A stretch of 63,640 nucleotides of DNA, counting the filler, from Aduncisulcus paluster (taxonomy: Eukaryota): NCBI GenBank assembly GCA_024181965.1. It is 28 parts of 28 records of this genome, joined end to end, with 100 filler letters (N's around TTAATTAATTAA, not from the genome) between each part and the next. Parts side by side here need not be neighbours in the genome. Positions count along the whole stretch, not along the records: positions 14,587 to 15,793 come from BQXS01006582.1; 27 more parts are not named here. One strand, given 5' to 3'. How positions within the stretch are numbered: the stretch's first letter is position 1; every line of letters begins with the position of its first letter. Of this stretch, positions 1-63,640 are shown piece after piece. The notes under the pieces were generated by a model. It ran no database searches. It was not told the origin of the DNA and was given only the letters and a program-made list of their open reading frames with translations. Position numbers and translations under genes: made by a program.

Positions 1-210
1 ATGCATATATTTCTCTTGTTCTAAATATAACACAGCTGTATTAAACTTCAATAACAACTCTCGCCGTTCTTGTTTATCTTGTAGTTTTTCATGCTCAAAT
101 AAAATTTGAGGTTGTGATTCAATAGTTTTATTTTCACTTCCAAATAAAATTATAGGAATCACAAAACATAAGCTTCTGAATAGATTTAACTTTATTTTTT
201 TTAAAAACAT
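1..210 (-). CDS. Hypothetical exported protein, possibly TPR-containing; N-terminal part only (Campylobacterota)
   Basis: Manual translation from ATG at 210 gives MFLKKIKLNLFRSLCFVIPIILFGSENK...RELLLKFNTAVLYLEQEKYMH, open to the window edge, with a signal-like N-terminus. Not in the ORF track. Confidence 0.5.
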   Translation of the reverse strand, partial: MFLKKIKLNLFRSLCFVIPIILFGSENKTIESQPQILFEHEKLQDKQERRELLLKFNTAVLYLEQEKYMH

Positions 211-217
211 ATTCGAG

Positions 218-547
218 TTAATGTATTGTTCCAACAGAAGCGTATAATTCATTTATACGCTCTTGTAGAAGTTTATTTTTATGATCCAATTCACTATTTT
301 GTAGTTTAAGTTCCTGTAAATCTTCTCTTGTGCTTTTTAAACTCTCTTGCGAATCATCTATTGTTTCCAAAGAAAATCTAACTTGCTTTTCAAATTTTTC
401 TTTTAACTTTTCTAAATTTGCATTTTTTTCTTCCACCATCGTTTTCTCTTCCGTTATTTTACGATAAAGCGATTTGTATACATTCATACTACTGTAAAAA
501 TATACAGTAAGTACTCCAAGTATCGATAAAAGTAAAAAATTATCCAT
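218..547 (-). CDS. Membrane-anchored coiled-coil hypothetical protein
   Basis: 109-aa ORF with an N-terminal hydrophobic segment followed by an E/K/L-rich coiled coil; co-oriented and closely spaced downstream of flgE. Confidence 0.7.
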   Translation of the reverse strand: MDNFLLLSILGVLTVYFYSSMNVYKSLYRKITEEKTMVEEKNANLEKLKEKFEKQVRFSLETIDDSQESLKSTREDLQELKLQNSELDHKNKLLQERINELYASVGTIH

Positions 548-556
548 TTATAAAAC

Positions 557-1831
557 CTATCTTTTTAATTGAATTAAAGTAGTTAAAATAGAATCTGCTG
601 TTGTAATAGACTTAGCATTCGCTTCAAAAGCTCTTTGGAAAACCATAAGGTTTACCAATGATTCACTTAAATCTGCTGTTGAAAGCTCCAATTGTCCACC
701 ATTTACCTCAGCTGTTTTATCGTTGTCTATGTTGTAAAGAGCTGTTCCACTTCTTGTAGTTGCTTTAAGTAAGTTTCCACCTATTGCTTCAAGTCCTCTA
801 TTATCTGTAAATTTAGCAATTGCGACTTGTCCTACAGCAAAGTCTACGCCATCTTGTTGCATTGTTATAAGTCCTGTACTATCAACAGAAAAGTTACCAA
901 AAGCACTATCTGTTAAATCTAAACTATCCAGACGAAGTTGAATATTACCTTGTGATGCTGTTTGGTTAATAGTAGTAGTTATTTTTAAAAACTCTGCTCC
1001 AGCCCCTTCTCTACCACTGTAGTCATTGTTTCTAGTAATAAGACCATTGGGAGAACCTTTAATAAGTTCTGTTGTTCCAGAAAAGTTAAGGCCATTATCA
1101 CTTGTTGCTCCAATAGTTGGTACATCACCTTCCGTATTTTTATAAATAATTTTTATCTCATCAGATGAAACTTTAATAATATCTTCAATTTCACTTAATG
1201 GATGTGGAGTAGTACCAGTATTCCATTCATTTTTTATTGCAACTTTATCAAGAATAATTTTATCTATCACAGAAGAGATACTAGCTCCTTTTGTTGTAGG
1301 AATAGCTGTTCCTAAAAAATCCAAAGTTGCTGTACTATCTCCTGGAGTTGTCGTATTTACTACACCAAATGTCAAGCCATTATTATCAGTTGTTTCTAAA
1401 GCAACAACATCTCCCGCTGTTTGTTGATAAGTAACTGTCAAGTTTACTACAGGATCAGCATCTGCTGCTGCAATAGTTAGAATTTTACGATCAGGATTTT
1501 CTAAATTCCATTGATCTCGAATCGCTGTTGCAGCTGTATTGATAGCTCCAGTAAGAGAAGCTGTTGCAGCTGTAACTGATGTTGTATTATTATAACTAAC
1601 TTCATATCCTAAAAAACTTGCCTTTTCAGTAGCACTTCCCGTTCCCGTTACTCCTGAAATCGATAAAGTTTGAATTTCTCCTGCTACCGTATCAGAACCA
1701 TCTGCCATAATATCCCCAGATAATGTAATCATTTGTTGTTCCGGAATCGGGCCTTTTAATTCTCCTGTAAACTCTACATCAAAATTTTTATCAAGTGTTT
1801 GAACTACTAAATTTCCATTTACATTAAAAGC
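557..1831 (-). CDS. flgE: Flagellar hook protein FlgE-like, C-terminal part
   Basis: Hook/rod C-terminal signature GQVAIAKF...GLEAIGGNL...LELSTADLSESLVNLMVFQRAFEANAKSITTADSILTTLIQLKR; long Thr/Gly-rich inserted domain; 5' end truncated by the scaffold edge. Confidence 0.85.
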   Translation of the reverse strand, partial: AFNVNGNLVVQTLDKNFDVEFTGELKGPIPEQQMITLSGDIMADGSDTVAGEIQTLSISGVTGTGSATEKASFLGYEVSYNNTTSVTAATASLTGAINTAATAIRDQWNLENPDRKILTIAAADADPVVNLTVTYQQTAGDVVALETTDNNGLTFGVVNTTTPGDSTATLDFLGTAIPTTKGASISSVIDKIILDKVAIKNEWNTGTTPHPLSEIEDIIKVSSDEIKIIYKNTEGDVPTIGATSDNGLNFSGTTELIKGSPNGLITRNNDYSGREGAGAEFLKITTTINQTASQGNIQLRLDSLDLTDSAFGNFSVDSTGLITMQQDGVDFAVGQVAIAKFTDNRGLEAIGGNLLKATTRSGTALYNIDNDKTAEVNGGQLELSTADLSESLVNLMVFQRAFEANAKSITTADSILTTLIQLKR

Positions 1832-1875
1832 NNNNNNNNNNNNNNNNNNNNNNNNNNNNNNNNNNNNNNNNNNNN

Positions 1876-1887
1876 TTAATTAATTAA
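1876..1887. other. Artificial scaffold linker TTAATTAATTAA flanked by N runs (first of 27)
   Basis: Identical 12-mer with stops in all six frames at 1876, 3706, 5475, 7553, 9043, 10474, 12292, 13405, 14531, 15838, 17401, 19189, 20977, 22362, 23889, 25692, 27375, 28707, 30953, 33217, 34696, 36081, 39235, 40573, 43766, 58948 and 61918; GC content and apparent taxon often change abruptly across it. Confidence 0.98.
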
Positions 1888-2033
1888 NNNNNNNNNNNNN
1901 NNNNNNNNNNNNNNNNNNNNNNNNNNNNNNNACCTGAAATGGGAGGGTTTGATTCCATTTTGTAAGCAAAACATAAATCACATAATAATAAAATTCTTTA
2001 TGTTCTAATAACGATAAAAACTATTTATATTGT

Positions 2034-2930
2034 TTATTTTATTAATTTTGGCAATACATTTATAATTTTATTTTCGGTTTTAAGAAATGTAACCAAACGG
2101 TTTTCAATTTTGAAAACCGAAAAAATCATTATGTATGAGGAAAACCGAAACTTTTTTCGGTTCTGCTCAAAAAAAGTTTCCCTGTGGGGAGCTGAGGCAC
2201 GCACCTCAAGCTCGATTAAACGGTCTCGTTGGCGTTCAGCATCACGAATATAGCGAACACACTCATCAAACAAGGGTTTGAATTTTCGTTGAATCTGACT
2301 TTGAGCTAATTTTAGAGAATCATCAACATGTTGAGGTGGATATTCAAGCACAAGTTCCTGACGATCTCGTGATGGTTCCTTCATCACTTCTTCAACATAA
2401 TTATTCATCCAAATTTCACCTGGAAGTCCTAATGAATCCAATAAAGCACCATATCTCTTTGCCAATTTATCTCTTACTTCGAATTCAGTTAAAGTAAGCT
2501 CGCGGGTTCTGCGAGATGTTGCTGATCCAACATATGTGCCGCCTTCTCCTTGAATAAAAAATGTTATATTAAATGGGTTTCGATGTTGAGCATCGACAGC
2601 AGCTGAAAAGTCATCAGTAGGTTCTGTAGTTGGTGGTTGCGGTAATATCGGAGGTAATCGACTCACCCTCACACCACTACAGAATTGAGTTCCTTCCACA
2701 AGGCAAACATCATGATAAATCTCAGGATGTTCTAACAAATAGACCTCGAAAGGAATTAAACCAAGAATTTCCTTCATCGACACCCACTTTTCCGTATCAT
2801 CAAGATATCTACAGCGAAAACTGAAAACACCCTTTTCCTTCCTATGGTCGACGACAGAGATAATGGGCCATTCCTTCTGGTCAGCTGACCTCATTTTCCT
2901 CAGTTCCTCGATTGAATGATCACCGATCAC
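2034..2930 (-). CDS. Chromodomain-like protein, probably retrotransposon-derived (eukaryote)
   Basis: N-terminal WPIISVVDHRKEKGVFSFRCRYLDDTEKWVSMKEIL...YLLEHPE resembles a chromodomain and parallels the one at 14588-14914 (LLDHRGK...YLEEH). Confidence 0.5.
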   Translation of the reverse strand: MIGDHSIEELRKMRSADQKEWPIISVVDHRKEKGVFSFRCRYLDDTEKWVSMKEILGLIPFEVYLLEHPEIYHDVCLVEGTQFCSGVRVSRLPPILPQPPTTEPTDDFSAAVDAQHRNPFNITFFIQGEGGTYVGSATSRRTRELTLTEFEVRDKLAKRYGALLDSLGLPGEIWMNNYVEEVMKEPSRDRQELVLEYPPQHVDDSLKLAQSQIQRKFKPLFDECVRYIRDAERQRDRLIELEVRASAPHRETFFEQNRKKFRFSSYIMIFSVFKIENRLVTFLKTENKIINVLPKLIK

Positions 2931-3017
2931 TGTAATAGCCCTTAAGGACTATTTTATATAATTTTATATAACATTCTCATTGTCTATTTTTAGATCTTAT
3001 TCGTGTTCTTTGTTTAT

Positions 3018-3215
3018 TCAATAAATTTGCCGTAGTTCTACTACAATCACGATTCTCATATTATGATGAGACACTTCTCCACACTCCCCAGAAATAATAT
3101 CCTTCAAAACAAATTTATACCTCGAAACCTCCCTGGCCACTTCGAATGGGCCCAAGTAAGGCACTTGAAGATTTCTATCCAAACTAGGGTTCAAAACCCA
3201 AACAAAATCACCCAC
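3018..3215 (-). pseudogene. Ty3/gypsy integrase C-terminal GPY/F module remnant
   Basis: VGDFVWVLNP...YLGPFEV...YKFVL matches the GPY/F motif; it lies just upstream of the chromodomain ORF, and in-frame stops on both sides suggest decay. Confidence 0.55.
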
Positions 3216-3330
3216 CTTGTTATTGTTTGTTATCGTTTTTACATGTATTTCTCATGTTCTATTTATAGATTATATTGCTCCGATTTACTTTAATAAATTG
3301 TACCAAGTTAACAGTATTAATACTCTTGCT

Positions 3331-3661
3331 ATGAGTACAAATGGAAACAGCGTGCTATTAGCAGCACCTTTTTTGAAGAAATTCGATCGGAAATCCTGGT
3401 TTCTGTTCCATCGAGAATTTGCCGTGTACAAGGCCCGCGGTGGCCAGGCCAGCTGGATTACCCGTATTGAACCGTGTTTACTGGAAACCCTTTTCTTAAC
3501 TGCTGGCATCTCAGACACGTCAGAGGGGTTTGAAGCCGGTGAACTAAAGAAGCTCTTGGATCAGAAGTTTGGATCAACATCAACTCAAGCCTTCTTTGAC
3601 GAGCTAGATAAACTGTCTCTTTCGGTATTAGATCAATCAAAACTGATTTATTACATCGCCA
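3331..3661 (+). CDS. Possible retrotransposon Gag-like N-terminus (partial)
   Basis: ORF from ATG 3331 (MSTNGNSVLLAAPFLKKFDRKSWFLFHREFAVYKARGG) runs into the scaffold end; the W/F-x-x-F pattern is gag-like and retroelement remnants are adjacent. Confidence 0.35.
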
Positions 3662-3761
3662 NNNNNNNNNNNNNNNNNNNNNNNNNNNNNNNNNNNNNNN
3701 NNNNNTTAATTAATTAANNNNNNNNNNNNNNNNNNNNNNNNNNNNNNNNNNNNNNNNNNNN

Positions 3762-4935
3762 TCGCCGAGGCGGAGGAGCTGATCGTCGCGGCCCCCCATA
3801 TCGAAACCGAAGCCGACCTGTTGGAGGGGCTCCAGTATCTGGCGCAGGGGATAGCCGCCTGTACGCACATGGCGTTTCATACCGATCGCGATCACCCATT
3901 CCTGCTCTCCGGTACGGGGCCGTTCACCAAGATGGGGTTGGACAACCCCGACACCCTCTACTTCGGTGCCCGAGTCAACGGTGAGTACGAGTACGTGGTC
4001 ACCGGAAAGCGTGGCACCACTGCCGATTTGAGCTTCCAGGTGCTTGGTGGTGGTGACTACACCGACAAGAATGTGCCAGGAAGTGCGATTGCCTTCGATG
4101 ACCGTGAGATCCACATCGCACGCGACGGCAGCTTCGAAGTGCGTTTCGGTCCTGGGCCGGCCAGTGAGTCGCGGCCGAACTATTTCACCCTNNNNNNNNN
4201 NNNNNNNNNNNTTTCACCCTGGGGCCGGGACCGGCGCAGCTGGTGATGCGCGAGGTGTACAGCGATTGGCGTGAACAGCGTGGCAGCCTTGCCATCGCGC
4301 GGGTGGACACCGCAGGGACCGCGCCGGCCCCGCTGACGAAGGAACAGATCGAAAAACGTTACGCCAGTGCGGGTAAGCAGTTGGTGAACCGAGTCAAGAC
4401 GTGGCTGCAGTTCCCCAAGTGGTTCTACGACAATCTGCCCGTCAACACCATGACCGAGCCACGGCTCACACCTGGCGGGCTGGCGACGCAGTTCTCCTCG
4501 GTGGGGCACTATGACCTCACTGACGACCAGGCGATGATCATCACCGTCCCCAAGTCCGATGCGCCGTACCAGGGTTTCCAGCTCGGCAGCCTCTGGTACA
4601 TCTCGCTCGACTACATCAACCACCAAACCTCACTGAACTCCAGCCAGGCTCAGGTAGACCCGGACGGAAACATCCGGATGGTGGTGAGTAATGGAAACCC
4701 TGGTGTCACCAACTGGATTGAGACGCTGGATCATCGGCGGGCGTATCTCCAATTTCGGTGGCAGCGGGCCGACCGACCGCTCACGGCCGCCGATGGTCCG
4801 ACCGTGGAGGTGGTCGCATTCGGCGATGTTCCGGCGAAACTGCCGTATTACCCGCAGAATCAGATCAGCGAGCAGGGCTGGCGCAGTCGCATCGCGGAAC
4901 GCCAGACCGCCATCGGCGCAAGGATGTTGGGCTGA
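3762..4935 (+). CDS. DUF1214-like protein (mycobacterial), split by an assembly gap
   Basis: GLDNPDTLY motif, DGSFEVRFG, and LDYINHQTSLNSSQAQVDPDG...PGVTNWIET; the two ORF-track pieces are separated only by a 20-N gap. Confidence 0.7.
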
Positions 4936-5430
4936 TGAGTCTGTGCGCTTTTGACGGCAAGGTTATCGTCGTATCCGGTATCGGCCCCGGGCTCGGCGCC
5001 ACCTTGGCCACCAAGTTCGCCGCCGCGGGCGCCGATGTCGTCCTGGCGGCGCGCACTCAGTCGCGCCTTGACGAGGTGGCAGAACAGATTGCCGCCACCG
5101 GCCGCAAGGCCCTCGCGGTGGCCACGGATATCACCGATGAGGCCAGCGTCGCGAACCTCGTCGAACGCGCCACCGAGACCTTCGGCGGCATTGATGTTCT
5201 CGTCAACAACGCCTTCAGCATTCCATCGATGAAATCCCTGGAGAAGACGGACTATCAGCACATTCGCGATAGCGTCGAGCTCACCGTGGTCGGCACGTTG
5301 CGTCTGACCCAGGGGCTCGCCGGCGCGTTGTCTGCGGCCAAGGGTTCGGTGGTCAACATCAATTCGATGGTCATCAGGCACTCGCAAGTCCGCTATGGCA
5401 GTTACAAGATCGCCAAGGCCGCGCTGCTGG
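4935..5430 (+). CDS. SDR family oxidoreductase (partial)
   Basis: TGATG overlap with the upstream gene; GKVIVVSGIGPGLG Rossmann motif, LVNNA, and catalytic YKIAK (YxxxK). Confidence 0.9.
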
Positions 5431-5530
5431 NNNNNNNNNNNNNNNNNNNNNNNNNNNNNNNNNNNNNNNNNNNNTTAATTAATTAANNNNNNNNNNNNNN
5501 NNNNNNNNNNNNNNNNNNNNNNNNNNNNNN

Positions 5531-6775
5531 GTGGCCGCATGACGCTGATGTCGCCGATGTCTTTCGTGCGCAGACCCGGCCGCTGGATCAAAGAACTGGC
5601 CGCCGCGTCCCACGCGGGCCGCACCTTCGGTGCAGCCCCGAATTTCGCCTTCGAACTTGCCGCCGAGCGGGGCTTACCGAAGGATGGCGAAACCCTGGAT
5701 CTGAGCAATGTGGCCGGTCTCATCAACGGTTCCGAGCCGGTCAGCATCGCGTCGATTCGTAAGTTCAATGAAGCCTTCGTTCCATATGGGCTGCCGCAGA
5801 ACGCGATCAAGCCGTCCTATGGGATGGCCGAGGCCACGCTCTTCGTCTCCTCTATCGCCCCCGATGCGGAACCCTCCGTCATCTACGTGGATCGTGAGCA
5901 GCTGGGCGCTGGGTACGCCACCCGGGTGGATGCCGCGCACGAGAACGCGATGCCGCAGGTGTCCTGCGGACAGATCGCGCGCANNNNNNNNNNNNNNNNN
6001 NNNNNNNNNNNNNNNNNNNNNNNNNNNNNNNNNNNNNNNNNNNNNNNNNNNNNNNNNNNNNNNNNNNNNNNNNNNNNNNNNNNNNNNNNNNNNNNNNNNN
6101 NNNNNNNNNNNNNNNNNNNNNNNNNNNNNNNNNNNNNNCAGCCAGTGGGCGGTCATCGTCGACCCCAGCACGGAGACGGAGCTGCTTGACGGCCAGATCG
6201 GCGAGATCTGGTTGCACGGCAACAACATTGGTCGCGGCTACTGGGGCCGGCCCGAGGAGACCAACCTTTCCTTCCATAACAAGCTGCAGGCACGCCTGAA
6301 CGAGGGCAGTCACGCGACCGGCACCGAACCGGGCGCCATCTGGTTCCGCACGGGCGACCTCGGTGTGTACGTCGACGGCGAGCTGTACATCACCGGCCGG
6401 GTCAAAGATCTGGTGATCGTGGACGGCCGCAACCATTACCCCCACGACATCGAGGCCACCGTCGAAGATGCCTCGCCGGTGGTGCGGCGCGGGTTCGTGG
6501 CGGCCTTCTCTGTGCCGGCCGACGAACTGCCCGCGGGTGTCGATGCGGGCGATGGTGCCGGCGAGAGGTTGGTCATCGTCGCCGAACGGGCCGCAGGAGC
6601 CGGACGGGCGGAACCCGGCCCCATCGTCGATGCGATCCGGGCCGCCGTCTCCCGTCGGCACACCCTGCCGGTCGCCGACGTCCGGCTGGTTCAGGCCGGT
6701 GCCATCCCCCGCACCAGCAGCGGAAAAATCGCGCGCCGAGCCTGTCGCCAGCAGTACCTCACCGACCAATCGTGA
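5531..6775 (+). CDS. Fatty acyl-AMP ligase (FadD family), C-terminal part
   Basis: [51 protein letters not shown] and [14 protein letters not shown] are FAAL adenylation motifs. Confidence 0.9.
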
Positions 6776-6810
6776 GATCTTCTGCGATCTTGTGAAATTT
6801 CTCGATGAGG

Positions 6811-6837
6811 TGTCGATTCCGGGGAGGTCTATTCGTG
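6811..6837 (+). promoter_or_regulatory. Putative ECF42-type sigma promoter upstream of DGPF/YciI genes
   Basis: TGTCGA at 6811-6816 and TTCGTG at 6832-6837, upstream of the RBS (GAAAGGA) and ATG 6900; resembles the TGTCGA / CG(A/T)C consensus recalled for ECF42 promoters of DGPF genes. Confidence 0.5.
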
Positions 6838-6899
6838 GTGAGGTTGAAGGGAAGCCGATAGGGCGCCCGATCGCCAGATACGAATAGGAAAGGACGACC

Positions 6900-7256
6900 A
6901 TGAAGCAGTACCTGCTCTCGGTTCACAGCTACGCCAACAACGCCGTCAACGTGAGTGACGCGGACATGGAACGGCTGTACGCCCAGACCGGCGCGGTCAA
7001 CGAGAAGATGAAGGAGGCCGGTGTCTGGGTCTTCGCGAATGGGCTGACCGAACCGTCGGATGCGACGGTGGTCCGCAGCGTGGGCGGCAAGGTCACCGCT
7101 ACCGACGGCCCGTACCTGGAGACCAAGGAACATCTCGGCGGCTTCTGGATCATCAACGCCCCCGACCTCGACGCGGCCCTGAAATGGGCTGCCGAAGGAT
7201 CGGCGGCCTGCGAGGAGCCTGTCGAGGTGCGTCCCTTCCAGGACCAGGAGGCCTGA
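6900..7256 (+). CDS. YciI/YCII-related (DGPF) protein
   Basis: TDGPYLETKEHLGGFWII...VEVRPF motif; RBS upstream. Confidence 0.9.
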   Translation: MKQYLLSVHSYANNAVNVSDADMERLYAQTGAVNEKMKEAGVWVFANGLTEPSDATVVRSVGGKVTATDGPYLETKEHLGGFWIINAPDLDAALKWAAEGSAACEEPVEVRPFQDQEA

Positions 7257-7257
7257 C

Positions 7258-7508
7258 ATGAGCCGCTACATGTTGTCGATCGTCTACGCGCCCGGTGCGG
7301 TCCAGCCCGACGAGTCGGCGCTGGAAACCATTGGCGCCGATGTGCAGGCGATCACCCGTCGCATGCAGGAAGCGGGGGTGTGGCTGTTCGCGGCCGGACT
7401 GCAACCCGCCGACACCGCGACGATGGTCGTCGCCGGCGCATCCGGCCACACCACCACCGACGGGCCGTACACCGAAACCAAGGAACAGCTTGGTGGATTC
7501 AGCATCAT
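7258..7508 (+). CDS. Second YciI/DGPF protein (partial)
   Basis: TDGPYTETKEQLGGFSI; tandem paralog truncated at the scaffold end. Confidence 0.85.
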
Positions 7509-7646
7509 NNNNNNNNNNNNNNNNNNNNNNNNNNNNNNNNNNNNNNNNNNNNTTAATTAATTAANNNNNNNNNNNNNNNNNNNNNNNNNNNNNNNNNNNN
7601 NNNNNNNNAGGGTCCAGTTCTTTAATCTTTTGCAGTGCTCGATTTC

Positions 7647-8802
7647 TTATTCAGCTGAATTGAACTCAGCAATTTTTGCTTCGATGTTTTCTAAGTGGTC
7701 TTCCATACGTTCAAGCATTGTATCCAGGTGGTCTTTAATTGTATCCGTGTCGCCTTCTTCGATGGCAGTTTGGAAGGCTTGGCGTTCTGCTTCACGTTCA
7801 ACTTTTTCTGCTTCTTTTTCCGCTTCCCATGCAGCTTTTTCTTCATCGGTCATATTGTCGAAATCCGGCTTTTCACCCAGGGGCATGTCACCACGAGGGC
7901 TACCCTTTTCAACACGTTCACCATTTTCACGCTGACCGCCGTTTTCCATTCTTGCCTTGAATNNNNNNNNNNNNNNNNNNNNNNNNNNNNNNNNNNNNNN
8001 NNNNNNNNNNNNNNNNNNNNNNNNNNNNNNNNNNNNNNNNNNNNNNNNNNNNNNNNNNNNNNNNNNNNNNNNNNNNNNNNNNNNNNNNNNNNNNNNNNNN
8101 NNNNNNNNNNNNNNNNNNNNNNNNNNNNNNNNNNNNNNNNNNNNNNNNNNNNNNNNNNNNNNNNNNNNNNNNNNNNNNNNNNNNNNNNNNNNNNNNNNNA
8201 TCCAATTTTTCCTGCGCATTTTCAAGTCTTTCATTCAAATGCTCAAGCGCTTCATCGATAAAGGCTTTAATAGCATCCGTATCGCCTTCTTCGATGGCTG
8301 TTTTCAGTGCTTCTTTTCTTGCTTCGCGTTCTTCCTTGTTTTCTTCTCTTGCATCGGAGCGTGCCTCTTTACGGTCTTCCATGTTTTCCATTTTCTCCGC
8401 TCTATTCGCTGCCTTTTCTTCTTTATAAGCGGCTATTTCTTCTTCTGTCATGCTTTCAAAATCAGGTTTTTCAGGCTTATTGTCTTCTCTAATCGCCTTG
8501 ATTTGATCTGAAACAGCCTTAAGCTCCTCTTCAACCTCATTCCAGCTGTCGCTAATTTCCGGATAGTATTCATCGATCAGGGCCTGCATCTTGGCTGCTT
8601 TTTCTTCTCTATTCTCTTGACGATTTTCCTTTCGTTCTTCCCGGTTTTCTTTGAATTCCTTCATTTTTTCAATTCCAGGTCTGCCTGATTTCGTTTCTGT
8701 CGTCCCTGTTTCGTCTGCAAACGAAAGACCAGTTGTTACTGCCGAAAGCGCCATTACCGCTACAAGTGTCCCTGTTAATAGTCTTTTCTTCATCATTTTC
8801 AT
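7647..8802 (-). CDS. Secreted, highly charged helical protein with an internal duplication (Clostridia-like)
   Basis: GGAGG RBS, signal peptide MKMMKKRLLTGTLVAVMALSAVTTGLSFA, and motifs KPDF..MT.EE.AA and TAIEEGDTD.IK each present twice; spans an N gap. Confidence 0.7.
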
Positions 8803-9098
8803 TTCCTCCATTTGGGTTGGTAAGTAACGTTCACATTATCCTTTGATGCTTTTTTTTAATTGTTTTTTCTTTTAGTGCTTTTCTTGTGGTGCTTCCTTTG
8901 ATCTTTCCTTTAGTGCTTTCCTTTAGTTCTTTTTGCTATTTCTTATGGTGTGTTCCTTGGTGTTTCTCTTGGCTTGTCTATATACTAGACCCTAAATGNN
9001 NNNNNNNNNNNNNNNNNNNNNNNNNNNNNNNNNNNNNNNNNNTTAATTAATTAANNNNNNNNNNNNNNNNNNNNNNNNNNNNNNNNNNNNNNNNNNNN

Positions 9099-10429
9099 GA
9101 GGAGGTTCCGGAGCGCCCGTTCCGCCCGCGCCGCCAGTACAAGATCCAGGAAGTGATCAAGCGCCGGCAGGTCATGCTGGTGCAGGTCGTTAAGGAGGAG
9201 CGCGGCAACAAGGGCGCCGCGCTGACCACCTATCTGTCGCTCGCCGGCCGCTACGCCGTGCTGATGCCCAACACCGCGCGTGGCGGCGGCATCAGCCGCA
9301 AGATCACCTCGGCCCAGGACCGCTCGCGGCTCAAGGAAGTGGTGCAGGATCTCGACGTGCCCGAGGGCATGGGGATCATCCTGCGCACCGCCGGCGCCTC
9401 CCGCAGCAAGCCGGAGATCAAGCNNNNNNNNNNNNNNNNNNNNNNNNNNNNNNNNNNNNNNNNNNNNNNNNNNNNNNNNGACGCTGAAGTCGCAGGCGCC
9501 GACCCTGGTCTACGAGGAAGGCTCGCTGATCAAGCGCTCGCTGCGCGACCTCTACAACAAGGAGATCGACGAGATCCAGGTGGCGGGCGAAGCCGGCTAC
9601 CGCGAAGCACGCGACTTCATGAAGATGCTGATGCCGGCCAATGTGCGCGCGGTGAAACAGTATCGCGACGGCCAGCCGCTGTTCTCGCGGATGGGCGTCG
9701 AAAGCCAGCTCGACGCGATGTTCTCGCCGACCGTGCAGCTGCGCTCCGGCGGCTACATCGTGATCAACCAGACCGAGGCGCTGGTCTCGATCGACGTCAA
9801 CTCCGGCCGCGCCACGCGCGAGCACCATATCGAGGACACCGCGCTCAAGACCAATCTGGAAGCCGCGGAAGAAGTCGCGCGACAGCTGCGCCTGCGTGAC
9901 CTCGCCGGCCTGATCGTCATCGACTTCATCGACATGGACGAGAAGCGCAACAACCGCGCGGTCGAGCGCAAGCTGTCCGACTGCCTGCGCCAGGACCGTG
10001 CGCGGATCCAGGTCGGCCGCATCTCGCATTTCGGCCTCCTGGAAATGTCGCGCCAGCGCATCCGCGCCAGCATGCTGGAGAACTCGACAGAGCCCTGCCC
10101 GCAATGCGGCGGCTCCGGCCACGTCCGCTCGGTCTCGTCGGTTGCGCTGCAGCTGCTGCGCGGCATCGAGGAAATCCTGATGAAGGGCGCGACCCACAAT
10201 CTGGTGGTCCGTACCCGCACCGACGTCGCGCTCTACGTGCTCAACCACAAGCGCGGCCATCTGCGCGACCTCGAAGACGCCTTCCGCGTCTCGCTGTCGA
10301 TCGTCGCCGACGCCACCGTGCACGGCCAGCAATCCTACATCATCGATCGCGGTGAGCAGGTCCATACGCTCGAAGCCGCCAAGGCGCTGCTTGCCGCGCA
10401 GGCGGCCGCCGCGCCGGCGCAGGTCGATG
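9099..10429 (+). CDS. rne: Ribonuclease E/G, internal fragment (Bradyrhizobium-like)
   Basis: VQVVKEERGNKGAALTTYLSLAGRY, INQTEALVSIDVNSG, QLRLRDLAGLIVIDFIDM and the CPQCGGSG Zn-link. Confidence 0.93.
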
Positions 10430-10529
10430 NNNNNNNNNNNNNNNNNNNNNNNNNNNNNNNNNNNNNNNNNNNNTTAATTAATTAANNNNNNNNNNNNNNN
10501 NNNNNNNNNNNNNNNNNNNNNNNNNNNNN

Positions 10530-12247
<1,718 letters not shown>

Positions 12248-12347
12248 NNNNNNNNNNNNNNNNNNNNNNNNNNNNNNNNNNNNNNNNNNNNTTAATTAAT
12301 TAANNNNNNNNNNNNNNNNNNNNNNNNNNNNNNNNNNNNNNNNNNNN

Positions 12348-13292
12348 GGCAGACGTTTGCCGAGAGGCGCAAGACAGAAGAAAGTGACTCCTGAAGCGTG
12401 GCAAAGGTATGGACAAATCATTGCTGACAAGAGACCTGACCTGAGGGCGAAATTTGACGAATTTGCGAGAAGTTCAATCGAGAAGTATGGCTTTGACGTG
12501 GATGGAACATGTTTGGGAGATAGGAAGTATGTTGGAGGAGAAGGACACACCAGAGGCCGGTATATACCCAGAGAAAGAATCATGAAGAAGGATAAACCCT
12601 GCTGGAACTGCAAAGAACTTGGACATTTTACCCGAGAATGTACTAAACCAATGCAAACCGCCGATATTATTCAAGCAAACCGTAACCTGTACTTCACAGA
12701 CAGGAAAGCTTTCTTTGCGAGTAAACCCTCTGGTAGATACCCGAAAGAGTTAAAGAAAACAGAAGAAGGAAACCCCCAAACCCAGAGAGATGTCTCTAAA
12801 ATCATCGACAGCATCTTTGCTGGTATTCAATACACGAGGAAACCCTCAACCCAACCCAACGTTTTATTAATCGATACCCTCAGGAACAAACCCGATGAAA
12901 AGAAGGAGGAGGAGAAAATTATAAGCGAAGAAGAAGCCTGGGGAACAGAGTTCGACATGTTTGTCGAGGAAACCTTAGCGAAACAAGCTAGTCGAATAGG
13001 AAAGAGAAGAGGGAGCGAGATCCCACTCGTGGAAAACTCAAAGGCCTGGGGAGTCACCCCGACAAGGAAACCGTTGACACCAGCACCCACATCTGATACT
13101 GAGAAACCCCAAGAACGGTTCCAACCCAAGAGGAACTACAGAAGACCCCCACCTGGGATCAGATGGCAGGACTGGAAAGAACACGTAGACAATCTCTGCG
13201 AAGAACTCGAAGACAAACCCAAGTCTGAGGAAGAGGACGAGGATCAAAGACCAGAGGAAACCTCTAAATCAGAAGAAGAACCCGTTGGTTAA
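12348..13292 (+). CDS. CCHC zinc-knuckle protein, Gag/nucleocapsid-like (eukaryotic retroelement, partial)
   Basis: CWNCKELGHFTREC fits C-X2-C-X4-H-X4-C; Lys/Glu/Pro-rich C-terminus. Confidence 0.6.
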   Translation, partial: GRRLPRGARQKKVTPEAWQRYGQIIADKRPDLRAKFDEFARSSIEKYGFDVDGTCLGDRKYVGGEGHTRGRYIPRERIMKKDKPCWNCKELGHFTRECTKPMQTADIIQANRNLYFTDRKAFFASKPSGRYPKELKKTEEGNPQTQRDVSKIIDSIFAGIQYTRKPSTQPNVLLIDTLRNKPDEKKEEEKIISEEEAWGTEFDMFVEETLAKQASRIGKRRGSEIPLVENSKAWGVTPTRKPLTPAPTSDTEKPQERFQPKRNYRRPPPGIRWQDWKEHVDNLCEELEDKPKSEEEDEDQRPEETSKSEEEPVG

Positions 13293-13501
13293 AACTCTGT
13301 AAGAATGCAAGAAAAGTGGAAAAAGAAAGTGATGGAAAGCCTTTATTGGCAGAAGAACCCNNNNNNNNNNNNNNNNNNNNNNNNNNNNNNNNNNNNNNNN
13401 NNNNTTAATTAATTAANNNNNNNNNNNNNNNNNNNNNNNNNNNNNNNNNNNNNNNNNNNNGTTTTATGTGGAGGATTTTGATTTAAAATTCTCCAACTTT
13501 G

Positions 13502-13504
<3 letters not shown>

Positions 13505-13566
<62 letters not shown>

Positions 13567-13677
13567 TCAAGGCTCGCGGAACTTCCCGCACAGTGACTAC
13601 AAGCAAGCAAGTAATCACAAGCCCCGTATTACGCAAGCATAACACTAAGGGCGCGCAGTCCAGACAACTCACCGGAA

Positions 13678-13713
<36 letters not shown>

Positions 13714-14486
13714 GATACAGGGACGTATTCAGCGCACGTTGATGACGTGCACTTACGAGGTATTCCTGGTTCATGAGGGAAAATTACAAACCTCAATCCC
13801 CAGCGCGGACGGTTTTCACAAGATTACCCCAAACGCACAGCATACAAAGACAAAAGCCAATGTTTACCGCACATACCCCTTCGGGCTAGGAGACAACGGA
13901 TGCCAGCACTGCAAGTAGGACTTACCAACCACCGAAGTGACCAGTAAGTGAATCCAACTCCGTTACCAACTCGTTAATCAGAGCTCGTTGAACCGTCCAT
14001 TTTATTACGCGTGCAGCCCAAGACCATCTAAAGGGCATCCCTGACCTGTTGTTGCCAATAACTTCCCCTCGCTTGCGCAAGTAGTCCCTCTAAGAAGCGA
14101 AGAAGATGGAATCCCCGAAGGGTACACCTCCCAATTACGACACTTTCGCCAGCCGAGTTGGACACTGAATAAAAGCCATGAACCATAAGTTTCCCCACCA
14201 ACCGAAGTCAATGAAGTCGCAAACAGATCATGCCCAATTCAACATCCAGTCAACTGAATGTCATAACCGCTATTTAGCAGGTATTGGTCTCCTTCGTTAT
14301 CGCAATAAAGCAGACCGATCACTCCACGAACTAAAAACGGCCATGCACCACTCATCAAACAATCATGAAAGAGCTATCAATCTGTCAATCCTTCGAATGT
14401 CTGGGCCTGGTAAGCTTCCCCGCGTTGAGTCAAATTAAGCCGCAGAATCCACACCTGGTGTAGATCTCCGTCAATTCCTTTAAGTT
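13505..14486 (-). rRNA. Eukaryotic 18S (SSU) rRNA, 3' half with long expansion segments; ITS1 begins at 13504-13461
   Basis: Reverse-complement landmarks GATCCTTCCGCAGGTTCACCTAC, ACCTTGTTACGACTT, GACGGGCGGTGTGTACAA, ACGGCCATGCACCAC, GAGTCAAATTAAGCCGCAG and CCGTCAATTCCTTTAAGTT. Confidence 0.97.
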
Positions 14487-14586
14487 NNNNNNNNNNNNNN
14501 NNNNNNNNNNNNNNNNNNNNNNNNNNNNNNTTAATTAATTAANNNNNNNNNNNNNNNNNNNNNNNNNNNNNNNNNNNNNNNNNNNN

Positions 14587-14914
14587 CATGCCTAACTTCT
14601 TGGTAAAGCTGAGAAGTCTTCTGGGAGCTGCAACGCTTACAGTACACCAGAGAAGAGTTGCGAAGGTTGTGGGAGCTCACACCATGAAACAGATGCAAGA
14701 AATTGCAGCTGGTGGGGAAAATGAGTTCCTGGTCGATTGCCTACTGGATCACAGAGGTAAATCCAAGAAAGAACTGGAGTTCCTCGTATCCTGGAGTGGG
14801 TATGAACCGGAGGAAAACACTTGGGAACCATACCGAGAACTCAAGGACACGATTGCCTTGGATGAGTACCTTGAGGAACATGAGGACCTCAAGCATATCA
14901 TTGGTCACCCATAA
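14587..14914 (+). mobile_element. Chromovirus-type (Ty3/gypsy) pol 3' end with chromodomain, followed by a purine-rich tract
   Basis: EFLVDCLLDHRGK..LEFLVSWSGYEPEENTWEP..L is a canonical chromodomain; the stop is followed by AAAAGGAGGAGGAAAAGA (PPT-like) and TG at 14946. Confidence 0.7.
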
Positions 14915-14947
14915 AAGGAGGAGGAAAAGACCAGGGAATTAGAAATG

Positions 14948-15076
14948 ATGAATTATGACAATGCGTCATGGTAGTCAATTGCTGAAGTAAAATAATTTAC
15001 AAGTTTTAATGAGAAATGAATTATGACAATGCGTCATGGTAGTCAATTGCTGAAGTAAAATAAATTTACAAGTTTT
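14948..15076 (+). repeat. Two near-identical ~60-bp direct repeats, possibly inside an LTR
   Basis: ATGAATTATGACAATGCGTCATGGTAGTCAATTGCTGAAGTAAAATAA(A)TTTACAAGTTTT at 14948-15007 and 15016-15076. Confidence 0.9.
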
Positions 15077-15100
15077 TGAAAAAATTTAAAAAATAATTTA

Positions 15101-15425
15101 TGGTGACCGAACATGAATCAGTCACGTGTCAGTTTCGGGTGTAGAGAGTGTTTCCAAACTCTACTATTGTTTTCCCCAAGGTATATGTTGATAGCTTTCT
15201 ATCTAACAGCATAGCCAAACCGAGTCTGATGATATTACTCTAGGACACCTAAAAACGCGCGAGGGGGGATTTGATCCCCCCCCGCGTGAAATAGCCGCCG
15301 TTATCCAGAGATTATTTCACTCAGACTGGTCACTGTCGCGGGGAAGGTCCCGGGGGTGGACCCGGGGGCCCAGGTTTGAACCTGGACTGGCCATGCTGTG
15401 AAGCACCTACCATTGAGCTACGTGC
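15101..15425 (-). ncRNA. Candidate structured RNA or SINE with a tRNA-like Pol III head
   Basis: Minus-strand A box TAGCTCAATGG (15420-15410) and B box GGTTCAAACC (15382-15373), then at least six helices; GC-richer than the AT-rich flanks, with T runs just downstream. Confidence 0.55.
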
Positions 15426-15965
15426 TTATGATAAATTTATATTAAAATTTATATTTTTTGAGTCAATTTTGGAAGTCTCGATTTTTCGTCGAAATCTTTC
15501 ATCAGAATTGACTTTTGTTGACTTTCCGATATTTTGACAATACAGCCGGAATGATGGATAACTTGATAGAAATATCTTCGTTATGGAAGGCAGAGTGTAT
15601 TGGCTCAGAATAAAATACAGCAATTATGATATTTTATTCTGAATTGTATTATTTTTATCTTATTTTAATTTTATTTCCTTGTTCTTTGTAATTCTCGAAG
15701 TCTATTTTTAGATTACACAGTTCATCCTTTTTCAAGTAAATTTGCTCAGCTAGTACAGTGTATCAAAGGTTTGGATATTAAACATCACAAGACNNNNNNN
15801 NNNNNNNNNNNNNNNNNNNNNNNNNNNNNNNNNNNNNTTAATTAATTAANNNNNNNNNNNNNNNNNNNNNNNNNNNNNNNNNNNNNNNNNNNNTCCCTAA
15901 AATTTTTATCAATTCATTTTATCACTCCACTCCTTTATAACTTGCTCGGAAAAAAATACTTTTTT

Positions 15966-17075
15966 CTAATTATCATCTATACTCCAAGATAATGTTTGGT
16001 TTTCAAAAAGTGGTACAACTGTTTCATTTTTATAAGTGTACTGTGATGGTACTACAAAATCTTTTTTAATAAGTGTTACAGTTTTTGGAAGTGGTTTAAG
16101 TCCATAGATTTTTTGTGCATTTAAACTTACAAATGCATTTAAATTATCTAATTTTTCATGCTCTTCAAAAAGTTGTGTTAATACTTGTAGGGCAATAGGT
16201 GATGAAAATATTCCAGCAGCTCCATGATGACACTCTTTTGTATNNNNNNNNNNNNNNNNNNNNNNNNNNNNNNNNNNNNNNNNNNNNNNNNNNNNNNNNN
16301 NNNNNNNNNNNNNNNNNNNNNNNNNNNNNNNATCTTTTTGATGTGGTGCTGAGTCTGAACCAAACATCACTTTAGGATGTGCACTTAGGGCTAGTTCTTG
16401 TAAAGCTTTTCTATCTTCAGGTCTTTTGACTATTGGTTTGCAAAAAACATGAGGATTTAACATACCACCTGCTACATCATCTAAAGTTAACATCAAATGA
16501 TGAACAGTAAGTGTTGCATAAAGATTGTCATATTTTTTAAGTAATTCAATTGATTCTTTACTTGAAATATGTTCCATAATGATTTTTAACTCTGGAAAAT
16601 TAATAGCCAATGATTCATAAATAGGTAAAAACTCTTTTTCTCTATCCATGATAAAACCTTGTGTTTCTCCATGTACACATACTGGAATACTAAGCTTAGA
16701 CATCGATTCAAGAGTCGGTCTTAAAACTTCCACATCCATAGAAGACACACCTGTTTCAGAATTTGTTGTTACTCCAAAAGGGTATAGTTTAACTGCAATT
16801 ATCTCATCTTTTATATCATTTAAAAATTCATATGTATAATCAACTTGAAAAAATATTGTGACATGTGCTTGAAAATCATCATCTTTAGATGCCTCGAGTA
16901 TTCTTCTTTTATATGAAAGCAAAGCATCTTTTGTTGTAATTGGAGGTAAGATATTTGGCATGATGAGTGCCCCAGAAAATTGTTTTGAGGTGAATGGTGC
17001 CACAAGTTTTAGCATATCATCATCTCTTAAATGAAGATGCATATCAAGGGGTGAATTTATTGTAAAGTTTTTCAT
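15966..17075 (-). CDS. pyrC: Dihydroorotase, homodimeric type (Campylobacterota)
   Basis: DMHLHLRD, MPN, KLYP.GVTTNS, HGE, MEHIS, CKP and GSDSAPH. Confidence 0.95.
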   Translation of the reverse strand: MKNFTINSPLDMHLHLRDDDMLKLVAPFTSKQFSGALIMPNILPPITTKDALLSYKRRILEASKDDDFQAHVTIFFQVDYTYEFLNDIKDEIIAVKLYPFGVTTNSETGVSSMDVEVLRPTLESMSKLSIPVCVHGETQGFIMDREKEFLPIYESLAINFPELKIIMEHISSKESIELLKKYDNLYATLTVHHLMLTLDDVAGGMLNPHVFCKPIVKRPEDRKALQELALSAHPKVMFGSDSAPHQKDXXXXXXXXXXXXXXXXXXXXXXXXXXXXXXTKECHHGAAGIFSSPIALQVLTQLFEEHEKLDNLNAFVSLNAQKIYGLKPLPKTVTLIKKDFVVPSQYTYKNETVVPLFENQTLSWSIDDN

Positions 17076-17457
17076 GCTGATAAAATCCTTTTAATTATCG
17101 CGACTCAGTCGCATTATTTATACGACATAATATCTAAATGCAACTTAGTTGCAATAAAAAATATAAAAATTTCAATTATTTTTAAGGATGGGATGAGATA
17201 TTTTATAATAAAACTTTTACAATAAAACAAGCTCCTTGGTTTTTATTGATAACATTGATTATCCCATCCATATTTCTCTCTATTATATTTTTAGACATAT
17301 AAAGTCCAATTCCTGAGCCTTGGGTCTTATGTCTCGTAGTAAAATAGGGTTCAAATNNNNNNNNNNNNNNNNNNNNNNNNNNNNNNNNNNNNNNNNNNNN
17401 TTAATTAATTAANNNNNNNNNNNNNNNNNNNNNNNNNNNNNNNNNNNNNNNNNNNNG

Positions 17458-19144
17458 GTCAACGGTCCGCTGGCGCTCGCAGTCTCCGACCGGCTCCAAC
17501 AGCGCTACGGTGTCAGCGAGTCACCCACCGCCACCGACGACGGCATCGTGGTGCGACTGCCCGACACCGATGACAATCCGCCCGGAGCAAGTCTTTTCGT
17601 CTTCGACGCCACGGAAATCGAGGCGATCGTGACGCGGGAGGTCGGCGGGTCGGCACTCTTCGCCGCACGGTTCCGCGAATGCGCTGCGCGTGCCCTGCTG
17701 CTTCCCCGACGAACCCCCGGCCGCCGATCGCCGCTGTGGCAGCAGCGGCAGCGGTCGGCGCAGCTGCTGGATGTCGCACGCAAGCACTCCGACTTCCCGA
17801 TGGTCTTGGAGNNNNNNNNNNNNNNNNNNNNGTGTACGACATCGGAACCCTGGTGCGGCTGATGTCGGGTATCGAGCAGCGCCGGATCCGGATCGTGGAG
17901 GTGCAGACCGACACACCTTCGCCCTTCGCGGCCGCGCAATTGTTCAGCTATATCGGCGGATTCATGTACGACGAGGATCGGCCGCTGGCCGAGCGGCGTG
18001 CCGCCGCCCTCTCGCTGGACACCGGTCTGCTCGCCGAGCTGATGGGCCGGGTCGAACTGCGCGAACTGCTCGACCCCACTGTCATCGAAGCAACCGAACA
18101 CCAACTGCAGCATCTCGCCGAGGACCGCAAGGCCCGCGATGCCGAGGGCCTTGCCGATTTGTTCCGGCTTCTCGGCCCCCTCACCACCGGCGAGATCGCC
18201 GCGCGCTGCACCGGGCCCGGCACCGACTGGCTGCATGAACTCGTCGGCGCCCGAAGAGTGGTCGAGACCCACTACGGACAACGCACCTGGTGGGCCGCCG
18301 TCGAGGACGTGGCACGCCTGCGTGACGCGCTCGGGGTGCCGGTGCCGCCGGGCGTACCGGCGGCGTTCACCGACGCCGCGGCCGATCCGCTCGGTGAACT
18401 GTTAGGTCGATACGCACGGACACATGGCCCATTCACCACGGGCCAGGCTGCGGAGCGCTTCGGCATCGGAGTCCGGGTCGCCGCGGACGCCCTGTCTGTG
18501 ATGGCGTCGCGCGGCCAGTTGGTGCGTGGTGAATTCACCTCTGATGCAACAGACTCTGAACAATGGTGCGATGCTGAGGTCCTCAGGATTCTGCGCCGCA
18601 GGTCGCTGGCCGCGCTACGTGCCCAGGTGGAACCCGTCAGCACGTCGGCATTCGCGCGGTTCCTGCCCGATTGGCAGTACCTCGATTCGAGCCTGCGCGG
18701 CGTCGACGGAGTGGCTACCGTCATCGATCAACTCGCCGGGGTGCCGATACCCGCGTCCGCGTGGGAACCGCTGATTCTGGCACGTCGCGTCCGTGACTAC
18801 TCTCCCCAGATGCTCGACGAGCTGCTGGCCTCGGGAGAGGCGGTGTGGTCGGGACATGGCTCGATCTCCGCACAAGATGGCTGGATCGCGTTGCACCCCA
18901 GCGGTGTTGCGCCCGCCACGCTGGCCGCCACCGATCCCGTTGTTCTCGATGAGGCCCATCGAACGATTCTCGACGGCCTCGCCGCCGGCGGCGGATACTT
19001 CTTCCGCCAATTCGGTGACGCCGCGACCAGGGCCGCGCTATGGGACCTGGTGTGGGCGGGCCTAGTGACCGGAGACACCTTCGCGCCGGTGCGTGCACTG
19101 CTGGGAACCAGTACCAAATCGCGCACCGCGCACCGGAATCGGCG
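17458..19144 (+). CDS. lhr: Lhr-family long helicase, internal/C-terminal fragment (mycobacterial)
   Basis: SALFAARFRECAARALLLPRR..PLWQQRQR, PSPFA, RYARTHGPFT and WEPLIL.RVRDYSP.MLDEL. Confidence 0.9.
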
Positions 19145-19244
19145 NNNNNNNNNNNNNNNNNNNNNNNNNNNNNNNNNNNNNNNNNNNNTTAATTAATTAA
19201 NNNNNNNNNNNNNNNNNNNNNNNNNNNNNNNNNNNNNNNNNNNN

Positions 19245-20594
19245 TGCGCGCCGTAGCCGAACGCGACGTGGCGGTTGGGCTTGCGGTCGCTGCGGAAGCG
19301 ATCGGGCTCCTCGAACACCTCCTCGTCGCGATTGCCCGAGGCGTAGCACAGCATCAGCCAGTCGCCCTTGGCGATCTTGCGGCCGCCGAGCTCGGTATCG
19401 GCGGTGGCCGAGCGCATGAAATGCTTGACCGGCGTCATCCAGCGGATCGCCTCGTCGACCAGGCCCGGGATCAAGTCCGGATTGGCCTTCACCTTGGCGA
19501 ATTCCACGGGATCCCTGGCCAGCGCCCAGATCGCGCCTGCGGTCGAGGATGAGGTGGTGTCGTGGCCCGCGGTCGCAACGATCATGTAATAGCTGGTCTG
19601 ATCGTGCTCCGGCATATAGTCGCCGCCGATCTTCGCNNNNNNNNNNNNNNNNNNNNNNNNNNNNNNNNNNNNNNNNNNNNNNNNNNNNNNNNNNNNNNNN
19701 NNNNNNNNNNNNNNNNNNNNNNNNNNNNNNNNNNNNNNNNNNNNNNNNNNNNNNNNNNNNNNNNNNNNNNNNNNNNNNNNNNNNNNNNNNNNNNNNNNNN
19801 NNNNTGCGGAAATACGCGGAGAAGTCGGCGATGATCGCCTGCAGCATCACCGAGACCTGCTCCGCGCTCAGCGCGTCTCGGACGCGCGCCGTGTCGGGAT
19901 CCTGCGGGCCGAACAGCTCCTGCGTCAGCTTGAGCATGCGCGGCTCGTCCGCCTCGGGCACGCCGAGGATCTCCATGATGACGTGCAGCGGATAGCCGAG
20001 CGCGACGTCGTCGACGAAATCGCAGGCGCCGCCGCGGTCGAGCATGCNNNNNNNNNNNNNNNNNNNNNNNNNNNNNNNNNNNNNNNNNNNNNNNNNNNNN
20101 NNNNNNNNNNNNNNNNNNNNNNNNNNNNNNNNNNNNNNNNNNNNNNNNNNNNNNNNNNNGCGCCGCACGGTTGCGCGCGCGATCTCGCGGACGCGGCCCT
20201 CGAACTTGCCGAGATTATTCGGCATGAACCAGCCCTGCGTCAGCGCGCGGTATTTCGGATGGTCCGGCGCGTCCATCTGTACCAGCGAGCGCACCAGATT
20301 GGGGCTGCCGGTGATCTTGCGGACGCGCTCCTCGAGCGCCCGGTTGGTCAGCGTGGTCGGCCGGTCGGCATTGTGGAACAGGTCGTTCTGCCGGCTGATC
20401 GCCTGGATATGCGCGTGCTTGGTCACCACCCAGAACGGATCGAACTTCTCCGGTTGCGCGATCCCGAGCGGATTGTTGGCGCGCAGCCAGCGATAGCTGT
20501 CGTGGATGCGATCGTCGGCATAGGCGACGGGATCGACGAGGGTTGCCGCGATGTCGGCGGGGATGTTGATATCCCCGGTCGTTGCCGTGTCCAT
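19245..20594 (-). CDS. Cytochrome P450 (Bradyrhizobium-like), gapped and 3'-truncated
   Basis: MDAPDHPKYR, AGHDTT (I-helix), EAIR (ExxR), SGNRDE, and HVAFGYGA leading toward the heme Cys. Confidence 0.92.
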
Positions 20595-20747
20595 GTTCGT
20601 CCTCACCTGTCCCAGCATCGGGTCGTGCCGATGATCGCCGAAATCTAGGCAGGGTTAAGGACAAAGGACTTGCGTTGATTGGCTACAAACCCCGCCGCAC
20701 ACGCGATTGCGGGGCGTGCCGGCGCAATGACGGCGGGGAGGAAGTCC

Positions 20748-20932
20748 TCAATAATGCCCGAACGCCACCGGGCGGAACGCCTGCAGCAATTGCTGGTCGA
20801 GCTTGCCGCCCATCTCCTCCATCATGGAGAACGCCTTGGCGTGGGTGAATTGCAGCCGGTAGGCCCGCTTCTCGACCAGGGCGGCATAGACGTCGACGAT
20901 CGTGGTGACGCGGACGATGTCGCTGATCTGGT
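20748..20932 (-). CDS. HD-GYP domain protein C-terminus
   Basis: Manual translation QISDIVRVTTIVDVYAALVEKRAYRLQFTHAKAFSMMEEMGGKLDQQLLQAFRPVAFGHY* fits the D-x-x-x-AL...R-x-Y end of HD-GYP domains. Not in the ORF track. Confidence 0.65.
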
Positions 20933-21079
20933 NNNNNNNNNNNNNNNNNNNNNNNNNNNNNNNNNNNNNNNNNNNNTTAATTAATTAANNNNNNNNNNNN
21001 NNNNNNNNNNNNNNNNNNNNNNNNNNNNNNNNAGCAAAAGAATAAAAACAAAAGTATATAACAACAAACTCAAACATAC

Positions 21080-21493
21080 CTTACACTTTAACAATGTGTA
21101 GTGCCCTAGCTCTGGCGTAATCATATCTAGGACACACCACATGACAGACTTATAACCAGGGTTATAAGCCTTAATCCCCGTCTCTTCTATTACCACGAAG
21201 CAGGTCTGGCTCAGGTGAGACAACCCCATCAGCTCATCGTATCCCGACTTGAAATCCGCTGAGTGGAGGCCATCCCATTCGATAAATCCTCTAAGGAAGC
21301 ATGCCATCTTTGATGCCTTCCCTAAAGCCCGGGAGAATAATGCTCTGTCTTTCTTTGACCTATCAGGAATATAAAATTCACTGAAACAGTTAAGAAAGCA
21401 GAGGGTACTCTCACCGTCGACTTCAACGAGAGGAGGAACATCGCCTGCAAACATACGACTGAGAAGGGACTCAATTCCCGAACTAAAAGGCAT
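21080..21493 (-). CDS. Eukaryotic exon encoding a possible OTU/papain-like protease domain
   Basis: VEVDGESTLCFLNCF and a later GHY resemble OTU catalytic Cys and His motifs; the frame meets a GTATGT donor at 21079. Confidence 0.35.
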
Positions 21494-21959
21494 GATTTTC
21501 CAAGAAATCTGGAATATTTCTTTCACAACTCTAAACTTCTTATTACCCCATCCTAAGTAATAATATATATATTATATATTATATATATAATTATAATTTA
21601 TTATTATTTCTCGGGGTCTCCCAGAAAATAATCTGATAGGATACACTGTTTCTAGCAACCCGTATAAAGAAAATTTACATATATGAACTGGGCGATAAAT
21701 TATTCTGAAGACGATTTATAAATATAACTACCGATATTTAATAGATTTATGAAATGGAATGACGATAAACAATTACAACTTTATTGTATTGTTTCAGTAA
21801 ATTGGACTGTGCACTCAGGTAATGCCCCAATGGATATTATTATATTATAACAATACATTTATTCATTGTTCTATATGTGCTATTGTTTGGTGGGGTAACA
21901 ATGTATCCTACCATATTATAGCAAACCGTCAACCACAACGAAGACTTTTTTCCGTATCT

Positions 21960-22112
21960 ACATATGTAATACAGTAAATCCCTCTTTTTACTGTAATCCA
22001 TATGTTCATACATATGAGTTAACATATGTAGAACATCTATGTCTACCATATGTATCAACATATCTGTTTACCCTATGTACTACATATTTATACCATATGT
22101 AGAACATATGTT
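21960..22112. repeat. Degenerate ~12-bp-period CATATG minisatellite
   Basis: Recurrent CATATG/CATATC/CCTATG cores, e.g. aacatatgtagaacatctatgtctaccatatgtatcaacatatct. Confidence 0.6.
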
Positions 22113-22417
22113 GGCATGAAAATCAGATTTACATATTTCAGTCAAGACCATTAGATCATAATCAATTATTATCAGAAACAATTATAATATTACTAATTAT
22201 GGATTATTTATAATATTATCCTTCATCAATATGTTTACTAAGTGATTTAAAATACAACTCATTATTAGAGCATATTATTCCTAAATTATGCAAAAAAAAT
22301 ATATATATACTATTTATNNNNNNNNNNNNNNNNNNNNNNNNNNNNNNNNNNNNNNNNNNNNTTAATTAATTAANNNNNNNNNNNNNNNNNNNNNNNNNNN
22401 NNNNNNNNNNNNNNNNN

Positions 22418-23397
22418 GAAGTTTTTCAAGAAAAGTGCTTGAAAAAGATAAAAAAGATATGGAAGAGTTTTCAAAACTAAGGGATGAGGAGCTAGCTCAA
22501 GTTAAAAAAGCTGATTCTCTTTACCTTAACCGTGCATCTATAACCACAGGCATGATAAATATCCACGATATAGCTTGGGGAGATGAGGGTCTTTGGGTAG
22601 TAAACTCAACTTTTTCTTGTCTTAGTACTCTTAGTCCAGATAGCTCTTTTGTAGCTAGATGGAAACCAAAGTTTATATCTGAACTTGTACCTGAAGATAG
22701 ATGTCACCTAAATGGTATGGCTATGTTAAATGGAAAGCCAAAATATGTAACCACTTTCAATATGGAAGACTCTAGAGATTCATGGAGTGAAGGTAGGATC
22801 GACTATGGCACACTCATAGATGTAGATACTCATGAAATNNNNNNNNNNNNNNNNNNNNATGAAATACTAATTGAGGGGATGCTTATGCCCCATTCTCCAA
22901 AAGTATATAAAGGTGAGGTTTATGTGTGTGAATCTGGTCTTGGCTTAGTTTGGAAATATAATCCAAAAACAAAAGAGAAAACACAAGTGGTAAAACTTCA
23001 AGGTTTTACCAGAGGCTTATTTTTTTATGGGGGGCTTATGCTTGTGGGGACTTCGCAAGTAAGAGCAAGTGNNNNNNNNNNNNNNNNNNNNNNNNNNNNN
23101 NNNNNNNNNNNNNNNNNNNNNNNNNNNNNNNNNNNNNNNNNNNNNNNNNNNNNNNNNNNNNNNNNNNNNNNNNNNNNNNNNNTAAGTAAAGAGTATGATG
23201 AGACATATGTAGGGGTTTGGATGATAAATCTAGAGGATAATAGTACTGTAGGTTATATAAGATTTGATGGTGATGTTGATCAGATTTATGATATTGCAGT
23301 AATTCCAGGTAGTGTGATGCCTGAGCTTTTGGATGTGGAGAATGTTCTTAGCAGACATTTATTTGATTTTAAAAATTTAATAGGAGAAGAGATATGA
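22418..23397 (+). CDS. TIGR03032 (DUF4915) family protein, partial
   Basis: TG.INIHDIAW, VNSTFSCL, WKPKFISELVPEDRCHLNGMA, MPHSP and GFTRGL. Confidence 0.88.
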
Positions 23398-23844
23398 GGT
23401 ATTTATGGTTACTACTTAGCTTTAGTGTATTTATTTTTGCAGATAATATAACTTTAGAAAGTTTTAATAAGCTCAAGGCTATAAAAGAGAAAAAAATAGA
23501 AGTGATAGAAATTAAAGAATATAATTCATTATATATTTTAAAAGGTAAAAAACAAACAAAAAGAGGTCTTTTACCTATTCTTTTTTATGTTACTAAAGAT
23601 TTAAAATATGTTTTTATTGGAAGAGCTTATTCTAGTGATACTAACGAACCCGTTTTTATTCAAAGTGACATGAATAAATATAAAAAATATGCCAATTTTA
23701 CTTTTGGTGAAGGGAAAGATGAATATTTCCTTTTTACAGACCCTGAATGTCCATATTGTAAAAAGTTTGAAAAAATGTTATTTGAAATTGATTCCCAAAA
23801 AGATATAAGAAAGAAGATAAAAATCTATTATTTTTTATTTCCAT
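23394..23844 (+). CDS. DsbC-like thiol:disulfide isomerase (partial)
   Basis: Signal peptide, N-terminal dimerisation-like YVTKDLKYVFIG, and active site FTDPECPYCKK; ATGA overlap with the upstream gene. Confidence 0.85.
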
Positions 23845-23988
23845 NNNNNNNNNNNNNNNNNNNNNNNNNNNNNNNNNNNNNNNNNNNNTTAATTAATTAA
23901 NNNNNNNNNNNNNNNNNNNNNNNNNNNNNNNNNNNNNNNNNNNNGGAACATCGCCGGGGTTCAGCGAGTCCGCTAGTTCTACGGCCCA

Positions 23989-25647
23989 CTAGGTCCATTG
24001 GGGTTCAACGGATTCCTTCACCTTGCCGTCCTCACCGAAGATGAGGAAGCGGGTGAAGGTCCGCGCGAACCATCGATCGTGAGTGACCGCGATGACGGTG
24101 CCGTCGAAGGCCGTCAGCGCGTCCTCCAGCGCCTCCGCCGAGTGCAGGTCGAGGTTGTCGGTCGGCTCATCGAGCAGCAGCAGGGTTGAGCCCATCAGCT
24201 CCAGCAGCAGGATCTGAAAGCGGCCCTGTTGTCCGCCGGACAGCGAGCCGAAGGTCTGCTCGGCGGATGCTGCCAACCCGTAGCGGNNNNNNNNNNNNNN
24301 NNNNNNNNNNNNNNNNNNNNNNNNNNNNNNNNNNNNNNNNNNNNNNNNNNNNNNNNNNNNNNNNNNNNNNNNNNNNNNNNNNNNNNNNNNNNNNNNNNNN
24401 NNNNNNNNNNNNNNACATGATGGTGGGTCTGCGCGAACCAGCCGGGACGTACCCGCGCACCCAACCGGAGTAGTCCGCCGTGGCGCACCGGTTCGGGAAT
24501 CATCTCGCCAACCGGCAGCTGATCCTGCTCCGGATCGGTGCCGCCGCAGGCCAGCAGCCGCAGGAAATGTGACTTGCCGGTTCCGTTACCGCCCAATACC
24601 GCGACCCGGTCGCCGTACCACAGCTCGGCATCGAATGGGCTTGTGAGGCCGGTTAATTCGAGATTGTCCGCGATCACGGCACGTTTGGCGGTGCGTCCGC
24701 CCGCAAGACGCATGCGCACGTTCTGTCGCAACGGCACCGCTTCGGGCGGCCCCGCCTCGTCGAACCGGCGCAGCCGGGTCTCGGCGGCCTGCAGCCGGCT
24801 GGCCATATCGGAGTTGTAGGCCGCCTTCTGCCGGTACATCAGCACCAGATCGCGCAGCGCCGCCCGCTGTTCATCCCAGCGGCGACGCAATTCGGCGAGT
24901 TTGGCATTGCGGTCCGCGCGGGCCTGGTGATACGTCGCGAACGAACCCGGATGCACCCACAAGGTCGATCCGGACCGTGTGGGTTCCAGCGTGGCGACCT
25001 GTCCGGCCGCGCGATTGATCAGCTCGCGGTCGTGGCTGACGAACAGGACGGTCTTCGGAGACTCGGCGAGCTTCTCTTCGAGCCAGCGCTTGGCCGGGAC
25101 ATCGAGATAGTTGTCGGGCTCGTCGAGTAGCAGCACCTGGTGGGGTCCGCGCAGCAGCGATTCGAGGACCAGCCGCTTCTGCTGACCTCCGGAGAGCGTG
25201 TTGACCCCGCGAAATCTGGCCAACTCGTAGGGAATTCCGAGCGCGGCCATGGTGTGCACGTCACATTCGGTCTCGAACTCGTAGCCGCCCACATCGGCCC
25301 AGTCGGCCAGTGCTTGCGCGTATTTGAGTTGATCGGGCTCGCTGTCGCGCTCAATGAGCACCAGCTCCGCACGGTCCAGGCGCTCGGCGGCCAACCTGAC
25401 GCGATCGGGTGCCACCGACAGCAGTAGATCGCGGACCGTCGAATCGTCACGAACCGATCCGATGAACTGCCGCATCACGCCGAGCTGCCCGCCACGGGTT
25501 ACGGCTCCGTCGTGTGGATCGGCATCACCGGCGATGATGCGCAGCAGTGTCGTCTTGCCGGTCCCGTTGGGGCCGATCAACCCCGTTTTACTGCCCTCAC
25601 CCACGCGCAGGCTGACGTCGTGAAGTAGTGCTCTGCCGTCCGGGAGG
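23989..25647 (-). CDS. ABC-F family ATPase (actinobacterial), 5'-truncated
   Basis: Two ABC domains (GPNGTGKT/LSGGQ/LLLDEPDN and GGNGTGKS/LSGGQ/LLLDEPTD) with a helical linker and no transmembrane segments. Confidence 0.92.
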
Positions 25648-25747
25648 NNNNNNNNNNNNNNNNNNNNNNNNNNNNNNNNNNNNNNNNNNNNTTAATTAAT
25701 TAANNNNNNNNNNNNNNNNNNNNNNNNNNNNNNNNNNNNNNNNNNNN

Positions 25748-25989
25748 GCTTGTAGTACTTTACCCTCACCTATGTAGTTTGTAGTTGCTATAGCACTTGC
25801 TGCTACTATACCACCTTGAACAGTCATCTTAAGAGTATCTGATAGCATCTCATTTTTTGATATTTGTGCTTTTTGATATCTTTGATAATTTAAAGCACCA
25901 GAAACAATAGAGGATGCAATAGCACCACTTATAAAATGCCCTGTTACACTTCTAGGTGCACCTGTATCAATAGCAAAATTACTTAACAT
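25748..25989 (-). CDS. MamC-like small membrane protein (partial)
   Basis: MLSNFAIDTGAPRSVTGHFISGAIASSIVSGALNY...QGGIVAASAIA has two Gly/Ala-rich helices around a charged loop; its start overlaps the upstream stop. Confidence 0.5.
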
Positions 25990-26271
25990 CTTCAATCTCT
26001 TTATCTACAAATTTCAACTCTTTTGTTTTCAGTTTTTCCACTTTCTCAACANNNNNNNNNNNNNNNNNNNNNNNNNNNNNNNNNNNNNNNNNNNNNNNNN
26101 NNNNNNNNNNNNNNNNNNNNNNNNNNNNNNNNNNNNNNNNNNNNNNNNNNNNNNNNNNNNNNNNNNNNNNNTTGAAGCACCTTCAATTACTTTTTCTTTG
26201 ATCTCTTTTCTATTGTTGATTGCTACTACGGCCACTGCCCCTGCTGCTAATCCTGCTATAAACGGTAACAT
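25979..26271 (-). CDS. Small GxxxG membrane-anchored protein (FezA/YtxH-like)
   Basis: MLPFIAGLAAGAVAVVAINNRKEIKEKV...KEIEDVK*; N-terminal GxxxG helix with a charged tail; spans a gap. Confidence 0.6.
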
Positions 26272-26272
26272 T

Positions 26273-27074
26273 TTATTCCCCTTCTTCTTTTTTATCATTC
26301 ATCATTTTCACTAGTTGCATAGCACCTAGTCCACCTAAAAGTACTCCACCAATAGATGCCATATCGACACTATTGAATACTTTTAAAACATCTTGTTCAT
26401 TTACTTTTCCACTTGCTAGTTTTGTAGCAATATTTCTAAACTCATCTACTTTTGATAACATCTCTGTATTTTCAACTGCATTATGTTGTGTATTGTTTTC
26501 ATATACTTCTGTTAGATTTGGTTCTACATTTGTATAAGAAATAACACTTTGCCTAAATGCTGGTAGATGATTGTTATAAGAAGCTGCTTGCAGTCTGTAG
26601 AGTGTATCTTGAATATCTGGATACTGATCTACATATAAAAGTAGATTATCATACATCTGTATATTATCAATCTCAGCAGCCACACCCACTTCACAACACT
26701 CTACTAAAGTATTTGGTAAAACTATTTTCTCGTACCAGTCGTTTACAGGCAATGGTACATTATATTTTTCAAGTAATTTTATCAACTCTTCATAATGTCT
26801 TATCTCAGCTTCGATGATATTTGTAAAAGGCATTTGATTTCCAAATGTTTCTATCACTTTTCGATATGTTTCATACGCATGATATTCATCATAAACAGCN
26901 NNNNNNNNNNNNNNNNNNNNNNNNNNNNNNNNNNNNNNNNNNNNNNNNNNNNNNNNNNNNNNNNNNNNNNNNNNNNNNNNNNNNAATTCGTAAAACTTGG
27001 TGCAAAATCTCTTCATTGTAGTTTGGATCAACTCGTAATTTTACCAACAAGTCTGCATCGTTATTTATTTGCAT
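26273..27074 (-). CDS. Ferritin-like (DUF2202-type) protein with a C-terminal GxxxG helix
   Basis: DEYHAYETY, EAEIRH (ExxH), AEIDNIQMYD and SYNNHLPAF form a four-helix metal-binding pattern; C-terminal IGGVLLGGLGA; AGGAG RBS and TAA-ATG coupling to the upstream gene. Confidence 0.8.
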
Positions 27075-27330
27075 TTAGTTTATCTCCTTTTTTAGGTTTT
27101 CGATAATTTTCACTACCTCATCTAAATTTTCACCATTAATTAAGTCATCCCATTTCTCTTTTGGAAAAATCTCATTATTGTACTCAATAGTTACAGATGC
27201 GATAATTTTATTTATCTTTATCTTTTTTATTCCATTTATCTTTTGTGGTAGTGTTTCAATATCACTTAAAGATACATCAGAAACCTCATCTTTTATTTTT
27301 GGGTTTACTCTTACTCGTAATCTCCCTTTC
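27075..27330 (-). CDS. HMA2-like heavy-metal-associated domain protein (partial)
   Basis: Manual translation KGRLRVRVNPKIK...INGIKKIKINKIIASVTIEYNNEIF...ENLKKEIN* shows the GRLR / N-x-x-x-x-S-x-x-I-x-Y pattern. Not in the ORF track. Confidence 0.7.
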
Positions 27331-27430
27331 NNNNNNNNNNNNNNNNNNNNNNNNNNNNNNNNNNNNNNNNNNNNTTAATTAATTAANNNNNNNNNNNNNN
27401 NNNNNNNNNNNNNNNNNNNNNNNNNNNNNN

Positions 27431-27577
27431 CAAAAGAATGCACAAGTTGCAAGTGATACACAAGATATTGCTATGCAAACACAAAGTATTGCACAAGATG
27501 TTTTAGATGATGCAAACCAAAAACAATTTATTGGTAAAGAATCAATCACTATGCAAAGTATTACTAATAATAAATAA
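27431..27577 (+). CDS. Methyl-accepting chemotaxis protein C-terminal tail
   Basis: QKNAQVASDTQDIAMQTQSIAQDVLDDANQKQFIGK matches the tail of the convergent MCP (QENASIAS...[10 protein letters not shown]). Confidence 0.7.
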   Translation, partial: QKNAQVASDTQDIAMQTQSIAQDVLDDANQKQFIGKESITMQSITNNK

Positions 27578-27629
27578 AAAAGTATCTTAACCTCAATATA
27601 CTTTTTTAACCAAAACAACTTTACACAAT

Positions 27630-27664
27630 AAAAAAGGGAGAGTCAAAATAACTCTCCCTTTTTT
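27630..27664. terminator. Bidirectional rho-independent terminator
   Basis: AAAAAAGGGAGAGT-caaaata-ACTCTCCCTTTTTT between two convergent MCP genes. Confidence 0.9.
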
Positions 27665-27699
27665 ATTGACTAAATTTTCGAATAGAAAATGGCAAACTT

Positions 27700-28662
27700 T
27701 TAAAAGCTTGCCCATTCATCATCTGAACTGTTTGAAACAATTGGTTTTATATTTTTGTTTGTAGTAGATGTGATTGTTTTTTTCTCTACTACTTTAGGTG
27801 ACTTTTCTATCATTTTAGGAGTAGAATGAGGAGTTGATGTACTTTCTTTCGCTTTTACAGAATCTTTTCCGCTAAATTCTTTTTCATTTGCATCTGATAC
27901 AACCAATTTTGCTATATTGTCTGTTTGAACTGCTACTGTATGTGTCTGCGATGCAATTGAAGCATTTTCTTGAGTTTGCTTATCTAAAGAACTTATTGCA
28001 TCATTAATTTGAATAATAGCTGATTGTTGCTCTTTTGATGCACTCTCTACATCTGTAATAAGTTCTAAAGTTTTCGAGATATTTGAACTAAGCCCTGTAT
28101 ATCCATGAATCATTTTATCTGCAATGTTTTTACCGTTATTTGCTTTTTCTGTTGCATTTTCAACTAATGACTTGATCTCATTTGCAGCTTCAGCACTTCT
28201 TGCAGCCAAATTTCTTACCTCTTGAGCAACAACAGCAAAACCTTTTCCAGCTTCACCTGCAGTTGCAGCTTCAACAGCGGCATTAAGTGAAAGAATATTT
28301 GTTTGAAATGCAATTTGATCAATCACTTTAATCGCTTCGTTTATAGATGTTACTTGTTCATTGATCTCATCCATAGAGTTTGTAGTTTCTGTTGCAAGCG
28401 TCTGCCCTTCTTGTGCTGAATTTGTTAAAGAGTTAGCAAAGCCTGCCATTCGTATAACATTTTCAGTATTATGAGAAATACTACTTGTCATCTCTTCTAA
28501 AGCAGCTGAAGTTTCCTCTATCGCTGCGGCTGCTTGATTTGAATTTTTGTTTAAAATATCAACATTTTTCAAAAGAGTATTACTACTTATATCTAAAGTT
28601 AAACCATTTGATTTATTTTCAATAAGCATTTTAGTAATTGCATCGCCTAAAGTATTTATTGC
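27700..28662 (-). CDS. Methyl-accepting chemotaxis protein signalling domain
   Basis: [37 protein letters not shown] and a C-terminal pentapeptide EWASF. Confidence 0.95.
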
Positions 28663-28775
28663 NNNNNNNNNNNNNNNNNNNNNNNNNNNNNNNNNNNNNN
28701 NNNNNNTTAATTAATTAANNNNNNNNNNNNNNNNNNNNNNNNNNNNNNNNNNNNNNNNNNNNTACCCACTTGCAC

Positions 28776-28985
28776 TGTAACCGTTGAAGTCGGAGCGTGA
28801 AGTCAGGAGCATACCTCTGCTTGTAACCGTGGGAGTCGGAGCAAGAGAACGTGTAGAAACCTTCGAGCGTGTAACCGTGGAAGTCGGAACATGGCGGACA
28901 GGAAAACACCCTCGTGTGGAGCTGGAGGAGCCAGACCACGACGTCACCAGGTCAGACCACCTTGTACACAACCGTGGAAGTCGGA
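28776..28985 (+). repeat. Four copies of a ~19-21-nt motif separated by dissimilar spacers
   Basis: TGTAACCGTKGRAGTCGGA at 28776, 28822 and 28870, and a partial copy at ~28967. Confidence 0.7.
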
Positions 28986-29150
28986 CTGTGAAGGCTACCG
29001 AACCAAAACCCCGGGAGGACACCGATAAAGGAAACCTAGGATCTAAAAATAGATCGTCGAAACCCTTGAGAAACTCCAGAAGATTCTGGAACCATAGATT
29101 GATCATCTACTACGTTCGTGTCATAGTATCTGAATAGCTGCGATCACAAA

Positions 29151-29948
29151 GTGATCTGGGAAAGTGAGAGGAGGATGTGGTATCCTTGCAGGTTCTCAGA
29201 GGATCTATTTATAGAACCGACTATGATGTGTTCGTTTATTAATAAATTGTACGTAAGCTTTATCGCATTCTACCATAATTTGGAGGTTTGTAAACATTGG
29301 AAAGATTTATTAATTGGTTTTAAAAAACTAAAAACGCCAAATGAAGATGCACGCCACTGTATTGAATTTTTGGAAAACAAATATTACGAAAAGTTTGCAA
29401 TGTCATTAGTGAAAGGGTTTCTACCGATGACGATGGAAGCTATCCGAGTCAGCCAGTATGAAACACCTAAATATAACGGTTATATCATTATTAATAATTG
29501 GAGAGAAAAGATGAGATCAGAATGGAGTTGTACAGAAATTCATAGCCGATCCTTTTTAACAGCATGGGCATGGCTTGATATGTTACTAAAAATTTATTAC
29601 GCCATTGTTGCCTTACAGCCAGAAACTTGGCAAGGTTCTTTTGAACTATCTTATGAAAAGTTGAAAGAAGGCATTTTCCTCTCTTCTTGTCATATTGATA
29701 GAACTATAGAAGGAGAATTAAAGAGCTACTGTGAAGATATTTGTGGTCCATCATGTGTTCTGTTTGAAAAACATTATGTTTTACTTTTAAAAATTCGTCA
29801 CGAATTAATGAATCTATCACTTTCTGGTTCATCGATTGAAAGATTTTTCAGTGTTGTCAAGCAATTGAACACGGCTTCTCGAGCTTCTCAGTGGACGAAA
29901 TCGTTGTTTCAGAATGCAATGATGAAATACAATTTTTTCCACAAATAA
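29151..29948 (+). CDS. Eukaryotic hypothetical protein
   Basis: 265-aa open frame in AT-rich sequence; no family recognised. Confidence 0.4.
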   Translation: MIWESERRMWYPCRFSEDLFIEPTMMCSFINKLYVSFIAFYHNLEVCKHWKDLLIGFKKLKTPNEDARHCIEFLENKYYEKFAMSLVKGFLPMTMEAIRVSQYETPKYNGYIIINNWREKMRSEWSCTEIHSRSFLTAWAWLDMLLKIYYAIVALQPETWQGSFELSYEKLKEGIFLSSCHIDRTIEGELKSYCEDICGPSCVLFEKHYVLLLKIRHELMNLSLSGSSIERFFSVVKQLNTASRASQWTKSLFQNAMMKYNFFHK

Positions 29949-30266
29949 AGAAATAATATTTATTTTTGATTAATCATAATAAAAAAATGTAAAACTATCT
30001 CTTGTGAATTAATTTAGCAAAGTGACGAAATCATGCTTTCAGAAATTCCTTTTGATTCCACACCTTGTTCAATAGAAAAGGACTCATTAACTTAGAAAAA
30101 AATTTAACAATTATTTTAAATAGTATAAAATGATTTGATTTATTTTATTATATTACTAATTTAAAAGGAGCATTGATTTTTTTTGGAACCCTATGTATTG
30201 GAGATCGAATTAACAACTAATTACCCTGGATCAGACTTGGATTGAACTTTTCGAGCCTAATCGAAA

Positions 30267-30908
30267 ATGGTTGAAGGTATGTATTTGTATTTTGCGATTA
30301 TCCATTTTTTCATACTATGAAATACCAAGTAGTACTTGATATTTCATTTCCTTTCGTACCAGATCTAATCATTTTTCTTCAATAGAAACTGAATTCAAAA
30401 CCAATTTCATTCCTCCTGGAAAACTGTTTTGGGCACTTGGATGGTCAACTTTACTCGCTTCAATGGATATGAGTATCGTTACCACCGCTCTTCCTGCCAT
30501 GACCGCTGCGTTGGACACAACTGAAGCTATTTCTGATTTCGTTGGTGTAGCCTACATGATAGCACTTGCTTCTTTCAGTACCGTTGCTGGGAAAATTGGA
30601 GATCGTTATGGAACAGTCATTGTTCATCGTGTTGGAATGTTCTTCTTCATTTTCTTTTCTGCCTGTTGTGGAATTCCCTGGTCTATCTATTCCGTTATCG
30701 TATTTCGTGCTTTCCAAGGTATTGCTGCAGCTCTTCTTCTTTCAAACAATCTTGCCCTTGTCGCCCATCTCTGTACTCATGATGGTATGCAGACAGCTAT
30801 GATCTTGAACACTCTTTTCGGTTCAATTGCTGCCGCCCTTGGTCCCATCATTGGAGGATTGCTGACTCAATACCTCGGATGGGAGTTTGCCTTCTTCATT
30901 AATATTCC
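30267..30908 (+). CDS. MFS drug:H+ antiporter (EmrB/QacA, DHA2-like) with a predicted intron at 30277-30385
   Basis: SMDMSIVTTALP, GKIGDRYG, FRAFQGIAAA and LGPIIGGLL..LGW are DHA2 motifs; splicing GTATGT...CTAAT...CAATAG joins ATG 30267 in frame. Confidence 0.8.
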
Positions 30909-31008
30909 NNNNNNNNNNNNNNNNNNNNNNNNNNNNNNNNNNNNNNNNNNNNTTAATTAATTAANNNNNNNNNNNNNNNNNNNNNNNNNNNNNNNNNNNN
31001 NNNNNNNN

Positions 31009-31125
31009 TTAGCATATGAAAAAATAAAAACATATAAAAGAAAACTAATACCAGGAACTGAAGATTACGATTTAGTATTTAAAAGATTGTATGAAGAAGA
31101 ACTTATCAAAAAAGGTTTAATATAA
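31009..31125 (+). CDS. DUF507-like protein C-terminus
   Basis: YEKIKTYKRKLIPGTEDYDLVFKRLYEEELIKKGLI*, directly upstream of carA as recalled for Campylobacterota. Confidence 0.6.
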   Translation, partial: LAYEKIKTYKRKLIPGTEDYDLVFKRLYEEELIKKGLI

Positions 31126-31130
31126 AAGGA

Positions 31131-32159
31131 ATGATGATGAAAGATATTTATATATATTTAGAAAATGGTACATTTTTAAAGGCAAAGTCATTTGGAGCTG
31201 AGGGTACTGAAGTTGGTGAAATTGTTTTTAATACATCGATGACAGGATATCAAGAGATAGCAACAGATCCTAGTTATGCAGGGCAATTTGTAACATTTAC
31301 AGCACCAGAAATTGGTAATGTTGGTGTAAATGAAAATGATAACGAAAGTACAAAAGTACACTGTAAAGGTGTTTTTGCAAGAGCTTACAATGATGACTAT
31401 TCTAATTTTAGAGGTGAAAAAAGTTTTTCTGAACTTTTAAAAGAGAATGGTACTTTAGGTATTTGTGATATTGATACGAGATATTTAACAAAAATGTTAA
31501 GAGATTCTGGTGCAATGATGATGATTGCATCAACAGAGATTGATAATGTTGAGGAGTTAAAACTTTTATTAGATTCTAGTCCTAGAATTGAAGATATCAA
31601 TTATATTGAACAAGTTTCAACTACACAGAGTTATATTCACAAAAATGGTGCNNNNNNNNNNNNNNNNNNNNNNNNNNNNNNNNNNNNNNNNNNNNNNNNN
31701 NNNNNNNNNNNNNNNNNNNNNNNNNNNNNNNNNNNNNNNNNNNNNNNNNNNNNNNNNNNACCAGGTGATCCTTTAACTTTATCAAATGAGAAACTAGAAG
31801 TACAAAAACTTATTGAAAAAAACATTCCTATGTTTGCAATTTGTTTAGGTCACCAAATGTTAAGTATTGCTCATGGTCATGATACATACAAATTAAAATT
31901 TGGTCAACATGGTGGTAACCACCCTGTAAAAAATAGTAAAAATGTAGTAGAGATAACAGCTCAGAATCATAACTATAATGTACCTGATTCAATTGCTAAC
32001 ATAGCAGAACTAACACATATTAATCTATTTGATAATACTATTGAGGGAGTGAAGTATAAAAATAAACCTATATTTTCAGTACAACATCACCCTGAAGCTA
32101 GTCCTGGACCACATGAGAGTAAATATATATTTAAAGAGTTTGCAGACTCTATTAAGTAG
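31131..32159 (+). CDS. carA: Carbamoyl-phosphate synthase small subunit
   Basis: GEIVFNTSMTGYQE, DPSYAGQ, ICLGHQ, FGQHGGNHPV and QHHPEASPGP. Confidence 0.96.
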   Translation: MMMKDIYIYLENGTFLKAKSFGAEGTEVGEIVFNTSMTGYQEIATDPSYAGQFVTFTAPEIGNVGVNENDNESTKVHCKGVFARAYNDDYSNFRGEKSFSELLKENGTLGICDIDTRYLTKMLRDSGAMMMIASTEIDNVEELKLLLDSSPRIEDINYIEQVSTTQSYIHKNGXXXXXXXXXXXXXXXXXXXXXXXXXXXXXXXXXXXXXPGDPLTLSNEKLEVQKLIEKNIPMFAICLGHQMLSIAHGHDTYKLKFGQHGGNHPVKNSKNVVEITAQNHNYNVPDSIANIAELTHINLFDNTIEGVKYKNKPIFSVQHHPEASPGPHESKYIFKEFADSIK

Positions 32160-32164
32160 AACTT

Positions 32165-32195
32165 AAAAAGGACAGCTTAAGGTTGTCCTTTTTTT
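32165..32195 (+). terminator. Rho-independent terminator after carA
   Basis: AAAAAGGACAGC-ttaa-GGTTGTCCTTTTTTT hairpin with a T tail. Confidence 0.75.
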
Positions 32196-32220
32196 ATATT
32201 AAATAAAAGGAATAATTGCA

Positions 32221-32979
32221 ATGAAAGAAACAATAACATTTATAGGAAATGGTAATATGGCATTATCAATTGCACAAGGATTAAAAGAGATTTTTGATAT
32301 AGAAGTGGTTGGGAGAGATATGGCTAAACTTGATAAATTTGAAAAAAACTTAGATGTGACTATAGTAAAAGAACTTTATGAAGATTTTGATATGAATGGT
32401 AAAAAAATTATTTTATGTGTGAAACCAGCAAACTTAGAAGAGGTTGGTGTGCGTTTAAAAGGTGTTGCAAACGAGTTATATTCTGTATTAGCAGGATCTA
32501 CAATATCATCTTTGAAACAAAATATCAAATCTAAAGCAACAGTTAGGGTTATGCCAAACTTAGCTGCAAGTGTTGGATTCTCGATGACTACGATGACAGG
32601 TGATAGTAGTTTAAAAGAGGAAGCTCAAGAGTTATTTAAATCAATCGGAACAACTTTATGGTTAGGAAGTGAAAAAGAGTTAGATATAGCTACAGGAGTT
32701 GCAGGTAGTGGTCCCGCATACTTAGCACTCATTCATGAAGCACTTTGTGATGGAGCTGTAAAACAAGGGATGAAAAGAACAGATGCCTTAAAAGTTGCAA
32801 ATGGTTTATTTGAAGGTTTTGGACAATTAATAAATACAACACATCCTGCTCTTTTAAAAGATGGAGTTATGAGTCCAGGTGGAACAACTGCTGCAGGATA
32901 TGCGGCACTAGAAAAAGGAAATGTGAGAAGTTCTTGTATCGATGCTGTTGAGGCAGCATTTCAAATTACACAAAAATAA
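32221..32979 (+). CDS. proC: Pyrroline-5-carboxylate reductase
   Basis: FIGNGNMA, VKP, RVMPN, GSGPAY and VMSPGGTT. Confidence 0.95.
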   Translation: MKETITFIGNGNMALSIAQGLKEIFDIEVVGRDMAKLDKFEKNLDVTIVKELYEDFDMNGKKIILCVKPANLEEVGVRLKGVANELYSVLAGSTISSLKQNIKSKATVRVMPNLAASVGFSMTTMTGDSSLKEEAQELFKSIGTTLWLGSEKELDIATGVAGSGPAYLALIHEALCDGAVKQGMKRTDALKVANGLFEGFGQLINTTHPALLKDGVMSPGGTTAAGYAALEKGNVRSSCIDAVEAAFQITQK

Positions 32980-33095
32980 AATTAATAAAATAAATAAAAT
33001 TAATTATTTTCTATCAATGATTATTTAGAAAGTTTTAAAGTACATTTTACTTTTTCTATGATAAAGTAAAAAAATATTAAATTAGGAGAAATGAA

Positions 33096-33172
33096 ATGGC
33101 AGTATTAATTACAGATACTTGTATATCTTGTGATGCTTGTTTAGATGAGTGTCCAACAGAGTCTATCGTTGA
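33096..33172 (+). CDS. 4Fe-4S dicluster ferredoxin, N-terminus
   Basis: MAVLITDTCISCDACLDECPTESIV contains CxxCxxCxxxCP; AGGAG RBS upstream. Confidence 0.85.
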
Positions 33173-33272
33173 NNNNNNNNNNNNNNNNNNNNNNNNNNNN
33201 NNNNNNNNNNNNNNNNTTAATTAATTAANNNNNNNNNNNNNNNNNNNNNNNNNNNNNNNNNNNNNNNNNNNN

Positions 33273-34501
33273 GATACTAAAGCATCATCAGCAGGATTTA
33301 AAATAACTGTTGGTTCATAACAAGATGCAGAGATTCTGTTTCCACCAGTTAAGATTTTTCCACCTTTTTCTTTTGCTTCATTTACCCACTCTTCAACTCT
33401 ATTAACTTCGTTATTATTGATCAATGGTCCAACTTCAGTTTTAGGATCTAATTGATCTCCTACAACTAATTTAGATGCATAATCAGCTAATTTAGAAGCA
33501 ACTTCATCAACTATTGAATCATGAACATAAACTCTTTGTACAGATACACAAACTTGACCGGCATGGTAGAAACCACCTTTTCCTAAGTCTGGAATCATTG
33601 CATCGATATCAGCATCAGCTTCAACGATAACTGGTGCAACTCCACCATGTTCTAATGCAACTCTTGTANNNNNNNNNNNNNNNNNNNNNNNNNNNNNNNN
33701 NNNNNNNNNNNNNNNNNNNNNNNNNNNNNNNNNNNNNNNNNNNNNNNNNNNNNNNNNNNNNNNNNNNNNNNNNNNNNNNNNNNNNNNNNNNNNNNNNNNN
33801 NNNNNNNNNNNNNNNNNNNNNTTAGCAACTTTAGAATTAAGGTACCAACCTACTGAACCTGAACCAATAAATGTTAAGAAATTGATTTTTGGAGATGTTG
33901 CAAGTAATTCACCAGCTTCTCTACCACACACAACTGCTTGTGCCCAACCTTTTGGAAGACCAGCTTCAGCTAGAATTTCAATAAGTTTAACAGCAGACAT
34001 AGGTGTTTGAGTTGCAGGTTTAATAATAACAGAACATCCAACAGCAATCGCAGGGATTACTTGGTGAACTGCTAAATTAAATGGGTGGTTAAACGCAGAA
34101 ACTGCAGCAACAACACCAATAGGTTCTTTAAATGTATATGCCATTCTATTTGCACTTGATGCAGTATGACCCATAGCAACTTCAGAACCTTCAAATGAAC
34201 TTAATGCTTCAATAGAAAGTTTAACACCGTTAATCGCTCTTTGAATCTCTACTTTAGAATCCATGTAAGGTTTACCACCTTCAGATGCACAAAGAATAGT
34301 AAGCTCTTCAATTTGTGAACTCATAATCTCTGCAACTTTTTCTAAAATTTCGATTCTTTTATATTTTGGAAGCGCATTTTTATGATCATGAAAAGTATCA
34401 TTTGCTAAATCAATAGCCGCTTTTACTTCTTCCACATTTGAAAATGGAACTGTTCCTACTACTTTATCATTAAACGGTGATGTAACTTCAATTGTACTCA
34501 T
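33273..34501 (-). CDS. Aldehyde dehydrogenase family protein (partial)
   Basis: EPIGVV, FNHP, KPA, FIGS, LEHGG and the catalytic GQVC. Confidence 0.93.
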
Positions 34502-34532
34502 GTTTGTCCTTTTTATTTATTTTTCTTTCTAA

Positions 34533-34651
34533 TTATATCATACATTGTTTATTAGCTAATAAATCATTTAAAATTGAATGATTTAAAGAGTAATCAACAG
34601 CTAAGTCAATAAGGTGAACACCTTTACCATTTACACACTTTTCTAAAGTTT
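34533..34651 (-). CDS. Acetolactate synthase-like TPP enzyme C-terminus
   Basis: Manual translation TLEKCVNGKGVHLIDLAVDYSLNHSILND...; this enzyme is often paired with an aldehyde dehydrogenase. Confidence 0.55.
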
Positions 34652-34751
34652 NNNNNNNNNNNNNNNNNNNNNNNNNNNNNNNNNNNNNNNNNNNNTTAAT
34701 TAATTAANNNNNNNNNNNNNNNNNNNNNNNNNNNNNNNNNNNNNNNNNNNN

Positions 34752-34850
34752 TAGTTCGTATTGTACATTAAATTTTTCTAATGTATCTGCACAGTTTTTC
34801 ATAATCTCATAATCTGATTTACTTCCCATTATAATTGAAACAAAATCCAT
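34752..34850 (-). CDS. purE: N5-CAIR mutase N-terminus
   Basis: Manual translation MDFVSIIMGSKSDYEIMKNCADTLEKFNVQYEL contains the IMGSxSD motif. Confidence 0.85.
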
Positions 34851-35026
34851 AATAATCCTTTTATTCTTAAGTATGTGATTATAACAAATAGAAACTTAAA
34901 CAGAATTATACAAATCAATCTATTTTTCCTTAAATCCATCTGAATTCATTAATAACTTTAATTAATTTAAGTAAAAAAAGATTATACTAATGTGATTTAA
35001 AATCTATATCTAAAAAGGAAAAAATA

Positions 35027-35729
35027 ATGTCTAGCAAAACAAATAGACGAGATTTTCTTGGTATGTCATTTGCAGCTGTAGCTGCAGTTGGAGGAGCAGC
35101 ANNNNNNNNNNNNNNNNNNNNNNNNNNNNNNNNNNNNNNNNNNNNNNNNNNNNNNNNNNNNNNNNNNNNNNNNNNNNNNNNNNNNNNNNNNNNNNNNNNN
35201 NNNNNNNNNNNNNNNNNNNNNNNNNNNNNNNNNNNNNNNNNNNNNNNNNNNNNNNNNNNNNNNNNNNNNNNNNNNNNNNNNNNNNNNNNNNNNNNNNNNN
35301 NNNNNNNNNNNNNNGAAACAAGCATGGGATCCGCTTCCATCTGTATTAGCAGCAGGGTTTACAACTATAGACCTAGCAGCAATTGATTTAGTTCCAGGAA
35401 AACCTCAAACATTTACATGGAGAGGGAAACCTATTTTTGTTCTTGAAAAAACAGCAGAGATGGAAAAATTTGACGGTGATTTAGTTATCGGAGATAAAAG
35501 ATACACAATTTCAATTGGACTTTGTACACACTTAGGGTGTATTCCAGCATGGAAAAAAGACAAATGGAAATGTGCATGTCACGGTGGTGAGTTTAATCCA
35601 AATGGTGAACAAATATTTGGACCACCACCAAAACCACTTAATATTCCTCCATTTAGTGTTAATGGTACAGTGCTTACTCTTGGTGAGTCTGGACCTGAAT
35701 CTAAAGCTATGATGACAGCTCGAGCATAA
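35027..35729 (+). CDS. petA: Ubiquinol-cytochrome c reductase Rieske Fe-S subunit
   Basis: Tat signal RRDFL, CTHLGC, CACHG and GPPP. Confidence 0.93.
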
Positions 35730-35738
35730 GGATAAACT

Positions 35739-36036
35739 ATGGCAGAAATTAAAGAATCGTTTTTTAGCGCAGAAGGTCTTGAAAAAAGACTAAATGGGAA
35801 AAAATTCTGGAAAGTAATGATGACAGAATATTGGATTCCAAAAGATATTAACTTCTTATGGGCAATGGGTGTAGTTTTAGCTACTACTTTTGCAATTTTA
35901 ATTATTAGTGGAATTTTCCTATTAATGTACTACAAACCAGATACAGCTTTAGCATTTGATAGTGTAAACTATACAATTATGCAAGATGTTGCTTATGGTT
36001 GGTTATTTAGACATATGCATGGTGTTGCAGCTTCGG
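35739..36036 (+). CDS. petB: Cytochrome b N-terminus
   Basis: YWIPKDINFLWAMG, GIFLLMYY and GWLFRHMHGVAAS. Confidence 0.92.
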
Positions 36037-36136
36037 NNNNNNNNNNNNNNNNNNNNNNNNNNNNNNNNNNNNNNNNNNNNTTAATTAATTAANNNNNNNN
36101 NNNNNNNNNNNNNNNNNNNNNNNNNNNNNNNNNNNN

Positions 36137-37281
36137 CTACCTGGTCGAGGCGGGGCTGCGGGCCGCGGGTCGGCGGGTTGGTCTCATCGGCACCGTCGGC
36201 GTCCGGATCGACGGCGAGGACGTACCGAGCGCGCTGACCACCCCCGAGGCACCCGCGCTGCAGGAACTGCTGGCCGAAATGGTCCAGCGCGGGGTGGACA
36301 CCGTGGTCATGGAGGTATCCAGCCACGCGTTGGCCCTCAACCGGGTGGACGGCACGCGCTTTGCGGTAGGGGCCTTCACCAACCTGTCGCGAGATCACCT
36401 GGATTTTCATCCCGACATGGAGGACTACTTCGCCACCAAGGCGCAGNNNNNNNNNNNNNNNNNNNNATTCGCCACAGCGAGCGCAGCGCTGCGTCATCTG
36501 CGTCGACGATGACGCCGGGCAGGCCATGGCCGCGCTGGCGCGCGACGCGGGCCCCGGGGTCGTCACGGTGAGCTCGCATGCCGGTGGCTCCGCGGACTGG
36601 ACCTGTTCGGGTGTGGCGGTGGGTCACGACGGCGGTCAGCGGTTCGTCGCGAATGGTCCGGCGCGCAGCATCGAACTCGCGATCGCCTTACCCGGCCACT
36701 ATAATGTGGCCAATTGTCTTGTAGCCGTGGCTATTTTGGAGATACTTGGCGTTTCTGCCGCGACCGCCGCGCCGGGGATCGCGCCCGCGGGCGTGCCGGG
36801 GCGCATGGAAGCGGTGGTCGCCGGTCAGCCGTTTCTGGCCGTCGTCGACTACGCCCACAAGCCCGGCGCGTTGCGTGCTGTTCTGGAAAGCCTGCGCACC
36901 CACCGTGGCGGTCGGCTGGCGGTGGTGTTCGGTGCGGGCGGTAACCGCGACCGCGGTAAGCGCGCCGATATGGGGGAGGTCGCCGGGGAGTTGGCCGATC
37001 TCGTGGTGGTCACCGATGACAATCCGCGAAATGAAGAACCGGCCGCGATCCGGTCCGAGATCATCTCTGGCACAGCTGGTTCGGATGCCGAGGTGATCGA
37101 AATCGGCGACCGGCGAGCCGCTATCGACTTCGCCACGCGATGGGCGCGCCCGGGGGACACCGTCCTGATCGCGGGCAAGGGGCATGAGAGCGGTCAGAAG
37201 ACGGGCGATGTGACGGTGCCCTTCGACGACCGCGTGGAGCTGCGCTCCGCCCTAGAGGCACTTGGGAGCCTGGATGATTGA
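36137..37281 (+). CDS. murE: UDP-MurNAc-dipeptide:meso-DAP ligase (partial)
   Basis: [35 protein letters not shown] and IAGKGHE. Confidence 0.95.
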
Positions 37282-37290
37282 GATGCTCCG

Positions 37291-38823
37291 ATGATCGAAC
37301 TGACCATCGCCGAGATCGTCGGTGGATACCTCCACGGGATCAGTGCGCAGGAGGCTCGACAGACGCGGGTCACCGGCACCGTCGAATTCGATTCGCGTCA
37401 GGTGACGCCCGGTGGGCTGTTCCTCGCCCTGCCTGGAGCCCGGGTCGACGGCCACGACCACGCCCAGGGTGCGGTCGCGGCCGGGGCCGTCGCGGTGCTG
37501 GCCGCCAGACCGGTCGGTGTGCCCGCCATCGTGGTGTCGCCGACCGGGGTGGCGCGGACCGAAGTTTCTGCGCTGGAACATGATTCGGATGGATCGGGCG
37601 CTGCGGTGCTGGCCGCGACGGCCGCGCTGGCAGCCGAGGTGGCCCGGCGGCTGGCGGCCCAGGGACTACGCATCGTCGGCGTGACCGGCTCGTCCGGAAA
37701 AACGTCGACGAAGGATCTCATCGCCGCGGTACTCAGCCCGCTCGGCGAGGTCGTGGCGCCTCCCGGATCCTTCAACAACGAGCTCGGTCATCCCTGGACC
37801 GTCCTTCGAGCGACGGAATCGACAAAGTTCCTGGTGCTGGAGCTTTCGGCCCGGCGTCCCGGCAATATCGCGGACCTGGCCGCCATCGCGCCGCCGTCGG
37901 TGGGTGTCGTGCTCAATGTCGGCACCGCTCATCTGGGTGAGTTCGGCTCGCGGCAGGCCATCGCCGACACCAAGGGCGAACTGCCGCAATCGCTTTCCGC
38001 TGACGGTGTGGCGGTGCTGAACGCCGATGATTCCGCGGTGGCCGCAATGGCCGCCAAGACGTCGGCCCGGGTGGTGCGCACCAGTGTGCATAATCCCGCC
38101 GATGTCTGGGCCGGCGAGGTGANNNNNNNNNNNNNNNNNNNNGTGAGCGTCGACGATCTCGCCAGGGCCCGGTTCACCCTGCATGTCGGGCCGAGCTCCG
38201 TGCCGGTTCAGCTGGCGGTGCACGGTGAGCATCAGGTGGGCAACGCGCTGGCCGCCGCCGCGGTAGCGCTGGAGTGCGGCGCCACCCTCGGGCAGGTCGC
38301 CGCCGCGCTCGCCGAGGCCGGCCCGGTCTCGCGCCGCCGCATGGAGGTCAGCACTCGACATGACGGAGTGACCGTCATCAACGACGCCTATAACGCCAAT
38401 CCGGATTCGATGATGGCAGGGCTGAAGGCGCTGGTCTCGATGGCCCGCCACGGTGCTCAGCCCCGTCGCAGCTGGGCGGTGTTGGGCGAGATGGCCGAGC
38501 TGGGTCCCGATGCGATATCCGAGCATGACCGCATCGGCCGGGCCGCCGTGCGATTAGATGTCAGTCGATTGGTAGTCGTCGGGACTGGGAGGTCACAGCG
38601 GGCAATGCATGCGGGTGCGGTGATGGAGGGGTCGTGGGGGTCCGAGGCGGTGCTGGTGGACGATCCTGCGGCAGCCGCCACACTGCTGGCCGGCGAGCTG
38701 GCCGCGGGCGATGTGGTGCTGGTCAAGGCATCGCAGTCGGCCGGGCTCTGGGTCGTGGCCGATGAGCTGCTTGCGCGAAGAGGCGACAGTTCCGATGAGC
38801 TGCTGAAGGTGGATGACGCATGA
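37291..38823 (+). CDS. murF: UDP-MurNAc-tripeptide:D-Ala-D-Ala ligase
   Basis: [34 protein letters not shown] and LGEMAELG. Confidence 0.95.
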
Positions 38824-39190
38824 GGCAGATCATCATTGCCGCCGGGATCGCGATCCTGGTCTCGATCATGCTCACGCCGGTGCTCATCCGGGTGTTCTCA
38901 CGGCAGGGCTTCGGCCAGGAGATTCGGGACGACGGCCCGCAGCATCATCAGAAGAAGCGCGGCACCCCCTCCATGGGCGGCGTCGCGATCCTGGCCGGGA
39001 TGTGGGCCGGGTACTTCGGGTCGCACCTGGTGGGCATCGCGTTCGGGTCTGACGGCCCCTCGGCGACAGGCCTGCTGGTGCTGGCACTGGCGACGATGCT
39101 CGGGGGAGTCGGGTTCATCGACGACTTCATCAAGATTCGCAAGGCGCGCAACCTCGGTCTGAACAAGACCTCCAAGACGGTCGGTCAGAT
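38820..39190 (+). CDS. mraY: Phospho-MurNAc-pentapeptide transferase (partial)
   Basis: [18 protein letters not shown] and [12 protein letters not shown] overlap with murF. Confidence 0.95.
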
Positions 39191-39290
39191 NNNNNNNNNN
39201 NNNNNNNNNNNNNNNNNNNNNNNNNNNNNNNNNNTTAATTAATTAANNNNNNNNNNNNNNNNNNNNNNNNNNNNNNNNNNNNNNNNNNNN

Positions 39291-39769
39291 CCAGCGCCGC
39301 CGGACGCGACGCATTGCCCTTTCCGGAGATGCCGAGATTGACCGGAAAGGCGTCGAACGACTGGATCATCCGCCCCATGTGCCACGGGCCGGGCGTGCAG
39401 GTGGTGGCGAAGGTGCCGTGCGACGGACCGGTGCCGCCGCCCAGCATCGAGGTGACGCCCGCCATCAGCGCGTGCTCGATCTGCTGCGGGCAGATGAAAT
39501 GGATGTGGCTGTCGAATCCACCCGCGGTAAGGATCTTGCCCTCGCCCGCGATCACGTCGGTGCCGGGGCCGATCACGATGGTGACGTTGGGCTGGNNNNN
39601 NNNNNNNNNNNNNNNNNNNNNNNNNNNNNNNNNNNNNNNNNNNNNNNNCGCCGCGATCATGCCCTCCTTGATCGCGACGTCGGCCTTGACGATGCCCCAG
39701 TGATCGACGATCAGCGCATTGGTGATGACGGTGTCGGCCGCGCCCTGCGCATTGGTCACCTGCGACTGC

Positions 39770-39804
<35 letters not shown>

Positions 39805-39939
39805 CTTCACCTCCTCGCCATAGGTGGTGAGGTCCTTCTCGACCTCGATGATCAGATCGGTGTCGGCGAGCCGCACCTTGTCGCCGGTGGTGGGGCCGAA
39901 CATGTCGGCATAGACGGAACGCTTGATCTTCACGGACAT
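39291..39939 (-). CDS. ureC: Urease alpha subunit N-terminus
   Basis: [43 protein letters not shown] and ATTCTPG. Confidence 0.96.
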
Positions 39940-40004
39940 GTCAGNNNNNNNNNNNNNNNNNNNNACATGTCAGCCCCGTTTGTGTTTGAATTGTTGACCG
40001 GCGG

Positions 40005-40528
40005 TCACAACGAGCGCCTCGCCCTTCGCACCACGTCGTCGAACTTCGTATCAAGCCAGGGATTGCCGCCACGACAGCCCGCGACCACTTGCTCGGCCCA
40101 AGCGGTGTAGTCGACCAGATCGTCGCGCTCCTCNNNNNNNNNNNNNNNNNNNNCGCGCTCCTCCGTCGTCGGATCAGAGTGAATACGCGCGCCGATATTG
40201 CTGATCTTGTCGGCAATCTTGATCAGCTTGGCGTCGGCCGACTTCTTGGGCGCGTCGACGACTTGCAGCCGCCGCCGCTCGGCCTTTGGCAGGCTCATGT
40301 CATCGGTGCATTCGATGACGAGGAGGGCCACGCGATCAGAGAACCTCGCCGAGAGCTCTTCGCGTGTGGTGTCGGTGTCCTCCATCGTATCGTGCAGCCA
40401 GCCGGCCGCAACGAGTTCGGCATCCGCACCATCGGTCGCGATCGCAAGCAGGTTCGCGACCTCGGCGAGATGGTTGATGTAGGGCTCGTTGCCCCGTCCC
40501 TTCCGCGCCATGCCGTTGTGCCGGCGTG
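40005..40528 (-). CDS. HD-domain protein, RelA/SpoT-hydrolase (Mesh1/SAH)-like
   Basis: RKG..EPYINH, AGWLHDTMEDT and KLIKIADKISN. Confidence 0.85.
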
Positions 40529-40628
40529 NNNNNNNNNNNNNNNNNNNNNNNNNNNNNNNNNNNNNNNNNNNNTTAATTAATTAANNNNNNNNNNNNNNNN
40601 NNNNNNNNNNNNNNNNNNNNNNNNNNNN

Positions 40629-43600
40629 CCACGAGCCTGGAGACGCTTACGCTGAATAACATTGACATTGCGCCGAACACTGATTTCTCGCGTCTGACGT
40701 CTCTGCGTGCATTGTACTTGACTGTTGGAGCCGTTTCTTCTGGCGACTACTGGGCGACTCAGCTGTCGTCCCTGAGTCCTCTTTTCGACTCTGACAATCA
40801 CTATGATGTGACTGTGCAAGGCATGTTCCCATCGTCCCTGACCACGCTTTCCATCTCTGGGCGCACGAACGTCACGTTCCCCGGGTTCTTTTCGAGTCTT
40901 GCCCTGTCCGATGGGTCAGCCCTCCCCGCGCTGACGACGTTGGATCTGAGTGGCACGAGCGTGTATGACTTGTCTCCTGTGCCAGCGACGGTGACGTCAT
41001 TGAATGTGATGGAAGGTTTAATTGATGGGTTGGGTTACGAGGACTCATATTTTGTCAACGATAGCCGTGATCTTGGTTCAATCCCATCCACTGTAACAGA
41101 GCTTACTATTGGAACTATACTCTATGATCTGGACTTCATCGATAACCTTCCAAATCTTGCTAGTTTGGATTTGATTGGTTGTATCATCTATGATCTTTCC
41201 AAGCTATCTCAAGTGAAGGACACGCTCGAACATTTCAGGGTGTCCTATGCCTATGTTTCCTGTCATATATCTGTCTTGTCTGAGCTGACAAATCTGAAAT
41301 ATTTGGAATTATCTGATTTTAATGTTGTTTTCCCTTCAATATTTCCTGATCTTTCCTCCCTTTCTTCTTTGACCCATCTTGATCTCAGTTATTTTTATAG
41401 TGATGATATTGACTGGGATCTGGGATGGATTTCATCCTTACAATATTTGGAGTATTTAGACCTAGATGATGCATCTGTTGATTTTGAAAGTTCATATTTA
41501 TCCAACATTGCCAATATGAAAGTTCTTAAAATATATGAAGTTGGTGATACATCCATTTCTTACTCTTTTCTCGAAAATGCTTCGAGCTTGGAATCTTTGA
41601 GCTTTGGTTGGCCATATGACGATTGCAATGACATACCTGATATGTCCAATCTGCCCAATCTCCAACAATTGACGATGAATTGTTGTTCAATTGATGACTC
41701 TGATCTCCAGAATATCGCTCAATTGGCTAATTTGGAAAGCTTAACATTGGGTTCAGATTATAATTGTAGTTACCCTTCTGACATCTCCCCCTTATCTACT
41801 CTTTCCTCTCTCAAGACTTTGAATATGGGTTATATGTATAAACTTTCCGATGTATCCATTCCTTCCCTTCCTTCCCTTGAGTATTTGAGCCTACCTAATT
41901 CTTCTTCCTCTGTTGTTCCCGATCTTTCTATTGTACCCAAGTTGCGTGTGTTTTCATGGGACGATTCTTCTATTTCAGACTTCTCCAACCTATCCACTGC
42001 TCCTACACTCCAATCAATTGTTTTCTCTGATTATAGTTTGTCTGATGCCACACAATTTTCATCTGTTCTATCCTCCATGATAAGTTTGACAGATGTTACC
42101 ATTGAAGTATCTAACCCCACCTCTTCCACATTCGATCTGGGTTCAGTTACGAGTCTAAAATATCTAAATATAAGTGGAGCTTGGATTGATATGTCTGAAG
42201 CCATTCTTCCTCCAAATGTAAGAGAGTGTATTCTAGATGGTCTTGGTATCTCCACGGCTCCAGACTTGTCATCCTTGACCAGTCTTCAGGTTCTTGATCT
42301 TGGAGACAATTCTCTATCAGATATTTCATTCCTTTCAGCCGAATCCTGTCCTTCATGCTCTTCTCTGAAGGAATTGCATCTTGATGGTAACTCTATTGAG
42401 GACATCTCTCCTCTCAGTGGGATGACATCTCTTGAATGGTTAAGTTTACGTGATAATTCTATATCTGATATCTCTCCTCTTTGCAATATTGAAGCATTGA
42501 ATTATCTCGATTTACATGACAATTGTATAAGTGATTTATCTCCACTTTCACAACATGAAAATTTATATTATCTTGATATTTCAGATAATTCTGTTTCTGA
42601 TCTCACAGTTCTTTCAAGCCTTCCAGGGTTATTGAGCTTGTTAGCGAACAGCAATGATATTACAGATATTTCCCCATTAGAATCTACTATTTCACTAAAA
42701 TATTTGGATTTAAGTTCGAATAATCTTACGGATATTGCATCGATAGAATATCTTCCGTCATTGAGTGTTTTGGATTTATCTGGTAATTTAATTTCTGATG
42801 TTTCATCCCTTTCTTCTTTAGTTTCACTCAACTTCTTGTTTTTGAACGATAACAATATTGTTGACGCATCTCCTTTATCAACACTCACCTCTCTTGTCTA
42901 TCTATTTATTTCAGATAATGAAATCGCGATATTCGACGGTTTGGGACTAAATTCCTTGAAAACTTTGGATGCATCTAACAATTATCTTTCAGATATTTCA
43001 TTCCTCAATTCCATGAATCAACTTTTGTATCTTTATATTTATAATAATGAAATTGAAGATATCTCTCCGATTATTAACTTATCCAATACTCTTTTGTATC
43101 TTGATTTAGAGGATAATATGATTGAAGACATCACACCTATTACTCATATAACCAAAGCATTTATAATTGATCTCTCTGGAAACAATATTAGTGATTTGAC
43201 TCCATTATCATCATTCCATCCGAGTTATCTTTACGATTTTGATCTTGCTTATAACAAGATCAGTGATGTTTCTCCAATTTTTGGAATCTCAAACTTACTT
43301 GAGACAATCGAACTTGATATTAATCTTTATAAAAACTACATTTGCTTTGGAAATGAAGATGAAGATGATTTGATTGAATTGTTTGAGTCCGATAACATTT
43401 CTATTTATCAAGTTGGACAAACATGCAACTGCCCTTCTCTAGACCCTGACTCTGACAGCACCATTGCAGCCATCTCTAAACGTCTTGTGTGCTCTGAGAC
43501 TGCTCCTTCCTCCAACACCTGGAATGTGACCTGCATGAGCGACTCATATTACACGTACTCTGATTCGGACACATTCACATGCACACGTTCTGCCGACTGT

Positions 43601-43721
43601 TCTGGTGGGTGTGAGTATGGCTCCGAATGCCGTGTGAACTCCGATGGCACTCATGGGTGTGCTAGTGTTGTGCCTGATGTGGGCTTGCATGGCTGTGTGT
43701 CCGACCTGATCGATGCTGCTG
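40629..43721 (+). CDS. Large internalin-like LRR protein fragment with a Cys-rich module (eukaryote)
   Basis: Dozens of 22-aa LxxLxLxxNxIxDIxPL repeats followed by a Cys-rich segment; the frame is open at both scaffold ends. Confidence 0.85.
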
Positions 43722-43821
43722 NNNNNNNNNNNNNNNNNNNNNNNNNNNNNNNNNNNNNNNNNNNNTTAATTAATTAANNNNNNNNNNNNNNNNNNNNNNN
43801 NNNNNNNNNNNNNNNNNNNNN

Positions 43822-44427
43822 ATTGGAAAACTTCACGCTTTCAGGCAAGTAGCGGCGAAGCATAGACCTGTCTCTTTGTTTGGAAAGCACATCGAGCATC
43901 CACTGGCTGTAAACGTGTCCTTTAGACGCCTCTTGATATATGCCTTCAAGAAGCTGAGCCGCATCGTGGAGGCTGGTGTAATTTTCAAGGCCCATACGGG
44001 CAGCGGCAGTATCCATCATTTTACGCTGTAGAACTGTTTGATCCCCACCAAGGCCACTTATATGTGCATTGATTTTATCCATGTTAAAAAGATCAATAAG
44101 CAGATTGGTGGCCGTGTTGTCGCTTAAAATAATCATCAGGGAAGCCATGTCATCAAGGCGCCAAGAGGGCTGATTCAGGTCGCTAAGAAGACTAAAGGAG
44201 ACCTTTTCTTCTGGGGGCACAGGCAGGATATCCTGAGGGCTGTAGAGACCTTTTTCAAAGGCATCAGCACACTTTGACAGAATAAATAGCTTTATAATAC
44301 TCGCAGACCGTACCTGCTTATGGATGTTTTTTTCATATAGGGTAGTCCCTGTACTCAGGTTTTTGAATAGGACGGACACATCAGCTGTTTGTTTGTCTAT
44401 AATACTGCTCAGTATTTCTATATTCAT
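43822..44427 (-). CDS. Class A beta-lactamase-like serine hydrolase (Firmicute-like, partial)
   Basis: SIIK (SxxK), SDN, LQRKMMD and ENYTS; AGGAGG RBS upstream of ATG 44427. Confidence 0.85.
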
Positions 44428-44482
44428 AAAGCCTCCTGTTTTGATTTAAGTCTATTTAGAAGNNNNNNNNNNNNNNNNNNNN

Positions 44483-46276
44483 AGAACGATTGTTGAAAGA
44501 AGATGGAAGTCTCCAAGTAGAAACAAATGGAAGTATTGTTGTGTCACATTCGATTGATGAGCCGCAGGCTTCTTCTCCTCTTGCAACAAACCAAACCTCA
44601 CTGATTGAATTGGTTGATGATCATTATTCCTCAACGAAGAATGCCGGAATACAGCCCAAACCAAAGAATGGTAAAAACAATGCAATTACACCTATTCCAT
44701 TGGATCGGCCTTTACCTCCAGCTCCCTCTATCCCATCTTCTCTCCCTCCGGCTCCTTCCCTTCCAAAGTCTTCCTCTGCTTATTCTGACACTGCTTATTC
44801 TGACACTGCTCATGGTGATTCTAATAATAGATCAGCTTCAATTGATCTCCCATCTGAGTCGAGTCCACTGAACACTCCCCTTTTGACTGACGAGGAGTAT
44901 CGAGCTACCATAAGCTCGATGAGTGTTATTAAGGATGGCATGTTCGATGATACTTTTCCAGAAATACATGCAGCCACCATGTCTCCCTCACAACTTACCA
45001 GAGAGCTGTATGCTGATAGTACAAACCCTAGGATGCCTTTCCACTCACATTCCTCTGATGATCTCCTCATCACAAGCTCCACCAAGCCCAACTCTGCCCA
45101 ACAACACTCACACGATACTTCCAACAACAGTAGCAGTAGCAGTAGCAGTAGAGGTGGTGCCGATAGTGGGGAACTATCACTTCGGGATCAGCTTGTGAGG
45201 GCCAAACATGCCTCTTCAACAAGACCTTCATTGATTCATGATCTTGCATCTCCAGTACAAGAAGTCAATGAAAGAGTGAAAATGACAGAGGGTGGAATGC
45301 AAGAACCTGTCGAGATCGATCTGAGTGATTTTGTTCAATCTGAGAAAGAATCAGATCTAAAAATAGATTCTTCTGAGAAAAAGAAGGGAACTATTAAGGA
45401 GAGGGCTGATGTGACTGCTGATGAAAAGGAATCACTCCTCCCCAAAAATCACCCCTCTGAAGAAGATGATGATCTAGAAGTTGTTGAAGTTGATATTGCC
45501 GGAGAAATTGAAGTTGTTTCTCAAGATATTTCTAAATCTGGTGATTCAAACAAACCAATTCTCAAGGTTGCCCATAGTCTTGAGAAAGAACAAGAAGAAC
45601 AAGAAGAAAAAGAAGAAAAAGAAGAGGAAGAAGAGGAAGAAGAGGAAGAAGAGGAAGAGGAAGAAGAAGAACCGTTCCATGACCTTTCGGATGAAGATAT
45701 TAATGCTGTTGAAGCTATGGTTAAGACGTTTGGTGTGAACAAGTCTCTCNNNNNNNNNNNNNNNNNNNNAAAGAACAAGAAGAACAAGAAGAAAAAGAAG
45801 AAAAAGAAGAGGAAGAAGAGGAAGAAGAGGAAGAAGAGGAAGAGGAAGAAGAAGAACCGTTCCATGACCTTTCGGATGAAGATATTAATGCTGTTGAAGC
45901 TATGGTTAAGACGTTTGGTGTGAACAAGTCTCTCTTAATCAGACTATTTTTAGAACGCCCCTCTAGTGCTCGTTTCAAACTGGATATTTCAACGGATGAA
46001 TTCCCTGTCTTCAGTGTTGTTGATCTCCGCGGCAAAAGTCGTGTTCCGCCATTCTCTCTCCTTGACATAGAGAGTGTTGGCTGTGGCGAGTTTGAAGCTG
46101 GGTGGAAAGATAATTATCCAGGCACCACTGCTGTATGTATCAAAGCATGTGTTGATGGTGTGATAGAAACTATGTTAATGAGCATCACAGGGGGAAGAGC
46201 GAAGATTGTTCGACAAGGCCTTGATGTCATGATAAAATATCCAAGAGAATGTGTTCTTCTCATCAATGAATTGTAG
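44483..46276 (+). CDS. Eukaryotic low-complexity protein (Ser/Pro-rich, poly-Glu) with a globular C-terminal domain
   Basis: ORFs 44490-45923 and 45902-46276 join once the gap-flanking duplication (45585-45749 / 45770-45934) is collapsed. Confidence 0.6.
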
Positions 46277-46592
46277 GATACGTACGTAGTCTGCTCCTGA
46301 CCTAATTTACAGAGAAATTGCAGATCTTGACATGTTATTCAGATTTACATATAGTATTTAGCTAGAATCTAGACAAATTTAATGAATAATTTTTATGTTA
46401 CTCTTCGATTTGTTTGAAAATTGATTTGATACTGAATGGATAGTATGAATAAAATATAAATAACGAATTCATGCTTTTGAATGCATTTTAAATATAATTT
46501 TCGAACTAATTCAATTGTGGATATTCTAACTTCCGCTGGAAGATGTTCTGATCTGTTTTGTTTCCACCATAACGCCCAGTATAAAACAAACA

Positions 46593-47117
46593 ATGAAAAT
46601 TAGAGTTGCTTATGTAATGAAAGGATTTTGTCCCGATAAAGACCATCCAACAATGACTTTCCCCATACATCCAGAAGACCCCTCTGTCATCGCGATCGAT
46701 GTAGATTCTGCAAAGGCCATAGATTTTGATGGTATAGACCATAGTTTTGGACTTTGTGGCATGTTAAAAGGAACATCAGGAGTTGAATTTACTCACTTGT
46801 CTCTAAGTTTTTTTTCTCCTGAGATTCTGAAAGGACTGTATATGAATGTAGAAAGAGATTATGGGCCGACAAGTCTCACAATTTCTTTCACACATTCAAA
46901 TGGAAATGTTTCAAAAAAAGAATATGAATTTTCAAGACCTAAGGAAGGCTTCGAATGGGGTTATCTCCCAGTTGAGCTAGAAGATGTTATAAAATGTGAT
47001 ATCGATGTTAAAGATTGTTGGGATATGCATTTTCCAAATGAATTTGAGCTTGGTAATCCATTACCCTCCATTTCTGGATTACTTGCTATCCGATCATCCA
47101 TCAAGAAGGTGAAATAG
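46593..47117 (+). CDS. Eukaryotic hypothetical beta-rich protein
   Basis: Complete 174-aa ORF with ATG and stop; no function recognised. Confidence 0.6.
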   Translation: MKIRVAYVMKGFCPDKDHPTMTFPIHPEDPSVIAIDVDSAKAIDFDGIDHSFGLCGMLKGTSGVEFTHLSLSFFSPEILKGLYMNVERDYGPTSLTISFTHSNGNVSKKEYEFSRPKEGFEWGYLPVELEDVIKCDIDVKDCWDMHFPNEFELGNPLPSISGLLAIRSSIKKVK

Positions 47118-47289
47118 ACCAATTCTAAATATAGTAATAGATCTGTTGGGAAAATAATGGTCTTTAATTCGTTAATTTATTATCACGGGTCATTTAAGTT
47201 GGAATTCGAATTCATGATTGGAAAAAGCATTTGCTAATTCAGGGGTGTTTCAATTTAACATTAAAATGAGCTTAAATCGATAACTAATC

Positions 47290-49155
47290 TCAAGGGAAAA
47301 CAATTTTTTCGCCTTCCTTAATTAATCCCATTTTCATTAAACGAGTTTTGGCCATATGTTCAAGGGGAAACTGAAAAACTCCATATTCATCGGGATCACT
47401 ATAATAAATAGCCAATTCCTCTTTTGTTTTCTTAATGACCTGATCCATAAGCATGGCTTGAGGTTTGAACCCATTGTTGGCATTAAAATCTCTATTTTTA
47501 GCCATCATAAAGTTATCCAAGAGGAGACTGGCACAATAATCGGCAAATACAAAACGATCATCGTCTTGAAATTTCTCAATTTCGGCCTTTCTCTCTTTGA
47601 CAGTTTCAAGGACTGACAACATTTTTGAATATTGATTTACGATTGCTTGGGGAACTCCATCAACGGGAATACCCTCCATATCAGCAATACAATGATCTTT
47701 GAGAGCTGGATGTTTCTCGCACATGGTTTTAAGACCGTTCATAATCTTTGTCTCACGGTCTTCGATCACATCATAACTATTGATTTTACCCCACTCAATG
47801 CCAATTGGCTCAATGCCACTTTCGACAACCTTTTTATGCTGAGCGGCTGTTAGCTGGACGGGTTTAGGCACTTCAACAGTCTTCTTGGTGGTATCTTGAG
47901 CGGCTGCTTGAGTTGAAGAAGATTTCATCAAGGCTTGGAATTCACGCTCCTCCTCATTTATCACCGATTGGGGAGAAGATTTCTTACCGCTCGGATTGGG
48001 AGTAGAAGCTTGGGAAGAGGAGTTTGGTGTCGATTGGGCCTTGACAGCACAATTAGGAGCTCTCCAATCAGCTTTAGTGGGGAGGGAAACACCACGTTCG
48101 AGGGTGAAATAAACAACCGAGAGTTTTTGAATGTCATGCCTATTTGGACGACGAGGAGCAAGGACTCCATCGACTTTGATAATACCAGAGGCTTTGAGTT
48201 GATGTTTTCCAGGGAGGGATTCGAGATGAAATTCATTGCTGATCTTGGAACGGGTAAGACCGTTCAATTCCATTGAAGCTGAAGCGTACTCTTGGAATTT
48301 TCCAAATACTCCTTTCTTACGTTTGGCAGAAAATACAATTTCGGACTGCACAGAACAGATTTGGAAGGGATTGATAATCTTGTTCTTTGGAAGAGAAATG
48401 GTAACTGAATAATCCTTGGGAAGTTCAAGTTTTCCATCAGAATCAACTTTAAAGGTTCCAATATCTTGTGAAACAAGTCGGGGATTTGATAATTTCAGAC
48501 TTTTATCAGAGCTGTTAATATCAATATACAGCTCTAAATGATCTCCTTTCTTGCATGTACTTGTAATTTCACTGAAATTTAAAGTTAAAGATAAAGTATC
48601 TTTGTGCTCTTCGATGAAATCCATCAATTTTGGACTTGGAGCAAGATAGGCCGCCCTGGTAACAAAATGAGGGAAAGTGGGCATCTGGCTGGGTTTAAAC
48701 TTCTTAGATAGCATATTGTATGCATGATTTTGTTGGGCTAGTGATCCAGAAACACAATACATAAGCTCTTCAATGCTTTGCTGAGCAAAAAAATTCGAGG
48801 TCTTCTGAGAAGCAATATAGTAGTTCGTCAAAATACCCAAAGTCTTACGGTTTTGTTGGATTGCAACTGGGATAGTGACATTCACCTTCGATCCATGAAC
48901 AAAGCGTGAATCTTGAGGTTTCTTCCGATCAAGTAAATCCGGGAGTTGCAGGGCTTTATCCAGGTCTGCCATCACTTGATCAGCCTTTTTCTTCACATCG
49001 GCTTTTTCAGAAGTTTTTGATAATTGTTGAAGGGAAGCCATGAGATCAGCACCGATGACACTTTCGAGGCCCTCCATTCCGGGAACAGATGAAGATGATG
49101 GCTTTGAGGATGGAGGAACAGTTCTTTTTTCAGGTTTTTTGCGGGTAGATGACAT
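47290..49155 (-). CDS. Eukaryotic protein, possibly CC2D1/Lgd-like (C2 domain plus helical C-terminus)
   Basis: Intronless 621-aa ORF with a central beta-rich region (LELYIDIN...KRKKGVFG...ASMEL), an S/P/Q linker and a helical tail; the family call is tentative. Confidence 0.45.
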   Translation of the reverse strand: MSSTRKKPEKRTVPPSSKPSSSSVPGMEGLESVIGADLMASLQQLSKTSEKADVKKKADQVMADLDKALQLPDLLDRKKPQDSRFVHGSKVNVTIPVAIQQNRKTLGILTNYYIASQKTSNFFAQQSIEELMYCVSGSLAQQNHAYNMLSKKFKPSQMPTFPHFVTRAAYLAPSPKLMDFIEEHKDTLSLTLNFSEITSTCKKGDHLELYIDINSSDKSLKLSNPRLVSQDIGTFKVDSDGKLELPKDYSVTISLPKNKIINPFQICSVQSEIVFSAKRKKGVFGKFQEYASASMELNGLTRSKISNEFHLESLPGKHQLKASGIIKVDGVLAPRRPNRHDIQKLSVVYFTLERGVSLPTKADWRAPNCAVKAQSTPNSSSQASTPNPSGKKSSPQSVINEEEREFQALMKSSSTQAAAQDTTKKTVEVPKPVQLTAAQHKKVVESGIEPIGIEWGKINSYDVIEDRETKIMNGLKTMCEKHPALKDHCIADMEGIPVDGVPQAIVNQYSKMLSVLETVKERKAEIEKFQDDDRFVFADYCASLLLDNFMMAKNRDFNANNGFKPQAMLMDQVIKKTKEELAIYYSDPDEYGVFQFPLEHMAKTRLMKMGLIKEGEKIVFP

Positions 49156-49468
49156 TGGTTGTTTTCAAATTAAGGGGAATACCGAGGCATTTTCGTTTTA
49201 TGATTTTTAGGGATGAAATGTGGATCATATCAGGGATAAAATATTTTGTCATTCATTTGTAATTTATTTTTGATTTTCAAATTTCCACTAATCTATAAGA
49301 ATGCTCCTCAAATTCTTAGCCGGATTCATCCAGGCTTCTGCTCATTAATCAAACCTTAAAAATAAATATTCTTTTTTATCATAGGTATTAACTCGGAATA
49401 ATGATATGAATTTCCATCTTGAATGCAATGCAGAACTAGCGGAAATTTGTTTCGACTACACAGGATAA

Positions 49469-50808
49469 ATGATTGAAAATTCTATAATAATTGAGGAAAA
49501 TCCTTATATAACTCAACATTTACTTGAATCCATTCGGTCAATTTTTGCCACTCATTTTAAATTGGTGGATTATAAAAAAAATGTTACCCAAGCTACTCAG
49601 TTAGATTTATTACAATATTCATTTTATAAATGTGTTAAAAATCGTTTGAAAGTGCCCTTAAGACTTCTAATTTTATTTGAGACAGGTAGAACTGTTCTTA
49701 GTGGTGAAATTCAGTATATCCAGGAGTTAAAGCAAAGATTAGAGANNNNNNNNNNNNNNNNNNNNTTTAAAATTCTATAATAATTGAGGAAAATCCTTAT
49801 ATAACTCAACATTTACTTGAATCCATTCGGTCAATTTTTGCCACTCATTTTAAATTGGTGGATTATAAAAAAAATGTTACCCAAGCTACTCAGTTAGATT
49901 TATTACAATATTCATTTTATAAATGTGTTAAAAATCGTTTGAAAGTGCCCTTAAGACTTCTAATTTTATTTGAGACAGGTAGAACTGTTCTTAGTGGTGA
50001 AATTCAGTATATCCAGGAGTTAAAGCAAAGATTAGAGAAGATTGGAGAAGGATTTGTTGAAATTAGTGAAGAAGATTATGCATCACTTCTTAAGACTCGT
50101 GAAGAAGAACAATCTAAACATGAAGAAAAAGATGCGTCAAAAGGGAAGAAGCCAAAAGGTTCAGCAAAAAAGGACGATGAATCAATAGAAGAAGAGAAGC
50201 CAGAGAAAAAATTTTCCTTGCTCGCAAAAATTCAACAATTGTGTCCAATGAAAGGGACAAAATCTGGTGTTTTGTTTGTAGATTTTTCTCAATATTCTGT
50301 TGATAACACTAAAGGTATTGTTACTGAACGTGTTGAGATTGATGAAGAAGAAATAGATAAAGCTATTGTGATTTTAAATTCGTTATTATGCAGGAAGAAG
50401 TGTCTGCTTCGTCTTGCTCATTCCCCACCTATCTCAATAGATATCTCAGGCATTGAAAAGGCTTCTGACAGTGAAACAGTCCCTAAAAAGGTTTTGTTTG
50501 GAAAGACAAATGAAACTCATAGAATTTTGTCCCTCCCTTCTCTTCCTCGACCAATTCCACCATTGTCATCTGGAGAATACTGGAGGCCCGCGACTCGTGT
50601 TGAAGAAATCGTCCAAGAGGAGACAGCTAAAGAACTTGGAGAATTTATTGCATTTATTCAGGAAAAGAAAGCCGAACAAAAGAGAAAAGAAGAAAGAGAG
50701 GTTCGGTGGAAAGAATTGGAGGAACAGAAACGGATTGAAGAAGAGGAAAATGAAAAGAAAAGTAAGGGCAAATCGCAAACTGATAAGAAAAAGAAGAAAG
50801 GTAAATGA
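49469..50808 (+). CDS. Eukaryotic hypothetical protein, possibly flagellar (C1a-32/CLAMP-like)
   Basis: Single frame after collapsing the duplication 49476-49745 / 49769-50038; Lys/Glu-rich tail; the family call is tentative. Confidence 0.45.
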
Positions 50809-51026
50809 GTTAGCGAGTCATTCTTGAATCTTTCCTATGAGTGTTGTGGTTTTATATTTTAGTTTTATAAAATAAATTTATTCATTTTTATTCTTGTAAA
50901 TTTTATTTCATAATTATTACTCAACATATTATCGGTCAATGTGGATGACATCATCAGAACCCTTCTTGGTTCTAATAGGGAAATATTATCAAGTGATAGA
51001 AATTGATTTCTTTATTATAAATAACC

Positions 51027-51725
51027 ATGAAAATAATTACCTCTGATGAAAAGACTATTGAAATAGATCCTGAACTTCTACCATATTGCAAACGTGTTCC
51101 GTCTGTTATTGATAAATTAACGGTGTTCTCAGACTCTCATGAGATTGAACAGGCTTTAACAACTCTTCGAGTATCCCTTCGTAAGAAAATTCCAATCGCT
51201 CAAATGAGAATCACAGATACTATTCTGACAGGAGCTAAAGCTCTTGGAATTAGGGAAATTGAGGATGTTGCAATCCGGTTTGGTGTTTTCCCGGAGAAAG
51301 TTGAAGATATGTTGACGATTGATGACTTGAAAGAGATGACTCGTGAAGAAGTAGATGCTCATAACAAGGCTGTCCCAACCGAGCCTTGGATTATCATCAG
51401 CAAATTTGTCTGTGATGTCACCAAATATGGACCTAGACATCCAGGAGGCAGGATCATAGTGAAAGAAATCCCGAGAAATGGAGGAGAGTCTTCCGTATGT
51501 TTCAAGAGACACCACAGAACTCGTAATTCAGTCAAACAGATGGCTTCTACTGTTATTGGTGTTGTTCCAGATGATGTTATTGTTAAAACCCAATTAATGC
51601 CTCCTGGAATGGGTCGTGAGCCTGTTGGTCCTTCCCGCAATTTCGAATTAAGTATTTTAAGGGAAATGAGCAAAATAAGAGAGAAGGAAAGGAAGAAAGC
51701 TGAAAGAAAGGAAGGTGAAAAATGA
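51027..51725 (+). CDS. Cytochrome b5-like heme-binding protein with an N-terminal extension
   Basis: MTREEVDAHN, WIII..VCDVTKY..HPGG, second His region FKRHH and VIG; no C-terminal membrane anchor. Confidence 0.8.
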   Translation: MKIITSDEKTIEIDPELLPYCKRVPSVIDKLTVFSDSHEIEQALTTLRVSLRKKIPIAQMRITDTILTGAKALGIREIEDVAIRFGVFPEKVEDMLTIDDLKEMTREEVDAHNKAVPTEPWIIISKFVCDVTKYGPRHPGGRIIVKEIPRNGGESSVCFKRHHRTRNSVKQMASTVIGVVPDDVIVKTQLMPPGMGREPVGPSRNFELSILREMSKIREKERKKAERKEGEK

Positions 51726-52230
51726 TTATTTTCAATTGATTAATAGGGATTCTATACACTCTGTCATCTCTGGTTTTCTACGTTAGTTGCTTAAATTTTG
51801 GCATATACTTTGTTATATAATAATAAAATTTAATTTACTTTATGAATTAAGTATTGTTTTTTGTGCTCCTATTCTGAGGGAAAGAGATGTAATCTTTTTT
51901 TCTGCAATTAAGATATTTTGTGAGGATAAAGTGCTTAAATTTATCCATATATCTTGTTTAAAATGGATAGAAAACAGAGTTTTAAATCAATTATGAATCA
52001 TTTCTTTGGGAAGAAATGTAATCTGTCCCAGAGTATTGAAAAGACATACCATGGTATTGTCTCGCTATTTAATATTTTATATCCAAATGATGTATGTTTT
52101 ATTGCAAATTACATTTTGCTAAGTTTAAATTATTCCTTTTCCTCTTACAATCATGATTATCTGTTGAATTCAAAAGTCCATCATTGGTCCAATAACCAGG
52201 CAATATATTTTACAATCAGAGGAGAAATCT

Positions 52231-55200
52231 TTGGCATATAGACATGTCGTATTTGACCTTTCTGAAGAGGATTCGATTTCGTCCCCTGTATGGCCAATTA
52301 AGATAAATCAAGCTTCAAATTTCACTCAAATAACAGAGCAAATTAAGAAAAAATACAAAATCTCAGACCATGAGCCTGATGATGGCATCACTGATCTGGC
52401 AGGGCTTCTTTCATCCATTTCTGTTACTGACAAGAAATCTAAAGGGAAATCCGCGTTAAAACCATCAAATAGCTCGGCTACAGTTAGTGAAGCCATATCT
52501 CAAATGGGAATTGGCTCTTCATCCTCCGATACTTCATCGGCATACTCATATTATCCAAATTGGGATAGAATGACGTCCAAGATGCAATCTCTCTCGTCTA
52601 CCCTCGCTTGTGACATTGGAGATGTCGATATCCACGTGTATTTTCTTCGAGAATGTGTCAAAAAGAATATCTTAAAAGAATGGATAGTTCCTCTCTTAAT
52701 TCGAGTAATTACACATGTTGAAAGGCCATCTCCAACCAAACAAGAAGGGCAAGTTTGCTGGAAATCATTAGAGGCTGCAAGAAAGACAAAAGATCGATCA
52801 GAAGATCCATCCTTAATCTCACCTCAGGGAATTTCACTCACTCCTTCTTTCCCATTCCCAGTTATCCTCTCTCTTTTCTCCCTCTTCTTCTCTCTCTCAT
52901 TGGAGTATATTGATTCCTTCGGATGGGAAGAGGAGGCCACAGCTTGTCAACTTTTCCACTCAATGATTGATCGTGGTGATCTTTTCCATCTTGTTGAAGA
53001 ATGCCGGAATAGGAACAAAACCGATCATAACAGTAGCAATGATACGGGTTCTACAAAATCCTCACCTTCTCTTCACTCTTCCTCTCTTCCTTTGTTCCAT
53101 ATATGTTGCATATTGTTCCCATCCATGATTACGGCTTCATCAACGTCAATTCTATCTCTTGGACTCCAGTCTTTAACTCTTGATTTCTCCTCTGAAGTGT
53201 GTGCAACCATTGAAACATCTTCCCCTTTGATTCACTTTTGCTTGTTCTTTCAAAGGGTGCTTCTCCATAACGACGCCCTATTCAACGATGTTTCTATGAT
53301 TAATTCAATGGATTTCATACAAGATGCACTGAAATATACGATATATTTCCATGGAACGAAAGCACAAAGCTCAATCATAAAAAGAATGAAATTAAAGGAG
53401 GCTCAGGATATCAAAGATGGTACAGAAAGCGTTGATGAGCGGATAATCAGCAGAATATTTAATACGCTTCAGCATTCTTGTTTGATGATTGATGGAGTTG
53501 AAGAGTGTGATGGAGAGGATATTGGAGACCACGGATTATTGGATGGGAAAGGTCTTGAAATTAGAGAAAAAGATGATGATTCGGATGAACGTGTGTTTTT
53601 ACATAAGCCCAGATTACGTTGTTGTGTTCATTGCTCGCTGCCAACTCTGGTTCCAACTTCCTTGTTCTCGATTCTGTTTCCATTGTTAGAACACTATCTT
53701 AATTCTATTTCTGTCCATCCATTAACCATTTTAATCAAGAGCTCTTACACCGATTTAACTAAAAATATACTTGCTGAACTGAAAACAATTGATTCGAGGA
53801 TGCAAAGGGGGAAAGATCTTGAGGAATCGATGAAACACAGAAACTCTAGGCACAAAATGGAAGCAAAACGATGTGATTCCGTTGAAATTCCAAGATATTT
53901 ATCCCCTTTCCCCTTTTTCCATCATATTTTGAGTCTTTTGCGTCTGTTAATTGCATCCAATTCGATTCTTTCTCTCCTTGCGTGTGTGTGTGAAGGGAAA
54001 GGTTCCAGTGGAGAATCGTTATGTGTTGTTATGTGTCGAAGAATATGCAAAATGAATTGCATATGTGCAAGTGATGCTCTATTAACCAACGTATATGGGG
54101 TTTGTTCTGATATCTGTTTCCATTGTTAGAACACTATCTTAATTCTATTTCTGTCCATCCATTAACCATTTTAATCAAGAGCTCTTACACCGATTTAACT
54201 AAAAATATACTTGCTGAACTGAAAACAATTGATTCGAGGATGCAAAGGGGGAAAGATCTTGAGGAATCGATGAAACACAGAAACTCTAGGCACAAAATGG
54301 AAGCAAAACGATGTGATTCCGTTGAAATTCCAAGATATTTATCCCCTTTCCCCTTTTTCCATCATATTTTGAGTCTTTTGCGTCTGTTAATTGCATCCAA
54401 TTCGATTCTTTCTCTCCTTGCGTGTGTGTGTGAAGGGAAAGGTTCCAGTGGAGAATCGTTATGTGTTGTTATGTGTCGAAGAATATGCAAAATGAATTGC
54501 ATATGTGCAAGTGATGCTCTATTAACCAACGTATATGGGGTTTGTTCTGATATCTGTAAGATACTGACAGTTCAATCTTCCATTAATACATTCCCACAGA
54601 TAGTGTCGTTATCTCTCGATATATTCAAAAGACTCCTTCAACAAATAGAGTGTTGTAAGAGCTACCTTGGTTCTATATCTCACACTGTTCGGAGTCGTGT
54701 ATGGAAACTTGTGAAGAAAAGGAAAGAGGAAGAAGAGGAGGAGGAAGAAGAGGAAGAGGAGAAAGATAGGATATTTGAAGGTAAGATGGGAATTGGAACT
54801 GATTCTTCTCCATCATCTATTTATAGTTCAAGTGAAACCGAATCTATCGAATCAAAATTCTCACTCTCGGAATCTTGTTCGATACTTCTCAACAAGTTCT
54901 TCCTCGATCTTTCTCCTTCTTCGTCCTCAAAGAAGAAAAAATCAGTGTCTCAGAGCAGTGAGAGTTCTATTTTTAGAAATCAAACTGATCTCCTCCGTTC
55001 TTTGATTTGTGGAAATGCCTATCTTCCCCCTTTAAAGAACTTTTATCTCTCCGTAGATTCTCTTGTTGAGCGATGTTTAACGTTATTTGTGATGGATTCG
55101 TTGTACAATCTGGCCGAACAATGTCTTGGCGGTGCCACTGGTAAAGGTTCTATTATTGGATATAGAGATTCTAGTCATAAATCGGGATCAAACCGATCGA

Positions 55201-58200
55201 AGCATGAGGTTTCTGTCTGGAATAACCAAGTAATTAAAATTGGACCAAAGCAGACTCGTAAATATGGGGCCAGGGTTTGTTCTGTCGCACTATACAAACA
55301 TAAACCTTTCATATTTCCTCTAATTCCTGTATCTGATTGTATGTTTTTGTTATGCGGAATGTTCTCAAGTCCTAAAAGTGGACGGCAGTATCCCTGCCTT
55401 GTGGACTCTCAAGTCCTCGTTCTTCGAGGAGCAATCGGGTTATATTGTGTTTGTGATTCTAAATCGGGCAGACTCGTCAGTGTGTGCATTGTACGTGCTG
55501 AAAACGGAATATCGGATGAGGATTGTGCTTCTATATTTAGAGAGAAACCATCTCACACCAATTCCTCAAGCTCAGAAGAAGATATCTCGGTGTGGCAGAA
55601 CAAAGTAGGCTATGAAAAGAGCAAGACGGTATTGCTTCCCTTCATAAATAATAATAATAATACTTCTTCTCTGTCTTTGCCTTCTCTTCCTCCTCTTCCT
55701 GGCTCTGCTTCATATTCTCATTATTTCCTCTCAGCTTCACTAGCAGAGGCCACATCCTTGTTCGTATCTTTCAAATCGATGATAGAACTGTTAAAATCAA
55801 CATCTAAGTCTCAGTCCCATTCTGCTTCTTCTTCTCAGCATCTATCTTTCTCAAATATTCTTGCCAACAATCCGGCAGCTGCTCTCAACCTCAATAGGAC
55901 TATATTGACGCGGATTAATGCAATTCAACCGAATTCTACATTCCCTCAGATCAGTGTGGATTCTGAACTGATTGAGGAAGCTCTAAATATATACAAAATG
56001 AGAAAGAAGAAGAGGAGGGCTACTTCTGGAAAGCTATCTTTCTCAGGAGTATCCTCCTCATCGCCAGAAATAGCCCATAAAGGTTCAGATGGGAGTATTA
56101 TGATGCCCTCAAATATCCAGATAAGTCGAGGAGAGACTGCTGACATCTTCTTGCTAAGGGTAAATCATAAAGTATCGTTAAAATTTAGAGTTTCTCACCC
56201 CAAATTTGAGGAATCATCTTCTTCCCATGGAAAAGAAAAGTCTTCAAAAGTCAAACAAACACAACCGAAACGGTATCTATTCTCGGAACAAATAGCTACG
56301 ATTCTTTCATTTGTTACAAGGCCGATCACACTTCTTGTGGGACCTCCTGGCACTGGAAAGACGGTAACGGCTGTCATGTGTGCTGGAACATGCCTATCTT
56401 CTTCAATTTCACTCAAACCGGTGCCACTCGTATCCGATTGGCTCCTTCTGTGCCGAAGAGGATGGGAAGGAGACTTACAAATGCGTACTACATGTCTGTC
56501 AAACCGTATTACTCTTCTATCTCACTCAAATCGAGCTGTGGACCAGTTGATTTGCCGTGTATGGAAAGCATATGGATGTTTGTGTGTAAGATTTGGCTCA
56601 AAAAAGGAGGAACAGGAAGAAATTGACCAGGAATCTAAGGATCAAAGCGAGGAATCTTCATCTCCAAGAAATGATTCATCGCATTCCTCGAAAATTACGA
56701 GTGATCAAAAGCCACCTCAAAAACAAAAAGTAGTGCAAGATAATATAAATTCGAATGAGTTCTTGCCTATATCGCACTATTTTAGGAGTTTTATTGGATA
56801 TATTTGTGTATTGTCGGAGTCAATTGGAGTTTTACACCGGGCTATAAATTCTATTTTTGGAATTTCCGGCAAAGTAATGTGTTTTAACCATGGAAAAGCG
56901 GTGACCATGCTTGCTGATTGGAGTATTGAAAAAAGAGAGAAGAATGTTTATCGATTTAAATTCAAAGATATTCAAGATGTCACCAAACTATGTGAGGAAT
57001 TGCAAGCAATTGCTTCCAAAAATAGAGGGTCTACATTATTTTCTCCTGAAATTTTAAAGAAATATCCCCGTGGAATATCAAAACTCCCCAATCTTCATGT
57101 TGTTATGATGACCCCTCTTATATATATCATTGAGACAATTTTCCAGGGCATTTCCAAAGCCAGTGTTTCATTAAAAACTGGTCTCTTGGATGAAGTCGCC
57201 GAGTATGACAAGATCAACCAACTATTTATTGATATTGAACCATTGTTGTCAAGGTTTATAACATATTATTCTTCTCTGCCGATTCTCCCTTCCATCTCTC
57301 CTTCAAAGTCGAACTTTATGGATTGTGTCGTGACGAGTCCCCTTCAGGAAAAGAAAATCAAAATCAAAGAAGTTATGCGATTGTGCATTGATACTTTGTC
57401 AAACCAGCGGAAAAAGCTCCAACAAATGAAGAAAGGAATGCTCTTATTGAATTATTTTAACTTTTGTGACATGTTAAAGTGTGTTTCACCAGTGGTCGCT
57501 ATGACTGTTACCAAATATAGTAAGAGTTTGGTAAAGAAAAAGGATCTCAAAATTGGATTCTTCACACCAACAGATTCAAATATTTTCCCTGATAAGTCGG
57601 AACAGGCAAAATTATCACATAATTTAATTCTAGAAGAAGCTGCAAAAATCACAGAAACTGAGACGTTGCCTCTCTTCCAAACATCATGGAGTCGAATTCT
57701 TTTGATTGGGGATCCATTACAACTCCGACCTGTTGTCAAACAACGTTCTCTTCAACATCAAGCAAGGTACAGTTCCTCTCTATTCCATAGACTTCTATCA
57801 AATCCTGATATGCCCATTTTTTTGCTTAAGCGTCAAGGACGTGCAAGGCCTGAGCTTGCAAACATATATCGACATACATATGCCAGGGTGGGATCATCCT
57901 TGACGGACATTCCAAGTACGCTATCTCTTCCATCCCTCTGTCTCTGTGGACATGGTGATAGCGCTAGGCAAAGACATGGACACCAGAAGTGTGTTTGTGG
58001 AAGCAAGAGCGTGGCAAGGTTCATTGACATTCCAAATGAAGGACTCGAAGCAATTCGAACAAGACTTTCCGAGGCTCATATATCAATAGCATTGGCCAAA
58101 CAATTTCTTTCTCAAAATCCAGGCAGATCTGTTAGTGTTCTTACACCGTACCTCGCACAAAAGGATACATTATTACAGGTTCTTGCATCTGAAATTGAGA

Positions 58201-58481
58201 AAAATGATCATTTAAAATTGATTACAATTGCCACAGTTGATGAGTTTCAAGGGCTTGAGAGTGATGTAATCATTCTCACGATTGGATATTCGTCAAGACA
58301 CATGAATCCGACTGCCCATTTGAGTGCTTCTTCTCGTCTTACCGTGTCCGTGAGTCGCGCAAGGATGGCTTTTGTTATTGTAACGGATGCTTCTTTTCTT
58401 CGTCGAGCAACGGCATGGAACGATGTGTTAGATAAATGTCAAGAGATTCATTGGAAAGATATTCAGAAAGAGATTCAATAA
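52231..58481 (+). CDS. AQR: Aquarius (IBP160)-like SF1 RNA helicase, frameshifted by a 440-bp tandem duplication
   Basis: GPPGTGKT, SHSN, ILEEAAKI, LIGDPLQLRPVVK, SLFHRL, QGRARP, TVDEFQG and SRAR; EEAA and QGRAR are Aquarius-type variants of the Upf1-like motifs. Confidence 0.7.
53673..54557 (+). repeat. Exact 440-bp tandem duplication
   Basis: Sequence from 53673 recurs at 54113, with TCTGT microhomology at the junction. Confidence 0.95.
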
Positions 58482-59003
58482 TGAATTGAACATTTGAGAA
58501 GTAGCTCTAGTGTTCTAACGACAGTTAGCCATTCAATGAGTGAATTGAGATCTCTAAGCGTTTCTTCTTCAATTCAAAGTTCAATATTACCACGATCAGA
58601 ATTGGAAGACCATATTGAATGAGTTATTTCTGATCTGCGTTCTAAAAATGAGGAAAATAATGACACGACTTGAATCTTCATCGGATTCTAAAAGTGATGC
58701 AATAATCATTCGTAATTATGCAATTTTTAACAACGATTCGGTGTTTTGATGATATTTTCCTCTCATTCTCTTGCATGAATGGTCCAAAATATATCCTGTG
58801 AAACAATAATGGAATATTTATTGTAAATTTCACTTTATTTTCGCTTAGACGGGCCATTAATCTAAGATACTGACAGTTCAATCTTCCATTAATACATTCC
58901 CACNNNNNNNNNNNNNNNNNNNNNNNNNNNNNNNNNNNNNNNNNNNNTTAATTAATTAANNNNNNNNNNNNNNNNNNNNNNNNNNNNNNNNNNNNNNNNN
59001 NNN

Positions 59004-59373
59004 CAATGAAAATACGCCCGCTGCACCAACTCTGGAGCAGGCTACCGCGTTGGTCGCCAAGGCTGGCCTGACGGTGGTCGAGAAGGCGCAGTACGAGGCC
59101 ACGGTCGCTGCCGCACAGGCGGGCGCCGAGGCACGAGCACAGCAGATGCGCGAGGGCGACGAGCGCGTGGTCGACCAGGCCATCCGAGACGGCAAGATCG
59201 CACCCGCTCGCCGCGATCATCACCTGCAGGCGCTCGCCGCCGACCGGGAGGGCCACGCCGCCGTGCTGGCCGCGTTGGCACCCGGGCTGATCCCCTACGC
59301 CGAGTCGGGGCACTCCACACAGCCCGCCGACGGACCTGTGCCCAACGATCTGAGCTGGTTTGACTCCGCGCCG
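59004..59373 (+). CDS. Phage capsid maturation protease/scaffold C-terminus
   Basis: VVDQAIRDGKIAPARR is a Mu gpI-like scaffold pattern; position upstream of the capsid gene. Confidence 0.6.
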
Positions 59374-59639
59374 NNNNNNNNNNNNNNNNNNNNNNNNNNN
59401 NNNNNNNNNNNNNNNNNNNNNNNNNNNNNNNNNNNNNNNNNNNNNNNNNNNNNNNNNNNNNNNNNNNNNNNNNNNNNNNNNNNNNNNNNNNNNNNNNNNN
59501 NNNNNNNNNNNNNNNNNNNNNNNNNNNNNNNNNNNNNNNNNNNNNNNNNNNNNNNNNNNNNNNNNNNNNNNNNNNNNNCACCGCGGCGGCCGATGGCGCC
59601 GACGCCCAGATCAGCCTGCTCTAGGAAGGGTTACCCAAC

Positions 59640-60760
59640 ATGGCAATTTCTCCCGTCGCGTACCCGCTGGGTGCGCCGACCATCACCGACAACAAGATCA
59701 CCGTCGACCTGGCACTTAAGACGCCGGGCCGGATCAACAAGCGGCTTTCGGATCTCACGTTGCAGAAGTTCATTGCAACGGAGCTGTTTTCAGCATCGGG
59801 TGCTGACACCACCTCCGGGGCGGTCATCTACGACGTGATNNNNNNNNNNNNNNNNNNNNNNNNNNNNNNNNNNNNNNNNNNNNNNNNNNNNNNNNNNNNN
59901 NNNNNNNNNNNNNNNNNNNNNNNNNNNNNNNNNNNNNNNNNNNNNNNNNNNNNNNNNNNNNNNNNNNNNNNNNNNNNNNNNNNNNNNNNNNNNNNNNNNN
60001 NNNNNNNNNNNNNNNCACCACCTCCGGGGCGGTCATCTACGACGTGATCAAGATCAACGAGCTGTACACGAAGAACGACGTGGAACAGCGCGGGCCGTCC
60101 GACGAGTACCCGATCGTCCAGGGTGAGCGCACGCAGCCCGAGGTCGCCAAGTCCGAGGACTGGGGTGGCAAGTTCTGGATGGACGATTCTGCCGTTCGGC
60201 GCAACGACCGGGCGCAGATGGACCGCAAGACAACGCAACTGGGCAACACCATTGTCCGCAAGCTGAATCAGCGCACGACCGCCGTCCTGGAGGACGTAAT
60301 CGCTGGCCTGGGCGGCGCGGGCGTCATCCCCGGTCACGACTGGGGCAACGTCACCCTGACCGGGAACTCGCCGACCCCGAACAACGCGCGCCCGTTCGCC
60401 GACATCATCGCCGCGCAGCTGGCGGCCGATGTCGAGGAACTGGGCTACGAGTACAACGTCTGGATCGTCAACCCCGTGCAGTACGCGGATCTGCGGATCG
60501 CGTACGGCCCGGACCTGACTCAGATCTTGGAGGACGCAGACATCTCGATGTTCCGGTCTAACCGGGTCGCCAACGGCACCGCCTATGCGGCCGTGCGCGG
60601 TGGCGTCGGCTTCCTCGACTACGAGCAGGGTCTCACCACCGAGACGTGGCGCACCCCGGAAAACAAGAAGAACTGGGTGCAGTCCTACGTCCTGCCCATC
60701 ATGGGCGTCACCGACCCGTACGCCGTCAAGAAGGTGACCGGCCTGAAGGGTGCCCCGTAA
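59640..60760 (+). CDS. Phage major capsid protein
   Basis: GGAAGGG RBS; MAISPVAYPLGAP...GAVIYD...EYPIV...DWGGK...VTDPYAVKKVTGL; spans a gap. Confidence 0.75.
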
Positions 60761-61176
60761 TGCCCGAGGCGACCCGGCACCGGGTGACAGCGGCCACGTG
60801 GGAATACGTGACCCCTGCGGGCACGCGGCGGCGTGCGTTCTTCGGCGAGATCGTCGAACTCACTGACGATGAGGTCGAGCGTGGCCTCAAGATCGGTGCG
60901 CTTGGCGTCGAGCTGCCGGCCGAATCGAGCGATCCCGAAAGTGATTCGGCCGAGGCGGAAGTCACCGACGACGGCGACGGTGGGGGTGGCGATCCCAACC
61001 CCACCGAGACCGATACCGGTGACACGGGCGAGGCCGCCAGCACCGACGGCGGCCCCCAGGGCGACGCACCCCCGGAGAAGCCGCTCAAGGCCGCTACCAA
61101 GCCCGTCCTGGNNNNNNNNNNNNNNNNNNNNCAGGACAAGGCCGACCTGTGGGCACTGATCGAGGCCACGGACTAG
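60760..61176 (+). CDS. Phage hypothetical protein with an acidic linker
   Basis: TAATG overlap with the capsid stop; MPEATRHRVTAATWEYVTPAG...KADLWALIEATD. Confidence 0.6.
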   Translation: MPEATRHRVTAATWEYVTPAGTRRRAFFGEIVELTDDEVERGLKIGALGVELPAESSDPESDSAEAEVTDDGDGGGGDPNPTETDTGDTGEAASTDGGPQGDAPPEKPLKAATKPVLXXXXXXXQDKADLWALIEATD

Positions 61177-61180
61177 TTTC

Positions 61181-61543
61181 GTGACCGACTTCCTTGACGT
61201 AGAGGCGTTCGCCGCCAGGTTCCGGCCGCTGACGGCAGCTGAAAAACTGGTGGCGGCGCCTCTACTCACGGTCGTCTCCGATTGGATTCGCGACAAGAAG
61301 CCAGCCATTGCCGATGACGATCCGGCCGCCCAGATCGTCACCTTCGAGGTCACCCGAGACGCACTGATGTACGGGGAGTTCGGGCCCGTCTCGTCGTTCA
61401 CCAAGACAGTTGGCCATCGCACCAAACAGGCCGCGATCGATCGCGAAGCCATCGAGAAGTTCATCGCGCGCCGTCACTACCGCATGCTTGGTCTCTCGGT
61501 ACAGGCCAAGGCGCGCGGCCACTTCCCGAGGTGCGACTACTGA
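61181..61543 (+). CDS. Phage head-to-tail adaptor-like protein
   Basis: 120-aa ORF (FAARFRPLT...SFTKTVG) in the expected position. Confidence 0.6.
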   Translation: MTDFLDVEAFAARFRPLTAAEKLVAAPLLTVVSDWIRDKKPAIADDDPAAQIVTFEVTRDALMYGEFGPVSSFTKTVGHRTKQAAIDREAIEKFIARRHYRMLGLSVQAKARGHFPRCDY

Positions 61544-61873
61544 TGATGGATACCCTCGGTGGCCAGCGGCTCGGGATCGTGTGGGATGTGCCGGTTCTCG
61601 ACGAGCACGGCGATCCGATCCTCGATGAGTACCGCAAGCCGAAGGTGACCGAACGCGTTGTGTGGGCGAGCGATTGTCTATTCGAGGTGCAGTCGACGGC
61701 CGAGGACAACCAGGCCATCACCACCACGACCAGCGAGCAGGCCTGGGCGTTCATGCCGGTCATCGATGGCCACGTGCCCGCCGTCGACGACAACGCCGCC
61801 GCTGCGCCGATCGCCGTCGCTGATATCCGATCGGCCAGCCGAATTCGGCACCTTGGCCACGACTACGGAATGG
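61543..61873 (+). CDS. Phage head-to-tail stopper-like protein (partial)
   Basis: TGATG overlap; DEHGDP motif; follows the adaptor gene. Confidence 0.5.
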
Positions 61874-62933
61874 NNNNNNNNNNNNNNNNNNNNNNNNNNN
61901 NNNNNNNNNNNNNNNNNTTAATTAATTAANNNNNNNNNNNNNNNNNNNNNNNNNNNNNNNNNNNNNNNNNNNNCTGCATGAAAGAAATGATTATATCTCC
62001 AATTTCCCGGAATGCGGGAAAATATAACATCTTTCACACAATCACCAACATTAATTGTTATTCTAATATTCGAACGCTTGCCATCATCGCTTCCGACCAC
62101 TGTAGTTCGTCGACTTGATTGTTTTTTCTTTAACCATATATTTAACGTAAAAGAATAAATTTGATCGGCCATATGATCATATAGATTCTCTAATATTAAC
62201 AATTGGTATTTTTTATAATTAAAATTGTGATCAAGTGGATAGATTTTTTATTATTTTCCATTTCGCCCAGGCGACAATATTAACCGAAACCGCTCTGTCG
62301 ATCATCATGATCGACGTGTCTTTTAGTTTTGCCAAACCATAATTGCCAATAATGCACAAAAAATAACTAAAATGATATTATTAACTTTTTTCTTGTATTT
62401 TAGTCTATCCCCGATCTTATCTTCAATATACGAAGTTCGTCACTATTCATTTCTGGGGTGTTTAAAAAGAATCGTCAAAATAAGTGAAATATATATTCAA
62501 TACGTTGCGAGTTAATATTCAATATTATATTGTTTTATTATTCTCCCTTCGCTGTCACGCATGAGAAAGATGGATCTCCAGCTTCTCAACAATAATGACA
62601 TTTTTAGCTTTTCTTTTGATAACTCAATCACATTTGCCAATACTATTCAATTAAATCATTGTTAGTTGAGAATCATTGTTTCAATTGGTTGAAAAATCCA
62701 ATCTGGGTCCTCTCCATAAAAAGAGGTACATCTTTGAACAATTCTCCTCCTTTCCCTTTGTAACATCAGCAAAAGAGATACAATAACAATAATAATATCA
62801 ATAAAATATTAAACTTACAACCAATCTGATCTCAAATTGATTATAAACCCTAATCAAAGAAATTGTATAATAAGAATACATTCACGAGTAAATAATGTAT
62901 ACATATATAAATATATAAAGAGAAAAAGAACAA

Positions 62934-63640
62934 TTATACCCATATTTTATCCCAGTTAGGTCCCCTCTTAACCTTATATATTCTCACTAACCAAGTACTT
63001 GAAGTGTAAACTTCTTCAAACTCATGTAGCCTATCCATCGTTGCCAAATGGGGCGATACAAGTTGCTTTCTGGCTCTATCTACACACGTGTATGTCTTGT
63101 CATTACGAATGGCTGTGGCAAGTGACGCGGAAGAAGCATTGGACTCAATGTATGAAGCTCCACCATAACGTTCAACAGCAGATCGTGTAGAAGGAGCCAT
63201 GACGTCACAAAATCCATCATATGCGAATCGCATCAATACACACTCGGATAACCGTTTCTTCATGGATAAAGAGGTGGTGAAGACACCATTCTCATCGACG
63301 ACATCATACAGAGAAAGAGAGTTGATATCAGGTCTTGGATCATCTACATCAGCTCCTTGACCAATCTTGGCAATCCACGTGAACTTGTTGACATCATCAC
63401 CAGGGTATCCATTCACTCCACCGAATTGAACCATAACATAGTCGACACCCATACGCCGGCATTCATCTGCAGCGTCTTCTTCTCTAAGGCCTAAAACACG
63501 CCCAATCTTCGCGATATGTTCAGTATTCCACGTATTGTTATCACTGGTTGTTATGCTTTCACTCAGCACAGATAGTTGGTAACCATAGTCCCACCAGCTC
63601 ATGATTACAGCTTCATCAGACATGGTGTCATATATAAACC
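62934..63640 (-). CDS. STT3: Oligosaccharyltransferase STT3, C-terminal domain (eukaryote, partial)
   Basis: MSWWDYGYQ, DNNTWN..HIA, DVNKFTWI (DK motif) and FEEVYTS..WLVRIYKV. Confidence 0.95.
   Translation of the reverse strand, partial: FIYDTMSDEAVIMSWWDYGYQLSVLSESITTSDNNTWNTEHIAKIGRVLGLREEDAADECRRMGVDYVMVQFGGVNGYPGDDVNKFTWIAKIGQGADVDDPRPDINSLSLYDVVDENGVFTTSLSMKKRLSECVLMRFAYDGFCDVMAPSTRSAVERYGGASYIESNASSASLATAIRNDKTYTCVDRARKQLVSPHLATMDRLHEFEEVYTSSTWLVRIYKVKRGPNWDKIWV

Follow-up and report, generated by a model that had tools for sequence, protein, structure and literature searches.

A 325-nt block of DNA from the fornicate protist Aduncisulcus paluster (positions 15101–15425 of the 63.6 kb stretch analyzed here, which we call the window) is a genuine, strongly self-complementary, GC-rich module, and it probably forms part of the non-coding DNA at the 3′ end of a chromovirus that is present in multiple copies. 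In our best reading it belongs to the U3 part of the 3′ LTR, or to the 3′ UTR, of that element and is not a free-standing gene. As to origin, we tentatively propose, at somewhat under an even chance and leaving present activity aside, that the block is a tRNA-derived, SINE-like Pol III module lying antisense in the retrotransposon LTR or 3′ UTR.

Genomic setting of the block

The window consists of 28 small, separate scaffolds joined by linkers and contains 83 N runs over its whole 63.6 kb; the 27 spacers between scaffolds are 12 nt long (TTAATTAATTAA) with 44 N on either side. Scaffold GC content ranges from 25% to 70%, and bacterial ORFs (flagellar rod, GyrB, RNase E/G, Lhr, Mur ligase, chemotaxis receptor, CarA, aldehyde dehydrogenase and ABC ATPase) occur alongside eukaryotic pieces, namely a gag-like zinc-knuckle ORF, a chromodomain ORF and a 3′ fragment of 18S rRNA corresponding to model positions 1146–1823. 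The draft genome of A. paluster is highly fragmented and was obtained from cultures containing food bacteria (PMC9933649), and a bacterial and eukaryotic mixture like that of the window would be expected from cultures of this kind. The block itself lies within a single gap-free contig of 1207 nt (14587–15793). The 18S fragment (13461–14486) and an amidohydrolase ORF (15966–17075) are on other contigs, and they are therefore not genomic neighbors of the block. The features of the contig are the following.

14588–14914, plus strand: 3′ end of a retrotransposon pol ORF, integrase C-terminus with chromodomain by homology, ending in a TAA stop and open at the 5′ end of the contig
14913–14930, plus strand: polypurine tract of 18 purines, candidate plus-strand primer (PPT), overlapping the pol stop at 14912–14914
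14948–15076, no strand: AT-rich tandem repeat, 68-nt unit in 1.9 copies (TRF, 98% matches), with a register that extends back to 14937
15079–15093, minus strand: T6-AAA-T6, possible distal Pol III terminator, with T6 at 15093–15088 and 15084–15079, just 3′ of the block
15101–15425, minus strand: GC-rich self-complementary block, 51.7% GC, containing the boxes and helices described below with their z scores
15206–15399, minus strand: core multi-branch domain, an inverted repeat closed by a 12-bp helix (15206–15217/15388–15399)
15251–15286, minus strand: 13-bp GC hairpin (15286–15274/15270–15258) followed by T5 (15255–15251), possible early Pol III stop
15370–15425, minus strand: degenerate head, most likely tRNA-derived, with an A box and a T-arm-like hairpin with a 6-nt loop; no tRNA by ARAGORN or Rfam
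15426–15793, no strand: AT-rich remainder of the contig, with TATAAA, a hairpin containing AATAAA, and read depth rising from about 15548

The block stands out sharply from its surroundings, at 51.7% GC versus 21.3% in each 75-nt flank, and its GC content changes at the tRNA-like 5′ end on one side and at the T6 runs on the other, which is the pattern that an inserted Pol III-type retroposon would leave. Beyond the 5′ end, the minus strand has TATAAA twice, 28 nt (15453) and 16 nt (15441) upstream of 15425, and farther along the contig there is a perfect 13-bp hairpin (15605–15642) with AATAAA inside it (15609). No coding frame of note crosses the block in the standard code or in table 6, and an 80-aa plus-strand frame across it had no relatives among eight candidates. 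A transposon with terminal inverted repeats was considered and rejected, the two ends of the block not being inverted copies of one another on reading of the sequence.

The block follows a chromovirus pol end

The ORF at the 5′ end of the contig contains a Pfam Chromo domain (3.1e-12), and its first 47 residues recur without change at the end of P0001, a partial protein from a public database. P0001 was assigned no family by Pfam; its residues 3–66 resemble retroviral integrase catalytic cores, with 1.5e-6 the best among the 66 chains listed at E ≤ 1 and values of 1.5e-6 to 4e-5 for PFV and other integrase cores. Taken together, the Chromo match and the integrase-core match of P0001 indicate, by homology, that the ORF encodes the C-terminal part of the chromodomain-bearing integrase of a Ty3/gypsy element, a chromovirus. 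The arrangement is like that of chromoviruses, with an integrase core, then a chromodomain, then a stop codon overlapped by a polypurine tract, as judged from the final 109 codons and the 880 nt of non-coding sequence that the window contains.

Two further partial proteins, P0003 (97% identical to the pol ORF of the window) and P0004 (84–85%), bring to three the diverged versions of this ORF end recorded under the single organism name Aduncisulcus paluster, which is also the only source of named relatives of the ORF. The divergence of P0003 and P0004 indicates that the element is present in several diverged copies in A. paluster. The contigs that encode these two proteins are 791 nt and 1319 nt long, respectively, and could carry diverged copies of the block.

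The polypurine tract is the only purine run of at least 12 in the contig, and a run of 18 was reached in 27 of 5000 shuffles of the contig; from its position we infer that it is the PPT. A polypurine tract marks the start of the 3′ LTR. The block begins 170 nt after this tract and lies about 190–510 nt downstream of the pol stop (the end of the ORF is 186 nt away), antisense to pol. A Pol III RNA carried by an LTR was among the possibilities raised in the initial annotation of this DNA, and the position 170 nt after a PPT-like tract at the pol stop favors that placement; the Pol III activity itself is a prediction.

Several limits for the LTR were considered. A candidate at 14946–15504 has 7-nt inverted ends (TGATGAA/TTCATCA, on reading of the sequence), and a 3′ LTR that ends at 15504 and is followed by unique flank was rejected, as an exact contig from a public DNA sequencing run (described below), with a depth of 11,267, spans 15431–15548. 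An LTR start at ~15597, after the purine-rich GGAAGGCAGAG, fits both a loose end of the contigs at 15596 and the rising read depth; it would place AATAAA just 13 nt on and leave almost no U3.

Copy number and the search for known RNA families

The public DNA run (X1) has 66% of the sampled words of 14900–15700. From this run, 166 contigs aligned to the same interval, 98 of them at ≥99% identity, 65 at 95–99% and three at 90–95%. Summed word depth was 22,700–28,600 at the pol end and PPT (14900–14953), 17,300–40,200 across the block, with a maximum of 150,000 past 15548. Among the contigs shown, the exact ones had depths of 3,273, 9,987 and 11,267 and the variants depths of 7.5–14.4, and these low-depth variants may be read errors rather than diverged copies. 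Given that the contigs of the run total 66.4 million letters, a depth of ~10^4 would correspond to several copies, far above a single-copy locus.

None of the X1 contigs on 14900–15700 ends or branches at 15101 or 15425, and the only loose ends are at 15489, 15524, 15539 and 15596. With depth equal to that of the flanks and no branching, the block has the same copy number as the adjoining pol end, and it gives no sign of an independent life in this run. No other copy was found in the window, where the only matches were the tandem repeat and chance matches of 12–16 nt. In the public collections, which were scanned for exact matches such that diverged copies would be missed, a 19-nt pattern from the head matched one locus among metagenome contigs (alike in those 19 nt only) and a 22-nt pattern matched nothing in genome contigs or viral contigs.

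These results bear on the first of the origins proposed in the initial annotation, a tRNA-derived SINE. The idea still holds as a possible origin of the block. However, neither an independent copy in the window nor an X1 contig branching at the block ends was seen, and an A-rich tail and a convincing target-site duplication are likewise missing. Read on the minus strand, the last letters of the block are GGTCACC, with T6-AAA-T6 after them, and the sole candidate for a target-site duplication on reading the sequence is a 9/10 match, all A/T in AT-rich flanks, which is not significant. Like SINE2 elements, the block has a tRNA-related head at its 5′ end, carrying an A and a B box, in front of an unrelated body, and its ~325 nt fall within the 100–700 bp quoted in the excerpted text of PMC10886601. 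It differs from them in having no A-rich or LINE-derived tail and no dispersed copies among those searched, and in the unusual stability of its body (core z −8.3). The sequence of events we envisage is that a tRNA-derived, SINE2-like Pol III retroposon would have inserted into an ancestral copy of the chromovirus, within its LTR or 3′ UTR, and that the inserted module would then have been copied along with the retrotransposon.

The other proposed identity was a housekeeping RNA (RNase P/MRP, SRP or telomerase RNA), here in the form of a divergent single-copy gene with a tRNA-like leader to which a retrotransposon is adjacent by chance. The size, the strong fold and the Pol III-like boxes suit such a gene. 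A search of Rfam, which had been suggested as a check, gave no known RNA for the block when gathering thresholds were applied, and three nested searches (of 6 kb, 411 nt and 91 nt) relaxed to E ≤ 10 yielded none either, the best matches overlapping the block scoring 10.7–18.1 bits versus gathering scores of 42–130. The divergence of metamonad RNAs can exceed what Rfam models recognize. Conserved motifs of these families were not seen on reading the sequence, however, and the end of a retrotransposon pol is on the same short contig, at equal read depth, with no drop at the junction and in at least three diverged versions. We consider a housekeeping RNA very improbable.

Self-complementarity and strand

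The initial annotation described a structured RNA on the minus strand, and the folding energy is indeed far better than that of shuffled controls. The minus strand (15425–15095) folds at −140.9 kcal/mol compared with −97.2 ± 5.4 for shuffles (z −8.07, none of 100 as good), and the plus strand at −122.3 compared with −100.9 ± 5.2 (z −4.09). The signal is concentrated in the core at 15206–15399 (z −8.3 minus, −4.6 plus), and the head alone does not have a significant fold (z −2.0 minus, −0.4 plus). Five of the six helices that had been proposed are fully complementary as described; in the sixth (15186–15194/15199–15208) the arms are unequal, and the minimum free energy (MFE) fold uses just 5 bp of it (15190–15194/15199–15203). 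The partners of a proposed long-range pairing, GTGACC (15333–15328) and GGTCAC (15108–15103), are both present.

Two sites had been noted at which an A-C mismatch on the plus strand becomes a G-U pair on the minus strand only (15262:15282 and 15108:15120). Both are as described, and we found a third at 15213:15392, within the 12-bp long-range helix. Three long helices thus contain a single transition mismatch apiece, in each case a G-U pair on the minus strand, which by itself is weak evidence of strand. In 150-nt windows the strands are about equal (z −5.2 versus −5.7 at 15187–15336), the MFE folds (102 pairs for the minus strand, 108 for the plus) have just 41 pairs in common, and the MFE fold of the plus strand contains 11 G-U pairs versus 9 for the minus strand. 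For these reasons the preference of the fold for the minus strand is real but only moderate.

The near equality of the strands in such windows raises the possibility that the block is GC-rich palindromic U3 or 3′ UTR DNA, such as promoter or enhancer DNA or a recombination product, with no tRNA ancestry and no RNA role, in which the box letters described below are coincidental. DNA inverted repeats would behave in this way, with both strands beating shuffles and scoring near-equally in 150-nt windows, and the head has neither a significant structure nor a match to a tRNA model; moreover, the box pattern was defined after the sequence had been seen and has a match in 3 of 100 shuffles. The full-length scores (z −8.07 minus versus −4.09 plus) and the three mismatches that all become G-U pairs on the minus strand speak against purely palindromic DNA, as do a 5-bp T stem and a 14-nt D-loop-like string in the head that the calculated expectation for the boxes leaves out. 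On balance we regard this explanation as unlikely.

A tRNA-like head

The 5′ end of the block on the minus strand is most likely a worn tRNA-derived segment, judged from its letters, in which the A box is kept, the B box is nearly kept and the cloverleaf is lost. The A box (TAGCTCAATGG, 15420–15410) and a T-arm-like CCAGG-TTCAAA-CCTGG with a 5-bp T stem (15385–15370) are on the minus strand, as had been claimed. All 11 of the 11 A-box letters and 10 of the 11 B-box letters are kept, the starts of the two boxes are 38 nt apart, and the strings TAGCT...TGG and GGTTC are both present in the head. The letters of the D arm, T arm and 3′ acceptor may resemble those of the tRNA-Cys type.

To gauge how often such a pair of boxes would arise by chance, we used the pattern TAGCNNANNGG-N20-50-GGTTCRA, an A box plus half a B box that was defined with the sequence of the block already known; it has one match in the 63.6 kb window compared with 0.03 expected, and a match in 3 of 100 shuffles. 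The expectation of 0.03 takes no account of the 5-bp T stem and the 14-nt D-loop-like string, both of which raise the likelihood of a tRNA origin. For the strict 11-nt B box GGTTCRANNCC there is no match, because the T loop (TTCAAA) is 6 nt long rather than the canonical 7.

The initial annotation held that this is not an intact tRNA, and our results agree. Neither an acceptor stem nor an anticodon stem is present in the head. ARAGORN predicted no tRNA genes in the window and nothing in the head at default settings or with -ps, -ps90, -ps80 and -ps70, that is, even at 70% thresholds, and the Rfam tRNA family had no match at E ≤ 10, down to a 91-nt search of the head.

The main rival to a tRNA-derived module, and in our judgment a rather unlikely one, reads the same letters on the plus strand, where the head would be the complement of a primer tRNA on the retrotransposon RNA, serving as a primer-binding or docking site. 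It could take two forms: an extended PBS just after an LTR of ~430 bp, in which case the contig is a collapsed pol-LTR-PBS-leader path of the kind that short reads can produce, or a 3′ docking site in U3 of the Ty3 kind, where the T and D arms of the primer would pair. In either form, the GC-rich block lying to the left of the site would be structured R-U5 or U3 RNA. A PBS would be expected to have its tRNA sense on the strand opposite to pol, as here, and the plus strand has, in order, TGG (15357–15359), the T-arm complement and the D-arm complement, at a site ~430 nt past the polypurine tract, which is a typical LTR length. The plus strand is also significantly folded (z −4.09). According to the excerpted text of PMC5371799, the T-psi-C arm of the Ty3 primer pairs with the 3′ component of the PBS and its D arm with viral RNA in U3, and the PBS of Ty1 is also bipartite; the D-arm and T-arm letter complements that the plus strand of the block carries downstream of pol are similar to the bipartite PBS of Ty3 or the extended PBS of Ty1. 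The Ty3 segments are short and match tRNAiMet, however, whereas the block matches generic tRNA letters only and its fold prefers the other strand. Other details of the sequence also fit a primer-binding or docking site poorly. No TG...CA termini adjoin the site, and an LTR ending just before TGG at 15357 would be without a CA end, the nearest CA on reading the sequence being ~24 nt before TGG. The CCA is 10 nt past the T stem, not 8, and lies within a hairpin loop; a real tRNA paired with the 6-nt T loop would leave a bulge; and base pairing with tRNA position 72 implies a G72, which is unusual in tRNAs.

Pol III signals and their possible use

Returning to the tRNA-derived module on the minus strand, it is somewhat doubtful, as far as we can infer, that the boxes are still functional. 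If they are, TFIIIC would bind and Pol III would start near 15430. The T runs noted in the initial annotation are present, as T6 at 15093–15088, T6 at 15084–15079 and an internal T5 at 15255–15251. Transcription would be expected to stop mostly at the T5, just past the 13-bp GC hairpin, giving an antisense RNA of ~175 nt, and only read-through to the T6 runs (15093–15079) would give an RNA of 325–335 nt with the whole fold. As a stop at the T5 would leave a product of ~175 nt, that product would not have the best-scoring fold; the T5 sits inside the long-range helices of the best fold, so a 325-nt Pol III RNA and this fold are hard to reconcile.

A stronger proposal is that the block is an active LTR-borne Pol III gene whose antisense RNA (~175 or ~330 nt) is kept for a function in the element or the host, either antisense regulation of the element or the binding of TFIIIC as a chromatin boundary. 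The A box and near-B box at Pol III spacing, the minus-strand TATAAA motifs 28 and 16 nt upstream of 15425 and the T5 and T6 runs on the correct strand are all consistent with this, and so are the minus-strand z of −8.07 and the fold of the part up to the T5 (z −4.0 minus versus −2.1 plus). LTR-borne Pol III promoters are also documented (excerpts of PMC10886601). However, TATA-like strings are expected in flanks of 21% GC, and the T5 cuts the best-supported long-range fold. An active gene kept for its RNA is, in our view, distinctly unlikely.

Comparison with LTR-borne Pol III units

Among the closest parallels are the Helenus elements, non-autonomous LTR retrotransposons with a tRNA-derived stretch in their LTRs that keeps the box letters and is not a functional tRNA (Kojima 2024, PMC10886601, in excerpt). 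In that account the box criteria are TRGCY...YGG for box A and GGTTC for box B, Helenus is grouped with Cassandra and Ajax as TRIMp3, and LTRs of the Helenus and Cassandra type are proposed to originate by insertion of a SINE into an LTR. The TAGCT...TGG and GGTTC of the block fit these box letters, and in both cases a non-functional tRNA-like part lies in a terminal non-coding region. The elements differ in kind: Helenus elements are described as protein-free TRIMs of 311–1263 bp, whereas the host here is autonomous, with an integrase-chromodomain on the same contig.

Cassandra is similar in having a Pol III promoter and terminator from a small-RNA gene within its LTR sequence (excerpts of PMC10886601), and it is named there as the sole validated TRIMp3. 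Its promoter is in the sense orientation and drives the RNA of the element, whereas the head of the block is antisense to pol. Cassandra is furthermore 5S rRNA-derived and a non-autonomous plant element with transcription shown, in contrast to the block, whose Pol III unit is predicted from sequence. The same source states that autonomous partners must use Pol II owing to the weak processivity of Pol III, and an antisense module does not conflict with this need of autonomous elements.

Implications

If our best reading is correct, the event itself would be an ordinary one, a small-RNA-derived sequence nested in a retrotransposon, and the setting would be less ordinary. There is also a practical lesson, which is that reading short contigs as though they were continuous can make a tRNA-like box pair with a strong fold pass for a novel RNA gene. 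If the boxes are active, LTR-borne Pol III units would be known from an autonomous element in a distant eukaryote as well, and if the site instead docks a primer tRNA, the same would hold for tRNA bridging of the Ty3 type. In the most far-reaching version, which we judge quite improbable, every copy of an autonomous chromovirus in a deep-branching, anaerobic protist would keep an antisense Pol III unit with a tRNA promoter that makes a stable RNA of ~175–330 nt. Were this true, it would be an LTR-borne gene like those of TRIMp3, but in a coding element and in reverse orientation, and the unit might be an antisense regulator encoded by the element itself, act as a TFIIIC chromatin boundary, or equally be the launching pad for a new SINE family.

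Retroelement-related sequences and ribosomal RNA

When the window is read as a whole, its construction has to be kept in mind: 27 spacers of the form N44-TTAATTAATTAA-N44 link the 28 scaffolds (for example at 14487-14586 and 15794-15893), and the scaffolds themselves hold additional N gaps. If a spacer is treated as continuous DNA, false neighbourhoods and false ORFs result. Four features bear on the retroelement or on the eukaryote:

12357-13292 (+), gag-like ORF whose CCHC zinc knuckle matches Pfam at 5.2e-05, on contig 12348-13360
13513-14481 (-), Rfam match to the 3' part of eukaryotic 18S rRNA, on contig 13461-14486
14948-15076, tandem repeat with a 68-nt unit, present in 1.9 copies that are 98% alike
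15605-15642, perfect 13-bp hairpin with AATAAA in its 5' arm

The tandem repeat lies directly after the polypurine tract that overlaps the pol stop codon, a region in which tandem repeats are common among LTR elements. Around the hairpin, read depth in the public DNA run X1 climbs to 100,000-150,000, and the hairpin may be a piece of a more abundant repeat or of the LTR's R region. The gag-like ORF may belong to the same or to another retroelement of the eukaryote; its contig and the one carrying the block with the tRNA-like head have no common sequence.

The 18S fragment spans positions 1146-1823 of the Rfam model (422.8 + 119.2 bits), with long insertions in its variable regions. It stops exactly at the mature 3' end, and model position 1146 is the point where its contig breaks off.

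Longer scaffolds and bacterial sequences

The longer scaffolds at 40629-58903, which may be of protist or bacterial origin, have a GC content of 37-43%. Their ORFs include one of 1021 aa with leucine-rich repeats and an AAA_11/AAA_12 helicase ORF of 1452 aa; several further long ORFs there matched no Pfam family. Many scaffolds carry bacterial or phage-like sequence:

557-1732, 9280-10485, 10837-12245, 17679-19196, 27700-28629 and 37291-38823, examples of bacterial gene fragments
39472-39789 (+), 5_ureB_sRNA match (Rfam, 77.4 bits, above gathering)
60044-60760 (+), ORF matching the phage capsid domain Phage_capsid_4 (9.8e-11)

Flagellar rod, RNase E/G, GyrB, Lhr C-terminal domains, a chemotaxis receptor and a Mur ligase are represented among the gene fragments, whose GC content differs strongly, so the assembly contains a mixture of several bacterial species. 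The 5_ureB_sRNA match, on a bacterial scaffold of 62-68% GC, is probably conserved urease-gene sequence rather than an sRNA of the Helicobacter type. The capsid-domain ORF, which sits on a scaffold of 61-70% GC, probably belongs to a phage or prophage hosted by one of the assembly's bacteria.
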